Assembly (NCBI GenBank): GCA_023383705.1
Contig: JAHDYM010000005.1
Coordinates: 2,695-66,694 of the forward strand
Direction: 5' to 3'
DNA from: Gammaproteobacteria bacterium
Lineage (GTDB): Bacteria > Pseudomonadota > Gammaproteobacteria > Steroidobacterales > GCA-2729495
DNA length: 64,000 nt
Shown here: positions 1 through 64,000 of the stretch, one piece after another
Position numbering within the stretch: the stretch's first letter is position 1
Layout of the letters: the number at the start of each line of letters is the position of its first letter
Position numbers and translations under genes: made by a program
Notes under the pieces: generated by a model
Database searches by the model: none
What the model was told of the DNA's origin: nothing
The model's input: only the letters and a program-made list of their open reading frames with translations

Positions 1-195
1 CGGGCGCTCGACATCGAGCCTTCCGCCAGCGATGCAGAGGTCAAGACCGCCTACCGGCGCCTGATGAACCAGTACCACCCGGACAAGCAGGCGGCCCGTG
101 GCCTGCCCGAGGACATGATGGAGGACGCCAAGGAACGCACGCACGAGATCCGTGCCGCCTATGAGCTGATCCGCGAGCACCGGGGCATGCGCTGA
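1..195 (+). CDS. djlA: DnaJ-domain co-chaperone DjlA, C-terminal J-domain fragment (5' end outside window)
   Basis: Frame 1 is open from base 1 to TGA at 193-195. It translates as RALDIEPSASDAEVKTAYRRLMNQYHPDK...AYELIREHRGMR. This carries the J-domain HPD motif and a tail that resembles the E. coli DjlA C-terminus. Confidence 0.8.
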   Translation, partial: RALDIEPSASDAEVKTAYRRLMNQYHPDKQAARGLPEDMMEDAKERTHEIRAAYELIREHRGMR

Positions 196-243
196 GCGCG
201 TGCTATATTTTCCGCCCCGATTCCGCAGCCAAAAGCAGCTCCC

Positions 244-936
244 GTGAAATCACCCGCCCGCCTGATCGCGCCGTCCATCCTCTCGGCCGACTTCGCCCGC
301 CTCGGCGAGGAAGTCGAGGCCGTCCTCGCGGCCGGTGCCGACGTGATCCACTTCGATGTGATGGACAACCACTACGTGCCGAACCTGACCATCGGCCCGC
401 TGGTGTGCGAGGCGCTGCGCAAGCGTGGCATCAAGGCGCCGATCGACGTGCACCTGATGGTGCAGCCGGTGGATGAACTGGCGCGGGCCTTTGCCGGTGC
501 CGGGGCCAGCTGGATCAGCTTTCATCCCGAAGCCAGCCGGCATGTGGATCGCACCATCAGCCTGATCCGTGAACTGGGCTGCCGGCCGGGACTGGTGCTC
601 AACCCGGCCACGCCGCTGGATTGCCTGGACTACACGCTGCCGCAACTCGACCTGGTGCTGGTGATGTCGGTGAATCCGGGCTTTGGCGGCCAGGCCTTCA
701 TTCCCGGCAGCCTGCCGAAGCTGCGCGCGGTGCGCGAGCGCATCACGGCACTGGGCCGGCCGGTGATGCTGGAAGTGGATGGCGGGGTCAAGGCCGACAA
801 TATCCGCAAGGTTGCGGAGGCCGGTGCGGATGTCCTGGTGGCGGGTTCGGCGATCTTCGGCAGCAGCGATTACGCCGCCACCATCAAGCGCATGCGCGCC
901 GAACTGGCGCTGGTCGCCCCGCAGGATCAGCGGTAG
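244..936 (+). CDS. rpe: ribulose-phosphate 3-epimerase
   Basis: 230 aa with GTG start. [17 protein letters not shown]...[17 protein letters not shown]...[14 protein letters not shown]...EVDGG is the canonical Rpe signature. Confidence 0.95.
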
Positions 937-994
937 GAGCGGCTTCAGCCGCGATCATCGGACCTAATGATTCGCGGCTGAAGCCGCTCCTACC
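932..994. repeat. REP-like extragenic palindrome / bidirectional hairpin between convergent rpe and crp
   Basis: Perfect 23-bp inverted repeat: GGTAGGAGCGGCTTCAGCCGCGA (932-954) and TCGCGGCTGAAGCCGCTCCTACC (972-994), with a 17-nt loop. The left arm overlaps the rpe stop codon. Confidence 0.8.
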
Positions 995-1014
995 GCTGTT
1001 TCTTTGCTCAGCGA

Positions 1015-1683
1015 TCAGAGGCCGACGGCTTTCAGCCGGGGCTTGGGCCGCGCATTGAAGACCACGATGGTCTTGCCGCTGGCGGTGATCAGGCCCTGTT
1101 CCTCGAGTACCTTCAGTACGCGACCGGCCATCTCGCGCGAGCAGCCGACCAGGCGTGACAGTTCCTGGCGGCTCACCTTGATCTGCATGCCGTCCGGATG
1201 GGTCATCGCATCGGGTTCGTTGCACAGGTCCATGATGGCGTGCGCCACACGGCCGGTGACATCGACAAACGCGAGGTCGCCGAGCTTGCGGTTGGTGCGG
1301 TCGAGGCGGGTGGCCAGCTGCGTGGCCAGTTCGAAGACCAGTCCCGGGCTTTCGCTGGCGATCTGCCGGAAGCGGGCGTAGGTCATTTCGGCGATTTCGG
1401 CCGTGACGCGGGTTCTCACCCAGGCGCTGCGGGCGGGTTGATCGTGGAACAGTCCCATCTCGCCGAAGAACTGCCCCTTGTTCAGGTAGGCCAGCACCAT
1501 CTCGTTGCCGTCCTCGTCCTCGATCATCACTTCGACCGAGCCGTCCATGATGTAGTAAAGGCTGTCAGGCACATCGCCCGCATGGATCATGACGGTCTTG
1601 CCGGGCACGGTGCGCACGCGGCAGTAGGTCAGGAAACGGTTGATCGCCGGAATCTCACTCATCGGTTTGCCGGTAGTCGACAT
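1015..1683 (-). CDS. crp: CRP/FNR-family cyclic-nucleotide-binding transcriptional regulator (CRP/Vfr/Clp type)
   Basis: Start trimmed to Met44 of the 265-aa ORF (CAT at 1681-1683). It has a cNMP-binding domain (FFGEMGLF) and a C-terminal HTH. PDAMTHPDGMQIKVSRQELSRLVGCSREMAGRVLKVLEEQGLI...GKTIVV is nearly CRP-identical. Confidence 0.9.
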   Translation of the reverse strand: MSTTGKPMSEIPAINRFLTYCRVRTVPGKTVMIHAGDVPDSLYYIMDGSVEVMIEDEDGNEMVLAYLNKGQFFGEMGLFHDQPARSAWVRTRVTAEIAEMTYARFRQIASESPGLVFELATQLATRLDRTNRKLGDLAFVDVTGRVAHAIMDLCNEPDAMTHPDGMQIKVSRQELSRLVGCSREMAGRVLKVLEEQGLITASGKTIVVFNARPKPRLKAVGL

Positions 1684-2026
1684 TGCAGTATCTCCCCAAT
1701 TAAACCCGTACAAGCCCAAGTCCGCCCGGGTCAAAACCCCTTCAGGCCACCACGCCCGAAAACCCGCAACAGGACGAAGAATATGTTGAATGCGGGGCCT
1801 ACGGTACGTCATCGCCGCAGCAACGTGAACTGCGACCTGCCGGAACTGTGAGGGGAGTCACAATAGCAGGGCGGGGCGGGGCGGGGTGGTGCCGCCTGTC
1901 GACCCAGTATCTCCGTCACCGTTCCCTGCTGAACCAGGCAATTATCTGCAGATTTGAGCGTGGCGTTGTTTCCGTTTGCGGCTCCATAGTCCCCGGCTAT
2001 GAGCGTAGTGCCCACAGTCCCCGGCA

Positions 2027-2054
2027 TTGACGTAGTCCGGCAAAGACGTATAGC
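2027..2054 (+). promoter_or_regulatory. putative sigma70 promoter of the higBA-like pair, with a GACGTA direct repeat over the -35 and -10 boxes
   Basis: TTGACG (2027-2032), 16-nt spacer, TATAGC (2049-2054), directly abutting ATG 2055. GACGTA occurs at 2029-2034 and again at 2045-2050. Confidence 0.35.
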
Positions 2055-2384
2055 ATGGCCATGCTGACCTTTGTCGAGACACGGCTGTTCTCGCGTCTGG
2101 CTGACGCGTATCTGGGCAGTGAAGGGCTGCTGGCACTGCAGGTCTACATGCTGCAGCATCCCGAAATCGGTGACTTGGTGCGAGGGTCGGGTGGAGTCAG
2201 GAAGCTGAGGTGGGCGCGACCGGGCCGTGGAAAGAGCGGTGGGCTGCGTGTGATTTACTACCTGCAGGTGCGGAAGGGCCAGATCTGGCTGTTGACGTTG
2301 TATCCCAAAGGCGTCACGGACAGCATTCCCGGTCACTTGCTGCGCAAGATCAAGGCGGAAATCGATGAAGAAGACCGGTACTAA
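2055..2384 (+). CDS. type II toxin, RelE/HigB-2-like addiction module killer protein
   Basis: 109 aa. It resembles small RelE/HigB-family toxins (GGVRKLRWARPGRGKSGGLRVIYY...LLTLYPK). It is followed by an overlapping HTH antitoxin gene. Confidence 0.75.
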   Translation: MAMLTFVETRLFSRLADAYLGSEGLLALQVYMLQHPEIGDLVRGSGGVRKLRWARPGRGKSGGLRVIYYLQVRKGQIWLLTLYPKGVTDSIPGHLLRKIKAEIDEEDRY

Positions 2385-2643
2385 GCGGAATATTGGCACG
2401 GAGATCCTCGAGGGTCTCCAGGAAATCAAGCGTGGGCAGCCCGGCCGTGTGACGACGCTGCCGTCGGTTGCCACGATTCGTGACCGGACGGGCTTGTCGC
2501 AAGCCCGGTTCGCCGAGTTGCTGGGAGTTTCCGTTCGTACCTTGCAGGAATGGGAACAAGGACGCCGTACCCCTTCGGGCGCCGCGCGTACGCTTCTGCA
2601 GGTGGCGGCACGCGATCCGAAGGCACTTCTCGCGGTCGCCTGA
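2365..2643 (+). CDS. XRE-family HTH antitoxin (HigA-2/NadS-like)
   Basis: 92 aa. The HTH segment is IRDRTGLSQARFAELLGVSVRTLQEWEQGRRTPSGAARTLL. It overlaps the toxin gene by 20 nt. Confidence 0.75.
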   Translation: MKKTGTKRNIGTEILEGLQEIKRGQPGRVTTLPSVATIRDRTGLSQARFAELLGVSVRTLQEWEQGRRTPSGAARTLLQVAARDPKALLAVA

Positions 2644-2690
2644 CTGAAACTAGTACCCTTGACTTGATTTGTCCTTGTTCGAGGAATCCG

Positions 2691-3875
2691 TCAGCCGGCA
2701 ACCGCTCCCGCGATCTGCCGGAACTCCTCGTCGGTGATCAGCCGGCCCTGGCTGGTACCCAGATCCTTGACGCGAGCCAGAACCTCCGCATGTGCCGACT
2801 CCGGCAGCCTGATGCCGAGTTCCTCGGCCTTGAGCTGCACGCTGACGAGGCCGCTTTTCTTGCCGAGCACGATCTTGCGTTCGGCGGCGACGAGTTCGGC
2901 CGAGTAGGGCTCGATGGCTGCCGGGATGTGGAACTGGGTGGCAACCGCGCCGCTTTCGCGGATGAAGAGGTTGTCGCCGACCACCGGGCGCCAGCCATCG
3001 ACGCGGTAATCGCCGGCTTTCTGTACCAGTGCTGACACCTGTCGCGCCTGCGTCAGGTTCATTTCGATGGGCACGTTGTAGAGGCAGCTGAGCGCCAGTG
3101 CGACTTCACAGATATCGGAGTTGCCGGCGCGTTCGCCGATGCCGTTGATGGTGCCCTGGATCCAGTCGGCACCGCCGCGCACGGCGGCGATGGCCGAGGC
3201 CGTGCCGAGGCCGAAGTCGTTGTGGCCATGGAAGTGCAGCGGCAGGTCCGGGCCGATCCAGCCGCGCACCTCGCGGATGATGCTCTCCACTGCCTCCGGC
3301 GCGCAGGCGCCGATGGTGTCGACCACCGCGAGTTCGGTCGCGCCGGCATCCAGCGCGGTCTGGTAGACCGTGCGCAGGAAGCCGAGCTCGCTGCGCGTGC
3401 TGTCGACCGGGAAGAACAGCACCTTCATGCCGTTCTTCACCGCGTGCTGCACCGACTCCCGGACGTTCTTCAACACCCGCGCCTGGTCGAAGCCGTAGGC
3501 CTTCATCTTGATCTCGCTGGTGGAGATCTCGATCAGCGTCTGGCTGATGCCGAGTTCGATCAGCGCATCGAGGTCTCCGCGCACGGCGCGCGAAAAGCCC
3601 CAGATCTCGGCCTTGAGGCCGGCCTTGAGGATGCGGCGCACCGCCTGTGTGTCGGCCTCCGACACGCGCGGGAAGCCGGCCTCGATCCGCGCCACGCCGA
3701 GCTTGTCCAGGCCGCAGGCGATGGCAAATTTCTCGTCCGGGTCGAAGACCACGCCGACGGCCTGCTCGCCATCGCGCAGGGTGGTGTCATAGAAGCGCAC
3801 GGGGCGGCTGCGGTTGAAGCCCGCCTGCACTTCCTTGCGCTGGTTGAGGTCGCTGATCCAGATCTTGTCCTGCAT
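2691..3875 (-). CDS. HMGL-like / pyruvate carboxyltransferase-domain protein (homocitrate or isopropylmalate synthase family)
   Basis: 394 aa. FYDTTLRDGEQ near the N-terminus and HFHGHNDFGLGTA...GTINGIGERAGN are the DRE-TIM metallolyase hallmarks. Confidence 0.8.
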   Translation of the reverse strand: MQDKIWISDLNQRKEVQAGFNRSRPVRFYDTTLRDGEQAVGVVFDPDEKFAIACGLDKLGVARIEAGFPRVSEADTQAVRRILKAGLKAEIWGFSRAVRGDLDALIELGISQTLIEISTSEIKMKAYGFDQARVLKNVRESVQHAVKNGMKVLFFPVDSTRSELGFLRTVYQTALDAGATELAVVDTIGACAPEAVESIIREVRGWIGPDLPLHFHGHNDFGLGTASAIAAVRGGADWIQGTINGIGERAGNSDICEVALALSCLYNVPIEMNLTQARQVSALVQKAGDYRVDGWRPVVGDNLFIRESGAVATQFHIPAAIEPYSAELVAAERKIVLGKKSGLVSVQLKAEELGIRLPESAHAEVLARVKDLGTSQGRLITDEEFRQIAGAVAG

Positions 3876-3894
3876 GTCGGTCCCTTGTGTCGGT

Positions 3895-4704
3895 TCAGGC
3901 CAGTGCGATCGGACGCACCAGCGAAGCCTCGCCGCCCTTGATCTTCAGCGGCAATACCACCACCGTGGATACGGACTGCTGATCGGCCGCCAGCGCTTCG
4001 AGCGTCAGGCTTTTCATCACGTAGATGCCGTTGTTGATCATCAGTTGCCGGTGGGCGTCAAACAGATTGGGCACGCCGATCGACAGGTTGTCGGTGCCGA
4101 CCAGCCGCGGCTTGCGGGCGGCGATCCAGCTCACGGCTTCCGGCGACAGGCCCGCCCACTTGTAGAGATAGGTATCGCGGTCGGTCTCGAAGTAGCGCGC
4201 GTAACCGGTACGCACCAGCACGCAGGAGCCCGCCTCGATGCTGATCTGCTGCCGTTCCGCGGCGGCCTCGAGGTCGGCGACGGTGATCGAGTAGCGCTCC
4301 GGCAGTACCTCCATGCCCAGCACGGCGGGAATGTCGAACAGCGTGGCGGGCAGCACCAGCGGCGGCACCTTCTCCATGCTGTGCAGCGGTTCCGGCAGAT
4401 CCACAAAGCCGATGTCGCGCTGGTAGGGCCGGATATCGATGCCCTGTACCTTGTAGTCCTGCGACATGTGCACCGGCACATCGAAGTGCGTGCCGGAATG
4501 CATCGAGGTGATCAGCAGGCTGATCGCATCGCCAAAGCCCGGCTCGATCTTGCCGAGGTCCTTCTCCACGTACTCGTGGTAGCGGTACAGGTAGAACTGG
4601 AAGGGCGGGTCAAAGGGATGCACCGGCATGCCGGGCCAGTAGGCCTGGCCGAGGTCATAGACGCGGGCCTTGGACAGCAGTTCATGCAGGGCTGGCTTGC
4701 TCAT
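3895..4704 (-). CDS. putative cyclase-family hydrolase (kynurenine formamidase / isatin hydrolase fold)
   Basis: Start trimmed to MSKPALHELL (CAT at 4702-4704). MHSGTHFDVPVH is the cyclase-family metal-binding motif. Confidence 0.7.
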   Translation of the reverse strand: MSKPALHELLSKARVYDLGQAYWPGMPVHPFDPPFQFYLYRYHEYVEKDLGKIEPGFGDAISLLITSMHSGTHFDVPVHMSQDYKVQGIDIRPYQRDIGFVDLPEPLHSMEKVPPLVLPATLFDIPAVLGMEVLPERYSITVADLEAAAERQQISIEAGSCVLVRTGYARYFETDRDTYLYKWAGLSPEAVSWIAARKPRLVGTDNLSIGVPNLFDAHRQLMINNGIYVMKSLTLEALAADQQSVSTVVVLPLKIKGGEASLVRPIALA

Positions 4705-4717
4705 GTTGCAGGCCGAC

Positions 4718-5989
4718 TCAGGCCGCGACTCCGCAGATCTCGAGGATGCAGCGGACATAGATCCGTGTCATGTCGACCATGTCGCAGATGTGCACGTGCT
4801 CGCCCTGGTGCGTGGAGAAGCCGGCACCGCCGCTGCGCAAGCGGCCGGCCGAGCCATAGTTCACGGTCGGAATGCCGTAGCGGTTCATGTGGGCCGCATC
4901 GCTGTACCAGGTCTCCATGCCGAACTCCGGCGCCTTGCCCAGCTGCGCAGTGTGGGCGCCGACGATGGTCTTGATCAATGCATGGTCGTCGGGGATCGAG
5001 GTTCCGGGTGCCGACAGATAGATATCGACCGTGGTGCCGGCGAGCGCCGGATGCCTGCTCACCACCCCGCGGACCAGCTGGCGAACCTCGTTGTAGGCCT
5101 GCACGGGCAACACATCCGGCAGGGTCCGCACATCCACGTAGATGCAGCAGTCGTCCGGGGTGCGCGCGCCACGCCACGGCCAGCCACCCTCGATGGCCGC
5201 GATGTTCACCTTCGGGCGGAAATCCCCGACGGCATTGCGTTCGATGTACTCCGGCATCCACTTGTGCAGCGCGTCCAGTATCAGCGTGGCGTTGCTGATC
5301 GCGTTCTGCTCGGGTTTCGACCAGGCCGTGTGGATCAGCACGCCGGGCACCCTGATCTTCAGCCAGGTGGTACCGCAGTGGCGCGGGATCAGCATCATGT
5401 TGGTCGGTTCGCCGAGGATGCAGTAGTCAGCCACTGCGCCGTGCGTGATCGCGTACTTGGTGCCCACGCCGTAGCCCTGGTAGCCCGGGCCGTCGAAGTG
5501 ATTGACCGGCGCCTTCTCGATCTCGCCACAGACCCCGGCGATGACCACGTCGCCGGCCAGCCTGATGCCCGCTGCCTGGATCGCTTCGCTGGCGACGACG
5601 TAGGTGGCGAGCGCGCTCTTCATGTTGAAGGAGCCCATGCCGTAGATCCACTCGTCGTCGACTACCGTGCCTTCGCAGCGGTAACCGATGCCGCGACTGG
5701 CCTGTTCCGGGCCGAACGAGGTGTCGAGGTGGCCGTTGAACATCAGGCTCTTGCCCTTGCCAGCGCCTTCCAGGATGCCGACGGCGTTGTAGCGCTGGTC
5801 GCCGATCGGTTGCAGGGTCGAGCGGAAGTTTGCGCCGCGCAGGACCTCGTGCAGCGCGCGGGCCATGTCGCCCTCGCTGCCGGTCGGGCTGGGCACGTTC
5901 ACGAGCTGCACGACCAGGTCGACCAGCCGGTCGCGGTCGATGTGCTCGAGGGCGCGCGTGACGAGATTGGAATCGATGTTGTTGCTCAT
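4718..5989 (-). CDS. M20-family metallopeptidase / deacylase (ArgE/DapE-like)
   Basis: 423 aa. PSPTGSE...NGHLDT...GMGSFNMKSALA...GEIEK is the typical M20 dinuclear-site layout. Confidence 0.75.
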   Translation of the reverse strand: MSNNIDSNLVTRALEHIDRDRLVDLVVQLVNVPSPTGSEGDMARALHEVLRGANFRSTLQPIGDQRYNAVGILEGAGKGKSLMFNGHLDTSFGPEQASRGIGYRCEGTVVDDEWIYGMGSFNMKSALATYVVASEAIQAAGIRLAGDVVIAGVCGEIEKAPVNHFDGPGYQGYGVGTKYAITHGAVADYCILGEPTNMMLIPRHCGTTWLKIRVPGVLIHTAWSKPEQNAISNATLILDALHKWMPEYIERNAVGDFRPKVNIAAIEGGWPWRGARTPDDCCIYVDVRTLPDVLPVQAYNEVRQLVRGVVSRHPALAGTTVDIYLSAPGTSIPDDHALIKTIVGAHTAQLGKAPEFGMETWYSDAAHMNRYGIPTVNYGSAGRLRSGGAGFSTHQGEHVHICDMVDMTRIYVRCILEICGVAA

Positions 5990-6026
5990 GCTGGCACCAC
6001 CCTCATTTTTCCTGTGATCAATTGCC

Positions 6027-6992
6027 TCAGTTGCCGGCCACGATGTGCGTGGTCAGGGTGCCGAGTTTCTCGATGTTGGCTTCCACCAGATCGCCTGGCT
6101 TGAGCCATTCCGGTACGGCCATGCCGGCAGCGACGCCCGGCGGGCTGCCGCTGGTGATGATATCGCCGGGTTCCAGCGTGGTGTTCGACCACCAGGACAC
6201 CAGTTCGGCCGTCTTGTAGTGCATCTGCGAGGTGTTCGAGTCCTGACGTACCATGCCGTTCACCTTCAGTTGCATCGCCAGCCGGTGCGGATCGCCGAGT
6301 TCGTCCGGCGTCACCAGGTGCGGTCCGAAGGGGCAGGAGCCATTGAAGCTCTTGCCGAGCAGGATCACCTTGTTGGAGTGCTCGCGGGCCTGGATGTCGC
6401 GGGCCGACAGGTCGTTGAAGATCGTATAGCCGGCCACGTAGTCCATGGCATCGGCGATCGACACGCGGAAGGCCGGCTTGCCGATGATGATGGCGATCTC
6501 GATCTCGTAGTCGAGCTGTTTCGTGAAGTGCGGTACCGGCACCTTCGCGCCGGAAGCCACCACCGAGGAGGGCGCCTCCAGGAAACCGGTCGGATGCTCG
6601 AAATGGAAGTCCTTCCAGTTGTGCGACTGCCACTCGGGTTCCTTCCAGGTGGTCAGCTCGCTCAGGTGCGCGGTGAAGTTGCAGGAGGTGTGCATGATCT
6701 TGCCCGGCCGCGGCACCGGCGCGGCCAGCACGATTTCCGCCGGCGCGAAGGCATAGCGGTCGCCGCCCGGACTACGCAGCGCCGGCAGGCCGGTCGGGTT
6801 CAGCTTGCCCTCGAGCTGCTTCAGGGCGGCGCGCGCGGCGTGCATGCCGGCATCGCCCAGCTGCAGGAAGGCGAGCATGTCCGCCGGCAGTTGCCCGCCC
6901 GTCAGCGCGTGCAGGTCGACGTAGCAGTGGCTGACAAAGGCGCCGATCGTCTTGCGCCCGCCGTTGGCGATCTTGAAGCTTGCCAGTTGCAT
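6027..6992 (-). CDS. fumarylacetoacetate hydrolase (FAH) family protein
   Basis: Start trimmed to MQLASFKI (CAT at 6990-6992), because the upstream ORF extension overlaps the next gene. The FAH core is YEIEIAIIIGK...FNDLSARD...KSF...GPHLV...GDIITSGSPPGV. Confidence 0.8.
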   Translation of the reverse strand: MQLASFKIANGGRKTIGAFVSHCYVDLHALTGGQLPADMLAFLQLGDAGMHAARAALKQLEGKLNPTGLPALRSPGGDRYAFAPAEIVLAAPVPRPGKIMHTSCNFTAHLSELTTWKEPEWQSHNWKDFHFEHPTGFLEAPSSVVASGAKVPVPHFTKQLDYEIEIAIIIGKPAFRVSIADAMDYVAGYTIFNDLSARDIQAREHSNKVILLGKSFNGSCPFGPHLVTPDELGDPHRLAMQLKVNGMVRQDSNTSQMHYKTAELVSWWSNTTLEPGDIITSGSPPGVAAGMAVPEWLKPGDLVEANIEKLGTLTTHIVAGN

Positions 6993-6994
6993 GC

Positions 6995-8077
6995 TCAGGC
7001 TCCCGGTTTCAGCTTGGGCAATACCTGTTCGCCAAACAGGCGGATCGTCTCCAGGTTGTCGGCCTCGCTGGCGCCGACGACTTCCAGCAGCGGCAGGTTG
7101 AGGCCTGCATCCACCAGTTCCTGGGTGATCTCCAGGCACTCTTCCGGCGTACCGGAGATGCAGGTGAAGGCGCGTTGCATGGCATCGCTCACCAGGTGGG
7201 TGACGCGGTCTTCGGTGCCATCGGCGATGGCCTTGCGGAACGGTGCCCAGGTGCTGTCCGGCAGGCCTGAGGTGCTGAGGATCACGTCGTTCTTGATGTT
7301 GCGCAGCTTGTTGATGATGTAGGTGCCGGTGTAGCTGCGCGTGGCGTCCTTGGCCTTCTTGCCGTCCTTCGAGCAGGCGGCGAGGATCACGCCGCCGACC
7401 GGGAAATCGGCCGCCAGCGTGCGATTGGCAGCGGCTGCGCCAGCCTGGCAGTTCTTGCGCGCATAGCGCGTGAAGCCCGGCGAGGTGAGTCCGGGCAGCA
7501 GCAGGCCATCGGAGATCTCGCCGGCCAGCTTCTGCATCAGCGGACCGGTGGCGCCGATGTACACCGGGATCTCGGTGCGCAGGCCGCGCTTCTTGCGATC
7601 GACCGCCGGCATGTCGCACTTGAACAGCTCGCCGTCATAGGCAAAGGCCTTGCCGCTGACGATGCCGCGGATCATCTCGGTGCACTCGCGGTGCGTCCGC
7701 ACCGGCGTGAACTTCTTCATGTCGATGTCGAGGTATTCCGTGCCGACCTTGCCGGCACCCAGGCCCATGATGAAGCGTCCGCCGGACAGGTCATCGATGC
7801 CCACGCACTCGGAGGCCTGCACGGTCGGGTGGCGCATGTACGGCGAGGTGATGCCAAGGCCGATCGGGATCTTCTTGGTGGCCAGCGTGGCCGCAGCCAG
7901 CGTGGCGAAGCAGCCGCGTGCCTCATGGCCATACTTGCGAAACCAGTGATATGCCTCGGCAATCCAGAAGCCGCCGTTGTAACCCGAGGCCTCGGTCTGT
8001 GCCGCGTACTTCTGGATCGATGACATCGGCTCGTAGGACTTGAAGATCACGCCGACCTTCGGCTGTTTGCTGCTCAT
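6995..8077 (-). CDS. LLM-class (luciferase-like) flavin-dependent oxidoreductase
   Basis: Start trimmed to MSSKQPKVGV (CAT at 8075-8077). Length and pattern (GLGITSPYMRHP...GRFIMGLGAG...IPVYIGATGP) fit the luciferase-like monooxygenase fold. Confidence 0.7.
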   Translation of the reverse strand: MSSKQPKVGVIFKSYEPMSSIQKYAAQTEASGYNGGFWIAEAYHWFRKYGHEARGCFATLAAATLATKKIPIGLGITSPYMRHPTVQASECVGIDDLSGGRFIMGLGAGKVGTEYLDIDMKKFTPVRTHRECTEMIRGIVSGKAFAYDGELFKCDMPAVDRKKRGLRTEIPVYIGATGPLMQKLAGEISDGLLLPGLTSPGFTRYARKNCQAGAAAANRTLAADFPVGGVILAACSKDGKKAKDATRSYTGTYIINKLRNIKNDVILSTSGLPDSTWAPFRKAIADGTEDRVTHLVSDAMQRAFTCISGTPEECLEITQELVDAGLNLPLLEVVGASEADNLETIRLFGEQVLPKLKPGA

Positions 8078-8123
8078 TGTTCTGCTCCTGGGCTGCTGTG
8101 GGGCTGCTGTTGTGGGCGGGGCG

Positions 8124-9278
8124 TTACAAACCGGCTTCGCCACCCGTGTAGTACCTGACCGGCACGCCGGACAGCGGCTCGCCGCCTTCCTTGCCGACCC
8201 TGAACGTCTCCTGGAAATACAGGCACGCGCTGCGGTCCTCGGTCATGACGTGCGGGTGCATCGAGCACACCATGTTCTCGACCAGCGCGAACTCGGCGCC
8301 TTCGCCGATGCGCGGGTGCTCGATCATGGTCATGCCGATCGAGTGGCCGCAGACATGGCCCAGCCGCCAGCCCTTGCCCTCGAAGGGCTTGATGCATTTG
8401 CGGTGGACGTCTTCGGCCGAGGCGCCAGCCTTCATGTGCGTCTTCGCCAGTTCATGGAACTCGGCGTAGGCATCCAGCAGCTGGCGGGTGATGTCACTGA
8501 TACCCCTCGGCGCCAGCAGTCGCGAGAACTCGACCCAGTGGCCGCCTTCGCCGGACACCTCGAGGCCGTACATCAGGGCATCGGTATCGGCCACGCGGCG
8601 GTGGGGGTCGGCGAACACCATCTGCGGCCGCAGGCTGCCGTTGGGGCCGATCAGCACCATGTCCATGGTGTTGCGCGCCGTGCCCTGGCTCACGAAGGTC
8701 TGTTCGGCCACGCCCATCAGCTCGGCTTCGGTCTTGCCGGCCCGGTATGCCTGGATCACGGCCAGCACGCCCGCCTTGTTGATCGCCATCGAGTGACGGA
8801 CCGAGGCCAGTTCTTCCTCGCTTTTCTGTGCCCGCGAATGGTCGAAGGCGACATCGAAATCCACCAGTTCGAGGCGCGCATCGAGCAGGGCGCGGTAGTC
8901 GCGCACCGGCATGATGTACTCGAGTCCGTAGATGCCGACGCGCTTCCAGCCCTGCTCGCGGCAGTGCGCAGCCAGCCACTCGCCGCAGTGGGGCGGCTTG
9001 GCGGCCTGCTTGACGAAGGACTGGCTGTGGTCGCCGACCCAGGTGGCTTCGCGCGGCGTGACGAAAATGGGGTCGCCCTTCATCGGCACGACCACGTAGG
9101 CATAGCGATGCAGGATGTGGAAGCCGCACATGTAGCGGACTGCGCCCTCGAAGCCGGAGTATTCGCTGCCGCTGACGATCAGCGCATCGAGTCCAGCGGC
9201 GGCCATCGCCTTGCGGGTATTCGCATAGCGACGGGCGACCTCGGCCGGGCTGGGCTGAAACGGATTTTTTGTGCTCAT
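8124..9278 (-). CDS. M24-family metallopeptidase (creatinase / Xaa-Pro peptidase-like)
   Basis: 384 aa. It has an N-terminal creatinase-like domain (LDALIVS) and a pita-bread C-domain (GHVCGHSIG...E..M..S.HP). Confidence 0.7.
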   Translation of the reverse strand: MSTKNPFQPSPAEVARRYANTRKAMAAAGLDALIVSGSEYSGFEGAVRYMCGFHILHRYAYVVVPMKGDPIFVTPREATWVGDHSQSFVKQAAKPPHCGEWLAAHCREQGWKRVGIYGLEYIMPVRDYRALLDARLELVDFDVAFDHSRAQKSEEELASVRHSMAINKAGVLAVIQAYRAGKTEAELMGVAEQTFVSQGTARNTMDMVLIGPNGSLRPQMVFADPHRRVADTDALMYGLEVSGEGGHWVEFSRLLAPRGISDITRQLLDAYAEFHELAKTHMKAGASAEDVHRKCIKPFEGKGWRLGHVCGHSIGMTMIEHPRIGEGAEFALVENMVCSMHPHVMTEDRSACLYFQETFRVGKEGGEPLSGVPVRYYTGGEAGL

Positions 9279-9297
9279 CAGTGCGGTTCCTTGCCCT

Positions 9298-10218
9298 TCA
9301 GTCCTTGCGGGTCCATGAGTGTTCCATGCCCTCGATCAGCGCCCAGATGGCGCGGTTCAGCGGTGTCGGCACGCCGGTCTGCTCGCCGAACTGCACGATG
9401 CCACCGTTGAGCGCCGCGATCTCGGTGCGCCGGTGGGCGAGTGCGTCCTGCAGCATGCTGGCTTTGTGCAGGTAGGCGACCTCGCGCGCATGGTCGATGA
9501 GTTTCTCGGGGTCGCTGTCCGGCGTGATGCCCAGCGCTTTCGCGACGGCCACACCCTCAGCAGCCAGGCCGGAGATCAGTGCGCGCACGCGCGGCTGGTC
9601 GCAGGCCACGCCGTGCGGCAGGCCGGTCAGTGCGCCGATCGGGTTGGTCGCGGCATTGAAGATCAGCTTGGTCCACTGCGCACCGCGCGCATCCTCCATG
9701 GCCAGCGTCTCCATGCCGGACTGCGTGAGTTTCTCCGCCAGCGCGGTGACTTCGGCCATGCTGGCCGGTTTCGGCTCGAAGGGGCCGATCCAGGTCTTGC
9801 CGCCGGTATCCTGCTGCACATGACCCGGTGCGACGATGCGGCCGGCCGGGAAAGTGGTGCCGCGCATCACGCGCGGCGCGTATTCGGCGATGATCTCCTC
9901 GTTGCCGACGCCGTTCTGCACCGAGCAGACCGCGCCATTGCGGAAGACTGCCGCGGTGGCCGCCATGGCCGGGCGGGTATGCAGCGACTTGGTGGCCACG
10001 ATGCCGAAATCGCAGGGCGGAATGGCGGCCGGATCGCTGCTCGCCTTCGGCCGCGAGTGCAGCGTGCTCTTGCCCGACAGCCGCAGGCCGCCGGCGTTGA
10101 TGGCGTCCACATGCGCCTGGTCGAGGTCGTAGGCCCATACCTCGACATCAGCCAGTGTGGCCAGGTGGGCTGCGAACAGGCTGCCGATGGCGCCGCAGCC
10201 GACGATACAGACTTTCAT
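9298..10218 (-). CDS. 2-dehydropantoate 2-reductase family oxidoreductase (PanE/ApbA)
   Basis: 306 aa. It has the N-terminal Rossmann motif MKVCIVGCGAIGSLFA and a C-terminal ApbA domain ending ...AHRRTEIAALNG. Confidence 0.8.
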   Translation of the reverse strand: MKVCIVGCGAIGSLFAAHLATLADVEVWAYDLDQAHVDAINAGGLRLSGKSTLHSRPKASSDPAAIPPCDFGIVATKSLHTRPAMAATAAVFRNGAVCSVQNGVGNEEIIAEYAPRVMRGTTFPAGRIVAPGHVQQDTGGKTWIGPFEPKPASMAEVTALAEKLTQSGMETLAMEDARGAQWTKLIFNAATNPIGALTGLPHGVACDQPRVRALISGLAAEGVAVAKALGITPDSDPEKLIDHAREVAYLHKASMLQDALAHRRTEIAALNGGIVQFGEQTGVPTPLNRAIWALIEGMEHSWTRKD

Positions 10219-11204
10219 GCCGGACTCCCGTGTGCAATTTGAGTGGCTGGCCGGCGTTGCCAGCTGGTTTCCCGTGCCTTGACCAGCCGGTACAGGGTTT
10301 CGTGGATCGGCGCCGGTATGCCGAGCCGCTGTGCTTCGCGCACCACGGCACCGGTCAGCCAGTCCACCTCTGTCGGCCGGTGGGCGCGCACGTCCTCGAG
10401 CATCGAGAAGACATGCGCGTATTCATCGTCGCCGGTCTGGCCGTGGCTGACGGCTTCGACATTCATGGCCCAGGGATCGCGGTACAGCTCGATGCCCAGT
10501 GCCGCGGCAACGCGCCGGCCCTCGGCCATCATGTCGTGGACCAGGTGGCCGAGATCGGTGAGGCCCTCGCGCCGCGCAAACGCCTGCACATGCGGCAGGT
10601 CGGTGAGTGCGCCGATGCTGTTCACGCAGGAGTTGAACAGCAGCTTTGACCACTGCGCCGGCAGCAGGTCGGGAAAGGCCTTGGCCTTGAGCCCCGAGCG
10701 CTCGATCAGTGCGGCGATCTGCTGTACATCCGCATAGCTGGCCTTGCCACCGGCCCAGGGACCCATCCAGGTAGCGGTGTCGAGTTCGTACTCCACTTCG
10801 ATATCCGAATGGCGGACACCGCTCATGAAAGTCACGGCCGAGACGATCGGCCAGTTGCCGTGGCGGGCCACGACGGCCTCGCAACCCAGCCCGTTCTGCA
10901 CGGTCATCACCGTGGCGGACGGGAAATGCCCGGCGATCAGCCTGGCGCTGTCCTCGACGGCGGTGGCCTTGGTGGCGATGATCAGCAGGTCGACATCGCC
11001 GAGCGCCGCCGCATCCGTTGCTGCGCTGATCCTTGCGTGCAGCGCCGACTTGCCGCGAACCTTCAGGCCGTGTGCGTTCAGCAGCGCCGCGTGTTCCTTG
11101 CGCCGCGTCAGCACTTTCATCTGCACGACGCTGCCGAGGTGCCCGGCAAACAGGCTGCCGATCGCGCCGGCGCCGACGACACAGACCGACTGGATTTCCT
11201 GCAT
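10215..11204 (-). CDS. 2-dehydropantoate 2-reductase family oxidoreductase, paralog
   Basis: Start trimmed to MQEIQSVCVVGAGAIGSLFAGHLG (CAT at 11202-11204). It contains AHRPTEVDWLTG. Its stop overlaps the next gene's start (ATGA type). Confidence 0.75.
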   Translation of the reverse strand: MQEIQSVCVVGAGAIGSLFAGHLGSVVQMKVLTRRKEHAALLNAHGLKVRGKSALHARISAATDAAALGDVDLLIIATKATAVEDSARLIAGHFPSATVMTVQNGLGCEAVVARHGNWPIVSAVTFMSGVRHSDIEVEYELDTATWMGPWAGGKASYADVQQIAALIERSGLKAKAFPDLLPAQWSKLLFNSCVNSIGALTDLPHVQAFARREGLTDLGHLVHDMMAEGRRVAAALGIELYRDPWAMNVEAVSHGQTGDDEYAHVFSMLEDVRAHRPTEVDWLTGAVVREAQRLGIPAPIHETLYRLVKARETSWQRRPATQIAHGSPA

Positions 11205-11478
11205 GTTCAACGTCCAGATGGGGCCGGAACGCAGCCAGAAACAGCACGGACTGGAAGGGCCACGACAGGGTGAATGTAGCCCAAGGTGTCCCGGCTGGCT
11301 CGGCGCTTCGAGCAGCGGGCTTGGCAGAAGCGGCGCCCCCGGACGCATTGCGGAAACGGGCTTCCGGGCTGCGGCTCGGGGATAGTCGCTCCGGGTGCCG
11401 GTGCTATGATCGGGCCATGCATGACGCTCGGCCGCCGGCCGGGCGGGCCCGCCGTCGGTTGATACACGAGGGTTAAAA

Positions 11479-14103
11479 ATGGCCGCCAATCCAGACGCAG
11501 TTCATAACTCGATCAAGCCCGGTCGCTGGGTGCGCTCGACCTGCAAGATGTGCCTGCACTCCTGCACCAACCTCATCCATGTCACCGATGACGGCGTGAT
11601 CAACAAGGTGGAGGGCGATCCCACCAATCCCTCCAACCGCGGCAAGCTCTGCCCGAAGGGCAACTCGGCGATCATGCGCCACTACGACCCCAACCGCTTC
11701 CGCCAGCCCATGAAGCGCAGCAATCCGGAGAAGGGTCAGAACATCGACCCGAAGTGGGTGCCGATCAGCTGGGACGAGGCCCTGACGCTGGTGGCCGACA
11801 AGCTCAAGGACTGCCTGCAGACCGATCCGCGACGCATCATCCCCTCGCTGGAAGATTTCCAGAAGATGAACATCTGGGTCTGGCCACTGGCTTTCGGCAA
11901 TTTCAACTTCTTCCAGTCCGGCGGCACCATGTGCGGCGGCGCCTACCATCCCATCAACGGCTACATCCATTCGGCGTTTGCCGCAGCCAACGACGCCAAG
12001 TACTGCAATTTCTGGCTGAACGACGGCACCGGCGACGGGTTCTCCTCGCATCTGCATGCGGCCGCCCAGTCGAGCTGGGTGGCCGAGGCACGCGTGAAGC
12101 GCGGCATGCGCTGCGTGACGGTCGAGCCGCGCTTCTCGATTTCCGCAGCCAAGTCCGAGGAATGGGTGCCGATCCGCCCGGCCACCGACCGGCAATTTGC
12201 CCTGAGCATGTGCCATGTGATGGTCAACGAGGGCTGGTGCGACTACAAGTCGCTGCGCAAGGACACCAACGCACCCTACCTGGTCGGCGAGGACGGCTAC
12301 TTTGTCCGCAACGCCGAAGGCAAGATCTACGTCTGGGATGCCGCCGACAACCGCGCGAAGCTCTGGGACGATCCGGGCATCGGCGAGTTCGCCCTGGAGG
12401 GTGCATACACGGTCGAGGGCAAGGCCTGCAAGCCGGCGTTCCAGCGCTTCAAGGACATCCTTGAAGACTGCTCGCCGGAGGCGATGGAAAAGGTCACGAC
12501 CATCCCGCCAGCCACCGTGCGGCGGCTGGCCAAGGAGATGTACGACGCGGCCGGCATCGCCACCGATGCCAAGATCGAGATCGATGGCCGCGTGATGCCG
12601 CTGCGGCCGGCGGCCTACAACTACTACCGCGGTGCGCAGGGCCACAAGCTCGGCTTCCAGACCAACCATGCCTTCAAGATGGTCAACTTCCTGCTCGGCT
12701 GCATCGATGTCCCGGGCGGACACATCGGCGTGACGCTCGACGACCAGTGGGTCGATCACAGCCACATCGAGCCGGGCGAGAACGGCATGATCAAGCCGCA
12801 TCCGCACCAGCTCGGCCCGGTGCCGCCGTTCTCCTATCCGCCGCAGACCTTCCATTTGATGGACTACTTCCCGGTCGGCGTGCACCCGCCGCACCTGAAC
12901 CTGGAGGTGTTCCTCAACCCGGAGAAGTTCGGCGTGGAGTTTCGTCCCGACACGATGATCATCTGCCACTCGAACCCGATCTGGGCCATGCAGGGTCCAC
13001 GCGAGAAGTGGTTCGAGTTCATGAAGAGCATGAAATTCATCGCGGTGTCGGACCTCATTCCCACCGAGACAACCCAGTGGGCCGACGTGATCCTGCCCTC
13101 GCACGACGTGTTCGAGTCCTGGAACATGACCATGATCGAGCCGCCGCACACCGAGGGCATGTGCATGCGGCAGCCGGCGGTGCCTCCGCTCTTCGACACG
13201 AAGAGCGAGGAGGAGATCTTCGCCGAGCTGGCCGAGCGCATCGGCGTGCTCGACAGCTACAACGAAGTGATGAACTTTGCGCTCGGCTTCGTGCAGAAGC
13301 CCGAACTCAAGCTGCAGCCTGGCATCAAGTACACCGACAAGGAGATCGCCCGGCGCAAGGGCCTGCTCTGGAACGACAAGGATCTCGACTGGTACATCGA
13401 GCATGGTCACGCTGTGACCGAACGGCGCCTCGACAAGTGGTACCGGCCGTGGGAGGGGATGCGCCTGCATTTCTACATCGAGGACATGATCAGCGTGCGC
13501 GACGACCTGAAGGCGAAGATGGAGGCGGCGAAGGTGCCGTTCCGGCATGAATGGGCCTGGGAGGATTACCAGCCGCTGCCGACACCCCGGCTGGACCCGG
13601 TGCACGAGGAACCCGCCGAGTACAACCTCTACGGCATGTTCTACAAGGACATCCAGCTCAACTTCGGCGAGAGCCTGAGCAACCCCTGGATCCAGGACAT
13701 CGTCTACCGCGATCCGGTGCATATCGCGCTCATGCTGAATCCGAAGACCGCGGAGAAGCTGGGCCTCAAGGCCCTCGATATCGTCAAGGTGAATTCACCC
13801 TACGGCATGATCTATGGCCGTATCGGCGTCTCCGAGGGCTGGCATCCGGACACGCTTGGCGTGTCCAACTCGCTGTCGCGGGCCAAGGGCAAGATCGGTG
13901 GCGTCAAGCATGCCGGCGGTCACTTCAACGACCTGCTGCCCTACGACCTCAGGAATACCGACGGTGTGACCGGCCAGCCGGAAACGGTGTGCAAGGTCAA
14001 AATCACCAAACTGCCGGACTGGCCCGAACACCTGAAGAACGGTGGTTCGGTCTATGACCTGGTGGACGAGATCGCGCGGCCGGGCAAGGGGAGGAAACAC
14101 TGA
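11479..14103 (+). CDS. molybdopterin (bis-MGD) oxidoreductase catalytic subunit, DMSO reductase family
   Basis: 874 aa. The N-terminal 4Fe-4S motif is CKMCLHSC...CPKG. Size and downstream FeS, NrfD and FdhD genes fit Psr/Ttr/Pad-type complexes. No twin-arginine motif is visible in the first 25 residues. Confidence 0.85.
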   Translation: MAANPDAVHNSIKPGRWVRSTCKMCLHSCTNLIHVTDDGVINKVEGDPTNPSNRGKLCPKGNSAIMRHYDPNRFRQPMKRSNPEKGQNIDPKWVPISWDEALTLVADKLKDCLQTDPRRIIPSLEDFQKMNIWVWPLAFGNFNFFQSGGTMCGGAYHPINGYIHSAFAAANDAKYCNFWLNDGTGDGFSSHLHAAAQSSWVAEARVKRGMRCVTVEPRFSISAAKSEEWVPIRPATDRQFALSMCHVMVNEGWCDYKSLRKDTNAPYLVGEDGYFVRNAEGKIYVWDAADNRAKLWDDPGIGEFALEGAYTVEGKACKPAFQRFKDILEDCSPEAMEKVTTIPPATVRRLAKEMYDAAGIATDAKIEIDGRVMPLRPAAYNYYRGAQGHKLGFQTNHAFKMVNFLLGCIDVPGGHIGVTLDDQWVDHSHIEPGENGMIKPHPHQLGPVPPFSYPPQTFHLMDYFPVGVHPPHLNLEVFLNPEKFGVEFRPDTMIICHSNPIWAMQGPREKWFEFMKSMKFIAVSDLIPTETTQWADVILPSHDVFESWNMTMIEPPHTEGMCMRQPAVPPLFDTKSEEEIFAELAERIGVLDSYNEVMNFALGFVQKPELKLQPGIKYTDKEIARRKGLLWNDKDLDWYIEHGHAVTERRLDKWYRPWEGMRLHFYIEDMISVRDDLKAKMEAAKVPFRHEWAWEDYQPLPTPRLDPVHEEPAEYNLYGMFYKDIQLNFGESLSNPWIQDIVYRDPVHIALMLNPKTAEKLGLKALDIVKVNSPYGMIYGRIGVSEGWHPDTLGVSNSLSRAKGKIGGVKHAGGHFNDLLPYDLRNTDGVTGQPETVCKVKITKLPDWPEHLKNGGSVYDLVDEIARPGKGRKH

Positions 14104-14717
14104 TGGCACGCTATGGCATGGTGTTCGACCTCAAGCGCTGCATCGGCTGCAACGCCTGCGTGATCGGCTGCAAGCAGGAAAACTCGCTGCCGGATGGCGT
14201 GTTTTTCACCCGTACCCTCAGCGAAGAATACGGCGTCTATCCGGCCGTCAACCGCGTCTACATCCCGACGCTCTGCAATCACTGCGAGGATGCGCCCTGC
14301 GAGAAGGTCTGCCCGAGCGGCGCCACCTATACGCGGCCGGACGGCATCGTCATGGTCGATCCGGAGAAGTGCATCGGCTGCGGTTCCTGCGCCGTTGCCT
14401 GTCCCTACGACCAGCGCAGCGAGATGAAGGCCGAGTCCTTCAAGGATGGCCTGTTCGGGACTGGCGAACTGACCGACTTCGAGAAACAGGGTTATCCGCG
14501 CTACACGCCGGGCATGGTCACAAAGTGCGATTTCTGCAGCGGGCGCGTGGATGCCGGCCTCGATCCGGCCTGCGTGGTCACCTGTCCGACCGATGCGCGG
14601 ATCTTCGGTGACCTCGACGACCCGAACAGCAAGCCGAGCAAGCTGATCCGCGAACGCGGTGGCAAGACTCCATTGCCCGAGAAAAATACCCGGCCCAAGG
14701 TGTATTACATCGATTGA
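14103..14717 (+). CDS. 4Fe-4S dicluster ferredoxin-type electron-transfer subunit (DmsB/PsrB-like)
   Basis: 204 aa with four Cys clusters (CIGCNACVIGC, CNHCEDAPCEKVCP, CIGCGSCAVACP, CDFC...CVVTCP). Confidence 0.9.
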   Translation: MARYGMVFDLKRCIGCNACVIGCKQENSLPDGVFFTRTLSEEYGVYPAVNRVYIPTLCNHCEDAPCEKVCPSGATYTRPDGIVMVDPEKCIGCGSCAVACPYDQRSEMKAESFKDGLFGTGELTDFEKQGYPRYTPGMVTKCDFCSGRVDAGLDPACVVTCPTDARIFGDLDDPNSKPSKLIRERGGKTPLPEKNTRPKVYYID

Positions 14718-14742
14718 GGACGGGAGCAGAGGGGGAATCAAC

Positions 14743-15600
14743 ATGGCTGTAAATGACCTGCCCATCGTCGGCGACAGTTTCAAGCTCGGCTTCCGCCTGC
14801 AGCGCTACTGGGACACCCCGATGGCGAGTGCATTCTTCTTTGGCGAGCTGGGGGCCGGACTGTTCTTCGTCTCGCTGCTGCTGGAATCGGCGCAAGGCAT
14901 GCTCGCCGGCCTGCTGATCACCGGCCTGCTCAAGACGTACTTCCATCTCTCGCACATGGGTGTGCCGCAGAGATCGTGGCGGGCGATCCTGCGCCCCGAC
15001 CGGTCATGGATCAGCCGGGGCCTGATGGGCATCGTCTGCTTCATCGGCTTCGGCGGTCTGCACCTGCTGAATTTCTGGGGCCTCATCCCCGGATTGGGCG
15101 GGCTGTTCAAGCTGCTGGCCGGTGCCGCCGCGCTGGTGGTGATGACCTACCAGGGCTTTGCCATGTCCCACTCCACGGCAATCTCGCTCTGGAACAGCGG
15201 GCTCATCCCGGTCTCGAGCCTCGCCTATTCCGCGACTGCCGGCGTGATGCTGCTGCTGGCGGCCGTGCCCGAATCGGCACGGTTCCTGGTGCCGGTCGCC
15301 CTGATCCTGCACCTGTGCGTTGCCGTGGTGTTGCTGAGCCTGCTGCATGGCGCGCGGCATGGCTCGCCGGGTGCGCGGAAGTCCGTCGAACTCCTGACCC
15401 GCACGCTCTACGCAAAGTGGTTCTTCGCACTGGTCTGCGGTGCCGGCGTGTTGTTGCCGGTCCTGCTGCTGTGGTTCGCGGGCAGTGTGCCGCTGGCCGC
15501 CATGATCGCGGCGACCGGCACGCTGGCCGGCTACTACACCTTCCGCCTGCTGATCTTCAAGGCTGGTGTATTCGAGCCGATCATGAGCTTCCGTCCCTGA
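14743..15600 (+). CDS. NrfD/PsrC/DmsC-like integral membrane anchor subunit
   Basis: Start set at ATG 14743, preceded by GGAGCAGAGGGGG. The protein is very hydrophobic with about 8 predicted helices. Its position after the FeS subunit fits this role. Confidence 0.7.
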   Translation: MAVNDLPIVGDSFKLGFRLQRYWDTPMASAFFFGELGAGLFFVSLLLESAQGMLAGLLITGLLKTYFHLSHMGVPQRSWRAILRPDRSWISRGLMGIVCFIGFGGLHLLNFWGLIPGLGGLFKLLAGAAALVVMTYQGFAMSHSTAISLWNSGLIPVSSLAYSATAGVMLLLAAVPESARFLVPVALILHLCVAVVLLSLLHGARHGSPGARKSVELLTRTLYAKWFFALVCGAGVLLPVLLLWFAGSVPLAAMIAATGTLAGYYTFRLLIFKAGVFEPIMSFRP

Positions 15601-15619
15601 TCCAGCGCCCGGAATTCCC

Positions 15620-16537
15620 GTGACAGGCAAGCCCGCTCCGTCCGTCCAGCACGGTGTGCGGCGCCTGTCTGCCTGGTTCCTGCCTGGTGCCGGCCAGCCG
15701 CCGGTGCGCGAGGACTGCCAGGTCGTCGAGGAAGCCATGCTCACCATCGATGTCGAGGGCGTGGGCTGGTACACGCTGATGTGGACGCCAACCGCATCGC
15801 TGCACGAGGTACTCGGCTTCAGTCAGGACCAGGGCGTGCTGGCGGCGACCGATGATCCCGAAGTCCTGTCCCTGACCGCCGGCTTCCTGTTCACCGAGGG
15901 ACTGATCCGCAGCCTCCGCGATGTGCGCCGGATGGAAGTCTGCAGCAATGATTCCGGCATCGTGCGCGTGCAGCTGCTGGAGCCGGACAAGCTCGATCCA
16001 CGGCGTCGCAACGTCACCCTGGGCAGTTCCTGCGGTGTATGCGGTGGTCGCGAAGCGGTCGACAAGCTGGTCGCCGGGCTCGTGGCCGTGCCGGATACGG
16101 CCCGTTTGCGCAGCGCGCAGTTCGACGAGCTCATGTCGGCGATGCGCAAACTGCAGACGGTCTTCACGCAGACCGGCGGCGCGCATGCGGCAGCGGTCTT
16201 CGACCGAAATGCGCGGATCATTGCCGTTGCCGAGGATCTCGGCCGCCACAATGCGCTCGACAAGGTGATCGGCATGTGCCTGCTCAAGGGCGCCGATCTC
16301 GCCGGCTGCGGGGTGCTGCTGTCCAGCCGCCTCAGCCTCGAGATGATCACCAAGGCCATCCGCGCCGGCTTCGAGATCATCGCCGCGGTTTCCGCACCGA
16401 CCTCGCTGGCCATAGAAATCGCCGAACGCTTTGGCGTGACCCTGGGTGGTTTCGTGCGTGGCGGGCGGGTGACGATCTACTCGCAACCCCAGCGCATCGT
16501 GGAACTGGGTGGGGAGAGACTGCCCTCCGCCGGCTAG
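15620..16537 (+). CDS. fdhD: formate dehydrogenase accessory sulfurtransferase FdhD
   Basis: 305 aa with GTG start. GGAHAAAVFD...LGRHNALDKVIG...SSRLSLEMITKA matches FdhD. Confidence 0.85.
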   Translation: MTGKPAPSVQHGVRRLSAWFLPGAGQPPVREDCQVVEEAMLTIDVEGVGWYTLMWTPTASLHEVLGFSQDQGVLAATDDPEVLSLTAGFLFTEGLIRSLRDVRRMEVCSNDSGIVRVQLLEPDKLDPRRRNVTLGSSCGVCGGREAVDKLVAGLVAVPDTARLRSAQFDELMSAMRKLQTVFTQTGGAHAAAVFDRNARIIAVAEDLGRHNALDKVIGMCLLKGADLAGCGVLLSSRLSLEMITKAIRAGFEIIAAVSAPTSLAIEIAERFGVTLGGFVRGGRVTIYSQPQRIVELGGERLPSAG

Positions 16538-16543
16538 CGTCCG

Positions 16544-17185
16544 TCAGCGCCAGGCGACACCGGAGATCACCGGCCTGATCACCGGCGGCATCTTCCGTGA
16601 GCTGAAGCACTCGATTTCCACGCGTGCAAAGCCGACGGAATCCAGCAGCGCGGCGGTCTCGCGGTTGGTGTGGCAGCCCTCGAACAGCCAGCGCCAGGGC
16701 CGCATCAGCAGGTCCTGCACGCGGCGCAGGCCGGTGCGCGGTGCCGCCGCGACGTGCTCGAGGAAGTAGAGCTTGCCACCCGGTTTCAGTACCCGCCGCA
16801 GCTCGTGCAGGATCTGGCCGGGATCCGTCACGGTACACAACACCAGCGTACAGACCGCCGCATCGACCGACTGGTCAGGCAGGTCGAGCTGGCTGGCGCT
16901 GACCGGGCGGAGTTCGCATTGCACGGCGTGCCTGCGGGCTGCTTCCTGCAGGCGGGCATGCATCCAGCGGTTGGGCTCGTAGACCACCAGTTGCACGCCC
17001 GGCGGGTAGTAGCGGAAGTTCACGCCATTGCCGGCGCCAATCTCCACCACCGTGCCGTTCATGCTGCCCAGATGCTGCTGCTTGCGCGCACCCATCTCTT
17101 CGTGGAAATCGTCCTCGTACTTCGCCAGCAGCCAGGAATTGAACCGGCCGCGTACGGGGTTGTCGTGTACATGCTGGTCGCCCAT
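16544..17185 (-). CDS. class I SAM-dependent methyltransferase
   Basis: 213 aa. Motif I is VVEIGAGNGVN, followed by the post-I and motif II/III layout (LKPGGKLYFLEH). Confidence 0.8.
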   Translation of the reverse strand: MGDQHVHDNPVRGRFNSWLLAKYEDDFHEEMGARKQQHLGSMNGTVVEIGAGNGVNFRYYPPGVQLVVYEPNRWMHARLQEAARRHAVQCELRPVSASQLDLPDQSVDAAVCTLVLCTVTDPGQILHELRRVLKPGGKLYFLEHVAAAPRTGLRRVQDLLMRPWRWLFEGCHTNRETAALLDSVGFARVEIECFSSRKMPPVIRPVISGVAWR

Positions 17186-17205
17186 GTCCGCTGCTCCAAA
17201 GAAAA

Positions 17206-17235
17206 GGGGCCCTTGACCGGATGATCACGGGCCCC
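17206..17235 (-). terminator. putative Rho-independent terminator after the DUF1302/DUF1329 genes
   Basis: On the minus strand the sequence reads GGGGCCC, a 16-nt loop, GGGCCCC, then TTTTCTTTGG. It lies 15 nt downstream of the DUF1329 stop. Confidence 0.45.
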
Positions 17236-17249
17236 GTGGTCGAGGTGCC

Positions 17250-18563
17250 TTAACGTCCCGTCGCGCGCATCTTCTGCACGGTGAAGATGCTGGGCGGGTT
17301 CTCCTGCGGGTTGACGTACGACTTGAACTGCAGGGTGGTGCAGTGCATGGCCTGCTCGTCGAAGAACAGCGCGCAGTCGTCGATCGCCACGCCTACGCCC
17401 TTGTTCTTGGCCAGGTGATGGTCGGCGTGCGACTTGCAGATCGGGAAGTACTTCCAGGGCTGGCCCTTGCGGTCGTACTGGGTGACGATCGGCAGGGTGG
17501 CGCTCTCGGAATCCATGTAGATAACCCGCCGGCTGAGCGGATGGTTGGGATCCTTCGGCTTGCCCTCGATGATGTAGGACTTGCGCAGCTGCCAGGTCAC
17601 CTGCGGGAAGCAGTTGCCCTGGCCGCCGAACTTCACGAAACGGAAGCCGTCGGCATCGCCCTTGGGTTCGACGTCCAGCTCGGGCAACTCGTTGTGCTTT
17701 TCGTAGGGCATCAGCACATTCTGGGTGCCCTTGTAGGTCCAGGTGTAGTCGGAGAGACGGCCGTTGTAACCCTCGAAGTCCTCGATCATCGCATCGGTGC
17801 CGAGGAAGGCATCGGTGATCTGGCCGACTGCCAGGCGCCGCACGCGGCGCTGGAAGCCCAGGTACAGCCAGCCGTCATCGCGCTGCAGGTCATTCTCGTA
17901 GCGCCAGATCAGCAGCTGCGTGTTGGCCAGGTCGAAGGGCTCGAGCACGGTGGCGGAAATCGAGCGGAAGATCTGGCCGGGGTTCGGGGTGATGTCCGGC
18001 TTCGGGTCGAAGATCGTGCGGTGCTTCCAGTTCAGGAAGTGCCAGTCGAAACGGATCTGCCGCTCGCTCTGCCCGGTCTTCGTGTTGCGGAAGGTCCACC
18101 AGAAGGGATTGATGGTCTCGCTGTCACCGGCATTGATGGAGCGCTGGAAGTTCCACATCAGCTTCAGGCCCGCCTGCGGATCCTTGGCGTCCGGTTCCTG
18201 CGGGAAGGGGCGTCCGGCATCGAAGTCCACGAGCATCCCTTCGGGCGACAGCTTGACCTTGCCGGCGCTCTTGCGGGTGGCCTCGATGTAGTTCGGATGC
18301 TGCGGCAGGGAGAAAGTCGGCGTGGTCGGGATCTCGAACCAGCCCTTCTTCACGTAGCGGAAGGTGAACGGGTCGAGAATGCCTTCCAGTGCATCGACGT
18401 TCTTGGCAGTGATGCGCATGCCGGGTTGATAGCCCGGTGCCGTCGGTGTGGATTTCTCATAAGGCGCAAACGCGTTCTTGATGACCGCATCGGACACCTC
18501 TGCATGTGCTGCGATGCCGGTCAGTCCGGCTACGGCAGCACCAAGTATTACAAGCCTTTTCAT
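17250..18563 (-). CDS. DUF1329-family periplasmic/outer-membrane-associated protein (LolA-like fold family)
   Basis: 437 aa. It has the signal peptide MKRLVILGAAVAGLTGIAAHA. Its size and pairing with DUF1302 are characteristic of this family. Confidence 0.7.
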   Translation of the reverse strand: MKRLVILGAAVAGLTGIAAHAEVSDAVIKNAFAPYEKSTPTAPGYQPGMRITAKNVDALEGILDPFTFRYVKKGWFEIPTTPTFSLPQHPNYIEATRKSAGKVKLSPEGMLVDFDAGRPFPQEPDAKDPQAGLKLMWNFQRSINAGDSETINPFWWTFRNTKTGQSERQIRFDWHFLNWKHRTIFDPKPDITPNPGQIFRSISATVLEPFDLANTQLLIWRYENDLQRDDGWLYLGFQRRVRRLAVGQITDAFLGTDAMIEDFEGYNGRLSDYTWTYKGTQNVLMPYEKHNELPELDVEPKGDADGFRFVKFGGQGNCFPQVTWQLRKSYIIEGKPKDPNHPLSRRVIYMDSESATLPIVTQYDRKGQPWKYFPICKSHADHHLAKNKGVGVAIDDCALFFDEQAMHCTTLQFKSYVNPQENPPSIFTVQKMRATGR

Positions 18564-18580
18564 GGTCGGGAACCTCGCGA

Positions 18581-20632
18581 TCAGAACTGGTAGCGGATGG
18601 TGAACTGGATTTCGTCTTCGTTCCGGGCAGTACCCAGCGGGCCCGAGCGGAAGCGTCCCAGCGGCTCGAAACCCGACAGGCCCAGGCTGCTGTATGCAGT
18701 CAGGCAGGGCGTCGGGTCAGGCCCCAGGGCGATGTCCGGTGCGCAGGTGGCTGGCGGGAACGGGTTGGCGCTGCGGTTGTCATCTGCCTCGACGGCACCC
18801 TTGTGGTTGGCCCACTTCAGGTTGAGGCCGAGCTTGAACACCCAGTTGTTGTCGGGCTTGTATTCAACCGAGGGTGCAATGGCGCCGGCACCGGCCCGCG
18901 TGTCGTAGGCGGTGATGATCTGCGGGGTGAGCCGGTCGTTCATGTAGTTGCCCTGGATGAGCAGGGTCAGCAGGACGTTGTCTTCCCAGTCCTGGAAACC
19001 GATCCGTCCGGTATGCGGCCCGGGCGGCAGGTCGATGCCGGCCGAGTTCACCAGATAGGACTCATAGTCCATCAGGTGCTGGTAGAACATCTGGGCGGAA
19101 ATCAGGAAGGCCCGGTCCTTGTTCAGGAAGGGGATGAAGGTCGGCCGGTCGAAGCCGATCACGCCGCGGAACACATCCGACTCCGAGTAGAGGTTCGGCT
19201 TGCTGGTGTCGGCAAAGCCCTCGTCGGTGGTGTAGGAAGTTTCCACGCGGAACGAGGTGCGGGCGCGCTCCCAGTACCAGTCGGCCGAGCCACCGACCAT
19301 GAACAGGCGGGGGAATTCGACATCGAAGGCGATATCGTAGGGGTGCGGAACGTTTTCGACGCCCGGCGTGAAGGGATCATCGGTCGGGATTCCGCCGCGC
19401 AGTGTGGGGAACTGCGAGTAGAAGTACATCGCGTTCAGCGAGAAGCCGACACCCTTGTAGACGCCCTCGATGCGCCCGCCGAACTCGCTGTGGTCGGGTT
19501 CATTGACGTCGCGGATACCGATGGAGTGGCTGGGGAAATCAACAGCTACGCCGGTGGCCGGGAAATTACCCACCGTACAGCCGTTGTCCCAGCAGTTTGC
19601 CAGCGCGCGGAACAGGTTGCCGGCGCCGAGGATCGCATAGGGTTCGCCACCCTGGCCCAGGTCGTGCGGGCGGAAGGACTCGACCTTGTAGATCAGCTGG
19701 AAGTTGAGGTCTTCCAGCGACTTGGTGGCGCCCATCCGGTATTCGAGGTTGATCATCGCCTGCGGAATGCGTGAATCCTCGAACTCGGCGTAAAGGTTCT
19801 CGCGGGAGAAATCCATCGGGTTGACGATGTCGAGTACGCGGAACAGGTCGGTGCGTCCCCACACCACCTGCTGCCGGCCAAGGCGGATGGCGAGTTCGTC
19901 GTCGCCCGTGCCCATCGGGATGGTGCCGGCTACCCACAGTTCGCGGATGAAATCGAGGTCATCGTTGATTTCCTTGTAGCGCAGCTCGTCGCGGTCCTTG
20001 TCCATGTAGTCCTTCAGGCAGCCGCGGTTGTCCGTGTCGCAGGGCCGTACCGGAGTGGCCAGCATCACGCCGCCATCCTGGTAGGAATAGATGTCGCCGG
20101 CCGCAAACCGCAGGCCGTCGTTCGGATTGCCTGGCGAGTTGATCGTGCCGCCGGTGCCCGGCAGGGGAATGGCGCCATCTGCGCCGGTCCCATCCGGTCC
20201 GAAGGTGCCCGCATAGACGAGATTGGTCGGCGGAGTGAACGGCGGTGCGAACCCGTTTATATAGCTGAAGAAGGCGGGGTTGCCCGGGGCGGAGTAGCTC
20301 AGCGGGCCGCCGGCTTTCCGGCCGTATTCGTCATCGTTCATGTCGTAGACCGCGTCGTAGCTGAGGCGGAAGGTGGCGCCCACCGACAGGTCCGAAAAGA
20401 TTCCGCGCGGCTGGGCCTGCTTGAAGAGTTCCAGCTGTCCCTGCAGGCGTTGCTTGGTCAGCCCGACCTCATCGCGCACGTTCGTCATGTTGTCGACGAA
20501 GCCGCGTACTTCGAGCGAGCCGTCTGCGGAATTCCACACGGCATATGCCGGTGTGCTCAATCCGATGCATAAAGCCAGGCCAAGCAGGATGCTGCAATGG
20601 CTGGCCGCAAGCGGAATGCGAATGAGTCTCAT
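18581..20632 (-). CDS. DUF1302-family outer-membrane protein
   Basis: Start trimmed to MRLIRIPLAASH (CAT at 20630-20632). It has a signal peptide ending AYA. It is beta-rich and ends ...FTIRYQF, an OM beta-barrel terminal Phe. Confidence 0.7.
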   Translation of the reverse strand: MRLIRIPLAASHCSILLGLALCIGLSTPAYAVWNSADGSLEVRGFVDNMTNVRDEVGLTKQRLQGQLELFKQAQPRGIFSDLSVGATFRLSYDAVYDMNDDEYGRKAGGPLSYSAPGNPAFFSYINGFAPPFTPPTNLVYAGTFGPDGTGADGAIPLPGTGGTINSPGNPNDGLRFAAGDIYSYQDGGVMLATPVRPCDTDNRGCLKDYMDKDRDELRYKEINDDLDFIRELWVAGTIPMGTGDDELAIRLGRQQVVWGRTDLFRVLDIVNPMDFSRENLYAEFEDSRIPQAMINLEYRMGATKSLEDLNFQLIYKVESFRPHDLGQGGEPYAILGAGNLFRALANCWDNGCTVGNFPATGVAVDFPSHSIGIRDVNEPDHSEFGGRIEGVYKGVGFSLNAMYFYSQFPTLRGGIPTDDPFTPGVENVPHPYDIAFDVEFPRLFMVGGSADWYWERARTSFRVETSYTTDEGFADTSKPNLYSESDVFRGVIGFDRPTFIPFLNKDRAFLISAQMFYQHLMDYESYLVNSAGIDLPPGPHTGRIGFQDWEDNVLLTLLIQGNYMNDRLTPQIITAYDTRAGAGAIAPSVEYKPDNNWVFKLGLNLKWANHKGAVEADDNRSANPFPPATCAPDIALGPDPTPCLTAYSSLGLSGFEPLGRFRSGPLGTARNEDEIQFTIRYQF

Positions 20633-20919
20633 GGTAACTTCCCCCTGGATTGCACTGGCAGTCGGTTGAACCCTGGAACGGGTGCGGGGTGCCTGACATG
20701 ATGCAGCCTCCCCCGAAGCCAGTCGCCAGCAGCTCGATGCTTCTTCTGCCATGCGCGATAAAGCCCGTCAATGGCCGCCGGGCTGTCACGACTGATTCGT
20801 ATGTATCGGCGCCGAAATTGAACGACCAACTCGCCAGCTTTCGAACAGAATCATTCCATCCTTGCGTCGGTCGCACCTGGCGTGCGCGGCTGTGGGCAGA
20901 ACAGAAATAAGGGGGGCGC

Positions 20920-21870
20920 TTGAAAATTTCCGGCTTTCAACCTGCGGTATTCATGCTTGCTGCTGCCGGTCTGCTGGCAGGCTGCGAGTCGCCGCTCAAT
21001 CTCAAGGGCGTAGAGGCATCGGAGTCATTGGCGATACGCCGTGGCGACCTGTTCCAGGATGCAGCCTCCACCGACCAGGCACTGGTGGTGGTCGGCAATC
21101 ACGGCCTGGTATTGCGCTCCGTGGACAACGGCAGCACCTGGAGCCGGCAGGAACTGCCCGGCTGGCCCTCGCTGATCGATATCGCGGCCTGTCCGAACGG
21201 CCAGTTTGCGGCGCTGGCAACCGAAGGCGAGGTGCTGGTGTCGGCCGATGGCGGACAGAGCTGGCGCTCGAACCCGATCCAGACGGAAGAATCACCGCAG
21301 GGCATCACCTGCGATCCGCAGAACCGCCTGTGGGTGGTCGGCAGTTTCACCACCATCATCGTCAGCGACGATGCCGGCCAGAACTGGGAAGACCACTCCA
21401 TCGGCGATGACATGATCCTGACCACGATCCAGTTCATCGATGCGCAGCACGCGATGATCTTCGGCGAGTACGGTTTCAGCGTGCACAGTGCGGATGGCGG
21501 CGAAACATGGACGCCGGGCACGCCATTGCCAAACGAGTTTTATCCGCAGGATGCCTGGTTCCGCGATCTGCAGACCGGCTGGGTCGCCGGTCTTGCCGGC
21601 CAGATCCTGCATACCGCCGATGGCGGCCAGACCTGGGCACTGCAGCCCACCTCGACACTGGTGCCGATCTACAGCCTCGCCGGCATCGGCAACGAAGTCT
21701 ATGCCGCTGGCGGTGAAGGTACCGTGCTCAAGCTCGACGGTGACAGCTGGCAGCGTGTGGACCACGGTCAGCCTGTCCGGCTGTTACTGCGCGTCGTGCA
21801 TGCCGCAGGCAATGATCGCCTGCTGATCGGTGGCGCAGCCGGTGCCCTGTACGCCGTGCCGAGGAGCTGA
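20920..21870 (+). CDS. BNR/Ycf48-like beta-propeller lipoprotein
   Basis: TTG start preceded by AAGGGGGG. It has the lipobox LLAGC. Repeated S.D.G.TW / ADGGQSW / DDAGQNW / ADGGETW / ADGGQTW units are BNR-type. Confidence 0.75.
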   Translation: MKISGFQPAVFMLAAAGLLAGCESPLNLKGVEASESLAIRRGDLFQDAASTDQALVVVGNHGLVLRSVDNGSTWSRQELPGWPSLIDIAACPNGQFAALATEGEVLVSADGGQSWRSNPIQTEESPQGITCDPQNRLWVVGSFTTIIVSDDAGQNWEDHSIGDDMILTTIQFIDAQHAMIFGEYGFSVHSADGGETWTPGTPLPNEFYPQDAWFRDLQTGWVAGLAGQILHTADGGQTWALQPTSTLVPIYSLAGIGNEVYAAGGEGTVLKLDGDSWQRVDHGQPVRLLLRVVHAAGNDRLLIGGAAGALYAVPRS

Positions 21871-21871
21871 C

Positions 21872-24226
21872 ATGAACGAGAACCTGGGTTTTTTCCCGCG
21901 CTTTGGCAACCTGCTGTTCGATCACCGCAAGCTGGTGCTCCTCGGTGTCATGCTGATCACGGCATGGTTTGCCTGGCACATCCCGGCCGTGCGCATGCTG
22001 TCGGACTTTGCCGACCTGCTGCCGCAGCAGCATCCCTACATCAAGCTCCACAACAGCATCCGCGACACTTTCGGCGGGGCCAACATCATCACCATGGCCG
22101 TGGAAGTGGAGGAGGGCACGGTATTCACCAACGAGACGCTGGCGCGCATCCATCGCATCACGGAGGGCATGGACAAGCTCACCAGCATCAACCACAACCT
22201 GGTGACCAGCCTCACCCACCGCAACACACGCAAGATCTCGCTGACGCCGGACGGCAACATCCGTTCAGTGACCTACTACGACCCGCAGTACGGCGATTAC
22301 TCGCCGGAAGAGCTGGCCGGGATGCAGCGCGATGTGGTGGCGAGCCCGCGCGTGTTCGGCCTGCTCGTTTCGCCAGACCTCAAGGCGGCAATCATCAAGG
22401 GCACGCTCAACGAGGGCGCGCTCGACTACGGCAAGATCTTCGAGGAGCTGCAGGCGATCCGTACCGCGGAGGCGGCCCCCGGCGTGCGCATATACGCCAC
22501 CGGCAATCCCGTGCTGGTCGGCTGGGTGGATTCCTACAGCGCGCAGATCCTGCAGATCTTCCTCTACACCGTGTTCATCGTGCTGGTGATCCTGATCGTC
22601 TACACGCGGCGGCTGTACGGCATCCTGCTGCCACTGGCCGGCATGGCGCTCACCAGTATCTGGGGCGTGGGCTTCATGGGCGTGCTGGGCTACAACCTCG
22701 ATCCACTGATGCTGGTGGTGCCCTTCCTGATCTCCGCGCGCGCCCTCTCGCACGGCATCCAGAAGGTGGAGCGCTACTTCCTCGAGCTCGCGCGCACCGA
22801 TGACAAGCAGATCGCGGCCCGCAATACCTTCAATGCGCTGTTCCGGCCGGGTGCGCTGGCCATCGTCGCCGATGCGGCGGCGCTGTTCCTGATCGGCCTC
22901 GGCTCCGTGCCGATCAACGACAAGATGGCCATCTATGCCTCGTTCTGGGCGGTGAGCATGCTGGTGACCGTGCTCGTGACCCTGCCCATGCTGCTGGCGA
23001 TCCTGCCCAAGCCCAAGAACATTGCCGCCAAGCAGACTTTCATCCGCGATGCCTTCCCCAAGCTGGCACTGGTGGTCGGCACGCCGGCGCGTGCCAGGGC
23101 GGTGCTGTGGGTGACCCTGTGCATCGTGCTGGTCGCGACCTGGCTGAGTTTCAAGGTCCAGATCGGCGAACCGGAGGCGGGGTCACCGCTGCTCTATCGC
23201 GATCACGACTTCAACGTGTCATCCAAGGCGATCAATGACCGCTTCCCGGGTTCCGAGGAACTGTTCATCATCGCGCGCACCGAGGAAAAAGGCGGTCTCA
23301 AGCGTCCCGAGGTGATCAAGGCCCTGGCCGATTTCCAGAACTACATGCTGCTCGATCCCACCATGGGCGGCGCGAAGGGGCTCAACAACCTGGTGATGCA
23401 GGTCAACCAGATGACCCGCAACGACGACCCGCGCTGGGCAGTGGTGCCCAACCGCGCGAGCGATGTCGGTGGCCTGATGTTCATGTACATGATGTCGGCG
23501 CCGGTTCCCGGTGCCTTGCTCGAGTACCTGGACACCGACGAGCAGGTTGCCAACATGGTCTTCTACTACAAGGACCACACCGGCGAGACCATCCGTCGTG
23601 CGATCCACATGGTCAAGCAATGGCGTGACGAAGTCGGCAGCAAGGTGCCGGGCCTGAACATCGAGCTGGCCGGGGGCCCGGTTGGCGTCACGGCGGCGAT
23701 CAACGAGGAAGCCTTCGAGACCAACGTGATCGTCGTGCCGGCGGTGCTGCTGCTGATCCTGATGTTCACCTTCTGGTTCTATGGCTCCCTGCATTCCGGG
23801 GTGATGATGCTGGTCTCGATGGGTTTTGCGACCACGCTGACCTACGCCTGCATGGGCCTGCTCGACATGGGGCTGAACGTGAACACGGTGCCGATGATCG
23901 CGGTGGGCATCGGCCTCGGCGTGGACTACGCCATCTACATGATGGACCGCATCAAGGAAGAGATGCATGGTGCAACCGAGCTGCAGGAGGCGGTGAAGCG
24001 CGCGGTCAGCACCACCGGTGTCGCGATCGCCTTCACGGCAACCACGCTGATCGGCGGCATCATCATGTGGGTGTTCATCTCCGACCTGCGCTTCCAGGCG
24101 GACTCCGCGCGCCTGCTGATCATCATGCTGGTCCTGAACGCCTGCTCCGCGATGTTCCTGGTGCCCGCCTGGGCCGAGATCTTCAAGCCGAAGTTCATCA
24201 TGGAGGCGGGACGGGAGCCGAGGTGA
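21872..24226 (+). CDS. RND-superfamily transporter (HAE3/MMPL-like, 12-TM)
   Basis: Start at ATG 21872, 1 nt after the preceding stop. About 784 aa, with two 6-TM bundles (sterol-sensing-like) separated by soluble loops. Confidence 0.8.
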   Translation: MNENLGFFPRFGNLLFDHRKLVLLGVMLITAWFAWHIPAVRMLSDFADLLPQQHPYIKLHNSIRDTFGGANIITMAVEVEEGTVFTNETLARIHRITEGMDKLTSINHNLVTSLTHRNTRKISLTPDGNIRSVTYYDPQYGDYSPEELAGMQRDVVASPRVFGLLVSPDLKAAIIKGTLNEGALDYGKIFEELQAIRTAEAAPGVRIYATGNPVLVGWVDSYSAQILQIFLYTVFIVLVILIVYTRRLYGILLPLAGMALTSIWGVGFMGVLGYNLDPLMLVVPFLISARALSHGIQKVERYFLELARTDDKQIAARNTFNALFRPGALAIVADAAALFLIGLGSVPINDKMAIYASFWAVSMLVTVLVTLPMLLAILPKPKNIAAKQTFIRDAFPKLALVVGTPARARAVLWVTLCIVLVATWLSFKVQIGEPEAGSPLLYRDHDFNVSSKAINDRFPGSEELFIIARTEEKGGLKRPEVIKALADFQNYMLLDPTMGGAKGLNNLVMQVNQMTRNDDPRWAVVPNRASDVGGLMFMYMMSAPVPGALLEYLDTDEQVANMVFYYKDHTGETIRRAIHMVKQWRDEVGSKVPGLNIELAGGPVGVTAAINEEAFETNVIVVPAVLLLILMFTFWFYGSLHSGVMMLVSMGFATTLTYACMGLLDMGLNVNTVPMIAVGIGLGVDYAIYMMDRIKEEMHGATELQEAVKRAVSTTGVAIAFTATTLIGGIIMWVFISDLRFQADSARLLIIMLVLNACSAMFLVPAWAEIFKPKFIMEAGREPR

Positions 24227-24236
24227 GGCGGCTCTC

Positions 24237-25748
24237 CTAAAGCAGGTACTCCACGTCCAGAAACGCGACGTAGTCTTCCTCGCTGGCCTGGTCGCGGAAG
24301 CTCGAGTGGCTGGCGCTGCCGCCGAGGCCAAGCTTCCAGCGACCGAAGATGCGCTGGTACTTGCCCGACAGCATCAGCAGGTCCTCGGCGATCTCCGTCA
24401 CCGTGTTGCCGTTCGGCTCGCCGGGGTATGCGTCGCTGTTGTCATTGTTGAGTTCGGCATAACGCAGCGACCACTGCCAGCTGACGTCGTTCCGCATCTG
24501 GGAGATCATGCCGAAGACCACGGAAGTGGCATCGTTGTCGTAGAGATTGCCGATCGCACGGCCCTCGTAGCGCATGCCGGTCCTGTAGATGTGGTGCTCG
24601 TAGTAGCAGTCGCCGATGCCCGGTGGCCGGCCACTGCAGTCGGTGAAGCTGTCGGTGTATTCGACATACATCAGCACCGGTGTGTCGAACAGGCTGACCG
24701 TGGTGTCGATGCCGCCCGAGGGCTGGGCCTTGGTCCAGAACTTGGTGCTGCTGTCGCTGCCGTCCTCGGCGAACGACTGGTAGTAGAGGCCGAACTCGTG
24801 CCCGGCGATGGGCACGGACAGGCGCAGGTCGTAGCCGGCCTCCTGGTTGCCGGGTTCGTCATTCCCGTCAGGACCGCAGTCCAGGCCGTCGTTGCCGCAG
24901 TTGTCACGACCGAGCAGCACATCCCAGAAGGTGCTGAAGCCGCTCGGCCGGCCGTCACCCGCCCATTGCGCGAGTCGGGTGACGCCGACCTCCAGGCGCG
25001 GATGTGCCTTGAAATTGAGCCGGAAGCCCCACAGCAGCGTGTTGTCTATGGTCCGGTTGGTGCCCATGTCGGCCATGAAGGTGGTGACCGTCCAAGGGAT
25101 CCGGTAATCCGCCGTGAACGGCAGCCTGAAAGGCCGGGAATCGCGGCGCGTGATGGCCAGTGCAGGCATCGGCCGCGCATTGCTGCTCAGGGCCAGGTTG
25201 GTGTCCCAGCCCGGTGCCCACCAGCGATCCTGGAGTCCGGCGCTCAGCACCCAGTTGCCCAGCGTGCCGGCCAGGTAGCTTTCATCGAGACGGAATTCCT
25301 CGTCGTCATCCGGGTCGGCGACCCAGGCTGGCTTGAGCTTGAGTGCCCAGCGGTCGCCCAGCGTGCTGTAGCTCAGCGCCACCGTGTTCTTGTCGCGGTA
25401 TTGGTCACCGAAGCCGGCGAAGCGGTTGTCGTCGTTCGCCACGGTAATGCTTGCCGAGCCGACCGGCCGTTGCGAGAAATCGAGGTGACGCATGACGTCC
25501 TGCCAGGCATTCAGGGCTGGCGCGTCGAGCTTGCCTGCATCGACCGCGCGCAGATCGCCCTCGATGGCCGCCCACATCAGCGGCCAGGTATTGACCGGTG
25601 CCCTGATCAGTCCCCGGTCAGCGAGGTAGCGGATTTCCGCGCGCAACGCGAGGTTCGAGGTATCGATCCAGGGCTCGGCACCGGCAACTGTGGCGATGCC
25701 GAGCAGGGCGAGGGCGGGCAGAAGGGTGTTCGGACGACAAGGGCTCAT
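24237..25748 (-). CDS. wzi: capsule assembly protein Wzi family outer-membrane protein
   Basis: Start trimmed to MSPCRPNTLL (CAT at 25746-25748). It has a signal peptide. LRAEIRYLADRGLI...NTWPLMW is the Wzi N-terminal signature. The C-terminus ends in a beta-barrel-type segment, LDVEYLL. Confidence 0.75.
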   Translation of the reverse strand: MSPCRPNTLLPALALLGIATVAGAEPWIDTSNLALRAEIRYLADRGLIRAPVNTWPLMWAAIEGDLRAVDAGKLDAPALNAWQDVMRHLDFSQRPVGSASITVANDDNRFAGFGDQYRDKNTVALSYSTLGDRWALKLKPAWVADPDDDEEFRLDESYLAGTLGNWVLSAGLQDRWWAPGWDTNLALSSNARPMPALAITRRDSRPFRLPFTADYRIPWTVTTFMADMGTNRTIDNTLLWGFRLNFKAHPRLEVGVTRLAQWAGDGRPSGFSTFWDVLLGRDNCGNDGLDCGPDGNDEPGNQEAGYDLRLSVPIAGHEFGLYYQSFAEDGSDSSTKFWTKAQPSGGIDTTVSLFDTPVLMYVEYTDSFTDCSGRPPGIGDCYYEHHIYRTGMRYEGRAIGNLYDNDATSVVFGMISQMRNDVSWQWSLRYAELNNDNSDAYPGEPNGNTVTEIAEDLLMLSGKYQRIFGRWKLGLGGSASHSSFRDQASEEDYVAFLDVEYLL

Positions 25749-26839
25749 GTGGGCAGTTTCTCTTGCAGGACTTTTTCGAGTATCCGTGGCTCGGCGATCC
25801 ACGACCGTACGGTTTGCAGGTAAAGGGCATCGCTGGCGCTCTCCGCGCACAGGCGGATCCGCCGGCAATATCGCTCGAAGCCCATGCCGGCGGTAGAGAA
25901 TACCGAAACGACGGTCAGCGGCTCGCTGTTTCCCGGCAGCATGGCTTCCAGCGGCAGCTTGCCCGGCACGCGGATCACGCGGTCGCCGAGGAAGGCGTAG
26001 TCGCCGGCATCTTCCGCGGGATGATTCTTGAGCACCACCGGCCTGCCGAGCGTCTGCAGGTGGCTGACGATGCGGTCATACACCCGCTGCTTGTCCGCCA
26101 GGTTGACACCCGGGATGCGAAACGGCTGGGTGGCGAGGATGACCTGCCCGGCATGCCGGGGGATGACCGCCATACCGCTGAATATCCGGTCCATCAGCGC
26201 GCGTGCGGATTCATGCTCCAGAAAATCGATGCGCCGGCCCTTGTCGCGTATCCGTTCCGGCAGCCGCTCGGGGTTCAGGGCATGAATGGCCTCGCAGGAA
26301 GCTTCCTCCCCCATCACCCTGCTGCCCGGCGGAAGTCCGTGCAACAGCCGGCCCGGCCATTTCCACCAGGCGCAAAGCTGCAGCCGGTAGTTTGATTCGC
26401 CATCCTCGATCAATGAAAACCGCGTGATCAGCAGCCTGAGCAGGCGTGACATCCGGTTGCGCTCGTTGAAGAGCCACAGTTGCGGCTGATGGCCACTCGT
26501 TCGTGCCACATCCAGAGCGGCCAGGAGCTGTGGCGCCTGCTCAGCCAGCAGTATCCGCAGTGGCGGGAGCAGGGCTTCGGGTGCCTGCCAGTTGCGCATG
26601 GCAAAGGAGTAACACAGTCTGCCGCGGACGGTATCGTCCATGTACTGGCGGACGCTGCAGCGGCTCATCTCGCGCACGACGATGTTCGCCGGCAGCGAGC
26701 CGAGATTCCAGTCTGCAAGGGAGGCGTGCTGATAGTCGGCAAAAAACAGGATGTGGTGCAGCTCCGTCCTGTGACGGTCGGCCCGCAGCAGTGCGAACAG
26801 CAGATGCCGCACGGTCGAGCAGACATAGATGTTCAGCAT
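25745..26839 (-). CDS. putative glycosyltransferase (GT52-like layout)
   Basis: Start trimmed to MLNIYVCSTVRHLLFAL (CAT at 26837-26839). IEDGESNY, ILATQPF and LKNHPAED resemble the DDGxxN / short-loop / HP blocks of GT52 enzymes. This is a weak by-eye match only. Confidence 0.4.
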   Translation of the reverse strand: MLNIYVCSTVRHLLFALLRADRHRTELHHILFFADYQHASLADWNLGSLPANIVVREMSRCSVRQYMDDTVRGRLCYSFAMRNWQAPEALLPPLRILLAEQAPQLLAALDVARTSGHQPQLWLFNERNRMSRLLRLLITRFSLIEDGESNYRLQLCAWWKWPGRLLHGLPPGSRVMGEEASCEAIHALNPERLPERIRDKGRRIDFLEHESARALMDRIFSGMAVIPRHAGQVILATQPFRIPGVNLADKQRVYDRIVSHLQTLGRPVVLKNHPAEDAGDYAFLGDRVIRVPGKLPLEAMLPGNSEPLTVVSVFSTAGMGFERYCRRIRLCAESASDALYLQTVRSWIAEPRILEKVLQEKLPT

Positions 26840-26923
26840 TCTTCGGTTACCGCATGCAAGTCCGGAGCCACTGACGCACAATGTACTGCAGTGCGAGGCC
26901 TGAACACAGGGAGTCCTGGATCC

Positions 26924-28036
26924 GTGCCTGAGGGGAAAATCAGAATACTGGTGATTGCCGACTACCTCGGTCGCAAGAATCTCAATCCGGTCCGGCCGGA
27001 GGCGGCACAGCTGGTCGGCGCGCAGGCTTCCGGCGAAGTGGACATCACGGTGATGTGCAGCCCGGAGTCCATCCTCGTGGACTACTACCGCAGGCTCGGC
27101 CTCCGGGTCATACCGCACAAGATCCGCAGCAAGCTATCGCTGGAGTCGATCCGCTTCATCCGCAGGCTGGTCCGTGAGCAGGGTTTCCAGATCCTGCACC
27201 TCTTCAACAGCCGTGCCATCAGCAACGGCGTGCTGGCGGCCATGGGACTGCCCGTCAAGGTGCTGGTCTATCGCGGCCAGCCGGGCAGCCTGCGGCGCTA
27301 CGACCCCATCAGTTACCTGAACTGCCTCAATCCGCGCATCGACCGGATCATCTGCGTGTCGGAGGCGGTGAAGACCTATCTGGAGAAACAGCTCTGGTGG
27401 GGGACCGACAAGCTGGTCACGGTGTACAAGGGGCACGATCTGGCCTGGTACCAGCAGCCGGCGGCCGACCTCGGCGCGCTGAACCTGCCGCCGGGGGCTT
27501 TCAAGCTGGCGATGGTGGCCAACCTGCGCGCGCACAAGGGCCTGCATGTGCTGATCGCGGCCACGCATTACCTGCCTGCCGAGGCGCCGATCCACATCCT
27601 GCTGGTCGGGCCGAAACCCGATGACCCTGCGGTGCGCGAGCTGGTCGGCAAGGCGGCACATCCGGAGCGGATCCATGTACTCGGCTACCGTGATGATGCC
27701 CCCGAGGTCGCCGCAGCCTGCGACATCATCGTGTTGCCGACCACCAAGCGCGAAGGCCTGGCGCGGGCCGTGGTCGAGGCGATGGCCTATGGCCGGCCGG
27801 CCGTCATATCCGACAGCGGCGGCAATGCCGAGCTGGTGGCCGACGGGGAGTCCGGTTTCGTCGTGCCGGTCAATGACCCGAAGGCGCTGGCCGAGGGCAT
27901 CGTCAAGCTGTGGGCAGATCCCGCGCTGCGCGCGCGATTCGGCGCCGAGGCACGGCGCCGGATCCGCGATATCTTCAACGTGGAGCAGGGCACGGCAAAG
28001 ACCCTGCAGGTCTATCGGGAGCTTGCCGGCCGCTGA
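26924..28036 (+). CDS. glycosyltransferase family 4 (GT-B, RfaG-like)
   Basis: GTG 26924 chosen as start, with GGGAG upstream. The C-terminal part is PTTKREGLARAVVEAMAYGRPAVISDSGGNAELV..GESGFVV, the EX7E-type motif. Confidence 0.8.
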   Translation: MPEGKIRILVIADYLGRKNLNPVRPEAAQLVGAQASGEVDITVMCSPESILVDYYRRLGLRVIPHKIRSKLSLESIRFIRRLVREQGFQILHLFNSRAISNGVLAAMGLPVKVLVYRGQPGSLRRYDPISYLNCLNPRIDRIICVSEAVKTYLEKQLWWGTDKLVTVYKGHDLAWYQQPAADLGALNLPPGAFKLAMVANLRAHKGLHVLIAATHYLPAEAPIHILLVGPKPDDPAVRELVGKAAHPERIHVLGYRDDAPEVAAACDIIVLPTTKREGLARAVVEAMAYGRPAVISDSGGNAELVADGESGFVVPVNDPKALAEGIVKLWADPALRARFGAEARRRIRDIFNVEQGTAKTLQVYRELAGR

Positions 28037-28042
28037 GTGCGG

Positions 28043-28822
28043 TCAGCGGCCGGCTTTCCTGTCGCCGCTCTGTTCCAGGTACCACAGCCCCGCATAGCGG
28101 TTGAATGCAGCCTGGGCGAACATCACCGCCATCATCAGTCCGCGCTGGCCGTCCAGGAAGCCGAGCCTGAGCACATAGATCAGGAAGAAGGTCCACACCG
28201 CGCGCACGACCGCAAAGGGGATGCCGTAGCTGCGTTTTTTCTGCGCGTAGTACCTGCGGCTGGTCTCCCAGGCGTAGCTGCGGTTCTTCTCCAGCAGGTG
28301 ATCGAAGCCCCTGAGCGAGTTGTGCATCAGGTAGCCCTTGCGGACCGTGGACATCTTGCCTTCGGTCACGATGTGCCCGTGCACCACCACCGGCGTGATG
28401 TGGGCGCCTTCGCGCCTGAACAGTCGCTTGGGTGCCCGCGCGGAACGACCATGCTTCAGCTGCTTGCCGAGGATCACATTGCCCCAGGGCAGCTTGAAGG
28501 CGACCTCCTCGATCTGCGGCCTGGACAGGATGGCCCGGATCGAGGCCTTCATCTCCGCATCCAGCCATTCGTCGGCGTCGATGATGAGCACCCAGTCGCA
28601 AGTGGCCTTGTCGAGTGCGCGCTGCTTCTGGAAGCCGTCGCCGGGCCAGTCTTCGGTGATCCAGACCTTGTCGGTGTATTCGCGGACGATGGCCACGGTG
28701 TCATCGGTGCTCCCCGAATCGAACACGATGATCTCGTCGGCGATGTTCTTCAGGGATTCCAGGCAGGGCCGGATGCGGTCCTGCTCGTTCATGCAGACGA
28801 TGATGGCCGACAGTGAATGCAT
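28043..28822 (-). CDS. glycosyltransferase family 2 (LPS core-type)
   Basis: 259 aa. LSAIIVCMNEQDRI...FDSGSTDDT...IIDADE is the GT-A DxD architecture. Confidence 0.85.
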   Translation of the reverse strand: MHSLSAIIVCMNEQDRIRPCLESLKNIADEIIVFDSGSTDDTVAIVREYTDKVWITEDWPGDGFQKQRALDKATCDWVLIIDADEWLDAEMKASIRAILSRPQIEEVAFKLPWGNVILGKQLKHGRSARAPKRLFRREGAHITPVVVHGHIVTEGKMSTVRKGYLMHNSLRGFDHLLEKNRSYAWETSRRYYAQKKRSYGIPFAVVRAVWTFFLIYVLRLGFLDGQRGLMMAVMFAQAAFNRYAGLWYLEQSGDRKAGR

Positions 28823-28840
28823 GGTCGCTCCCGTGTGTCC

Positions 28841-29890
28841 CTACCAGAACCGGTAGTAGTCGAGCTGGCGGCGCATCTTCAGGTTGCGCAGCAGGTTCAG
28901 CGGCTTCCGGTCCTGCCAGCCGCCGGCCAGCATCTCTTCCACGGCATCCATTATGCGGCCGGCGCTCGCACCGTCGCGCCATGGCGTGATGGCCGGGCCA
29001 TAGGCGGCGATTGCCGCCCGCAGTCCGGCATCGGGCGCAAGTGCCCGGACGATCGCCTCGCGCAATTGCCCCGGTTCCTGGATGTCGATGAGAAACGGTC
29101 CCGGATTGCGATTCCGGTAGCTGACGACCGGTTTCCCCAGCAGCAGGAATTCCTGCAGGATCGACGAGTTGTCGCAGACCATGACATCGGCCCGGTGCAG
29201 CAGTTCGATGACCTTGTCGGTGCCGTGGAATTGCAGGTTGTCGCCGGCCAGCGCCTGGTAGCGCGCAACGGTGTCCGGCGCCATCTTCGGATGCAGCGTG
29301 ACCAGCCACTGCCAGTCCGGCGACTTGCTGAGCCGGGCGATCTCCGGGTACAGGGCGTCGGCGCCCGACAGGCTGGGGGTGAAGGTCGAGGCCAGCAGGA
29401 TCTGTGGCCGGGCGTGCGCGCTATCGTCGCCCTGGAAACCGAACAGCGTGTCAAGCTTCAGCCAGCCGGTTTCCCGCACCCGGAAGTAACCGCGTGCGGC
29501 TTCCAGCGGCCTGAGCATCGCCGTCTGTGAAGGACTCTGGGTGCAATAGAGATCGAACAGCCCGCGCTCGGGAATGAGGTTGCCGCGCTTGTCTTCATTG
29601 ATCCCGTGGAATACCTGCACCTTCAGGCCGGGGATGAAGGCGGGTGCGCGATCGCCGGGCGCGAATACCGCATGCGGTGCATACCGCACGGCCGCCGCCG
29701 CATCCGCTACGGCGATCTCGCCCGGCCTGAGCAGGCGCGCCGAGGCATCACCGAACACCAGCCAGCGCACCTCGTGGCCGCGCCGCCGGGCCTCGGCCTG
29801 CAGCGGGCGCAGGATGTCGAAGGAGTAATCCTGTTCGACATAGAACAGCAGCCGTCGCCCGTCGCCGGCTTGTCCAGGGGCGGCATTCAT
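28841..29890 (-). CDS. CDP-glycerol glycerophosphotransferase (TagF)-like protein
   Basis: Start trimmed to MNAAPGQ (CAT at 29888-29890, an ATGA overlap with yejM). ...FHG...HPKM...ADVMVCDNSSILQEFLLLGKPVV resembles the TagB/TagF C-terminal domain. Confidence 0.5.
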   Translation of the reverse strand: MNAAPGQAGDGRRLLFYVEQDYSFDILRPLQAEARRRGHEVRWLVFGDASARLLRPGEIAVADAAAAVRYAPHAVFAPGDRAPAFIPGLKVQVFHGINEDKRGNLIPERGLFDLYCTQSPSQTAMLRPLEAARGYFRVRETGWLKLDTLFGFQGDDSAHARPQILLASTFTPSLSGADALYPEIARLSKSPDWQWLVTLHPKMAPDTVARYQALAGDNLQFHGTDKVIELLHRADVMVCDNSSILQEFLLLGKPVVSYRNRNPGPFLIDIQEPGQLREAIVRALAPDAGLRAAIAAYGPAITPWRDGASAGRIMDAVEEMLAGGWQDRKPLNLLRNLKMRRQLDYYRFW

Positions 29891-31713
29891 CGGTAAAAGC
29901 GCCGCATTTCCAGCAGGGTTGCCTCGATCCGTGCCGGATCGGGCCTGAGGCCCGCCTTGGGCCGGTAATCCGGTCCCAGCACCTCGACGAGCCCGCCCGG
30001 GTAGCTCACGATCAGCTTGTCCGGTTCGACGATCGCATGGCTGTTGTAGCTGCCGGCAATCATCCACTCCCATGACTGCGCGTCAAAGAGGTTGCTGCCG
30101 CTGCTGTAGTCCGACAGCGGATTGCTGCAGCCAAAGACTTCGCGCAGCAGGGTGCCGGGCAGATCCTGGTGTGCGCTGCGATGGGTATAGACCTGCGGTT
30201 CGCGGCCGGGCCAGCGCATGACCAGCGTGGAGCGCAACTGCCAGGGGCCGTAGTTGCTGCCGTGGCCGATGTTGCCGAGGCCCAGTTCGTCGAACTCGTA
30301 GCCGTGGTCGCTCGCCAGGATCACCAGGGTTTCGCGCGGGTTCTGGCTTGCGTCGAGGATGGCCAGCACCTCCTGCAGTTCGTGATCGGCGGCCTTGATG
30401 CCATGCATGTACGCCGCTTCACGTTCTGCCAGTGTGCGCGGCGCTGCCGTGCTCTCGCCGGTTTCGCTGGCTGCGTTGCCGGGATCGTAGTAGAGCAGGT
30501 TGAACCACGGCCGTTCCGGCGCGCTGTGCTTGTCAAACCACTGGCGCCAGGCGCGCGTGATATCGACGTTCCGGTCACCGCCGCGCGGAGCCGCATACAG
30601 CGACTCCGGATCGACAGCAGCGAACACCGTGCGGTCGATCCGTGAGGGGCTGCCGAAGCCGACCGAGCTGAAAGCGGTGATCTCGTAGCCGCGTGCGGTC
30701 AGCTGGTCCATGAGCACTGGCTGGCGCTGCGTGTCGTTGAAGGCCTGCCAGTAGGTACTCGGCAGGCCGTAAAACATGGAGAAGAGCCCCATGCGCGAGG
30801 AGTTGCCGCCGCTGTAGTGGTTCTGGAACTGCAATCCTTCGCCTGCAAACCGGGCGATCCGCGGCGTGTTTTCAGGGCTGATCCGGTCTGGCCGCAGGGC
30901 ATCGATGATGACGAACAGGATATTCGGCAGCCGGGCATCGTCCATCTCGCAGGCCAGCGGGTTCAGCGGATAACGCAGCTGGCCGCTGTCCTGTGCGCCG
31001 GCCTTGCGCAGCAGGCGCGCACGTTCCACCTCCCCGGGATCGATCAGGCCCAGTCGGGCCATGAGGCGGGTGGCCTTCATCGGGAAATACACCGGCATGT
31101 AGCGATTGAAGCCCAGCGCCGGCGCGTAGGCCGTCGCGTCTGCCCAGATGTGGATGCCCTGGCCACCGCACCAGGCGAGCACCAGTGCTGCTGCCAGCCA
31201 GATGCCCTTGCGCCCCCGGCTTGCGACCACCCGTTGCCAGACATTGCCGGCCAGCAGTGCCTCGAACAGCAGCGCGACACAGAAGATGATGCCGGCAAAA
31301 ATCCAGGTGGAGGTCTCGAAGATCTGCGCGGTCAGCGCGCTCATGTGATAGCGGTATTCCGCAAACACATTCGTGTCGAGCGTCAGGATGGTCAGGGCGG
31401 CTGCGGCAACCGGCACGCCGATCGCCATCAGCAGGCCCTTGCGCGGCACCAGCAGCGCGAGCGGGCCGAGCAGCAACATCAGCGGGAGCCAGCCGAGCAG
31501 GGCGAACTGGCCGATGAAGGCCAGCGCGACATAAATGAGCGCCAGACCCGTCTCCGGCATGCCGAAGGCCAGCAGGTAACGCAGCCCGACCAGGCCATAC
31601 AGCGCTGCGTTGGCGATGCTGAACCAGCCGATCCAGCGCAGCAGCGTGCCGCGCGTCGGTGGGCGGGTTGGGGTCGGAACAGCGGTCACTGAGGGTCTAC
31701 TCCGGGTGGGCAT
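29887..31713 (-). CDS. yejM: YejM/PbgA(LapC)-like inner-membrane protein with sulfatase-fold periplasmic domain
   Basis: 608 aa. It has an N-terminal multi-TM DUF3413-like region, then NILFVIIDALRPD...SGGNSSRMG...LILASDHGYEF, an alkaline-phosphatase superfamily domain. Confidence 0.75.
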   Translation of the reverse strand: MPTRSRPSVTAVPTPTRPPTRGTLLRWIGWFSIANAALYGLVGLRYLLAFGMPETGLALIYVALAFIGQFALLGWLPLMLLLGPLALLVPRKGLLMAIGVPVAAAALTILTLDTNVFAEYRYHMSALTAQIFETSTWIFAGIIFCVALLFEALLAGNVWQRVVASRGRKGIWLAAALVLAWCGGQGIHIWADATAYAPALGFNRYMPVYFPMKATRLMARLGLIDPGEVERARLLRKAGAQDSGQLRYPLNPLACEMDDARLPNILFVIIDALRPDRISPENTPRIARFAGEGLQFQNHYSGGNSSRMGLFSMFYGLPSTYWQAFNDTQRQPVLMDQLTARGYEITAFSSVGFGSPSRIDRTVFAAVDPESLYAAPRGGDRNVDITRAWRQWFDKHSAPERPWFNLLYYDPGNAASETGESTAAPRTLAEREAAYMHGIKAADHELQEVLAILDASQNPRETLVILASDHGYEFDELGLGNIGHGSNYGPWQLRSTLVMRWPGREPQVYTHRSAHQDLPGTLLREVFGCSNPLSDYSSGSNLFDAQSWEWMIAGSYNSHAIVEPDKLIVSYPGGLVEVLGPDYRPKAGLRPDPARIEATLLEMRRFYR

Positions 31714-31781
31714 GGCGTGGCAGGGCAGGATTCTAGATCAGACCCCCCGGTGAAGCTTGATTGTGTTGAATGGACGTATTG

Positions 31782-31805
31782 CGTTATATAGGGACATATA
31801 TAACG
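31782..31805. promoter_or_regulatory. ModE operator (molybdate-responsive repressor binding site)
   Basis: CGTTATATA-GGGACA-TATATAACG is a 24-bp perfect palindrome. It has the same length and half-sites as the E. coli modA operator CGTTATAT-N8-ACATAACG. It lies 16 nt upstream of the receptor ATG, and modE is encoded downstream in the same gene string. Confidence 0.8.
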
Positions 31806-31820
31806 AACGCAGAGGAACAA

Positions 31821-33839
31821 ATGGACCGGTATCAGACGACTGACGCGATGGACCCTGTGCACCAGTGCCGGTGGGTGATTCTCGGTGCCATGGCGCTGCT
31901 GGCGATGTTTTGCCCGGGCCTGTCGGTGGCTGCCGGGAGCGTTACGCCGTCTGAACTGGGCACCGTGCTCGTGACTGCGAAACGACTGACGGTCGGCGAA
32001 GTTGGTCCGGACCAGGTGGCATCCCTCGTCGGGCAGCAAGCGATGCGGGACTTCAACCGCGACAATGTCGGCGACGCACTGAACCTTCTGTCCGGAGTCA
32101 CTCTGTCAACCAACTCGCGCAATGAAAAGACGATCGCGATTCGCGGCTTCGACTCACGACAGGTCCCGTTGTTCATGGATGGCGTGCCCGTCTATGTGCC
32201 CTATGACGGCTATGTGGACTTCAGTCGATTCACGACGGCCGACCTGGCTGCCATCCAGGTGGCGAAGGGCTTCAGTTCGCTGGCCTACGGGCCCAACACG
32301 CTCGGTGGTGCCATCAACCTCATTTCGCGCAGGCCGACTGAGCGCTTCGAGGCCGATGGCCGGATCAGTGCCGGAGCGGGTGAGGAGCGGCAGCTGGCCC
32401 TCAACCTCGGAACCAGGCAAGAGCAGTGGTACCTGCAGGCCGGTGTGTCCCGGGCCGAGGCCGATTATTTCCGCCTGTCGTCGGACTTTGTGCCGACTGC
32501 CACAGAGAACGGTGGTGTCCGGGATAACTCCGCACGCAGCGATGACAAGATCTCGTTCAAGCTGGGCCTGACACCCAACCTGAACGATGAATATGTCCTC
32601 AGCTACTACCGGCAGGATGGCGAGAAAGGGCAGCCGCCATCGACGATTCCAGCCGATGCCCGCTACTGGAAGTGGCCGTATTGGGACAAGGAAGGCATTG
32701 CGCTGCTCACGAATACCGCGCTGGGCGACAAGGAAAGCCTGAAAACGCGCTTCTATGCCGATGACTACGGCAACGAAGTGAACAGCTATACCGACAGCAG
32801 CTACACCACGCTCAAGACCTCCGGCAGGGGCAGCGTCAGCACGGGCCGCAGTATCTACGACGACCGTGCCAAGGGTGGGTCGCTGACGCTTGAGTCGGTG
32901 CGTCTGGCAGCGAACACCATCCGCCTGTTTGCCAGCTACAGGACGGACGAACACCGTGAAAAAGACGCCAATGGCGTGCAGAACAGCCACTTCAAGGATG
33001 AGCTGGCCTCGTATGGGCTGGAAGACAATATCCAGCTGTCACCGGCATGGCTGTTGTCACTCGGCATCAGTCGCGACGAACTGCGTCCGGAGGCCGTCTA
33101 CAGCGCCGGCAACGCTTACTCATTGCCTGACAGCAAGGACGCGACCAATGTACAGGCGGGGCTCTTCCACGACTGGTCGGACAGCGTCCGGTTCTATGCC
33201 ACCGTGGCCAGAAAATCTCGCTTGCCGACGCTCAAGGACCGGTATTCGCAACGGCTCGGCACCTATATCGAGAATCCGGATCTGCAGCCCGAAGAATCGC
33301 TCAACTATGAGGTCGGTTACCAGGGCATTGTCCGTGAAACCATCCGCAGCGAAGCGGCGGTGTTCTACAGCGATGTCGATGACAAGATCCAGTCGGTTGC
33401 CAATGTGTCGGGCAACCTGTCGCAGATGCAGAATATCGGCAAGGTCCGCATTTCCGGCCTGGAACTCGCCATGCACGACCAGGTCTCTGCACGGATCGCG
33501 GCCGGTTTTTCTTTTACGCTGATCGACCGGGACAACCGTGCCACGGCGAGCCGCCTGACCGATGTACCGCGCCAGAAACTGACCCTGGATGCCCGGTTCG
33601 AGGCCGCGAACGACATCGACCTGATTGCATTGCTCGAAGCCAACAGCAGTCGCTGGGTGTCCGATACGGCCGAGCTTGCCGGCTTCGCAACGACGAGCCT
33701 GAAGGCTGTCTGGCGAGCGACCCCGCAACTGGCTGTGGAAGCCGGGGCAAGCAATGTCTTTGACAGGGACTACGCCCTGGCAGATGGCTTCCCGTCGGCT
33801 GGCCGGATGTGGTTTGCGGGCGCCAGCTGCCAGTTCTGA
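31821..33839 (+). CDS. TonB-dependent outer-membrane receptor
   Basis: Start set at ATG 31821 (GAGG 5 nt upstream), because the earlier in-frame ATG at 31770 would place the ModE box inside the CDS. It has a signal peptide, a plug domain (IAIRGFDSRQVPLFMDGVPV) and a barrel ending ...FAGASCQF. Confidence 0.85.
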   Translation: MDRYQTTDAMDPVHQCRWVILGAMALLAMFCPGLSVAAGSVTPSELGTVLVTAKRLTVGEVGPDQVASLVGQQAMRDFNRDNVGDALNLLSGVTLSTNSRNEKTIAIRGFDSRQVPLFMDGVPVYVPYDGYVDFSRFTTADLAAIQVAKGFSSLAYGPNTLGGAINLISRRPTERFEADGRISAGAGEERQLALNLGTRQEQWYLQAGVSRAEADYFRLSSDFVPTATENGGVRDNSARSDDKISFKLGLTPNLNDEYVLSYYRQDGEKGQPPSTIPADARYWKWPYWDKEGIALLTNTALGDKESLKTRFYADDYGNEVNSYTDSSYTTLKTSGRGSVSTGRSIYDDRAKGGSLTLESVRLAANTIRLFASYRTDEHREKDANGVQNSHFKDELASYGLEDNIQLSPAWLLSLGISRDELRPEAVYSAGNAYSLPDSKDATNVQAGLFHDWSDSVRFYATVARKSRLPTLKDRYSQRLGTYIENPDLQPEESLNYEVGYQGIVRETIRSEAAVFYSDVDDKIQSVANVSGNLSQMQNIGKVRISGLELAMHDQVSARIAAGFSFTLIDRDNRATASRLTDVPRQKLTLDARFEAANDIDLIALLEANSSRWVSDTAELAGFATTSLKAVWRATPQLAVEAGASNVFDRDYALADGFPSAGRMWFAGASCQF

Positions 33840-33859
33840 AACCTGTGGAGAATTGCGTC

Positions 33860-34399
33860 ATGAAGAAGTTCCTTTGCCTGTGCTGCGTGCTGCTGGCGTC
33901 CCTGGGTGCTCGCCCGGGTGCCGCGGCCGACGGTGTTTCCGGGCAGCCACCGCCGGCCAGACAGATTTTCGTGAGTGGTGCCGTACAGCAGCCGTTGACG
34001 CTGGGTGTCCCCGAGTTGCTGGAATTTCCCCCACAGCAGATCAGCGAGGTGCAGCTGATCTGCCAGAGCGGTGCCAACAAGGGGCAGCTGGAAAATCTCA
34101 GGGGTGTATTGCTCAGGGATATATTGACCAGGGCGCAGGTGTTGGCACCGGGGCACAATGACGTGAAGAAAATGATCGTCGTTGCCAGTGCCACGGATGG
34201 CTATACGGTTGTCTTCTCGTGGAGCGAGATTTTCAATTCACCGGTGGGCGATGGCGTGATCGTGTTCTTTGAAAAGGACCGCGCGCCGCTGGCTGACAAT
34301 GAAGGCCCGATCGCGCTGGTGTCCCGGCTGGATACCCGTACCGGGCCGCGCCATGTGCGCTGGCTGAAGTCCATAGAGGTCCGGAAAGTGGCAGACTGA
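33860..34399 (+). CDS. small secreted protein with SUOX/YedY-type molybdopterin-binding oxidoreductase-like domain
   Basis: Start set at ATG 33860, giving 179 aa. The signal peptide is MKKFLCLCCVLLASLGARPGAAA. ...ICQSGANKG...ATDGYTVVFSWSEI...LVSRLDTRTGPRHVRWLKSIEV resembles the Mo-cofactor domain of sulfite-oxidase-fold proteins but is much shorter. Confidence 0.5.
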   Translation: MKKFLCLCCVLLASLGARPGAAADGVSGQPPPARQIFVSGAVQQPLTLGVPELLEFPPQQISEVQLICQSGANKGQLENLRGVLLRDILTRAQVLAPGHNDVKKMIVVASATDGYTVVFSWSEIFNSPVGDGVIVFFEKDRAPLADNEGPIALVSRLDTRTGPRHVRWLKSIEVRKVAD

Positions 34400-34429
34400 C
34401 AGCCATCTGCTGATACCGGGAGCCGGCGA

Positions 34430-35245
34430 GTGGCAAAGAAGGCACACATCGAGGTCGGTGGGTCCCTGTGGCTGGCGAGCGCTGGCAAAGATGGTCCTGC
34501 GGCGGGCCACGGCCGTATTTCCCTGTTGCGCGCCATCGATGCGCACGGGTCGATCAGTGCCGCCGCACGTGAAATGGGCATGAGCTACAAGGCCGCCTGG
34601 GATGCGATCGATGCGATCAACAACCTTGCCGGCACGCCGCTGGTGGTGCGTGAGACCGGCGGCAAGGGCGGTGGTGGCACCCGGCTGACGCCGCACGGCA
34701 AGCGCTTTATCGAATCTTTCGCGTTGATCGACACGGCCCATCAGCGCTTCCTGCACGATGTCACAGCTGCGCTGTCGGATGGCGGCGACACCCTGAAACT
34801 GCTGCGGAGACTCGCCATGAAAACGTCGGCCCGAAACCAGTTCTACGGCAAGGTTGCCGTGCTCCGCCGCGGTGCCGTCAACGATGAGGTAGAGCTGGAA
34901 CTGCCAGGCGGTGATCGTATCGTCGCGATCATCACGCATGAAAGTACTGCAGAACTGGGCCTGGCGGTGGGCAGTGATGCGGTTGCCATGGTGAAGGCTT
35001 CGTGGGTTCTGCTTGGAGCCGGCGACAGTCCGCTGAAACTGTCGGCGCGCAACCAGCTGCATGGCAAGGTACGGAAGGTCGTGAAAGGTGCGGTGAATGC
35101 GGAGGTTGCGGTCGAGTTGTCTGGCGGGACCGTCGTGACTGCCATCGTCACGAACGGCAGTATCGACAGCCTGGGACTTGCGGTCGGCAGGCCCGCTGTC
35201 GTCCTTTTCAAGGCGTCGAGCGTCATAATCGGAGTAGCGGCATGA
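34430..35245 (+). CDS. modE: molybdate-dependent transcriptional regulator ModE (HTH plus two Mop/TOBE domains)
   Basis: GTG start. GSISAAAREMGMSYKAAWDAIDAINNLAGTPLVVRETGGKGGGGTRLT aligns closely with E. coli ModE. Two SARNQ-initiated Mop repeats follow. Confidence 0.95.
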   Translation: MAKKAHIEVGGSLWLASAGKDGPAAGHGRISLLRAIDAHGSISAAAREMGMSYKAAWDAIDAINNLAGTPLVVRETGGKGGGGTRLTPHGKRFIESFALIDTAHQRFLHDVTAALSDGGDTLKLLRRLAMKTSARNQFYGKVAVLRRGAVNDEVELELPGGDRIVAIITHESTAELGLAVGSDAVAMVKASWVLLGAGDSPLKLSARNQLHGKVRKVVKGAVNAEVAVELSGGTVVTAIVTNGSIDSLGLAVGRPAVVLFKASSVIIGVAA

Positions 35246-36021
35246 GACGTTCAGCATCTGCCTGTTGCCTTGCCCTGATTCTGCTGGTCGCGCTGCTTCC
35301 TGCTGTTGCCGGCGCCGGCTCGATTACGGTAGCGGCCGCATCGGACCTCAAGTTCGCGATGTCGGAAATCGTCGCCGGTTTTCAGGCCGCGCATCCGGAT
35401 GACACCATCGAGGTGGTCTACGGCTCGTCCGGCAAGTTCCATGCGCAGATCGCCAATGGCGCGCCCTTCGACCTGTTCTTCTCCGCGGATATCGCCTACC
35501 CGCGTGCACTGGAACAGCAGGGCCTGAGCAGCGGAGCGACAAGGCCCTATGCGGTCGGCCGCATCGTCCTGTGGAGCCTCCGGCCGGAACTCGGCCGCTT
35601 GTCCCTGCAGGAGCTGCCGACGGCGGCCATCCGCAAGTTCGCCATTGCCAATCCTGAGCACGCGCCCTACGGCAAGCGCGCGCAGGAGGCGCTGGAGCAT
35701 GCGGGCGTGTGGATGGCGATGGCGCCGAAGCTGGTGCGGGGCGAGAATATCGCGCAGACCGCGCAGTTCATCGACAGCGGTGCCGCCGATGCCGGCATCG
35801 TCGCGCTGTCGCTGGTGCTGGCACCGGACCTCAAGGGCAAGGGGACATGGACGCTGATTCCCGACAGCTGGCATGAGCCGCTGGAGCAGGGCTATGTGAT
35901 CACCAGGCGTGCCGAAGCGAATCCGCTGGCCGCTGCCTTTGCGGCCTGGATCGAGACTGATGCGACGCGTGAGATACTGCGCCGCTACGGTTTCGCGCTG
36001 CCGGGCGAGGGGACGCAGTAG
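35242..36021 (+). CDS. modA: molybdate ABC transporter periplasmic binding protein
   Basis: ATG 35242 overlaps the modE stop (ATGA). It has a signal peptide. ITVAAASDLKFAM...VVYGSSGKF..QI..GAPFDLFFSAD is ModA-like. Confidence 0.9.
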   Translation: MRRSASACCLALILLVALLPAVAGAGSITVAAASDLKFAMSEIVAGFQAAHPDDTIEVVYGSSGKFHAQIANGAPFDLFFSADIAYPRALEQQGLSSGATRPYAVGRIVLWSLRPELGRLSLQELPTAAIRKFAIANPEHAPYGKRAQEALEHAGVWMAMAPKLVRGENIAQTAQFIDSGAADAGIVALSLVLAPDLKGKGTWTLIPDSWHEPLEQGYVITRRAEANPLAAAFAAWIETDATREILRRYGFALPGEGTQ

Positions 36022-36023
36022 GC

Positions 36024-36701
36024 ATGTCGGGGGCAGACCTGCAGGCCTTGCGGACGACGCTCGCGCTCGCTGCCCTCACCACGCTGATCCTGTTGCTGGT
36101 CGGCACGCCGCTGGCCTGGTGGCTGGCGCGCACCCGCGCGCGCGCCGCGCTGCTGCTCGAAGCCGTGGTGGCCCTGCCACTCGTGCTGCCGCCGACGGTA
36201 CTCGGTTTCTACATGCTGGTGGCGCTGGGTCCGCAGGGGCCCGTGGGCGGCCTGCTGCAATCCTTCGGCCTGCCGCACCTGGCCTTCACCTTTACCGGAC
36301 TCGTGCTCGCGTCCACGCTCTATTCACTGCCCTTCATGGTGCAGCCGTTGCGGGACGCTTTTGTCGCCGTCGGCCGCCAGATGACGGAATCCGCGGCGAC
36401 GCTGCGGGCCGGCCCCTGGGACCGCTTCTTCAGCATCGTCGTGCCCATGTCGAGACGCGGCTTTATCACGGCGATTACGCTCTGCTTCGCGCACACGGTG
36501 GGTGAGTTCGGCGTGGTGCTGATGGTCGGTGGCAATATCCCGGGCGAAACCCGCGTGCTCTCGATCGCCATCTACGACCACGCCGAAGCGCTGGACTACG
36601 CTTCCGCACATCTGCTGGCCGGCAGCCTGCTGGTGGCGTCTTTCCTGCTGCTGCTCGGCGTGTATGCGATGAACCGGCGGCACCGCCTGGCGCAGTCTTG
36701 A
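36024..36701 (+). CDS. modB: molybdate ABC transporter permease
   Basis: 225 aa and hydrophobic. It has an EAA-loop-type segment (ESAATLRAGPWDRFFSIVVP). It sits between modA and modC. Confidence 0.9.
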   Translation: MSGADLQALRTTLALAALTTLILLLVGTPLAWWLARTRARAALLLEAVVALPLVLPPTVLGFYMLVALGPQGPVGGLLQSFGLPHLAFTFTGLVLASTLYSLPFMVQPLRDAFVAVGRQMTESAATLRAGPWDRFFSIVVPMSRRGFITAITLCFAHTVGEFGVVLMVGGNIPGETRVLSIAIYDHAEALDYASAHLLAGSLLVASFLLLLGVYAMNRRHRLAQS

Positions 36702-37768
36702 GCATTGCGGCACGCTTTCAGCTGGCCTGGCCGGGCTTCAGCCTGGATGTGGATCTGCGTATTCCCGCCACGGGCGTGACAGCGCTGTACGGCCCTTCCG
36801 GTTCGGGCAAGACCACGCTGCTGCGCTGCGTGGCCGGTCTGGAGCGCGCAGCCTCTGGTGTTCTCGCGCTCGGCGACGAGATCTGGCAGGACCAGACGCA
36901 GTTCCTGCCGACCCACCGGCGCGCGCTCGGCTATGTCTTCCAGGACGCGGCGCTGTTCCCGCACCTGAGCGTGCAGGAGAATCTCGAGTTCGGGCTCCGG
37001 CGCATCGCTGCCGGCGATCGTCGTGTTTCGCTCGACGAGGCCGTCGACCTGCTCGGGATACGGTCTTTGCTTTCCCGTCGGCCCGAACGTCTTTCCGGTG
37101 GTGAACGCCAGCGCGTGGCCATCGCGCGTGCGCTGGCTGTGAGTCCGCGCCTGCTGCTGCTCGACGAACCGCTGGCCGCACTCGATCTCGCGCGCAAGCG
37201 GGAAATCCTGCCGTATCTGCAGCGCCTGCACGAGACGCTGCAGATCCCGGTGCTCTACGTCACGCATTCACCGGATGAGGTCGCGCGCCTTGCCGATCAC
37301 CTCGTCGTGCTGAACCAGGGGCGCGTGCTTGCCAGCGGCCCGGTGGCGACCGTGATGTCGCGGCTCGATCTGCCCGGCAGCCACGAGGATGATGCAGGTG
37401 TGGTGCTCGAGGCCACGGTTGCCGGGCGGGATGCCGAGTGGCACCTGCTGCGCGTGGAGGTTCCGGGTGGCAGCCTGTGGGTGCAGGACAACGGGGTGGC
37501 GATCGGTCGCAGGCTGCGCCTGCGGGTGCTGGCCCGCGACGTGAGCCTCGCGCTCAGCCGCGCCGACGACGTCAGCTTCCTCAATCTGCTGCCGGCCACG
37601 GTCACGGCGATCGCGGCGAGTGCCCATCCGGCCGCCAGGCTGGCGCAGATCGATGTGGGCGGCACCCTGCTGCTCGCCCGCCTGACCGCACGCTCGGTGC
37701 ATGCGCTGGACCTGCAGCCCGGCAAGCAGGTCTGGGCACAGCTCAAGTCCGTGGCTGTCATCGAGTAG
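36698..37768 (+). CDS. modC: molybdate ABC transporter ATPase with C-terminal TOBE/Mop domain
   Basis: TTG start overlapping the modB stop. Walker A is GPSGSGKTT, the signature is LSGGERQRVAIARAL, and Walker B is LLLLDEP. A TOBE tail follows. Confidence 0.9.
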   Translation: MSIAARFQLAWPGFSLDVDLRIPATGVTALYGPSGSGKTTLLRCVAGLERAASGVLALGDEIWQDQTQFLPTHRRALGYVFQDAALFPHLSVQENLEFGLRRIAAGDRRVSLDEAVDLLGIRSLLSRRPERLSGGERQRVAIARALAVSPRLLLLDEPLAALDLARKREILPYLQRLHETLQIPVLYVTHSPDEVARLADHLVVLNQGRVLASGPVATVMSRLDLPGSHEDDAGVVLEATVAGRDAEWHLLRVEVPGGSLWVQDNGVAIGRRLRLRVLARDVSLALSRADDVSFLNLLPATVTAIAASAHPAARLAQIDVGGTLLLARLTARSVHALDLQPGKQVWAQLKSVAVIE

Positions 37769-37902
37769 CTGCCACCCCCCCCTGTGGACAGCGGTCCCCC
37801 GGCATTTCGGGTAACGAAGCGTTGTTGAACGGAAGGCGGCCAAGCCCCCATCGCCCTGACATCAGAATCGAAATTCATTTATAGAAACCCCGTTACGACA
37901 TA

Positions 37903-37931
37903 TTGACAAGGCCAGCGTTGCCCAGTACTGT
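37903..37931 (+). promoter_or_regulatory. putative sigma70 promoter of the R-M/defence operon, bracketed by an 11-bp inverted repeat
   Basis: TTGACA (37903-37908), 17-nt spacer, TACTGT (37926-37931). It sits in an A/T-rich stretch about 40 nt upstream of ATG 37971. CCGTTACGACA (37890-37900) and TGTCGTAACGG (37947-37957) flank it. Confidence 0.4.
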
Positions 37932-37970
37932 GTCGCCACAGTCAGTTGTCGTAACGGCGTTTTTGCATTT

Positions 37971-38540
37971 ATGTACCTTGGTAGGCTCGCCGAAGTCCAG
38001 ATGGGCTTCCCGTTCCGGTCGCGTCTGGAGCACGACCCGCAGGGCGACGTGGCGGTAATCCAGATGAAAGACATCGATGGCGCCAACCTGCTCCATGCTG
38101 AGGAGGCCATCAGGGTGATGCTGCCAAAGGGCAAGACACGTCACATGTTGCGAGCGGGCGACCTGCTGTTCCGCTCGCGCGGTCGCAGCAATGGTGCGGC
38201 ACAGGTAATGGAGGGGATCGGCTCGGCCGTGCTTTCTGCGCCGATGCTGCTGATCCGGCCCCGCGGCGTGCTGCCCGAGTACCTGTGTTGGTACCTCAAC
38301 ACACCGGCCACCCAGGCGCAGCTTGCGGCGATGGCAGAGGGTACGTCGGTACGGATGATCAGCGCCGAAGCCCTGAAGACGCTGGACGTGCCGCTGCCCC
38401 CGCTGGACGTACAACGTCGCATCGCCCAGGCCGCCGCCCTGGCGGAACAAGAAAAAACGCTGCTGGCGCGGATCGCCACCCTTCGCGAGCGCCTGTCCAC
38501 CCAACTCCTGATCAAGTTTGTCCGTGAGGCCACGCCATGA
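37971..38540 (+). CDS. hsdS: type I restriction-modification specificity subunit, half-size (single target-recognition domain)
   Basis: 189 aa. It has one TRD followed by one conserved coiled region (LPPLDVQRRIAQAAALAEQEKTLLARIATLRERL). Its stop overlaps the hsdM ATG (ATGA). Confidence 0.7.
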   Translation: MYLGRLAEVQMGFPFRSRLEHDPQGDVAVIQMKDIDGANLLHAEEAIRVMLPKGKTRHMLRAGDLLFRSRGRSNGAAQVMEGIGSAVLSAPMLLIRPRGVLPEYLCWYLNTPATQAQLAAMAEGTSVRMISAEALKTLDVPLPPLDVQRRIAQAAALAEQEKTLLARIATLRERLSTQLLIKFVREATP

Positions 38541-40111
38541 CTGAACAGCTCATCCAGCAAGACGTCAACAACACCGCCTGGGCGGCCTGCGACACCTTTC
38601 GCGGCGTCGTCGACCCGGCGCAGTACAAGGACTACATCCTGGTGATGCTGTTCCTCAAGTACATCAGCGACCAGTGGGCCGACCACTACGCTGAATACCG
38701 GAAGGAGTACGGCGACAACGAGGAGCGCATCCGCCGCAAGCTGGAGCGCGAGCGCTTCATCCTCCCCTACGTCGAATTCAAGGACGAGAAGACCGGCAAG
38801 GTCACCGACCGTTTCCTGGCCGACTTCCATGCCCTGTACGAGCGGCGCAAGGCCGCCAACCTCGGCGAGCTGATCAATATCGTGCTCGACCACATCGAGG
38901 AGGCCAACAAGGCCAAGCTTGAAGGTGTGTTCCGCAATATCGATTTCAACTCCGAGGCCAATCTCGGCAAGACCAAGGACCGCAACCGCCGCCTGGAAAA
39001 CCTGCTGGGCGATTTCGCGAGGCTCGACCTGCGCCCCTCCCGCGTCTCCGAGGACGTGATCGGCAATACCTACATTTACCTGATCGAGCGTTTTGCCTCC
39101 GACGCCGGCAAGAAGGCTGGCGAGTTCTACACGCCCAAGCAGGTCTCGAAGCTGCTGGCGCAACTGGCCGCGCCCAAGCCCGGTGACCGCATCTGCGACC
39201 CCACCTGCGGTTCCGGTGGCCTGCTGATCGAAGCCGCCGCACTGGTCGAGGCGCAAGGCAGCCACGGAAATCCAAACAAGGACTTTGCCCTGTTCGGCCA
39301 GGAGGTCAACGGCAGCACCTGGGCACTGGCACGCATGAACATGTTCCTGCACGGCAAGGACGCAGCCCGCATCGAGTGGGGCGATACCCTCAACAGCCCG
39401 GCACTCGTCGAGGCCGACCGTCTGATGCGCTTCAACGTGGTGGTAGCCAACCCGCCATTCAGTCTGGACAAGTGGGGCAGCGCAGAGGCCGCGGCCGACC
39501 GCTACAGCCGATTCTGGCGCGGCCTGCCGCCCAAGTCCAAGGGCGACTATGCCTTCATCACCCACATGATCGAGACCGCGCTGCCGCAGGAAGGTCGCGT
39601 GGCCGTGGTGGTACCCCACGGTGTGCTGTTCCGGGGCGGTGCCGAAGGCCGCATCCGCCGTGCGCTGATCGAGGAAAACCTGCTGGATGCCGTCATCGGC
39701 CTGCCGGGCAACCTCTTCCCCACCACCTCCATCCCGGTCGCCATCCTGGTGTTCGATCGCGCCCGCGAGAAGGGCGGCGCCCGCGAAGCCTGCCAGGACG
39801 TGCTCTTCATCGACGCCAGCCGCGATTATCAGTCCGGCAAGAACCAGAACGCCCTGCTGGACGAGCATATGGCCAAGGTGCTCGCTACCTTCCGTGCCCG
39901 GCAGCCGGTGGACAAATATGCCCATGTGGCGAGCCTCCAGGAGATCGCCGACAACGACTTCAACCTCAACATCCCGCGCTACGTGGACACCTTCGAAGAA
40001 GAAAAAGAGATCGATGTGGCTGCGGTCGAGCAAGAGATCGAGCGACTGGAAGGCGAACTGGCGGAAGTGCGCGTGCGCATGAAGCAGTACCTCAAGGAAC
40101 TTGGCATATGA
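38537..40111 (+). CDS. hsdM: type I restriction-modification N6-adenine DNA methyltransferase subunit
   Basis: 524 aa. It has an HsdM N-domain, SAM motif I (DPTCGSGGLL) and catalytic motif IV (VVANPPFS). Confidence 0.95.
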   Translation: MTEQLIQQDVNNTAWAACDTFRGVVDPAQYKDYILVMLFLKYISDQWADHYAEYRKEYGDNEERIRRKLERERFILPYVEFKDEKTGKVTDRFLADFHALYERRKAANLGELINIVLDHIEEANKAKLEGVFRNIDFNSEANLGKTKDRNRRLENLLGDFARLDLRPSRVSEDVIGNTYIYLIERFASDAGKKAGEFYTPKQVSKLLAQLAAPKPGDRICDPTCGSGGLLIEAAALVEAQGSHGNPNKDFALFGQEVNGSTWALARMNMFLHGKDAARIEWGDTLNSPALVEADRLMRFNVVVANPPFSLDKWGSAEAAADRYSRFWRGLPPKSKGDYAFITHMIETALPQEGRVAVVVPHGVLFRGGAEGRIRRALIEENLLDAVIGLPGNLFPTTSIPVAILVFDRAREKGGAREACQDVLFIDASRDYQSGKNQNALLDEHMAKVLATFRARQPVDKYAHVASLQEIADNDFNLNIPRYVDTFEEEKEIDVAAVEQEIERLEGELAEVRVRMKQYLKELGI

Positions 40112-41118
40112 GTGGTGGCGAGCTGATCCTCTACACCGCCGAGGATGGCAGCGCCGCCATCCAGCTGCGTGCCGAAGACGGCACGGTCTGGCTGACGCAG
40201 CTCGAAATGGCCACGCTGTTCGACACCTCCAAGCAGAACGTCAGCCTGCACATCAAGAACATCCTGGCCGAGGGCGAACTGTCTCCGGCAGTCGTCAAGG
40301 AATACTTGACAACTGCCACTGACGGGAAGAACTACAAAACAAAGGCTTACAACCTCGACATGATCCTGGCCGTCGGCTACCGGGTGCGCTCCCCGCGCGG
40401 CACCCAGTTCCGCCAATGGGCCACCACCCACCTGCGCGAATACCTGGTCAAGGGTTTCGTGCTGGACGACGCCCGGCTCAAGGAGCCCGGTGGCTGGGAC
40501 TACTTCGACGAACTGCTGGCGCGTATCCGCGATATCCGCGCCTCGGAGAAGCGCTTCTACCAGAAGATCCGCGACATCTACGCTACCGCCGTGGATTACG
40601 ACAGCAAGTCGGAGGCTGCCCAGCTGTTCTTCAAGAAGGTACAGAACAAGATGCTCTGGGCCGTCACCGGCCACACCGCGCCCGAGCTGATCGCCGGCCG
40701 CGCCGACCCCGCCCTGCCCAACATGGGCCTTACCACCTGGGCCGGCGGCCGGGTGCGCAAGCAGGATGTCACCATCGCCAAGAATTACCTGAGCCAGGAC
40801 GAGATCGAGGCGCTGGATCGCATCGTCGTCATGTACCTCGACTATGCCGAGGACCAGGCCCAGCGTCGCTGCACCCTGACCATGCTCGACTGGGAAGACA
40901 AGCTCGACGCCTTCCTGCAGTTCAACGAGCGCGAGGTGCTGACCCACGCCGGCAAGCTGCGCGCGGATGTAGCGGAGAAGCTGGCGTTAGAGCGGTACGA
41001 GAGTTTCGACGCCGCTCGGCGTGAAGCGGCGCGGCTGGCGGCGGATGCCGTAGACATGGCGGCGCTGGAGAAGGCCGAACGGCAACTGGAAGGCAAGGGG
41101 CGGGGGAAGAGAAAATGA
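40108..41118 (+). CDS. rhuM: RhuM-family protein
   Basis: Start trimmed to ATG 40108 (ATGA overlap with hsdM). MSGGELILYTAEDG...IQLRAEDGTVWLTQLEMATLF...NVSLHIKNI...LDMILAVGYRV.S..GTQFRQWAT is the typical RhuM N-terminus. Confidence 0.8.
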   Translation: MSGGELILYTAEDGSAAIQLRAEDGTVWLTQLEMATLFDTSKQNVSLHIKNILAEGELSPAVVKEYLTTATDGKNYKTKAYNLDMILAVGYRVRSPRGTQFRQWATTHLREYLVKGFVLDDARLKEPGGWDYFDELLARIRDIRASEKRFYQKIRDIYATAVDYDSKSEAAQLFFKKVQNKMLWAVTGHTAPELIAGRADPALPNMGLTTWAGGRVRKQDVTIAKNYLSQDEIEALDRIVVMYLDYAEDQAQRRCTLTMLDWEDKLDAFLQFNEREVLTHAGKLRADVAEKLALERYESFDAARREAARLAADAVDMAALEKAERQLEGKGRGKRK

Positions 41119-42332
41119 AAACGCCCGTCAATTGGAAAAGCACGCTGCTTCATCGTGTTGCCGAAGTTCGATCTGGTCTGTCGAAGAGCACGAAACGCGA
41201 AGGACCGACTGTCAGGAAACCCTACTTGCGGGTTGCGAATGTCCAAGACGGCTTCCTTGACCTGTCAGAAATCAAGGAAATCGATGCGCCAGAGAATCAG
41301 GTCGCGCGCTTCACGTTGAAGCAGGGAGACCTGCTGCTAATTGAAGGCAACGGCAATCCTGAAAACCTCGGGCGCGGATGCATTTGGGATGGCCAAATCC
41401 CGGAATGCGTCCATCAGAACCATGTCTTCGCCGTACGGACTCTGCCCGACGCTGAAATGCTGCCGGAGTTCATGGCGCTTCAGCTTCAGTCAGATCACGG
41501 ACGCAATTATCTCCTTTCATGCGCAAAGGGTTCGACAGGTCTATCTACGCTCAACTCTGCGCAGTTGAAGGAGTTCCCTCTACTCTCGCCGTGCGTCACA
41601 GAACAGCGATCCATTGTCGCTGCGATTGCGACCTGGAACACCGCCATCCAGAGAACCGAGCAACTGATCGCGGCGAAGGCGAGGCAAAAAGCTGGTTTGA
41701 TGGCTGAATTGCTTACTGGGCGCCGGCGTCTTGCCGGGTTCCAGACGGCGTGGCGCACTTGGCATCTCGGTGAGTTGTTCCGGGAACGGGTGGAGAACAA
41801 CCGGAAAGACCTGCCCCTGCTCTCAATCACAAGAGAGGAAGGAGTAGTCCCACGAGATTGTCTTGACCGAAAAGACACCGCCAGCGAAGACAAGTCGAAG
41901 TACCTGCGTATCTGCCCAGGCGATATTGGTTACAACACCATGCGAATGTGGCAAGGCGTTTCGGCACTGTCTCGCCATGAAGGAGTTGTCAGCCCCGCTT
42001 ACACGGTTTGCATTCCTGGCCCGGAGATTGACGGCACGTTTGCGTCCTACTTGTTCAAGCTGCCGGAAGTGGTTCACCTGTTCTACCGCTTCTCACAGGG
42101 CCTAACCTCGGACACATGGAACCTAAAGTTCCACCACTTCGCGGCAATAAGAGTTCGTATCCCTGAGCCCGAAGAGCAAGTCGCTATTGCTTCACTTCTC
42201 TCGATTCTTGATGAGGAACTGGCGCTCATCAGGCAACAACGCGACGCACTTGCACATCAGAAGCGCGGCCTGATGCAGAAGTTGCTCACCGGCCAGTGGC
42301 GGCTGCCCATCGAGGAGGAGGCAATGGCATGA
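41115..42332 (+). CDS. hsdS: type I restriction-modification specificity subunit, full length (two TRDs)
   Basis: 405 aa. It has two variable TRDs separated by and ending in conserved helices (...KAGLMAELLTGRRRL... and ...KRGLMQKLLTGQWRL). The DNA here is visibly more A/T-rich than its surroundings. Confidence 0.9.
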   Translation: MKTPVNWKSTLLHRVAEVRSGLSKSTKREGPTVRKPYLRVANVQDGFLDLSEIKEIDAPENQVARFTLKQGDLLLIEGNGNPENLGRGCIWDGQIPECVHQNHVFAVRTLPDAEMLPEFMALQLQSDHGRNYLLSCAKGSTGLSTLNSAQLKEFPLLSPCVTEQRSIVAAIATWNTAIQRTEQLIAAKARQKAGLMAELLTGRRRLAGFQTAWRTWHLGELFRERVENNRKDLPLLSITREEGVVPRDCLDRKDTASEDKSKYLRICPGDIGYNTMRMWQGVSALSRHEGVVSPAYTVCIPGPEIDGTFASYLFKLPEVVHLFYRFSQGLTSDTWNLKFHHFAAIRVRIPEPEEQVAIASLLSILDEELALIRQQRDALAHQKRGLMQKLLTGQWRLPIEEEAMA

Positions 42333-42832
42333 GCGATCTCATCACCAAACTGGCCGACGAGGCCAACCGGATCGAGGAAGACACCGAGCACTCGTTCAAG
42401 GGGCACTACAACGCGGCAGCGCGCTGGGGCCGCTATCACCTTTGTATCGGCTTACCCGCCGCGCTGTCGGCGGCGAGCGCCGGTGCAGCCGCCTTCAGGG
42501 ACCAGCCGGAGTGGGCAGGTGCGCTTGCGCTGGTGTCCACCGCGCTAACAACCGTATTGACGTTTCTGAAGCCATCGGAGCGGGCGGAGATGCACAAAGC
42601 CGTCGCCGGTCAGTACCAGTCGCTGCGCAATCAGGCACGTATCTTTCGGGAGATCGGCCTGTTGGACGGCATGGCGCCTGAGGAAGCCAAGACCCGCCTG
42701 TTCGCACTTGCAGAGGCACGTGACGAACTAAACCAGCGGGCGCCAGCCATCGCACGTGGTGATTACGAGTTGGCAAAGCAGGATATCGATGGCGGGCGGG
42801 CCCGCTACCGTGCAGATGAGTCGAAACCATGA
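42329..42832 (+). CDS. SLATT-like small membrane protein (two adjacent TM helices flanked by helical regions), putative pore-forming effector
   Basis: Start at ATG 42329 (ATGA overlap with hsdS), giving 167 aa. The N-helix is followed by YHLCIGLPAALSAASAGAAAF, then RDQPE, then WAGALALVSTALTTVLTFL, then a charged helical tail. It lies immediately upstream of a SMODS-type NTase. Confidence 0.65.
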   Translation: MSDLITKLADEANRIEEDTEHSFKGHYNAAARWGRYHLCIGLPAALSAASAGAAAFRDQPEWAGALALVSTALTTVLTFLKPSERAEMHKAVAGQYQSLRNQARIFREIGLLDGMAPEEAKTRLFALAEARDELNQRAPAIARGDYELAKQDIDGGRARYRADESKP

Positions 42833-43647
42833 CTATTAACAGCTATCTCTCCGGCCTTGCTATTCAGGCGATCCTCCGCGATGACGAGAAAGCGAGCGTG
42901 CAGCGTTCGATTATTGCGTTGCAAACCCGCTTGGCCAACCACTTTGGTACACAGATCGATCGGCACTTTGTGTTTGGCTCCTATAGCCGTGGAACCATCC
43001 TGCCCCGTTCGATGGATCCGCAATCGGATGTCGATTACATGGTGGTCTTTGCCGATACCGGACTACAGCCGCAAAGCTACTTGGATCGTCTGCGTCGATT
43101 CGCTGAGGTCCAGTACGCCCGATCCGAAGTGGCGCAATCGAACCCGACTGTGGTGCTGGAACTCAACCACATTCGCTTCGAGCTGGTTCCCGCTGTAAGG
43201 AACTGGATCGGTGGCCTGCAGATCCCCGGCAAGGGCTCCGGTTATCAGAGTTGGCAAGATACCGACCCGAACGGTTTCAACCAGACGCTGAGCAACACAA
43301 ATCAGGCCAATGGCAATCTCATCAAGCCCCTGGTCAGAGTCATGAAGTACTGGAACGCCACGGCCGATTACCCCTTCGAGTCCTATGCACTGGAACAACA
43401 TATTGCTGGGCAGGGATATAGCTTCCTTGGGCTGCTTGCCTCTCGCCAATTGGCGCAATACTTCTTCGAAGCTGTCGACTCACTAGAAGCGGGCTGGTAC
43501 TCGCCGCAATGGAAGCAGGATGCGGTACGACGTCTTAAAGAGTTGGCCTCTCATGCCCAGTCCAAAGAGCGGTCTGGCCAACCGGGCGTTGCGGAAATCA
43601 CGCTCAGGCGACTGCTGCCCCCAGTTGGCCGCGCGGTGAGGGTCTGA
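42829..43647 (+). CDS. SMODS / minimal Pol-beta-fold nucleotidyltransferase (CD-NTase-like)
   Basis: 272 aa, with ATG overlapping the SLATT stop (ATGA). The NTase motif is FGSYSRGT (G50-S51), then D67-V-D69 (nt 42976-43035). A third acidic residue lies in RFELVPA (E118). Confidence 0.7.
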   Translation: MTINSYLSGLAIQAILRDDEKASVQRSIIALQTRLANHFGTQIDRHFVFGSYSRGTILPRSMDPQSDVDYMVVFADTGLQPQSYLDRLRRFAEVQYARSEVAQSNPTVVLELNHIRFELVPAVRNWIGGLQIPGKGSGYQSWQDTDPNGFNQTLSNTNQANGNLIKPLVRVMKYWNATADYPFESYALEQHIAGQGYSFLGLLASRQLAQYFFEAVDSLEAGWYSPQWKQDAVRRLKELASHAQSKERSGQPGVAEITLRRLLPPVGRAVRV

Positions 43648-43649
43648 CG

Positions 43650-46600
43650 GTGGACTCCTTCCGCTTCGATGAGAAATACCTCTCCCAGATCCCAGCGCTA
43701 CAGGTCCTGGTCAATCTGGGCTACCAGTACCTGACGCCTGCCGAGGCGCTGGCCGCACGCGGCGGCAAGGCCGGTAACGTGCTGCTGGAGGAGATCCTGC
43801 GCGAGCAATTGAAGAAGCGGAACCGCATCCAGCACAAGGGCGGCAGTTATCTCTTCAGCGAGGAGAACATCCAGAGCGCTATCCAGCGTCTGAAGAACGT
43901 CAAGTACGACGGTCTGCTCAAGACCAACGAGGCGGTGTACGACCTGTTGACGCTGGGCGTGGCGCTGGAGCAAACCATCGAGGGCGATCTGAAGAGCTTC
44001 ACCCTCAACTACATGGACTGGCGCAACCCGGCAAACAACGTCTATCACGTGGCCGCCGAGTTCGCGGTGGAGCGCACGCGCAGCGTGGAGACCTGCCGGC
44101 CGGACGTCGTGCTGTTCGTCAACGGCATCCCCTTCGCGGTGATCGAATGCAAATCGCCCAGGGTCGAGGTGGCCCAGGCTATCTCGCAGACCATTCGCAA
44201 CCAGCGCGACGAGTACATCCCGCGCCTGTTCAGTTATGTGCAGATGGTGCTGGCGCTCAACAAGAATGAGGCGCGCTACGCCACCACCGGCACCCCAGCC
44301 AGGTTCTGGTCGAAATGGAAGGAGGACGTGGCGGATGCTGAGTTGGCGCCACTGCTGGAGCGCCCGCTGCCGGAGTCGGTCAAGGCCTCGCTGTTCGATC
44401 TGGCCTTTGCCGAGCTGGGTGTACGCGAGGAAATCGCGCCCTATCTGGTCGGCCGGCAGGTGACCGAGCAGGATCGAACACTTTACGCGCTCTGCCGCCC
44501 TGAACGCCTGCTGGAAATGGCCTGGGCCTTCACGGTGTTTGATGGCGGCGTGCGCAAGATCGCGCGCTACCAGCAGATGTTCGCCATTCGCGAGGTGCTC
44601 GCACGCGTCAAACAGACGGACGACAGCGGCAAGCGGCGCGGTGGCATCGTCTGGCACACCCAGGGTTCGGGCAAGTCGCTGACCATGGTGATGCTGGCGC
44701 GCGCGCTGGCACTGGAACCCGCGATCCGCAACCCGCGCATCGTGCTGGTCACCGACCGGGTGGATCTGGACAAGCAGCTCGGCAACACCTTCACCGCCTG
44801 TGGCCTTTCGCCCGACCGCGCCGAGAGCGGCCGCCACCTGGTGGAGCTGGTGTCAGACGGAAAAGCGCATATCGTCACCACCCTGGTGCACAAGTTCGAC
44901 AAAGCGCTGGCCTACAAGAAATTCAGCGACGCCTCGCCCGACATCTTCGTGCTGGTGGACGAGACCCAGCGTACACAGCTGGGCGGCTATTCGGCGCGCA
45001 TGCGGCAGATGTTCCCCAATGCCTGCTACATCGGCTTTACCGGCACGCCACTGCTCACTCGCGAGAAAAGCGATGTCGCCAGGTTCGGTGGTGTGATCCA
45101 CACCTATGCCATCGACCAGGCGGTGGCCGACGGTGCCATCGTGCCGCTGCTCTATGAAGGGCGCATGGTGGAGCTGGAGCAGAACCAGGCGGCGATCGAC
45201 GTCTGGTTCGAGCGCCACACCCAGGGTCTCACCGACCCGCAGAAGGCCGACCTCAAGAGGAAGTACGCCCGCGCCGAGATGCTGAACAAGGCCGAGCAGG
45301 TGATCTACATGCGTGCCTTCGACATCAGCGAGCATTACCGCCAGAACTGGCAGGGCACCGGCTTCAAGGCACAGCTCGTGGCCCCCAACAAGGCGGCGGC
45401 GCTGCGCTACAAGGCATTTCTCGATGAGCTGGGCACGGTCAGCAGCGAGGTGATCATCTCCCCGCCCGATGAGCGAGAAGGCTTCGATGAGATCGATGCC
45501 GAGGAGTCCAGCGATGCGGTAGTGGCCTTCTGGCAGCGCATGATGAGGCGCTATGGCTCGGAGGAGGACTACAACAAGCAGATCGTCAACGCCTTCAAGT
45601 TCGGCGAAGAGCCGGAGATCCTGATCGTGGTGGACAAGCTGCTGACCGGCTTCGACGCACCGCGCAACACCGTGCTCTATCTCACCCGCCGGCTCAAGGA
45701 CCACTCCCTGCTGCAGGCCATCGCCCGGGTGAATCGCCTCTACGAAGATGAGTCCGGCAGCAAGGCCAAGGACTTCGGTTACGTCATCGACTACGTGGGC
45801 GTACTCGGTGAACTGGACCAGGCGCTGAGCACCTACAGCGCCCTGGATGGATTCGAGGCGGCGGATCTCGAGGGCGCGCTGACCTCGATCCATGCGGAAG
45901 TCCGGGCACTGCCGCAGCGCCATGCGGAACTGTGGGACCTGTTCAAGACGGTGAAAAACCGTCAGGACGAGGAGGCCTTCGAACTGCTGTTGTCGAATGA
46001 AAAGCTGCGCGCGGATTTCTACGAGCGGCTGACAGCCTACGCGAAGACTTTGGGGATAGCGCTGTCCAGCGAACGCTTCATCACCGAGACGCCAGAGCAG
46101 AAGCTGCACACCTACAAGAACGATCTGAAACGCTTCGTCAATCTCAAGGCAGCAGTGAAGCTGCGCTATGCCGAGTCCGTGGACTACCGCGATTTCGAGT
46201 CGCGCATCCAGAAACTGCTCGACACGCACATTTCGGCTTCCGAAGTGGTGCGATTGAATGCACCGGTGAACATCTTCGACGAAGCCGCATTTCAGAAAGT
46301 CGTTGAGGAACAGGGCGCTGGCGGCGAGAAGAACCTGGGCGCCAAGGCCGACATGATCGCGCACGCTACCAGGCGCGCCATCAACGAGCGGCTGGAGCAG
46401 GACCCGGCCTTCTACGAGAAGTTCTCGAAGCTGATCCAGCAGGCCATCGACGACTACCGCGCCAGGCGCCTGTCTGATCTGGAGTACCTGCAGCGTGTCA
46501 CCGAGATCAGGCAAGCCGTGGTCTCGCGCAAGGGCGACGACCTGCCGCCGGCGCTGAATGGTGACGCCGATGCGGCCGCCGTCTATGGCCTGCTGCGCCC

Positions 46601-46865
46601 CTTCGTGGCGAGCCATCTGAGCGATACCGAGCAGGCCCGGAGCACCGCCGCCGAGGCCGCCGTGGCGGTGTGGGATATCTTCCGGCGCAACAGGAAGGTG
46701 GGCTACTGGGACGACCTAGACGCGCAACGCCGCACCATGAACGAGATCGACGACTATCTCTATGACGACGTGAAGGGCGCGCGCGGCATCGCGCTATCCA
46801 CCGACGAAATGGACGAGATCATCGAGAAGACCATGCAGCTCGCCCGCCACCGGATGGAAGGGTGA
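43650..46865 (+). CDS. hsdR: type I restriction enzyme R subunit (helicase/nuclease)
   Basis: 1071 aa with GTG start 2 nt after the NTase stop. It has an N-terminal PD-(D/E)xK region (PDVVLFVNGIPFAVIECK). The SF2 motifs are TQGSGKS, VLVDETQR and FTGTP, with the later helicase motifs also present. Confidence 0.95.
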   Translation: MDSFRFDEKYLSQIPALQVLVNLGYQYLTPAEALAARGGKAGNVLLEEILREQLKKRNRIQHKGGSYLFSEENIQSAIQRLKNVKYDGLLKTNEAVYDLLTLGVALEQTIEGDLKSFTLNYMDWRNPANNVYHVAAEFAVERTRSVETCRPDVVLFVNGIPFAVIECKSPRVEVAQAISQTIRNQRDEYIPRLFSYVQMVLALNKNEARYATTGTPARFWSKWKEDVADAELAPLLERPLPESVKASLFDLAFAELGVREEIAPYLVGRQVTEQDRTLYALCRPERLLEMAWAFTVFDGGVRKIARYQQMFAIREVLARVKQTDDSGKRRGGIVWHTQGSGKSLTMVMLARALALEPAIRNPRIVLVTDRVDLDKQLGNTFTACGLSPDRAESGRHLVELVSDGKAHIVTTLVHKFDKALAYKKFSDASPDIFVLVDETQRTQLGGYSARMRQMFPNACYIGFTGTPLLTREKSDVARFGGVIHTYAIDQAVADGAIVPLLYEGRMVELEQNQAAIDVWFERHTQGLTDPQKADLKRKYARAEMLNKAEQVIYMRAFDISEHYRQNWQGTGFKAQLVAPNKAAALRYKAFLDELGTVSSEVIISPPDEREGFDEIDAEESSDAVVAFWQRMMRRYGSEEDYNKQIVNAFKFGEEPEILIVVDKLLTGFDAPRNTVLYLTRRLKDHSLLQAIARVNRLYEDESGSKAKDFGYVIDYVGVLGELDQALSTYSALDGFEAADLEGALTSIHAEVRALPQRHAELWDLFKTVKNRQDEEAFELLLSNEKLRADFYERLTAYAKTLGIALSSERFITETPEQKLHTYKNDLKRFVNLKAAVKLRYAESVDYRDFESRIQKLLDTHISASEVVRLNAPVNIFDEAAFQKVVEEQGAGGEKNLGAKADMIAHATRRAINERLEQDPAFYEKFSKLIQQAIDDYRARRLSDLEYLQRVTEIRQAVVSRKGDDLPPALNGDADAAAVYGLLRPFVASHLSDTEQARSTAAEAAVAVWDIFRRNRKVGYWDDLDAQRRTMNEIDDYLYDDVKGARGIALSTDEMDEIIEKTMQLARHRMEG

Positions 46866-47572
46866 AGGCCATGGTTGGCAGCCTGACCTACGGCCGGGAC
46901 ACTATCCGCTACGAGGTACGCTTCCTCACATCGCGCCAGACGCTGGCCATCGAGGTCCATCCCGACAGTCGTGTGCTGGTGCGCGCACCGATGGGCTGTC
47001 CGGAGGCCCTGATCGTGGAGCGGCTGCAGAAGCGCGCTGGCTGGATCAGCCGGCAACTGGCCGAGTTCGAGCGCTATCGCCCCCGTACTCCGGCGCGACA
47101 GTACGTCAACGGTGAATCGCACCTTTATCTTGGCCGGCAGTACCGGCTGAAGCTGATACCGGGCGATGCGGCCGGCGTGAAACTCGCACGTGGCGTGATG
47201 CTTGTCAGCCTGCCTGGTGACGCTGACCCGGAGCGCGTCAAGGCGCTTCTGCATCGTTGGTATCTCGACCGTGCCCGGGCCGTGTTCAGCGAAGTCCTGG
47301 AAGCCGGACTTCTCCACCTGAAGGGCATCGACCAGCCGCATCTGATGGTGCGTGCAATGCAATCTCGCTGGGGCAGCCTGTCACGCGCCGGCACCATGAC
47401 ATTGAACGTGAATCTGGTGCGCGCGCCTCGCCCCTGTATCGAATACGTGGTCACCCACGAGCTGTGCCATATCCGGTACCGCGATCACGATGGCCGGTTC
47501 TTCAAGCTGCTTGGGCAGCTGATGCCCGATTGGGAGAACCGTAAGCGGAAACTGGAGGCGGCGTTGCTATGA
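46862..47572 (+). CDS. M48/YgjP-like (DUF45) zinc metallopeptidase
   Basis: 236 aa. The GTG start overlaps the hsdR stop (ATG 46871 is the alternative start). It carries the HELCH zinc motif (VVTHELCHIRYRDH). Confidence 0.8.
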   Translation: MKAMVGSLTYGRDTIRYEVRFLTSRQTLAIEVHPDSRVLVRAPMGCPEALIVERLQKRAGWISRQLAEFERYRPRTPARQYVNGESHLYLGRQYRLKLIPGDAAGVKLARGVMLVSLPGDADPERVKALLHRWYLDRARAVFSEVLEAGLLHLKGIDQPHLMVRAMQSRWGSLSRAGTMTLNVNLVRAPRPCIEYVVTHELCHIRYRDHDGRFFKLLGQLMPDWENRKRKLEAALL

Positions 47573-47697
47573 GGTGCTGCCGAACCGATGGTCTGCTCGA
47601 TGCCGGTACCAACCATGCTTAAGATAGCCGCCCTTCGGCGTGTTCTGAGTTATCACGTCCCGTGGCACAATTCGCCCCATTCACCGGAGAGAACTCG

Positions 47698-47958
47698 ATG
47701 TTTCAGGCAATGATTCGCGGCGCAGTGCTGGCCGTGTTGCTGGTCGCGACGGCACAGGCCGGGGGCACGCAGTCGCCAGCAACGGCAGCAGCAGGCAAGC
47801 CTGCACCCGTTGCGCAGGCCAACGCTGTGCGCAAGGCTTTGGTGGCGCAGGACGGGCAGGTGGAACTTGCGGCATCACAATTCAGCGATGCGCAGCTTGC
47901 CGGCATGCGTCCGGACTATGCGCAGCTCAAGCCCCGCGCACGTACCAATGCCGAGTGA
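47698..47958 (+). CDS. small secreted hypothetical protein
   Basis: ATG 47698 with GGAGAG upstream. The signal peptide is MFQAMIRGAVLAVLLVATAQA. There is no recognisable domain. Confidence 0.45.
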   Translation: MFQAMIRGAVLAVLLVATAQAGGTQSPATAAAGKPAPVAQANAVRKALVAQDGQVELAASQFSDAQLAGMRPDYAQLKPRARTNAE

Positions 47959-47997
47959 CTGAATCCCTCTTTGCGTCCTTGAGATCTGGTTGAGGTC

Positions 47998-48459
47998 ATG
48001 GCCCGACGCCATCCGGCACTGATTCCGGTTGCCCGCGATCATCATGAATGCCTGATTCTGGCCCAGCGCCTGATGCACGGTACGACGGCACCGGCTCGCG
48101 ACTGGCCGCGCGAGCCGGCGCCACAGGCTGAGCTGCTGGCTGCGTTCTTCAGGCGGCATCTGCAGGCGCACTTCGCGGTCGAGGAGGCACTGGTATTCCC
48201 GGCAGCCCGGGTTGCCGGGCCTGCAGCGGAAGCCCTGGTCGCGCAACTCCTCGACGAGCACCGGAAAATGACCAGCCTCGTCGCCCAGCTGGCGGCCAAC
48301 CCGCAGGTCACGGTGGCCGAGTTGCGTGCCTTTGGTGAATTGCTGAACGCCCACATTCGCCTGGAGGACCGGCAGCTCTTCCCGATGATGGAAACAGGGA
48401 TGCCGGCCGATGCGCTGCTGGACCTGCAGCGGCTGGTTGAAGCACGTTACGCGCCCTAG
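47998..48459 (+). CDS. hemerythrin (HHE cation-binding) domain protein
   Basis: 153 aa. His/Glu pairs recur on helices (DHHECL, HLQAHFAVEE, LDEHRKM, NAHIRLED). Confidence 0.7.
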   Translation: MARRHPALIPVARDHHECLILAQRLMHGTTAPARDWPREPAPQAELLAAFFRRHLQAHFAVEEALVFPAARVAGPAAEALVAQLLDEHRKMTSLVAQLAANPQVTVAELRAFGELLNAHIRLEDRQLFPMMETGMPADALLDLQRLVEARYAP

Positions 48460-50780
48460 AGCTTGCCCAGCGCCGCGAGGATCTTCTCCGGCGTGATCGG
48501 CAGCTCGCGGATGCGCACGCCGATCGCGTTGTAGATGGCGTTGGCGATGGCCGGTGCCGGTACCGTGATGCAGGGCTCGGACAGCGATTTCGCGCCGAAG
48601 GGTCCGCTCGGCTCATTCGACTCGATGAAGATGCTCTGGATGTCGCGCGGCATTTCCACCGCGGTCGGGATCTTGTAGTCGAGGAAATCGCCCGCGAGGC
48701 AGGAGCCTGACACCGGGTCGAACAGCAGGTTTTCCATCAGCGCGTAGCCCATGCCCTGCTGGAAGCCGCCCTCCACCTGGCCTTCGGCGCCGTTGCGGTG
48801 GATCAGCTTGCCGAGGTCGTGCGCGTAGACCACGCGCAGCACCTGTACCTGGCCGGTCTCCGTATCCACTTCGACCTCGACGAACTCCACCGATACCGGC
48901 GAGGGATTGCTCTTCGGCGCGAGGCTGGAGACGCCGATGATCGTGCCCTTTTCCTCGAGCGTGGTCGGTGCCGGGCCGTTCTTGCCGTGCTGTACGAAGG
49001 GAGATTCGGCGCGGGTGACGACCTCGGCGACGCTCAGCGAGCGCTTCGGATCGGCCTTGACCGAGACCCTGCCGTTGGCCACGGCAAGCTGTTCCGGATT
49101 GATATCGAGCATGATGCCCGCGACCTTCAGCAGGCGTTCCCGGACCGTGCGCGCGGCAGCCTGCACGGCGTTGCCGGCACTGTAGGTCGCGCGGCTGGCA
49201 TGGGTGGGCGCATCCACCGGCACGGTGGTGGTGTCGGAGTTCTGCACCATGCGCACGGCCTCCATCGGCAGGCCGAGTTCTTCAGCCGCTATCTGGCAGA
49301 GCGTGGTCGTCTGGCCGGAGCCGATGTCCATCGTGGCGATGGCGAGGTCGGCGGTGCCATCGACGTTGAGCTTGATGATGGCGCCCGAGTGCTCGTAGAT
49401 ATCCGGGAAGCCGACGCAGCCGCTGACCCACAGCGGCTGGCAGGCAAAGCCCATGCCGCGCTTTTTCGTGCCGCTGCCGCTGTCGGCCTTTTTCCGCTGC
49501 GACCAGCCGATGCGCTCGGCGCCGCTCTGCAGGCACTCATCGAAGGCATAGCTGTCGAGCGTCACGCCCGGGACCATCGGATGCGGTTCACCGGCGTGCC
49601 AGGCGTTCTTGCGGCGGAACTCGATGGGATCGAGCTTGAGTTGCTCGCAGATCTCGTCGATCTGCGATTCAGCCGCAAAGCAGGCCTGCGGCGAGCCGTA
49701 GCCGCGATAGCCGCCGCCGATCATGTTGTTGGTATAGACCGTATAGCCTTCCCACTTGCTGTTGGGGCAGCGATAGGTCATCAGCAGGCCGAACACGCCG
49801 TGGACGTTGATGACCTCGGCGCCGTGCGTGGCATGGGCGCCGGTGTCGAGGATGCTCCTTGCATGGCGGGCGGTGAAGGTGCCGTCCTTCTTCACGCCGG
49901 TCTTCAGGTAGACCTTGATCGGGTGCCGCGCGGTGGTGATGAAGTCCTCGTAGCGCGTCTGCTCGATGCGCACCGGGCGACCGGTCTTCCGGCTCAGCAG
50001 GGCGGCGATCGGCTCGATGTAGCCGATGTCCAGCTTGCCGCCGAAGCCGCCGCCGATGTAGGGCGCCTTGATGACCCGCACCTTGCTCTCGGGGATCTCC
50101 AGCGCGTAGGCAAGTTTCTCGCGCACGCCGAACAGGTGCTGCGTGGAGGAGTGCACGGTGAAATTGCCCTGCCGGTCGCAGTCCACGATGCACACGCGCG
50201 GTTCCATGTAGCAGGTATGCACCCGGTGGCTGCTGTAGACACCCTCGAAGATGTAGTCGGCTTCGGCGAAGCCCTTGTCGAGATCGCCGAAGCCGATCAC
50301 CGGATTCACGGCCACGTTGTTGGGCGCATGCTCGTGCAGTTGCGGTGCACCCGGCTGCATGGCTTCTTCGGGGTCGAAGACGGTCGGCAGTTCCTCGTAC
50401 TCGACCTCGATCAGTTCGATGGCCTGCTCGGCGATGCGCAGCGAGGTCGCCGCGACTGCCGCAACCGGCTGGCCGGCAAAGCGCACGGTGTCGCTCATGA
50501 TGAGCATGTCCTGCACCATGCTGCCGGCATCGGTGGGCACGAAGTACACGGGGGTGAACTTGCGCTTGGGTACTTCGGAAGGCACCAGCACGGCTTTCAC
50601 GCCGGGTAGTTTCTCGGCGGCGCTGGTATCGATGCGGAGGATGCGCGCATGCGGGTAGGGGCTGCGCAGCAGCTTGGCGTGCAGCATGCCCGGTACCTTG
50701 ACGTTGACCGGAAAGGCCTTGCCGCCGGTGACCTTGTCGAAGGCGTCGGGACGCTCCGGGCTCGTTCCAATCAGGCTCAT
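48456..50780 (-). CDS. xanthine dehydrogenase/aldehyde oxidase-family molybdopterin-binding large subunit
   Basis: Start trimmed to MSLIGTSPERPDAFDKVTG (CAT at 50778-50780). It carries GGGFGGK and GGGYRGYGSPQ motifs. Confidence 0.9.
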   Translation of the reverse strand: MSLIGTSPERPDAFDKVTGGKAFPVNVKVPGMLHAKLLRSPYPHARILRIDTSAAEKLPGVKAVLVPSEVPKRKFTPVYFVPTDAGSMVQDMLIMSDTVRFAGQPVAAVAATSLRIAEQAIELIEVEYEELPTVFDPEEAMQPGAPQLHEHAPNNVAVNPVIGFGDLDKGFAEADYIFEGVYSSHRVHTCYMEPRVCIVDCDRQGNFTVHSSTQHLFGVREKLAYALEIPESKVRVIKAPYIGGGFGGKLDIGYIEPIAALLSRKTGRPVRIEQTRYEDFITTARHPIKVYLKTGVKKDGTFTARHARSILDTGAHATHGAEVINVHGVFGLLMTYRCPNSKWEGYTVYTNNMIGGGYRGYGSPQACFAAESQIDEICEQLKLDPIEFRRKNAWHAGEPHPMVPGVTLDSYAFDECLQSGAERIGWSQRKKADSGSGTKKRGMGFACQPLWVSGCVGFPDIYEHSGAIIKLNVDGTADLAIATMDIGSGQTTTLCQIAAEELGLPMEAVRMVQNSDTTTVPVDAPTHASRATYSAGNAVQAAARTVRERLLKVAGIMLDINPEQLAVANGRVSVKADPKRSLSVAEVVTRAESPFVQHGKNGPAPTTLEEKGTIIGVSSLAPKSNPSPVSVEFVEVEVDTETGQVQVLRVVYAHDLGKLIHRNGAEGQVEGGFQQGMGYALMENLLFDPVSGSCLAGDFLDYKIPTAVEMPRDIQSIFIESNEPSGPFGAKSLSEPCITVPAPAIANAIYNAIGVRIRELPITPEKILAALGKL

Positions 50781-50797
50781 GTCGGTATCCCTGTCAC

Positions 50798-51268
50798 TCA
50801 GCCGCCGGTCCGGGCAGCTGCCAGCTTGATGGCATCGACGATCTTCGTGTAGCCGGTGCAGCGACACAGGTTGCCGGCGATGGCGTGCCGGATCTGGTCT
50901 TCACCGGGGTTCTTCGTGGTGGCGAGCAGTTCGCTGGCATTCATGATCATGCCGCAAGTGCAGTAGCCACATTGCACGGCGCCGGCATCGATGAAGGCCT
51001 GCTGGAGCGGGTCCAGTGCCGTGCCGCCACCGCCCAGTCCCTCGATGGTGGTGATGGCTTTCCCGGCAGCGCCCGCTGCATACATCATGCAGGAGTACAC
51101 GACCTTGCCGTCCACCTGCACCGAGCAGCAGCCGCAGCCGCCCGAGTCGCAACCCTTCTTGGTGCCGGTCAAATCCAGGCGGTTGCGCAGTACCTGCAAC
51201 AGTGTCTCGTCGGCCTCGATGGACACTTCATGCGTGCTGCCGTTGATCTGCAGTTCGATGGTTTTCAT
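50798..51268 (-). CDS. (2Fe-2S)-binding small subunit of XDH-family enzyme
   Basis: Start trimmed to [15 protein letters not shown] (CAT at 51266-51268). Cluster motifs are [17 protein letters not shown] and CRCTGY. Confidence 0.9.
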
Positions 51269-51281
51269 GTGCAATCCTGCC

Positions 51282-52157
51282 TCAGCCCAGCCGCGCGAGC
51301 GCGGTGGCCAGCGTGCGACGTACATAGACCTGGGCGATATGGCGCCGGTAGGCCGCCGATGCGCGGTGATCTTCCACGGCCTCGAAGTCATCGACGACGG
51401 CTGCCGCCGCCGCTGCAAAGCCGGCTTCGCCGGCCGCCTGGCCGCGCAGCGCTGCCTCGGCGCCGGTCGCGCGCACGTAGGTTTCACCCACGCCGCCGCC
51501 GAGAATGATGCGGCAGTCGGCGCAGTTGCCGGCCTTGTCCAGCGTCAGTCGCACGGCGACATTGAGCAGCGACAAATCGTTGGCGTTGGTTTCGAGCTTC
51601 AGGAAGGCGCTGGCGGTACGGGCGGCGGGTGCGGGGATGTCGATGGCGGTGATGATTTCCCCGCGCTGCAAGGCGCTCTCGAACAGGCCGACGAAGAATT
51701 CATCGAGCGGAATGCTGCGCTGCCGGCCTGCCAGGCTGGTCTGGACCTGCCCGTCGAGGGCCAGGAAGGCGGCGGGCAGATCGTAGAGCGGTGCAGCGGC
51801 AGCGACACAACCACCGACCGTGGCGGCATTGAGGATCTGGCGTGGCGGATAGTGGAGGGCATCGTTGATGGCGGCCAGGGCCGGGTTCTTGCCGATCAGC
51901 GGGGCGGCAGCAACCTCGGCGAGAGTGGTCAGCGCCTGGATTGAAACGCCGCCCTTGCTGCTGGCGCCGATGCCGCGCAACCCCAGGCGGCTGATGTCGA
52001 CGAGGGCGACGGTCTCGGTGAGCAGGCCCCGTACCTCCAGGCCGTGTACAAAGGTGCCGCCGGCAACAACCATCGCCCCGGCACCGTAGCGCTGCAGCAG
52101 CTCAGTGGCTTCCTGCAGGCTGGCGGGCAGGTAGTAATCATCGAGATTAAGTGCCAT
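51282..52157 (-). CDS. FAD-binding (CoxM/XdhB-like) medium subunit
   Basis: 291 aa. Y.P.SL.EA..LL......VAGGT is followed by the CO-dehydrogenase flavoprotein C-domain (EDHRASAAYRRHI). Confidence 0.85.
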   Translation of the reverse strand: MALNLDDYYLPASLQEATELLQRYGAGAMVVAGGTFVHGLEVRGLLTETVALVDISRLGLRGIGASSKGGVSIQALTTLAEVAAAPLIGKNPALAAINDALHYPPRQILNAATVGGCVAAAAPLYDLPAAFLALDGQVQTSLAGRQRSIPLDEFFVGLFESALQRGEIITAIDIPAPAARTASAFLKLETNANDLSLLNVAVRLTLDKAGNCADCRIILGGGVGETYVRATGAEAALRGQAAGEAGFAAAAAAVVDDFEAVEDHRASAAYRRHIAQVYVRRTLATALARLG

Positions 52158-52326
52158 GGACTCAGACCTGGTTCAGGCTCAAGGGTATTCAATAACCCGG
52201 TTGCAGAGCATAGTCACGCCCCGGCAGGCCGGGGTTCCCATTCTGGGCAAATCTGTTAGCCGCACGCGCAGCCGGATAGATCGCCGGGCAGGCTCGTGTT
52301 ATCAATTCCGGAGGGGAGAAGCAAGC

Positions 52327-53220
52327 ATGTATCCTGCACCGTTCCGATACCACCGGGCCGCCTCCGTCGAGGCCGCCATCCGGCAACTGTCTGAACTCGG
52401 TGAGGGTGCCCGCGCCCTGGCCGGCGGACAGAGCCTGCTGGTCTGGATGAAGATGCGCTTTGGTGATTTCACCGACCTGGTGGACATCGGCCGCATATCC
52501 GGGCTGGATACCATTGAGCAGGACGCCGCCGGCGTACGCATCGGCGCACTGGCCACCCACGCGCGCATCGCCCGCTCGCCGCTGGCGAAGCTGCTGCCGA
52601 TCGTCGGCGATTGCGCCAACGGCATCGCCGACAACCAGGTGCGCAGCCGCGGCACGATCGGCGGCTCGCTGGCCTCCGGTGATCCGGCCTGCGACTGGCC
52701 GGTGCTGCTGACCACGCTCGACGCGAAGCTGCATACGCAGGGGCCGGACGGCAAGCGCGACCTGCCGGTCGACGGCTTCGTCGAAGATCTCTACGTGACG
52801 AAACTCAAGCCCGGCGAACTGATCACCGGGATCAGCTTCGCGATGCCGGCCAGGGGCAGTGCGGGTGCCTATGTGGGCTTCAAGCGCTGCGCACCGGCCT
52901 ATCCGACGATTTCAGTGGGCGTGCAGCTCAGCCTGAAGGACGGACAGTGCGAGGATATCCGCATCGCACTGGGTTCGGCCGGGCTTACCACCATCCATGC
53001 GCGCGCGGCCGAGGCCGAGCTCAGGGGCAAGACGCTGACGCCGGCCAGCCTGGCGCGCGCGGCGGATGCCGCAGTCGACGAGTGCGATCCCGTCGAAGAC
53101 CAGCGCGGTTCCATCGCCTTCAAGCAGTCAATCATCAAGGTGCTGGTCAAGCGCGGCATCGAGACGGCCCGGCGCCGCAGCCAGGGCGAGACAGTCGAGG
53201 TAAGCCATGAGTACTACTGA
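52327..53220 (+). CDS. FAD-binding (CoxM-like) medium subunit, second enzyme
   Basis: Start set at ATG 52327, preceded by GGAGGGGAG. FRYHRAASVEAAI..L......LAGGQSL is followed by RSRGTIGGSLA and EDQRGSIAFKQ. Confidence 0.85.
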   Translation: MYPAPFRYHRAASVEAAIRQLSELGEGARALAGGQSLLVWMKMRFGDFTDLVDIGRISGLDTIEQDAAGVRIGALATHARIARSPLAKLLPIVGDCANGIADNQVRSRGTIGGSLASGDPACDWPVLLTTLDAKLHTQGPDGKRDLPVDGFVEDLYVTKLKPGELITGISFAMPARGSAGAYVGFKRCAPAYPTISVGVQLSLKDGQCEDIRIALGSAGLTTIHARAAEAELRGKTLTPASLARAADAAVDECDPVEDQRGSIAFKQSIIKVLVKRGIETARRRSQGETVEVSHEYY

Positions 53221-53704
53221 ACCCATCGCCCTGGTGCCCGTCGAGGTCACGGTCAACGGACAGTGGTATCGGCGCGAGGTCGAGCCCCGCCTGCTGCTGG
53301 TCCAGTTCCTGCGCGAAGAGCTGCGCCTCACCGGTACGCATATCGGCTGTGACACGACCTATTGCGGCGCCTGTACGGTGCTGCTCAACGGTGCGCCGGT
53401 GAAATCCTGCACGGTGCTGGCGGTGCAGGCCGACGGCAGCGAGATCCTCACGGTCGAGGGACTGGAGCAGGACGGCAAGCTGCATCCCCTGCAGACGGCG
53501 TTCTCTGAACACCATGGGCTGCAGTGCGGGTATTGCACGCCCGGGATGCTGATGTCCGCGCATGCGCTGCTCGCGGCCAATCCGGAGCCCAGCAGCAAGG
53601 ACATCCGCAAGGCGATCCAGGGCAATCTGTGTCGCTGCACCGGGTACCAGAATATCTTCAAGGCGATTGAAGCAGCCGCCACCGAGCTGCGGGGAAAAGG
53701 CTAG
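53207..53704 (+). CDS. (2Fe-2S)-binding small subunit (CoxS-like), second enzyme
   Basis: 165 aa. Cluster motifs are GCDTTYCGACTV, QCGYCTPG and CRCTGY. Confidence 0.9.
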   Translation: MSTTEPIALVPVEVTVNGQWYRREVEPRLLLVQFLREELRLTGTHIGCDTTYCGACTVLLNGAPVKSCTVLAVQADGSEILTVEGLEQDGKLHPLQTAFSEHHGLQCGYCTPGMLMSAHALLAANPEPSSKDIRKAIQGNLCRCTGYQNIFKAIEAAATELRGKG

Positions 53705-54163
53705 ATGGGTATCAAGTTCGACGGTGAATTCAGCGTGGCGGCAGCGCCGCAGGTGGTTTACGACCTGCTCTCCGATCCGCAGAAGTTTGCGCCGCTGCTG
53801 CCGACATACCGCAGCCTCGAGGCAAAGGATGACGGCACCACCGATGTGACGGTGGAGGTTGGCGTCGGCAAGATCCGTGGTTCGGCAGTCATCAACCTGG
53901 CGCTGGAGGGCGAGGAGGCCCCGCGGCGCGCAGCCTACAGCGGCAAGGGCAAGGTGATGGGCAGCGCCTTCAACATGCAGACGGCCTTCGATCTCGAGGC
54001 CGCCGAGGGCGGCGGCACGCGGGTGAAATGGGAGGGTGACCTCAGCATGTTCGGCAAGCTGGTTGCGCTGGCTGGCGGCCTGATCCGGCCGATTGCCAAG
54101 AAGGACATCCAGCGCCTGATCGATGCCATCCAGGCGGCCTTGTCGCCTGGCCAGGCGGGCTGA
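53705..54163 (+). CDS. CoxG-like SRPBCC-fold protein
   Basis: 152 aa. The N-terminus is G.F.V.A....V...L.DP......P. Its position between the small and large subunits also fits. Confidence 0.7.
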   Translation: MGIKFDGEFSVAAAPQVVYDLLSDPQKFAPLLPTYRSLEAKDDGTTDVTVEVGVGKIRGSAVINLALEGEEAPRRAAYSGKGKVMGSAFNMQTAFDLEAAEGGGTRVKWEGDLSMFGKLVALAGGLIRPIAKKDIQRLIDAIQAALSPGQAG

Positions 54164-54213
54164 GATTCCTGGCCGAGAGGACTGGCCGGGACCATGCAGG
54201 GAGTGAGTGCATC

Positions 54214-56625
54214 ATGAGTTGGGTAGGAAGCTCCTTGCGACGCAAGGAAGACGATCGGCTGGTACGCGGGCAGGGGCTCTTCGCCGATGACGAACTCGGC
54301 GCCGGCATGCTGCATCTCTACATCCTCCGTTCGCCCTACGCGCATGCGCGCATCCTCAACATCGATACGACGGCCGCCGAAGCCCTGCCGGGCGTGGCCT
54401 GCGTGCTCACTGGCAAGGACATCCTCGCGCACTGCGATCCCTTCATGCAGCTCGGCCCTTCGCCCTGCGACAAGATCCGCGATCTGCCGCTGGCCATCGA
54501 CAAGGCCATCTTCCAGGGCGAGCCGGTGGCGGCAATTGCCGCGACTTCGCCGGCGCTGGCCATGGACGCCGGCCAGCTGATAGAAATCGACTACGAGATG
54601 CTCGATGCGGTGGTGGATGCCGGTGAGGCGCTGGCCGACAAGGTCATCCTGCACGAGGCGGCGGGCACCAACCGCACCTGGCACGGCGTGTATGAATACG
54701 GCGACGTGGAGCAGGCTTTTCGCGATGCGGCCCATGTGGTGCGCATCCCGCGCCTGCATTTCCATCGCTATGCCAGCACGCCGGTGGAAGGCAACGCCTG
54801 CGTGGCCGAATGGACGCGCCAGGGCACCGTCGACTTCCTCTGCAACAATTCCTTCCCCGGTTTTGCCCAGCAGCTGCTGGCCCCCGGCCTGCGGCTGAAG
54901 GTCGACCAGGTGCGCATCCGCACCCACGACATCGGCGGCAGCTTCGGCAACAAGATCTGGAACTACGTCTACATGGCGCTCGCTGCGCTGGCCTCGAAGA
55001 AGGCCGGCGGCCGGCGCGTGAAGTGGGCCGAACTGCGCACCGAGCATCTGCTCGGCAGCGGGCATGGCAACGAGCGGACCTTCCTCGATACCGAGGTGGC
55101 GCTGGACAGCAAGGGCGTGATCACGGCCGTCCGTTCGCGGCATATCGACGATTGCGGCGCCTATACGCGCTATGAGCCGCTGGGCTGCGTGATCTGGTCG
55201 CAGGTGCTGCCCGCCACCTACAAGCTGCGCAATATCCGCATCGACTTCACGCAGGCCGTGACCAACAAGTGCCCGGTGGTGCCGAACCGCGGTTACTCGC
55301 GGATGCAGCAGCTCTGGTTCATGGAGCGCGTCGTCGACATCTGTGCGCATGAGCTGCGGATTCCGGCCGATGAGATGCGCCTGCGCAACTACATCACCGA
55401 GTTCCCCTACGAGACCCCGAACGGCTGCGTCTACGATTCCGGCAACTATCCGGCGATGCTCGCCAAGGCGAAGCAGCTGGTCGACTGGGACAAGTGGCAG
55501 AAGCTGCAGGCGGCTGCCCGTGCGGAAGGCCGGCTGCTCGGCATCGGCATCGGCACGACGCTGGATTCCGGCACCAACAACTTCGGCCAGGCGCAGATCA
55601 TGAATCCGCACCTGCCGTTTTCCGGCAACGCGGAAGTCTGCACCATGCGCCTCGACTTCGACGGCGCCCTGGTCATCTGCCTGGGTACCGGGCCCTCGGG
55701 ACAGGGGCACGAGACCGCGACTTCCCAGGTGGTCGCGGATGAATTCGGCATCGATCCTTCGGCGGTGCAGGTGCGTTCCGGTTTCGACACGGCCTGGAAT
55801 ACCTTCGTCGGCCACTCCGGTACCTATGCCAGCCAGTTCGCGGTCACGGGCCTGTCTGCGGTGTACGGCGCCTGCCAGAAGATGAAGGCCGAGATGCGCA
55901 AGCTGGCCGCCTTCCTGCTCAAGGCGCCTGAAGACCAGATCGAATTCGGCAGCGGCGCGCAGGGACCGGAGGTCCGTGTGCGTGGCACCGACAAGGCGAT
56001 GGGTTACTGGCAGCTGAGCAATGTCATCAACAACAACAACGCCATGCTCGATGCCAGCCTGGCCGATGTGACCCTCAATATCCGCCACGTCTACCGTCCG
56101 CCGTTCAGCGTGCCGGACACGAAGCGCAAGTTCGGCAATCTCACGCTCACCTATGCGGCCCAGCTGCATATCGCGGTGGTCGAGATCAGCCGGGAGACCA
56201 GTCGCGCGCAAATCCTGGCCTACGCGGCGGTGGACGATTGCGGCACGGTCATCAATCCGAAGATCGTCGCCGGCCAGGTGCATGGGGCGACCAGCCACGG
56301 CATCGGCGCGGCGCTGATGGAGAGCTTCAACTACGACGAGAGTGGCAATCTGCTGACCAGCACCTTCAGCGACTACTGTCCGATCACTTCGCTGAACATT
56401 CCGGACATCGCCTACGGCAGCATCCAGACGCCGTCGCCCTTCAGCTACAACGGCGCCAAGGGCATGGGCGAGGGTGGCGGGGCTCCGCTGCACGCGATCT
56501 CGGCCGCAGTCCAGGATGCGCTGTACGAGTCCGGGGTGATCGTGACCGGTTCGCACCACTCGCCCCCGGCGATCTTCGCGGCCCTCCAGGAGCCGAATCG
56601 GGCCCATGCCGTCAGCGTGAAGTAG
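54214..56625 (+). CDS. CoxL/XDH-family molybdopterin-binding large subunit with atypical active-site loop
   Basis: 803 aa. RKEDDRLVRGQG.F.DD opens the protein, and GGSFGNK replaces GGGFGGK. The loop is TNKCPVVPNRGYSRMQ (nt 55264-55308), where CO dehydrogenases carry AYXCSFR and form II enzymes carry AYRGAGR. Confidence 0.85.
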   Translation: MSWVGSSLRRKEDDRLVRGQGLFADDELGAGMLHLYILRSPYAHARILNIDTTAAEALPGVACVLTGKDILAHCDPFMQLGPSPCDKIRDLPLAIDKAIFQGEPVAAIAATSPALAMDAGQLIEIDYEMLDAVVDAGEALADKVILHEAAGTNRTWHGVYEYGDVEQAFRDAAHVVRIPRLHFHRYASTPVEGNACVAEWTRQGTVDFLCNNSFPGFAQQLLAPGLRLKVDQVRIRTHDIGGSFGNKIWNYVYMALAALASKKAGGRRVKWAELRTEHLLGSGHGNERTFLDTEVALDSKGVITAVRSRHIDDCGAYTRYEPLGCVIWSQVLPATYKLRNIRIDFTQAVTNKCPVVPNRGYSRMQQLWFMERVVDICAHELRIPADEMRLRNYITEFPYETPNGCVYDSGNYPAMLAKAKQLVDWDKWQKLQAAARAEGRLLGIGIGTTLDSGTNNFGQAQIMNPHLPFSGNAEVCTMRLDFDGALVICLGTGPSGQGHETATSQVVADEFGIDPSAVQVRSGFDTAWNTFVGHSGTYASQFAVTGLSAVYGACQKMKAEMRKLAAFLLKAPEDQIEFGSGAQGPEVRVRGTDKAMGYWQLSNVINNNNAMLDASLADVTLNIRHVYRPPFSVPDTKRKFGNLTLTYAAQLHIAVVEISRETSRAQILAYAAVDDCGTVINPKIVAGQVHGATSHGIGAALMESFNYDESGNLLTSTFSDYCPITSLNIPDIAYGSIQTPSPFSYNGAKGMGEGGGAPLHAISAAVQDALYESGVIVTGSHHSPPAIFAALQEPNRAHAVSVK

Positions 56626-56711
56626 GTGGCGCCGGCTCTGCCGAACTTGCAGAGCCGATGCGGCAGCGGTAGGGTGCGGCCGACGTCTACACCGCCCCCC
56701 AAGGATGCCGC

Positions 56712-57380
56712 ATGGAACTCTCGAACAAGACTGCCCGCCAGATCTGGGCCGATGTAAAGGCCAATCCCACCCGCGCCCGCTTCGGCTTTGGCCGCAAGGC
56801 GGTGCTCGTCAATATCGACCTCCAGAAGGCCTATACCAAGACCGACGAGTTCGCGACGGCCTATGAGACCGACCCCGAGCAGATCAGCTGGGTAAACCGG
56901 CTTGCCGCGGGTTTCCGGGCGTTGCGCTGGCCGGTGGTGTGGACCCGGGTGTCCTACCTGGAGTCGGGTGAGGATGCCGGTGTATGGGGCACGCGCACCA
57001 ATACGCCGGACTCCCTGCAGAACATCAAGTACGGCTCGCGTCGCGCCGAGTTCGACGACCGCTGTGACATCCAGCCGGGCGACATAATCTATACCAAGCG
57101 CATGCCCTCGCCCTTCTTCGAGACGCCGCTGCAGTCCCTGCTGGTCTGGCACCAGGTCGATACCGTGGTGCTGACCGGTGGTTCCACCTCGGGCTGCATC
57201 CGCGCCGGTGCCGTCGATTCGCTGTCGCGTGGCTACCGCACGATCGTCCCCGAGCAGTGCGTGGCCGACAAGCACGAGAGCTACCACTTCGCCAATCTCA
57301 CTGACCTGATGCTCAAGTACGCCGATGTGGTTGAGGTCCAGTCGGTGCTCGACTACCTCGCCGCGCAGAAGGAGGGCTGA
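56712..57380 (+). CDS. isochorismatase-family cysteine hydrolase (amidase type)
   Basis: 222 aa. The catalytic triad context is LVNIDLQKAY (Asp), KR.PS.F (Lys) and VLTGGSTSGCIRA (Cys). Confidence 0.8.
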   Translation: MELSNKTARQIWADVKANPTRARFGFGRKAVLVNIDLQKAYTKTDEFATAYETDPEQISWVNRLAAGFRALRWPVVWTRVSYLESGEDAGVWGTRTNTPDSLQNIKYGSRRAEFDDRCDIQPGDIIYTKRMPSPFFETPLQSLLVWHQVDTVVLTGGSTSGCIRAGAVDSLSRGYRTIVPEQCVADKHESYHFANLTDLMLKYADVVEVQSVLDYLAAQKEG

Positions 57381-57382
57381 GC

Positions 57383-58336
57383 GTGAGCAATACGGTGTCG
57401 GCGAGCAAGGAAGCACTCGATTACTACCGTCCCTGGCCCTGGGACCGGCGACCGAAGATCACCTGGCCGAACAACGCGCGTATCGCGTTCTGGGTTGCGC
57501 CCAACATCGAGGTGTACGAACTCAATCCGCCGGCCAACGCGTTTCGCACGCCGTGGCCGTATCCCTTTCCTGCCGTCCCGGGCTACTCGATCCGTGACTA
57601 TGGCAACCGGGTTGGCCACATGCGGCAGATGCGCGTGCTGGACAAATACGGTGTGCGCGGCTCGATCTCGCTGAGCAGTGCACTCATCGACCACCATCCG
57701 GAGATCATCGAGCTGTGCAGGGAGCGCAACTGGGAGTTCTTCTCGCATGGCATCTACAACACGCGCTACACCTATGGCCTCAGCGAGGCGCAGGAGAAGG
57801 CGCTGATACAGGATTCCATCGACTCGATCCGCAAGGCGACGGGCGAGGCGCCGGTGGGCTACCTGGCGCCGGCGCTGTCGCACTCCGAGCTGACGGTCGA
57901 CCTGTGGGCCGAGGCGGGCGGCACCTACACCTGCGACCTGTTCCACGACGACCAGCCGACGCCGGTGAAGGTCCGCAGCGGCAAGCCCTTCGTGTCCATT
58001 CCCTATTCGCTGGAACTCAACGACACCATCGCCTACGTCGTCAACAAGATCGAGCCGCGCCGCTACGGGCAGATGATCAAGGATGCCTTCGACCGCCTGT
58101 ATGCCGAGGGTGCGGAGTCGGGTACCGTCATGTGCATCCCGACGCACAACTACCAGGTATCGACGCCGCATCGTCTCAAGGCCTTCGAGGAAGCGCTGGA
58201 GTACATCACCGGCCATCCGGACGTGTGGGTGACCACCGGCCGCGAGATCGCCGACCACTACCTCAAGCATCACTACGCGGCCGCGCAGGCCAGCATTGAG
58301 ACCCTGAACAACGCCACGCACAGGAGTGCCCGCTGA
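57383..58336 (+). CDS. polysaccharide deacetylase-fold protein (PuuE allantoinase-like)
   Basis: 317 aa with GTG start. W.W....ITWPNNARIAF.V..N.E..E is followed by YG.R.G..R and SHG. These are features of the PuuE-like branch. Confidence 0.65.
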   Translation: MSNTVSASKEALDYYRPWPWDRRPKITWPNNARIAFWVAPNIEVYELNPPANAFRTPWPYPFPAVPGYSIRDYGNRVGHMRQMRVLDKYGVRGSISLSSALIDHHPEIIELCRERNWEFFSHGIYNTRYTYGLSEAQEKALIQDSIDSIRKATGEAPVGYLAPALSHSELTVDLWAEAGGTYTCDLFHDDQPTPVKVRSGKPFVSIPYSLELNDTIAYVVNKIEPRRYGQMIKDAFDRLYAEGAESGTVMCIPTHNYQVSTPHRLKAFEEALEYITGHPDVWVTTGREIADHYLKHHYAAAQASIETLNNATHRSAR

Positions 58337-59280
58337 TGGCCTGGACCACACCCGCGGCAACGGGTCCGCTCGACTATCCGAATCGCCGCTATGGCCATGA
58401 CCACGACCGCTACGCGTGGTCGATGCTCACCGACCGTCCGCCGCTGTCCTGGCCGCAGGGCAGGGGCCTGGCGCTGTTTGTCGTCGTGCCGCTGCAGTTC
58501 TTTCCGCTCAACCCGCAGGGCAAGCCGCTGAAGGTTCCGGGCAACATGGTGATGCCTTACCCGGACCTGCGTCATTACACGCTGCGCGACTACGGCAACC
58601 GCGTCGGCATCCATCGGCTGCTGAAGGCGCTCGACGCGGCCTCGGTGGTGCCGACCTTCGCCGTCAACACCCGCCTGTTCGAACGCGAACCGCTGCTCTG
58701 CGAGCAGATCGTCGGGCGCGGCAACGAGATCATGGCCCATTCATGGTCGATGGACACCGTCCATGCCGGTGGACTCGATGAGGCGGCCGAGCGCGAGCTG
58801 GTCCAGCGCTCGGTGGGGCGCCTGCGTGAACTCACCGGGCAACCGGTGCGCGGCTGGCTGAGTCCGGGCAAGCTCAACTCACCCAACACGCCTGACCTGA
58901 TCGCGGCGGCCGGCATCGACTACTTCTGCGACTGGGTCAACGACGAGTTGCCCTACCGCTGGAACACCGCCAGCGGTGCGCTGTGGTCCATGCCGCTGTC
59001 GACCGAAATCAGCGACACCTTCGTCCTGGTCGACAACCTGCATTCCGAGGAGTCGTGGGCCGACCAGGTCTGCGATGCCGCCGACCTGCTGCACGCCGAG
59101 GCTGCGGAGCAGGGCGGGCGCATCCTCACGCTCACGCTCACGCCGTGGTTGCTGGGACAGCCACATCGCATGAAGCACCTCGAGCGCGTGCTCTCGCACG
59201 TGACCGGGCTGGGTGGCGTGTGGTCGGCATCGGGCGCACAGATCCTCGACGCAGCGAAGCCGCAGATCCCGGCACCCTGA
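58336..59280 (+). CDS. polysaccharide deacetylase-fold protein, tandem paralog
   Basis: 314 aa, with ATG overlapping the preceding stop. It has the same layout as the upstream gene (DYGNRVGIHRLL, MAHSW). Confidence 0.65.
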   Translation: MAWTTPAATGPLDYPNRRYGHDHDRYAWSMLTDRPPLSWPQGRGLALFVVVPLQFFPLNPQGKPLKVPGNMVMPYPDLRHYTLRDYGNRVGIHRLLKALDAASVVPTFAVNTRLFEREPLLCEQIVGRGNEIMAHSWSMDTVHAGGLDEAAERELVQRSVGRLRELTGQPVRGWLSPGKLNSPNTPDLIAAAGIDYFCDWVNDELPYRWNTASGALWSMPLSTEISDTFVLVDNLHSEESWADQVCDAADLLHAEAAEQGGRILTLTLTPWLLGQPHRMKHLERVLSHVTGLGGVWSASGAQILDAAKPQIPAP

Positions 59281-59411
59281 TCCGGACGGTCCGGCCTCGT
59301 CTGTAGAGTGGTCACCCGCATGCCTGCGGGGCGGCCCCGTCGGCCATGATTTCGGTACCCTTGTGCGGCTGTCAGGATCGACAGCGCTGATGCGTGCTGG
59401 GGTTTTGCCCG

Positions 59412-60311
59412 ATGAGTGGAAATGCCGTGCAACAGGTGGCCGACGACCCGCTGGTCCCGGTTTCGATCCGGGACAATTTCTATCAGTCCTCGGCCTTCTT
59501 CCCGATGCCCTTCGCGTTGATCACGACGAAGAACGAGGCTGGCGTCACCAGCATCGGTCCGTACTCGCTGGTGTTCCCGCTGGACATCAGCGAGGAACAT
59601 TCGATGCTGCTGGTCAGTCGCGCCAGTTCCAATACGGCGACCAACCTCAGGCGCAACGGCAAGTGCGCGCTGCACTGGATCGAGTTCGACAAGCCGCTGC
59701 TGCAGACGGTGGTGGACCTCGGCTATCCGGGAGTTCCGCCCGAGGAAAAGATGCGCGACGTGCCCTTCGAGCTGATGCCGTCACCGACGCCGCGGTTCCG
59801 CGATGATCCCGACTTCCCGCTGTTGATCAAGGGTGCGTTCCAGATCTTCGAGTGCGAGCTGGATGGTCGCTTTGAATACCATCCGGTGCGCCGTGCGCCG
59901 CGCCAGTTGGTCGAGGATTACCTCGCGCTCAAGGTGAAGAACATCCTGATGCCGGAGAGTTTCAGGCAGAAGTTGCTCGAGCGCCAGGTGTTTCCGGACA
60001 TGCCCATTTCCTACGGTTTCCGTGGCGGCAAGGAGTTCTGGTTTGTCCGCCACGGCGAGCCTTTCCACCTGCCGGTGCCGAAGGGCAAGGGCATGGGCCT
60101 GCCGGGGATCTACCGGATGGCGAACAGCCTCGACAGCGAGGTGGAATTCACCGGCGATGCCTGCGAGTTGCTGACCGCAGTCCCCAGGCCTTTCGTCGAG
60201 TCGGCTCTCAAGGTGTTCGTCGAGATGGCAAAGGAGGGCAAGGTGTCGAAAGTCGATGCCGAGTTCATCAACTCCACCCGCACGCGCTGGAGTACCCGTC
60301 GGGATCCCTAG
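59412..60311 (+). CDS. hypothetical protein, possibly flavin-reductase-like split-barrel domain
   Basis: ATG 59412 (GTG 59394 is the alternative start). The N-terminal ...FPMPFALITTKNEAGVTSIGPYSL...S....T..NL...G.C faintly resembles FMN-binding split-barrel proteins. The C-terminal half is unassigned. Confidence 0.35.
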   Translation: MSGNAVQQVADDPLVPVSIRDNFYQSSAFFPMPFALITTKNEAGVTSIGPYSLVFPLDISEEHSMLLVSRASSNTATNLRRNGKCALHWIEFDKPLLQTVVDLGYPGVPPEEKMRDVPFELMPSPTPRFRDDPDFPLLIKGAFQIFECELDGRFEYHPVRRAPRQLVEDYLALKVKNILMPESFRQKLLERQVFPDMPISYGFRGGKEFWFVRHGEPFHLPVPKGKGMGLPGIYRMANSLDSEVEFTGDACELLTAVPRPFVESALKVFVEMAKEGKVSKVDAEFINSTRTRWSTRRDP

Positions 60312-61339
60312 GGCTTTCGTGCCGATATCCGCCGCCGGGTCTCCGACGGCGTCTCGCCGAAGCGCGCGCGGTAGCACTTGGCAAACTTGCCGAGGTGATT
60401 GAAGCCGCAGGCCAGCGCGATATCCGTGACGCTGCGTCCGCCTGCCGCGGTCATTGCCAGTCCATGGTGCGCCAGGTCGAGACGATGGTCGCGCAGATAC
60501 TCCATGGGGGTCGTCTGCCGGTAGCGCCGGAAACCGGCCTGCAGGGTTCTCTCGCTGACGCCGGCGATCGCGGCCAGGTTCCGCAGCGTGAGGGGCTGGT
60601 CGGCATTGCTGCGGATGTACTGCTCGGCATTGCGGATGTAGACCGGCGCCGGACCGGTGCGTCCGGCCTCGAGTGATTCGCTGTAGTTGTGCGGCAGTTC
60701 CGTCATCACCAGGCTGACGAGTGTCCGTTCCAGCTGGCGGCAGACGGTCGGACTGCTGACGATGCCGGTCTCGCGCTGTTCAAACTCCCGGCACAGGAAG
60801 TACAGGAAGCGCCGCAGGCCCGGTGCGTTGCCGGCGCCCTGATCGGCGGGTTGCGCAAAGTGCAGGGCGGCGGCAACCGGCCGTCCGGTGGTCTCTTCCA
60901 GCCAGGCATGCAGCAGCGCTGCCGGTATGCGCACAGTGAGGTTCACCTCGCCGGCCATGAAGCGCATGGTGGCCGGCCCGGTCGGGTTCATGGCGCGGAT
61001 CAGCTGCGGGTCCAGCGGCCCGGTGAAGCCCTCCTGGCTCAGCGTGCCGGCACCATGCAGCAGTACCAGGAACAGGTAGGAATCGTCCGGGTGTGCTTCG
61101 ATCTGCACGGCGGCGCCATAGTGCAGTGCATGGATGGAGACCTGGCCGAGGCTGGCGCTGCAGTGGCGGAAGGCAACCGGCGGTCGCCGCGCGGTGGGGA
61201 TGACCGAGTGGGGCCACAGGAACCGGGACAGGTGATCACGGGCCGCCAGCAGGTCGCCGGTTTCCAGCACGAGCTGGCCGGGCAGGGGCATGCCGGCCGG
61301 GCGCATGCCGAAGGCGGACTCGTGTGTGGTGTCGTCCAT
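60308..61339 (-). CDS. AraC-family transcriptional regulator
   Basis: 343 aa. The C-terminal double HTH is LTLRNLAAIAGVSERTLQAGFRR...SVTDIALACGFNHLGKFAKCYRARFGETPSETRR. Confidence 0.85.
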   Translation of the reverse strand: MDDTTHESAFGMRPAGMPLPGQLVLETGDLLAARDHLSRFLWPHSVIPTARRPPVAFRHCSASLGQVSIHALHYGAAVQIEAHPDDSYLFLVLLHGAGTLSQEGFTGPLDPQLIRAMNPTGPATMRFMAGEVNLTVRIPAALLHAWLEETTGRPVAAALHFAQPADQGAGNAPGLRRFLYFLCREFEQRETGIVSSPTVCRQLERTLVSLVMTELPHNYSESLEAGRTGPAPVYIRNAEQYIRSNADQPLTLRNLAAIAGVSERTLQAGFRRYRQTTPMEYLRDHRLDLAHHGLAMTAAGGRSVTDIALACGFNHLGKFAKCYRARFGETPSETRRRISARKP

Positions 61340-61517
61340 GCAAGCCTCAATGCGGCGGGCGGGCTACCTTCTGGCCAGCCGGTATCCCGGATACTAGCGC
61401 GGAGTGGCCTGCCGCAGACGGTCCCGGCTGCTTCGGCCAATGCGGCTGCGCAAACCGTATAACGGACCGGCGGGTGGCTTTGTTAGAAACTGCCTGTTCA
61501 GCTGAAGCACAGGACAT

Positions 61518-62747
61518 ATGGGCATGGTCGACTCGGCAACCAGACCGGATGGGGCTCCAGGCCGCAGTTCACAGGCAAAGTCGGGTCAGACGCTGGATCC
61601 GCTCGACCTCTTCGATATTCGTTCCGAACTGGGCGAGGAAGAGCTCCTCGTGCAGGATACGGTTGCACGCTTCGTCGATGACCGGGTGCTGCCGATCATC
61701 CGCGAATGCTTCGAGCAACATCGTTTCCCCCGGGAACTGGTCAGCGAGATCGCCGCGCTCGGTCTGCTCGGGAGCAGTATCGAGGGCTACGACTGCGCCG
61801 GCCTGAACAGCGTCGCCTACGGGCTGATCTGCCAGGAGCTGGAGCGTGGCGACAGCGGCCTGCGCAGCTTCGTCTCGGTGCAGAGCAGCCTGGTCATGTA
61901 TCCGATCCACAGCTTTGGCTCGGAGGCGCAGCGGCAGCGCTGGCTGCCGGCGATGGCGCGCGGCGAGGCCATCGGCTGTTTCGGGCTCACCGAGGCGCAT
62001 GGCGGTTCCGATCCGGCCAGCATGAAGACCCATGCCAAGCGCCAGGGCGGCGACTGGGTGCTGAACGGTTCCAAGATGTGGATCACCAACGGCACCATCG
62101 CCGATGTCGCCGTGGTGTGGGCCCATACCGACGAGGGCATCAAGGGATTCCTGGTCGAGCGCGGGATGCCGGGCTTTGCCGCACCCGAGATCGAGAACAA
62201 GATGTCGCTGCGGGCCTCGGTGACGGCTGCCTTGTTCTTCGACAACGTGCGCATTCCGGAGGCCAACGTGTTGCCTGGCGTGACCGGCCTGCGTGGTCCG
62301 CTGAGCTGCCTGACCCAGGCCCGCTATGGCATCAGCTGGGGTCCGATCGGCAGCGCGCAGGCCTGCCTCAGGGAGCTGCTGGCCTATACCGAGAGCCGCA
62401 AGCTGTTCGGCAGCCCGCTGTCCCACAAGCAACTGATACAGGTGCGGCTCGCCGATATGGCGCGGCGCATCACTACCGCACAGCTGCTGGCGCTGCGTCT
62501 GGGCCGTCTCAAGGACGCGGGTCGCCTGCATCCCACCCAGGTGTCGCTGGCCAAGTGGAACAACGTGCGGATGGCGCTCGACATTGCGCGGGATTGCCGC
62601 GATATGCTGGGCGGCGGCGGTATCAGCGCCGAGTATGTGCCGGTACGGCATATGCTCAATCTCGAGAGCGTGATCACCTACGAGGGCACCGAGTCGGTAC
62701 ACCAGTTGGTGGTCGGCAAGGAGCTCACGGGCGTCAGCGCCTTCTGA
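61518..62747 (+). CDS. gcdH: glutaryl-CoA dehydrogenase (acyl-CoA dehydrogenase family)
   Basis: 409 aa. ...GCFGLTEAHGGSDPASMKT.A......W.LNGSKMWITNG.IADV.VVWA is followed by YEGT..VH.L..G, which is GcdH-like. Confidence 0.85.
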   Translation: MGMVDSATRPDGAPGRSSQAKSGQTLDPLDLFDIRSELGEEELLVQDTVARFVDDRVLPIIRECFEQHRFPRELVSEIAALGLLGSSIEGYDCAGLNSVAYGLICQELERGDSGLRSFVSVQSSLVMYPIHSFGSEAQRQRWLPAMARGEAIGCFGLTEAHGGSDPASMKTHAKRQGGDWVLNGSKMWITNGTIADVAVVWAHTDEGIKGFLVERGMPGFAAPEIENKMSLRASVTAALFFDNVRIPEANVLPGVTGLRGPLSCLTQARYGISWGPIGSAQACLRELLAYTESRKLFGSPLSHKQLIQVRLADMARRITTAQLLALRLGRLKDAGRLHPTQVSLAKWNNVRMALDIARDCRDMLGGGGISAEYVPVRHMLNLESVITYEGTESVHQLVVGKELTGVSAF

Positions 62748-62755
62748 GTGGGCTT

Positions 62756-63853
62756 GTGTTTGAGCCGCCCGGGCTCGACTATTGGCAAAGTCGCCCGGGA
62801 GAGTCTGCCGTGGAGCTGCACGAAACCAGGGATCCGCACATCATCGCCGGCTGGGCCGTTGCGGTAGCCCAGGCGCTGGATGCGCGCGGGCTCGACAGCC
62901 GCGCGATCTTCAATGCCGCCGGCATCGACCTGGCTAACGCCCGGGTCCCGACCACCCGCTTTCCGGCAACGGCCATGAGCCGCGTTTACGAGCTGGCCGA
63001 TGCGGCCACCAATGATCCTTCCTTCGGGCTGTCGATCGCCGAGTTCGTGCACGCCACCTCGCTGCATGCGCTGGGCTTCTCGCTGCTTGCGAGCAGCACG
63101 CTCGAATCCTTCTGCCGGCGGGTGGTGCGTTACTTCCGCCTGGTCAGCACCAACGCCGACTGCCAGATGGAGCGTACCGCCACCGAGTACCGCCTGGTCA
63201 TGACGCCCACCATGGATCGCCAGCAGTACTATCCGCAGGATGCCTGGATGGCCACCGCGGTGCGATTCATGCGCGAAATCTACCGCCCGGACTTCGCCCC
63301 CCTGTCGGTCTGCCTGAGCCGGCCCCGGCCGCGGGAGAAGGTGCAGCGCTTCGAACAGTTTTTTGGCACAACGGTCGTCTACGGTTGCCCGACCAACAGC
63401 CTGATACTCGACCCGCGCGTGATGAGCCTCGAGCTGCCGGCAGCCAATGCCGAGCTGGCCCGGCAGAACGATGCCGTGGTCATGGCCCTGCTGGCACGCA
63501 TGGACCGCGACGACATCATCGCCCGGGTGCGCGCCCTGTTCATCGAGCTGCTGCCCTCCGGGGAATGCAGCAAGGAGAAGGTTGCCGCGCGCCTCAACAT
63601 GAGCGATCGCTCCCTGCAGAGCAAACTGGCGATTCGCAACACGAGTTATCGCAACCTGCTCAACGAGACCCGCCGGGAACTGGCCCAGCTCTATATCCGC
63701 CAGGGCCTGCACTCGGTCAGCGAGGTGACCTACCTGCTGGGTTTTGCCGATGTCAGCAGCTTTTCCCGGGCCTTCCGCAGCTGGGAGGGGCTTTCGCCCA
63801 GCGAATACAAGGACCAGTCCCTGGGCCGGCGGTCCGGGGCCACGGTCGAGTAG
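62756..63853 (+). CDS. AraC-family transcriptional regulator (OruR/ArgR-type N-terminal domain)
   Basis: The long ORF starting at 61706 overlaps gcdH. The true start is probably GTG 62756 or GTG 62810. The C-terminal part is KVAARLNMSDRSLQSKL...SVSEVTYLLGFADVSSFSRAFRSWEGLSPSEY. Confidence 0.75.
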   Translation: MFEPPGLDYWQSRPGESAVELHETRDPHIIAGWAVAVAQALDARGLDSRAIFNAAGIDLANARVPTTRFPATAMSRVYELADAATNDPSFGLSIAEFVHATSLHALGFSLLASSTLESFCRRVVRYFRLVSTNADCQMERTATEYRLVMTPTMDRQQYYPQDAWMATAVRFMREIYRPDFAPLSVCLSRPRPREKVQRFEQFFGTTVVYGCPTNSLILDPRVMSLELPAANAELARQNDAVVMALLARMDRDDIIARVRALFIELLPSGECSKEKVAARLNMSDRSLQSKLAIRNTSYRNLLNETRRELAQLYIRQGLHSVSEVTYLLGFADVSSFSRAFRSWEGLSPSEYKDQSLGRRSGATVE

Positions 63854-64000
63854 CCGCCCGCCCCGCTGCCCTGTCCCGGGGAGCCCCGGCGGGACCACCC
63901 GTCTGGCCGCCCCGTAACCGGCAAATCCCGCTCCGGGCCCCGGGTTTCGGCAGTCCCGGCCGGGCTCGGGACCGGCCGATTTGAAAAAAACCGCCGGCCC

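Follow-up and report, generated by a model that had tools for sequence, protein, structure and literature searches.

That type I restriction-modification (R-M) loci can carry embedded defence genes has already been published for PrrC, DarTG2/RptR and TgvAB and, under the term guilt-by-embedding, by Payne et al. (2024), who reported that 96.7% of embedded genes share orientation (Payne, Hughes, Fineran and Jackson, 2024, bioRxiv 10.1101/2024.01.29.577857). The EPEC RRDM island has the gene order rptR-hsdM-hsdS-darT-darG-hsdR, and its DarTG2 genes are co-transcribed between hsdS and hsdR, with an RptR-repressed promoter (PMC12255303). TgvAB is a GmrSD-like type IV system that is co-transcribed in the type I R-M cluster of Vibrio cholerae VPI-2 (PMC11411939). 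A type I CBASS on a lactococcal plasmid, made up of SLATT and NTase/AGS-C proteins, was found to defend (PMC11381338).

In the window (the whole stretch of 64,000 nucleotides that was analysed) the ORFs were re-read in the DNA. Eight intact, in-frame ORFs lie co-directionally on the + strand at 37971-47572, in the 5' to 3' order half-hsdS, hsdM, rhuM, hsdS, SLATT, NTase, hsdR and ygjP-like (Table 1). All coordinates of the preliminary description were exact, its seven junctions (five ATGA, one GTGA and one 2-nt gap) were found as claimed, and its gene identities were borne out by Pfam, PADLOC and NCBIfam. We consider it likely that the locus is a type I R-M operon, from a widespread family, with a fixed frame and two slots that hold interchangeable defence cassettes. 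Cassettes would be exchanged between hsd operons, which would make these eight genes one combination among many and not a co-evolved unit.

TABLE 1. Positions of genes, gene junctions and the upstream region in the window, with the basis of each assignment.
Feature	Position	Strand	Basis
Putative promoter region with two operator-like quasi-palindromes	37884..37966	+	Sequence reading
Half-size HsdS, 189 aa	37971..38540	+	PADLOC PDLC03199, E=4e-26
Junction half-hsdS/hsdM, ATGA overlap	38537-38540	+	Read in DNA
HsdM, N6-adenine DNA methyltransferase subunit	38537..40111	+	TIGR00497, Pfam
Junction hsdM/rhuM, ATGA overlap	40108-40111	+	Read in DNA
RhuM-family protein	40108..41118	+	Pfam Virulence_RhuM, E=1e-112; PADLOC PDC-S05, E=1e-149
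Junction rhuM/hsdS, ATGA overlap	41115-41118	+	Read in DNA
Full-length HsdS, 405 aa, two TRDs	41115..42332	+	Pfam Methylase_S, PADLOC Specificity_I
Junction hsdS/SLATT, ATGA overlap	42329-42332	+	Read in DNA
SLATT two-transmembrane effector, 167 aa	42329..42832	+	NCBIfam SLATT_4, PADLOC PDLC00712
Junction SLATT/NTase, ATGA overlap	42829-42832	+	Read in DNA
Minimal SMODS/CD-NTase nucleotidyltransferase, 272 aa	42829..43647	+	Pfam, PADLOC, PDB
Junction NTase/hsdR, 2-nt gap (TGA-CG-GTG)		+	Read in DNA
HsdR, motor-nuclease subunit, 1071 aa	43650..46865	+	TIGR00348, Pfam
Junction hsdR/ygjP-like, GTGA overlap	46862-46865	+	Read in DNA
YgjP-like (DUF45, WLM/SprT-type) HExxH protein	46862..47572	+	Pfam YgjP-like, E=9e-57

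By their sequence features HsdM, HsdS and HsdR belong to type I R-M. HsdM scored 276 bits against TIGR00497 (cut-off 243, NCBIfam), matched HsdM_N and N6_Mtase in Pfam, and carries the SAM-binding and catalytic motifs ICDPTCGSG and NPPF. HsdR reached 477 bits against TIGR00348 (cut-off 285, NCBIfam), with Pfam matches to HSDR_N, SWI2_SNF2 and T1R_D3-like, the nuclease motif D152...E166-x-K168 (PD-(D/E)xK) and the Walker A motif GSGKS of an SF2 motor. In the full-length HsdS, Methylase_S was matched in two stretches (Pfam) and Specificity_I over the full length (PADLOC, E=1e-65). Its target-recognition domains (TRDs) show no relationship to their counterparts in close relatives (25-35% identity where HsdM or HsdR are 90-95% identical), and its C-terminal helix QKRGLMQKLLTGQWR is kept family-wide. 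The first gene of the operon encodes a half-HsdS with one TRD and one coiled-coil helix, which matched the HsdS chains 5ybb/3okg (E~2e-13) and the half-S homodimer Esub1 8vsr/8vsq (E~1e-6) in the PDB. Its orthologues are 40-83% identical and none of them had a swapped TRD, in contrast to full HsdS. Sequence-specific methylation by M2S and ATP-dependent restriction by R2M2S are predicted for this locus.

The two genes between hsdS and hsdR have the sequence features of a minimal type I CBASS, i.e., a cyclase plus an effector. The SLATT protein, in which two hydrophobic helices are visible, scored 117 bits against SLATT_4 (cut-off 55, NCBIfam) and matched the PADLOC CBASS 2TM effector PDLC00712 at E=2e-64. 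The NTase is a predicted cyclic-oligonucleotide synthase: it matched Pfam SMODS (E=2e-36, 126 bits, cut-off 26.5), the PADLOC cyclase PDLC00769 (E=2e-106) and CD-NTase/CdnD structures in the PDB (E~1e-7 to 1e-6), and its G50-S51, D67-x-D69 and E118 are kept with few or no exceptions among 63 homologues. Its score against the NCBIfam equivalog CBASS_cyclase_b was 99 bits, under the 200-bit cut-off. Pfam and PADLOC searches of the operon genes revealed no Cap2/Cap3 or HORMA/TRIP13 genes. RhuM, which is the PADLOC phage-defence candidate PDC-S05, occupies the other variable position, between hsdM and hsdS. The YgjP-like protein has HELCH at residues 199-203, and its searches gave no function-assigning match in PADLOC, NCBIfam or PDB.

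Tight coupling of the junctions exceeds chance. A rough gene call of the host genome, which missed the hsd operon itself, put the share of close same-strand gene pairs at which a 4-nt overlap is possible at 16%. Elsewhere in that genome, runs of consecutive 4-nt overlaps reach at most 3 junctions, vs. 5 in the operon. Upstream of half-hsdS, the operator-like site 1 TAGAAACCCCGTTACGA (37884-37900) is followed by a -35 TTGACA (37905-37910) and a -10-like TACTGT, and site 2 TTGTCGTAACGGCGTTTTTGC (37946-37966) directly precedes the half-hsdS ATG. This layout (site, TTGACA, 17 nt, -10, site, ATG) is kept in related loci of other hosts, and the region 37884-37966 probably acts as promoter and operator. 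A + strand consensus scan inside the operon, insensitive at 63% G+C, returned no promoter-like site; the sole + strand terminator-like match near the operon (37947-37959, same type of scan) lies upstream of the first gene. From the overlaps, the lack of consensus internal signals in these scans and the conserved promoter only upstream of half-hsdS, we infer that all eight genes are carried on a single transcript. Internal promoters may exist, e.g., for hsdR within the NTase gene.

Approximately 100 related loci share the fixed frame halfS-hsdM-[slot 1]-hsdS-[slot 2]-hsdR-ygjP. In an HsdR-seeded sample of 80 metagenome loci, in which near-duplicates may be included, ygjP follows hsdR in 73/73 informative loci and half-hsdS precedes hsdM in 33/33. 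Because of this invariance both genes are core of the hsd family, not cargo; the preliminary description had counted the YgjP/M48-like gene as one of three cargo modules. The slots vary. Among 49 complete interiors, cargo was present in 46, RhuM in 28 (elsewhere Bro-N or KilA-N, the alternative slot 1 cargo of the family, takes its place, or RhuM lies in slot 2) and a SLATT-NTase CBASS of the window type in 7; ∼80% of the family hsd operons are without this cassette. Slot 2 may instead hold HAD, DUF3800, Shedu SduA_C, DUF4917, Abi_2, OLD/AAA, Fic or SIR2-like genes. At least four further kinds of cyclic-nucleotide-type cassettes occur in the slots (SMODS-AGS_C+SLATT_6; Cap15+NTase; SAVED-HNH+DncV-like, with or without patatin; E2/E1/JAB+MBL). 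The cargo of the family consists overwhelmingly of known or candidate defence genes. Whatever the cargo, 4-nt overlaps were found at 197/407 family junctions, including hsdM/cargo (12/18), hsdS/SLATT (10/13) and hsdR/ygjP (60/81). The start/stop overlaps, put forward earlier as an argument for a selected unit, are therefore no proof that the window's gene combination was selected.

The identical gene order recurs in unrelated bacteria (loci L004, L067, L073 and L083). In Methylococcus capsulatus (CP097161) it is found with one extra small ORF. The window's island is missing from the equivalent site in genus relatives. A related hsdR-ygjP was seen at another position in genome G021.

Several lines of evidence bear on cargo exchange. 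Presence of RhuM and CBASS varies at 90-95% HsdR identity (L069, L070, L071, L076, L078, L081, L109 and L115 vs. L067, L073, L082 and L083). Mapped onto the HsdR tree, CBASS presence had to change 12 times (at least 8 of these forced), not far from the mean of 14.7 obtained after shuffling. AU tests rejected congruence between the NTase and HsdR trees (p = 0.006 and 0.0009, for groups chosen after the trees had been inspected), which argues against tight co-evolution of the cassette with the R-M complex. DNA homology with relatives spans 37946-41118, restarts at 42258 in CBASS loci or at 43639-43658 in non-CBASS loci, and stops at 47572-47577; these breakpoints coincide with gene borders. GC3 is 0.63-0.72 in hsdS (0.63), SLATT and NTase vs. 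0.85 in hsdM, rhuM and hsdR.

In the reading that we favour, the frame would be read from one conserved promoter between two operator-like palindromes, and the slots after hsdM and after hsdS would accept promoter-less cassettes joined by start/stop overlaps. In the window, slot 1 holds RhuM (PDC-S05) and slot 2 the minimal type I CBASS of SLATT and the 272-aa CD-NTase. One polycistronic mRNA would provide stoichiometric and co-regulated expression. As a first line, M2S would methylate host DNA and R2M2S would cut unmethylated incoming DNA; as a second line, when a phage escapes, the CD-NTase would produce a cyclic nucleotide signal, the SLATT pore would open and the infection would be aborted. 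RhuM and the YgjP-like protein may contribute further functions. Homologous recombination would move cassettes from one hsd operon to a related one, with the conserved flanks (hsdM 3' end, HsdS C-terminal helix and hsdR 5' end) as its arms.

The distribution of the SLATT-NTase lineage raises a second possibility. In the small sample of NTase-seeded loci (NTase identity ≥59%, n=13), this lineage was found in slot 2 of the hsd family in 13/13 cases, including the complete Methylococcus capsulatus genome. The NTase lineage (at least ∼59% identity) comprises >120 clusters, and the embedded NTases form essentially one clade in the tree; free-standing relatives are ≤52% identical. This apparent restriction to slot 2 is a new finding and a PrrC-like distribution, PrrC being near-exclusively embedded in the same slot (bioRxiv 10.1101/2024.01.29.577857; PMC12707154), and it could perhaps mean that the cassette is functionally linked to the R-M complex and not just expressed along with it. 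An intact type I complex would then silence SLATT-NTase, the cassette would functionally depend on its hsd (HsdS/HsdR) context, and a phage anti-restriction protein (Ocr, ArdA or Stp-like) that disables the complex would be the trigger, in a guardian role like that of PrrC in the EcoprrI locus. A short cyclase without an extra sensor domain or a Cap2/Cap3 partner would fit such control, which, if true, would give a type I CBASS a defined trigger. We regard this as unlikely, as most family operons do without the cassette and it moves among operons with diverged HsdR, tight co-evolution not being seen; a simpler account of the slot restriction is that the cassette has no promoter of its own and spreads only through recombination in the hsd flanks.

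It is similarly improbable that the cassettes behave as selfish hitch-hikers without promoters, depend on the hsd operon only for expression and spread and bring no defence gain, or are decaying. High cassette turnover agrees with this, as do decayed copies: in locus L005 SLATT contains an IS21 element and frameshifts are present, and a rhuM-NTase deletion fusion is present in L077 and in cluster P0118. Against it, the window's eight ORFs are intact with conserved catalytic residues, the cargo families are of the defence type described above, and relatives of several embedded systems are proven to defend (PMC11411939, PMC12255303, PMC11381338).

The preliminary description had seen the eight genes as a single selected unit, and a co-selected composite machine with co-evolved, interdependent parts is very improbable: the order does recur in distant hosts including M. 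capsulatus, the junctions are tightly coupled, and half-hsdS and ygjP are truly inseparable from the core, but RhuM and CBASS come and go among closely related HsdR backgrounds, with CBASS gained or lost 8-12 times along the HsdR tree, conflicting trees, breakpoints at gene borders, mosaic GC3 and many other cargo sets in the same slots. What stands of that description is a compact, coupled defence operon with a recurring order; it had itself named cargo genes freely variable among otherwise identical hsd operons as contrary evidence, and free variation at 90-95% HsdR identity is what the survey found. The locus is best read as a fixed frame with exchangeable cassettes.

In TgvAB, too, two genes that form a defence module lie within an hsd cluster, and the protection by TgvAB is complementary; unlike the window's cargo, TgvAB is a modification-dependent restriction system and sits in another hsd family. 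As in the lactococcal system, a CD-NTase/SMODS cyclase adjoins a SLATT two-TM effector without Cap2/Cap3 or HORMA/TRIP13. However, the window's cyclase is unusually short, lacks the AGS-C sensor and falls under the CBASS_cyclase_b cut-off, the effector gene precedes the cyclase gene, and the lineage appears confined to the hsd slot. PrrC of EcoprrI (type IC) also occupies the hsdS-hsdR slot and belongs to a lineage that is hardly ever found outside type I R-M, as found here for the NTase in the small 13-locus sample. PrrC, an ABC-ATPase-like anticodon nuclease for tRNA(Lys), is restrained by binding physically to the R-M enzyme, whereas the window's cargo is a predicted nucleotide-signalling pair.

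The EPEC RRDM island, too, is an hsd operon of several ORFs in which a system of the abortive-infection type occupies the hsdS-hsdR slot; it also has an ORF ahead of hsdM and palindromic operators (putative in our case) at a single promoter. The two differ in the first gene (half-HsdS here, the 9-kDa RptR there), in the operators (∼17-nt CAGWAA-N5-TTWCTG-like putative operators flanking the promoter here, TAGCTA repeats there) and in the cargo (a CBASS pair plus RhuM here, DarTG2 there). Finally, like the guilt-by-embedding class, the locus has diverse, interchangeable cargo nested among hsd genes on the same strand, and its RhuM matches candidate PDC-S05 of Payne et al. (2024). CBASS, RhuM and start/stop overlaps are absent from the main text of that work (bioRxiv 10.1101/2024.01.29.577857). 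To it the present analysis adds, at the level of one hsd family, a fixed frame that includes half-hsdS and ygjP, two slots, the breakpoints and a CBASS lineage that appears restricted to one slot.

The eight ORFs and seven junctions claimed in the preliminary description all proved exact when read in the DNA, and the gene names were upheld by profile searches (Pfam, PADLOC and NCBIfam) together with motifs and conserved columns. A consensus scan, of low sensitivity at the 63% G+C of this sequence, gave no + strand promoter-like site within the operon, and the sole + strand terminator-like match near it lies upstream of the first gene. By its sequence features, the locus appears to be a type I R-M operon that is ordinary but well preserved, with defence genes embedded in it as cargo.

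Positions of the operon features and of features in compared loci (window positions on the + strand; L-numbers are compared loci, in their own numbering)
Feature	Position	Junction with next gene	Description
Promoter region	37884-37966		Two operator-like quasi-palindromes, about CAGWAA-N5-TTWCTG, either side of a TTGACA/-10 promoter
Operon	37971-47572		Eight genes, as follows
half-hsdS		ATGA overlap from 38537	Half-size HsdS, 189 aa; single TRD and single helix
hsdM		ATGA overlap from 40108	TIGR00497 over cut-off; NPPF motif
rhuM		ATGA overlap from 41115	PADLOC candidate PDC-S05
hsdS		ATGA overlap from 42329	Two TRDs
SLATT		ATGA overlap from 42829	2TM protein; NCBIfam SLATT_4 over cut-off; PADLOC CBASS effector
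NTase		2-nt gap	SMODS/CD-NTase, 272 aa; conserved GS, DxD and E118
hsdR	GTG at 43650	GTGA overlap from 46862	TIGR00348 over cut-off; Walker A and nuclease motifs
ygjP-like	46862-47572		DUF45, WLM/SprT-type HExxH protein; HELCH motif
modC to xanthine-dehydrogenase-type gene	37769-48455		10.7 kb; hsd unit, small secreted ORF, hemerythrin gene
L171 operon	1146-12972		Eleven genes: halfS-hsdM-BroN-RhuM-hsdS-SLATT-NTase-75aa-Fic-hsdR-YgjP
L166 small ORF	2438-2680		DUF2188
L168 small ORF	3511-3756		DUF2188
L005 SLATT	7058-9765		Interrupted by a 2.7-kb insertion encoding an IS21-type transposase
L077 fusion	1764-2666		RhuM N-terminus in-frame with NTase C-terminus

To compare gene content, we used an HsdR-seeded sample of eighty metagenome loci whose HsdR proteins are 62-95% identical. 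The YgjP-like gene followed hsdR in all 73 informative loci, mostly with a 4-nt overlap, and a half-hsdS preceded hsdM in 33/33 loci (30 at the ORF level, 3 by tblastn). Embedded genes were present in 46 of the 49 loci with a complete interior; RhuM was found in 28 of these 49 and the window-type CBASS pair (SLATT and NTase) in seven. Between hsdM and hsdS (slot 1), Bro-N or KilA-N takes the place of RhuM in some loci. Alternative cargo between hsdS and hsdR (slot 2) comprises HAD hydrolase, DUF3800, Shedu SduA, DUF4917, Abi_2, OLD/AAA ATPases, Fic and SIR2-like proteins, as well as cyclic-nucleotide types: SMODS-AGS_C with SLATT_6, Cap15 with NTase, SAVED-HNH with DncV-like (with or without patatin), and E2/E1/JAB with MBL. 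The hsd operons with 90-95% identical HsdR carry different cargo, or none. The preliminary description had read the eight genes as one selected unit and had named this very outcome as refuting that reading, which is not supported.

The L171 operon stacks several cargo genes, and therefore either slot is able to take more than one cassette. Many relatives also have a small ORF between half-hsdS and hsdM, either DUF2188 (L166 and L168) or an unannotated 101-aa ORF (L167, L169, L170, L172 and L173); the window is without it and the two genes overlap directly.

The start/stop overlaps were set against the host genome, where 4-nt overlaps make up ∼16% of close same-strand pairs and the longest other run is three, a rough baseline from two crude ORF-based gene callers that both mis-called the hsd operon (antisense and over-extended ORFs). 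Overlaps at six of the seven junctions, five of them consecutive, are well above chance on this scale. Across 87 loci of the hsd family, 4-nt overlaps account for 197 of 407 junctions, and they also occur at unrelated cargo (hsdM to cargo, 12/18; hsdS to cargo, 11/32); of 15 NTase to hsdR junctions, 13 are gaps of 0-15 nt. The hsd family and its cassettes are thus tightly coupled in general, which is no evidence that the window's particular gene combination was selected. What stands of the earlier interpretation is the tightly coupled operon with above-chance overlaps, but not the single selected combination.

An NTase-seeded search with one genome per species gave five matches at ≥68% identity, all with the order halfS-hsdM-(rhuM)-hsdS-SLATT-NTase-hsdR-ygjP; the hosts were an Acidobacteria MAG, Pseudoxanthomonas suwonensis, a Lysobacterales MAG and two other MAGs. 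NTase homologues at ≤52% identity were free-standing, except for one distant match (L019, 45% identity) with the same gene order. A protein search for the NTase returned over 1,400 homologues; at ≥58% identity, the clusters numbered more than 120. Eight clusters (59-76% identity), picked for long contigs only, were inspected, and all eight occupy the hsdS-hsdR slot of this hsd family. One of them is on a complete Methylococcus capsulatus chromosome (CP097161), where the eight genes stand in the window's order with a small DUF2188 ORF in addition. Embedded NTases group as virtually one clade in their tree. In the loci sampled, this SLATT and NTase lineage of CBASS is confined to the hsdS-hsdR slot, a PrrC-like distribution. 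Because of this confinement, possible control of a CBASS by an R-M enzyme is directly testable in M. capsulatus, which is culturable, or in E. coli.

On the HsdR tree, CBASS presence requires 12 changes, at least 8 of them forced by well-supported branches, as compared with a mean of 14.7 for shuffled labels. AU tests on groups defined only after the trees were seen rejected, for NTase and HsdR alike, the clade taken from the tree of the other (p = 0.006 and 0.0009). DNA homology with relatives spans 37946-41118 and halts at the rhuM/hsdS overlap. In loci that carry CBASS it restarts at 42258, which lies 75 nt ahead of the hsdS stop, and it restarts at 43639-43658 (the hsdR start) in loci without CBASS, finishing at 47572-47577. 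The HsdS C-terminal helix, QKRGLMQKLLTGQWR, is kept family-wide, and its region may serve as the left recombination arm of slot 2. GC3 is 0.85 in hsdM, rhuM and hsdR, and 0.63-0.72 in hsdS, SLATT and NTase.

Two compared loci hold damaged copies. L005, from a Burkholderiaceae MAG, holds the composite operon in a decaying state: SLATT is interrupted, and both NTase and hsdR carry frameshifts. The rhuM-NTase fusion, found in L077 and in protein cluster P0118, has a product of 306 aa with Pfam PF13310 and PF18144; it is a deletion scar in which hsdS and SLATT were lost.

The hsd unit of the window is 9.6 kb long. It has modABC on one side; on the other, a small secreted ORF plus a hemerythrin gene separate it from a convergent xanthine-dehydrogenase-type gene. 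As an explanation of its mobility we looked for tRNA, integrase and terminal repeats; no tRNA was found in the window and no mobility genes among the ORFs scanned on its flanks. Among the genus genomes searched, a close HsdR (86% identity) is present in only one other, G021, where its gene adjoins metF and metH, i.e., elsewhere than the window's site; the NTase was not found in that assembly, which is 87% complete. The interval from modC to the dehydrogenase gene differs across the genus. It is 0 kb in G009 (L153), with the two genes directly adjacent, and ∼3.8 kb in G042 (L162) and G002 (L164), with unrelated housekeeping-type genes (trypsin-like peptidase, FAD oxidoreductase and DUF2231 in G042). 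Since relatives have nothing or unrelated genes at this site, the unit was gained horizontally. The same contents leave the site unsupported as a defence hotspot of the genus.

The order quasi-palindrome, TTGACA, 17 nt, -10, second quasi-palindrome and ATG before half-hsdS is common to unrelated hosts (L067, L073, L075, L090-L105, L123, L131, L135 and L166-L173). A 12-mer repeat test across the promoter flanks gave ≥10/12 matches in 24 of 32 loci, with shuffles often equal; an explicit palindrome search gave a clearer signal. The spacer is fixed at 5 nt and varies in sequence, and the arms vary by half-HsdS type: AGAAA-N5-TTTCT in 10 of 11 loci with half-HsdS 52-57% identical to that of the window, TGTAA-N5-TTACA in the 43-46% group, and CAGACA-N5-TGTCTG, twice, in L075 (half-HsdS 39%, HsdM 94%). 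This matching could arise by linkage alone because the gene adjoins the sites. As a lead, the pattern suggests that the half-HsdS, a homodimer-type DNA reader, recognises the promoter palindromes. Given arms that change with half-HsdS type and a fixed N5, the half-HsdS may regulate the operon as an autoregulator, or may, together with HsdM as a methylase, direct methylation at the promoter before its gene. The tie of half-HsdS and matching palindromes to the promoter, absolute in our sample, may be useful. In the PDB, the window half-HsdS matches Esub1. The symmetric site of an engineered EcoR124I half-S enzyme is reportedly GAA-N7-TTC. Recognition of a symmetric site by the engineered enzyme, made with the N-terminal half-S, is published (PMC3320862), and the half-S homodimer Esub1 is transcription-factor-like in its authors' proposal (PMC11754733).

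For the YgjP-like protein, PADLOC, NCBIfam and PDB gave no function-giving match, and nothing relevant was found in the literature on a link of YgjP/DUF45 to HsdR. The linkage of this HExxH protein to HsdR, absolute in our sample, may be useful.

The result is a clear anatomy of a very widespread hsd family, with invariant half-HsdS and YgjP-like genes, two cassette slots and candidate recombination arms, and a list of slot cargo. Frame, slots and arms together would explain how promoter-less defence modules shuffle while start/stop overlaps persist. As defence-gene nesting in type I R-M is already established, an operon of these eight genes is no discovery in itself: EcoprrI has PrrC (review, PMC12707154), DarTG2 sits between hsdS and hsdR with an RptR-controlled promoter (PMC12255303), and TgvAB is a further published embedded system (PMC11411939). 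In the literature searched, with Burroughs et al. 2015 outside the search, we found no description of CBASS within a type I R-M operon or of the slot restriction of the window lineage. The picture at family level merits pursuit, as does the CBASS lineage with its PrrC-like distribution. In a systematic "guilt-by-embedding" survey, 96.7% of embedded genes are in the orientation of the host system, and PrrC is embedded in nearly all cases (bioRxiv 10.1101/2024.01.29.577857).

Follow-up and report, generated by a model that had tools for sequence, protein, structure and literature searches.

A putative type I CBASS-like gene pair carried between hsdS and hsdR of a translationally coupled restriction-modification operon

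In Escherichia coli, strong defence is provided by type I CBASS operons whose effectors are SLATT6 or 4TM proteins, and the catalytic DDAA mutant of one of their enzymes, EcCdnD12, has its toxicity abolished (bioRxiv 10.1101/2023.05.21.541620). A lactococcal pair formed by a SLATT protein (PF18186) and a CD-NTase is likewise listed among verified antiphage systems (PMC11381338). Hailong combines HalA, a DNA-gated channel, with HalB, a poly-dA nucleotidyltransferase (NTase), its signal being an inhibitory, tyrosine-primed oligo-dA. A system equated with Hailong by its authors consists of a pentapeptide-repeat/IRK-channel protein and an NTase/HEPN-like protein (PMC13586616). In DRT10/UG17, a SLATT_5 effector is translationally coupled to a reverse transcriptase that uses an ncRNA template. 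Defence genes embedded in type I restriction-modification (RM) operons have also been described, including PrrC, TgvAB, DarTG2 and others covered by the term 'guilt-by-embedding'. Burroughs and colleagues reportedly noted SMODS-SLATT pairs beside R-M genes in 2015.

The window analysed here, that is, the whole stretch of 64,000 nucleotides, contains an operon of eight genes in the order half-size hsdS, hsdM, RhuM, hsdS, a two-gene cargo, hsdR and a SprT/YgjP protease gene, and inspection of the junctions showed translational coupling at each of them, those of the cargo pair included (Table 1). The half-size hsdS, which related operons keep at the same position, shares an ATGA overlap with hsdM; the product of hsdM is 57-90% identical to HsdM of the group A loci, and its homologues in related plasmid operons carry the annotation type I RM subunit M. 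The ATG of the RhuM-family gene overlaps the hsdM stop codon (ATGA), the full-length hsdS has an ATGA overlap at both its 5' and 3' ends, and the last gene, whose place after hsdR is conserved in related operons, overlaps hsdR through GTGA. The original prediction had placed open reading frames of 167 and 272 amino acids between hsdS and hsdR, joined by ATGA overlaps and lying 2 nt from the GTG of hsdR, and these coordinates were confirmed: the first ATG overlaps the hsdS stop and the second the SLATT stop, both as ATGA, and the NTase stop codon occupies 43645-43647. The start of the SLATT gene was assigned to 42329 because the homologues are 167 amino acids long and begin at the ATG-encoded methionine of MSDL, and a longer in-frame start (GTG 42296) was rejected accordingly; the gene is preceded by a strong Shine-Dalgarno sequence, GAGGAGGAGG. 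Counts of promoters and terminators that could separate the pair from the hsd genes were not above the shuffled expectation, with none on the + strand within the pair, and the search for mobile-element signatures flanking the pair returned just chance-level 12-nt direct repeats and imperfect inverted repeats.

Table 1. Genes of the restriction-modification operon, with positions in the window.
Feature	Position	Strand	Basis
hsdS-like gene, half-size (single target-recognition domain), first of the operon	37971..38540	+	PADLOC Specificity_I E 4e-26; Pfam Methylase_S E 2e-4
hsdM, type I RM methyltransferase subunit	38537..40111	+	ORF 524 aa
RhuM-family gene (PADLOC candidate PDC-S05), between hsdM and hsdS	40108..41118	+	Pfam Virulence_RhuM E 1e-112; PADLOC PDC-S05 E 1e-149
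hsdS, full-length specificity subunit	41115..42332	+	ORF 405 aa; phmmer matches to hsdS of related loci
SLATT (SLATT_4-type) two-transmembrane-helix effector, 167 aa	42329..42832	+	NCBIfam SLATT_4, PADLOC Effector 2TM, AlphaFold
SMODS / CD-NTase-fold nucleotidyltransferase, 272 aa	42829..43647	+	Pfam SMODS, PADLOC Cyclase, Foldseek
hsdR, type I restriction endonuclease/translocase subunit	43650..46865	+	ORF 1071 aa; ~50% identity to annotated plasmid HsdR
YgjP/SprT-like zinc metallopeptidase, last of the operon	46862..47572	+	Pfam YgjP-like E 8.5e-57

The larger protein of the pair matched Pfam SMODS (E 1.9e-36, 126 bits) and the PADLOC Cyclase model PDLC00769 across its full 261-position profile (E 1.9e-106), and the E-values obtained for the families of both proteins lie far beyond chance. 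The Pol-beta/SMODS core proposed beforehand (G50-S51, D67xD69 and E118) is upheld by the profile match and by the invariance of G50, S51, D67, D69 and E118 among 27 homologues. Identity as a MNT/KNT or aminoglycoside nucleotidyltransferase was rejected, given the 22 bits of NTP_transf_2 versus the 126 bits of SMODS and a streptomycin adenylyltransferase match at E 0.48. The best Foldseek match was CdnD of Pseudomonas aeruginosa (6p8u, E 4e-8, TM 0.65), followed by CdnC, CdnG, CdnB and CdnE, all of the top 30 matches being CD-NTases with best TM values of 0.65-0.67, and the family profile also retrieved CdnD from the PDB (E 5e-11). Among PDB entries, the fold and profile searches gave significant matches to CD-NTases alone, and the closest solved relatives of the enzyme are of clade D. 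The enzyme had been described as minimal in size, which is not borne out, as the solved chains of CdnE, CdnB and P. aeruginosa CdnD have ~272-302 amino acids and the PADLOC profile itself is no longer than the protein. The model has a pLDDT of 74.5, a moderate confidence that counts against a CBASS-like reading, and its internal low-confidence stretches are confined to ~125-146 and 194-207, none exceeding ~22 amino acids; a protease-sensing activation loop of ~30 amino acids (PMC12991175) was considered and is not evident in the model. The scores against NCBIfam CBASS_cyclase_b (99 bits, cutoff 200) and cyclase_a (23 bits) also count against that reading; judged by these profiles, the enzyme falls outside the two curated NCBIfam CBASS equivalog families, yet inside the PADLOC cyclase set.

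The smaller protein is a SLATT protein of the predicted two-helix layout, with 117 bits against NCBIfam SLATT_4 (cutoff 55, E 5e-34) and a full-length match to the PADLOC CBASS model 'Effector 2TM', PDLC00712 (E 1.7e-64), the Pfam SLATT models remaining sub-threshold; the possibility that it would lack any SLATT match, raised in the original prediction, was thereby set aside. Its AlphaFold model is all-helical (pLDDT 90), with a hairpin at 37-56/60-80, and the hydrophobic helices at ~37-56 and 60-80 are backed by hydropathy peaks of 1.66-1.71. Profile searches for a nucleotide-sensor domain (SAVED, STING, Cap15-type barrel and similar) returned the SLATT domain alone, and no structural relatives were found in the PDB. 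The lack of a recognisable sensor domain or PDB relative counts against a CBASS-like reading. Ligand binding by the conserved charged cytoplasmic helices of the protein is conceivable.

The pair belongs to an already catalogued type of phage-defence module, and we favour, with moderate confidence, its interpretation as a two-gene abortive-infection module of the type I CBASS kind that occupies the hsdS-hsdR slot as cargo and most likely works independently of the restriction enzyme. The proposed logic of a type I CBASS devoid of E1/E2 or sensor genes agrees with these results, since the SLATT and SMODS identities hold and no Cap2/Cap3, HORMA/TRIP13 or Cap9/Cap10 ancillary genes occur among the other six genes of the operon (RhuM, YgjP-like and half-size hsdS were checked by profile, and hsdM, hsdS and hsdR by homology to annotated genes). 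The suggested PADLOC check gave the same picture, with cyclase and 2TM-effector models matching the two proteins over their full length. In common with type I CBASS operons carrying transmembrane effectors (EcCdnF04-SLATT6, EcCdnD12-4TM and the lactococcal SLATT_4 with CD-NTase), the locus shows a two-gene organisation, a CD-NTase fold with a GS...DxD...acidic core, an adjacent two-helix SLATT without ancillary Cap genes, full-length matches to CBASS models, and occurrence of the pair on prophages, plasmids and islands. It differs from them in that the enzyme is short (272 aa) and lacks an AGS-C domain, E118 takes the place of the usual third Asp, the SLATT is SLATT_4-type without a sensor domain, and the present copy sits inside an hsd operon. 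A link to the characterised EcCdnD12-4TM system is at most tentative, the homology search having given no close relatives named as E. coli. For this exact NTase/SLATT_4 family, we found no representative that had been characterised biochemically, which likewise counts against the CBASS-like reading.

In the mechanism that we envisage, the NTase would respond to some infection cue by making a nucleotide signal, whose target would be the conserved cytoplasmic helices of the SLATT protein; oligomers of this protein may then form a pore in the membrane, so that the cell is depolarised and the infection aborted. The signal is presumably activating rather than inhibitory, and the pair would represent a second layer of defence, most likely not a physical partner of Hsd. 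If this ordinary reading is true, the locus is an example of layered defence, with restriction followed by abortive infection, within a single translationally coupled operon. The locus also offers a clean natural context for the signal made by a short, clade-D-like CD-NTase, and for how a sensor-less SLATT might read it.

The opposite polarity, as in Hailong- or Panoptes-like guards, has been weighed as well: a nucleotide or oligonucleotide made constitutively by the NTase would keep the SLATT pore shut, and the pore would open once this signal had been depleted by phage nucleases or nucleotide sponges. This seems unlikely to us, although several observations agree with it. In DRT10, control of the SLATT effectors lies with DNA made by the partner polymerase and with the host exonuclease SbcB (bioRxiv 10.64898/2026.04.29.721553), and the SLATT protein in the window also matches the PADLOC RT-associated SLATT model (E 2.5e-11). 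The system resembles DRT10/UG17 in the translational coupling of a SLATT effector to an enzyme of nucleic acid synthesis; that enzyme is here a CD-NTase and not a reverse transcriptase, and zero Rfam matches were obtained between 37000 and 48500 of the window, where an ncRNA partner of the DRT10 kind was looked for. The coupling of NTase translation to that of the SLATT gene also fits such a guard, as do the degraded copies: in all four that were seen (locus L018, an Aeromonas plasmid, and E. coli CH10468 and CAVP888) the SLATT gene is broken or missing and the NTase is intact, a pattern from a small sample that also fits the simple loss of a toxic gene, and no clear converse case (NTase lost, SLATT intact) was found in that small sample. 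Against the inhibitory polarity stand the CD-NTase fold, the undetected relationship to HalB or mCpol, and the catalytically dead NTase of EcCdnD12-4TM, which abolishes toxicity instead of causing it. Moreover, a tyrosine-containing tail of the HalB kind is not evident, as the original prediction had noted, the conserved tyrosines of the NTase (Y6, Y52, Y70, Y84, Y96, Y174, Y181 and Y186) being internal apart from Y6.

The likeness to Hailong invoked in the original prediction stands as far as both are two-gene combinations of a membrane effector and a Pol-beta-superfamily NTase, and falls with respect to homology, since the searches by sequence, by profile and by fold gave no match. Pfam searches found no pentapeptide, IRK or HEPN domains in the pair, and the families differ by domain description. 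No Hailong-named PDB chain occurred in the sequence and profile matches or in the top 50 fold matches listed per model; for the enzyme, the proposed Foldseek comparison led to CD-NTases. The link is therefore one of analogy only, because a relationship to HalA/HalB was undetected.

With regard to its distribution, the pair behaves as a single autonomous unit. It is found as a standalone cassette in prophages and recombinase islands, with no RM genes, in 98 of 5,426 complete E. coli genomes, and the pairwise identities of NTase and SLATT are correlated with a rho of 0.80. The same NTase family also occurs with an S_4TM effector instead, at 17 loci and additionally on plasmid pMRC01. These features weigh on the notion that the pair has no role in defence and regulates or modifies the restriction enzyme, for instance by nucleotidylating Hsd subunits so as to alleviate restriction, the small protein serving as a membrane anchor, which we regard as highly improbable: the two points in its favour are the 2-nt gap to hsdR and the protease gene after it, and they are opposed by the wide occurrence of the pair without neighbouring RM genes, by the modular swap of SLATT or 4TM effectors, typical of CBASS, and by family matches that point to signalling NTases.

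A connection with restriction nevertheless recurs, since type I RM genes are linked to ~34 of 80 related loci, a proportion that counts against a simple cargo reading and is much more frequent than casual neighbourhood would predict. The linkage takes at least three layouts (S-[pair]-R, M-S-R-[pair] and R-S-M-S-[4TM-NTase]) and is scattered over at least four positions in the NTase tree, and ~20 related loci keep the hsdS-pair-hsdR order. Identities of NTase and HsdR are partly correlated (rho 0.43, 1/2000 permutations), and this correlation and the frequency of the linkage are compatible with a functional tie. Such a tie could take the form known from PrrC/EcoprrI, in which an abortive-infection gene is likewise located inside the hsd operon, between hsdS and hsdR (PMC12707154), and is expressed together with the restriction enzyme. 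Association with the Hsd complex would then silence the NTase and/or the SLATT protein, or these would sense the state of the complex, and the pair would fire once a phage anti-restriction factor such as Ocr, ArdA or Stp disables restriction. This proposal strikes us as quite unlikely, since the pair exists as a free-standing cassette without RM genes, unrelated cargo fills the same slot in related operons, the NTase-HsdR correlation is much below those of NTase with SLATT or of HsdR with HsdM (rho 0.87), and a search for RM-specific sequence features in the embedded variants found nothing beyond a short, variable C-terminal extension. Besides, PrrC is an ABC-ATPase/anticodon nuclease without homology to the pair. 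We give a correspondingly small chance to the view that the recurrent linkage represents a true guard circuit and not hitch-hiking, that is, a nucleotide-signalling analogue of PrrC, wherein the NTase could monitor the Hsd complex for stalled translocation or for inhibition by anti-restriction proteins, and a failure of restriction would lead it to open the SLATT pore. If true, this would be a new mode of CBASS sensing, at a low probability on the evidence.

Returning to the preferred interpretation as an independent module, the hsdS-hsdR slot is a hotspot for interchangeable defence cargo. As cargo of the operon, the pair is transcribed together with the restriction enzyme, coupled to it in translation and mobilised along with it. 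The locus is a natural context for asking whether embedding brings synergy or only co-regulation. The embedded TgvAB, DarTG2, Shedu and PDC-S05/RhuM-like cargo resembles the pair in its hsdS-hsdR slot, strand, tight junctions and interchangeability; it differs from the pair in being a nuclease or a toxin-antitoxin pair and not a predicted nucleotide-signalling/pore module. The context had been considered unusual, a view that we do not retain, given that all junctions of the eight-gene operon are coupled, that the slot accepts varied defence cargo and that such embedding had already been described. Where related operons share this layout, their HsdR being ~50% identical, the slot holds Shedu with HAD, Shedu with DUF3800 or TIGR04141, flanked by the same 4-nt overlaps, and the locus documents a modular layout of restriction operons in which defence cargo is swapped between hsdS and hsdR. 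Loci that contain the pair also carry in this slot an OLD-family ATPase, dGTPase-like HD proteins, a HAD hydrolase, Abi_2 or a second system of SMODS+AGS-C/SLATT_6 genes, that is, a second CBASS.

Eight consecutive genes on one strand make up the type I restriction-modification operon at 37971-47572, in which a SLATT gene and a SMODS/CD-NTase gene (hereafter the pair) occupy the slot between hsdS and hsdR. The pair was originally predicted to be translationally coupled to the restriction genes, and both ATGA overlaps are present, at 42329-32 (hsdS/SLATT) and 42829-32 (SLATT/NTase), while the GTG start of hsdR follows the NTase gene after a 2-nt gap, as claimed. An in-frame GTG at 42296 is a mechanically possible SLATT start, which was rejected because the homologues are 167 aa long and share the MSDL... 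methionine as their first residue. Coupling extends to every junction of the operon (ATGA overlaps at five of them, a GTGA overlap at one, the 2-nt gap at one) and therefore gives the pair no special status.

[quoted passage not shown]
Gene	Position	Strand
Half-size hsdS	37971-38540	+
hsdM	38537-40111	+
RhuM-family gene	40108-41118	+
hsdS	41115-42332	+
SLATT (167 aa)	42329-42832	+
NTase (272 aa)	42829-43647	+
hsdR	43650-46865	+
YgjP/SprT-like metallopeptidase	46862-47572	+

The other genes of the operon also merit mention. The RhuM-family gene, a PADLOC defence candidate (PDC-S05, E 1e-149), has its true ATG at 40108, in an ATGA overlap with the hsdM stop; since it is embedded between hsdM and hsdS, the operon has two embedded cargo positions, not one. 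The first gene encodes a single-domain HsdS-like protein besides the full-length HsdS, and a gene at this position is kept in related operons. The zinc metallopeptidase, coupled to hsdR by the GTGA overlap and kept 3' of hsdR across related operons, could be tied to HsdR control (restriction alleviation). The GC content of hsdS (55.5%) and the NTase gene (56.2%) is clearly below that of the SLATT gene (62.9%), the other operon genes (~63%) and the window (64.2%), so that the two members of the pair are themselves unequal.

The identity of the 167-aa protein as SLATT was confirmed by NCBIfam SLATT_4 (117 bits against a cutoff of 55, E 5e-34), and the PADLOC CBASS '2TM effector' model covers its full length (E 1.7e-64); the Pfam SLATT models remained below threshold. 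Hydropathy analysis located two moderately hydrophobic Ala/Ser/Thr-rich segments at residues ~37-56 and ~60-80, which form a helical hairpin in the AlphaFold model (pLDDT 90) and run on into long cytoplasmic helices. These helices are strongly conserved among homologues: near the N-terminus they carry an invariant EEDxEHSxKxHxN block, and positions within LRNxxRxFRE and DYxxAKxDIDxG are invariant too. Searches of the PDB by sequence or fold returned no solved structure resembling SLATT, and profile searches found no recognisable sensor domain.

The 272-aa protein is likewise the SMODS/CD-NTase-fold enzyme that had been proposed (Pfam SMODS, E 1.9e-36), and the PADLOC CBASS cyclase model PDLC00769 (261 positions) aligned with it end to end (E 1.9e-106), while its scores were below the cutoffs of both NCBIfam CBASS-cyclase equivalogs. 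Residues G50, S51, D67, D69 and E118 are invariant among 27 homologues, and alignment to a solved CD-NTase places E118 at its third catalytic Asp. The closest structures to its moderately confident AlphaFold model (pLDDT 74.5, pTM 0.75) were P. aeruginosa CdnD and E. coli CdnC, followed by CdnG, CdnB and CdnE (TM <=0.67). When the family profile was compared with the PDB, CD-NTases alone were matched at E <0.01, CdnD being the best (5e-11); an aminoglycoside NTase identity was rejected, with a match only at E 0.48. The enzyme had been considered shorter than typical CBASS cyclases, a view at odds with the chain lengths of ~272-302 residues in solved structures of CdnE, CdnB and P. aeruginosa CdnD. 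In clades A and G and in part of clade D, a large protease-sensing activation loop has lately been reported (PMC12991175). No such loop is evident in the NTase model, whose only low-confidence internal stretches are at ~125-146 and ~194-207.

Both families of the pair are large and length-conserved (at least 1,520 and at least 260 clusters at 90% identity), and more than 2,500 such clusters were obtained for a 4TM-linked relative. Scanning a single genome per species gave 153 loci, 80 of which were kept, and their context, classified with the window's own proteins, fell into four classes. Group A (~20 loci) has the order of the window (half-hsdS, hsdM, (RhuM), hsdS, SLATT, NTase, hsdR, YgjP), includes most of the closest relatives, and occurs in Acidobacteria, Xanthomonadales, Thiodiazotropha, Verrucomicrobia, Cyanobacteria and an actinobacterial MAG. 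Group B (~13 loci, mostly Burkholderiales) is arranged as hsdM, hsdS, hsdR, SLATT, NTase, and its type I enzymes are of another family (HsdR identity 26-30%). The group B layout was also found on an Aeromonas caviae plasmid (NZ_CP121793.1, 573-16771), where WYL, hsdM, hsdS, hsdR, a frameshift-split SLATT gene and the NTase gene adjoin type I-F CRISPR-associated transposon genes (Cas6f, Csy3, TniQ, TniB), which suggests that the cluster is carried as transposon cargo.

At 17 loci the NTase is partnered by a 4TM effector in place of SLATT (PADLOC 4TM, E 2e-77; Pfam S_4TM), and one of these, L080, again lies inside a type I operon. On pMRC01 (6001-7548), the classic conjugative bacteriocin plasmid of dairy Lactococcus lactis, an ISS1 transposase and a recombinase flank two genes, the first for an NTase homologue (47% identity over 195 aa) and the next for a hypothetical protein of 252 aa; these two genes may represent an unrecognised NTase/4TM defence pair. 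The remaining loci have mixed surroundings, including Eco57I-type enzymes, XhoI, Mrr, BrxC, strawberry-notch helicases and resolvases, as well as housekeeping genes. Additionally, 98 of 5,426 complete E. coli genomes carry the SLATT-SMODS pair, under the RefSeq names 'SLATT domain-containing protein' and 'SMODS domain-containing nucleotidyltransferase'. In the three E. coli contexts inspected, the pair adjoins a prophage terminase or occupies an island bounded by a recombinase, and no restriction genes lie nearby.

The restriction context had been regarded as the special feature of the pair, and three results (operon-wide coupling, other cargo and multiple defence genes) indicate instead that it is the slot that is special. 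Plasmid operons of the same layout (HsdR ~50% identical) hold different cargo in the slot with the same 4-nt overlaps, for example Shedu with a HAD hydrolase, Shedu with DUF3800, or a TIGR04141 protein. Moreover, pair-bearing loci often have extra slot genes, encoding an OLD-family ATPase/TOPRIM protein, dGTPase-like HD proteins, a HAD hydrolase or Abi_2, and one of them carries a second CBASS (SMODS+AGS-C with SLATT_6). Sites with second-CBASS, OLD-family, HD or Abi_2 cargo are L013:1732-3637, L005:2472-4361, L016:6664-8061, L020:8015-9436 and L010:6778-7731. The slot behaves as a miniature defence island within an operon. Defence genes embedded in type I operons are documented for PrrC (PMC12707154), TgvAB and DarTG2, and in a broader sense under the term 'guilt-by-embedding'.

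Type I restriction linkage of the NTase family is nevertheless frequent (~34 of 80 loci), with three or more operon layouts and at least four positions in the neighbour-joining NTase tree, and in group A the divergence of NTase and HsdR is partly correlated (Spearman 0.43, reached by 1 of 2000 permutations), which together argue against a purely casual association. This correlation is far weaker than that of NTase with SLATT (0.80) or HsdR with HsdM (0.87). We read the pair and the Hsd genes as two separate evolutionary units, the pair having been long retained in this layout and exchanged now and then; that it watches over the restriction enzyme, as the embedded anticodon nuclease PrrC does, is improbable.

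The best-supported model is a predicted type I CBASS-like module, in which an infection cue would switch the NTase on and its nucleotide product would act on SLATT, which would then open a pore. Analogous systems support this model: type I CBASS operons equipped with SLATT6 or 4TM effectors protect E. coli strongly and broadly, and a catalytic DDAA mutant of EcCdnD12 loses toxicity (bioRxiv 10.1101/2023.05.21.541620), while a lactococcal SLATT_4 and CD-NTase pair is among the listed verified systems (PMC11381338). The pair had also been likened to Hailong, in which a constitutive poly-dA signal is described as holding a channel closed. A system equated with Hailong by its authors has unrelated families (PMC13586616), none of which is matched by either protein of the pair, and the likeness is therefore one of analogy only. 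An inhibitory signal is given a low probability here; in its favour, DRT10 SLATT effectors respond to DNA from a partner polymerase (bioRxiv 10.64898/2026.04.29.721553) and all four degraded copies seen, in L018, the A. caviae plasmid, E. coli CH10468 and E. coli CAVP888, have SLATT interrupted, frameshifted or deleted and the NTase intact; no clear converse case was found, and the four copies are too few to interpret.

PADLOC calls the pair type I CBASS, its homologues already have RefSeq names, and embedding of this kind is documented. The interest of the CBASS-like module lies in the chemistry and trigger of a short, clade-D-like NTase family, in the control of a sensor-less SLATT, and in a frequent type I restriction linkage that may go beyond co-regulation and co-transfer.

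Upstream, a modA/modB/modC-like molybdate transporter cluster (35002-37768, assigned by eye) ends ~200 nt before the operon. In L088 (E. coli SW071618, 1-16542), an island that is bounded by a recombinase and carries a homologous SLATT-SMODS pair is inserted in ybhA, adjoining modC, and this shared proximity to modC may be a coincidence.
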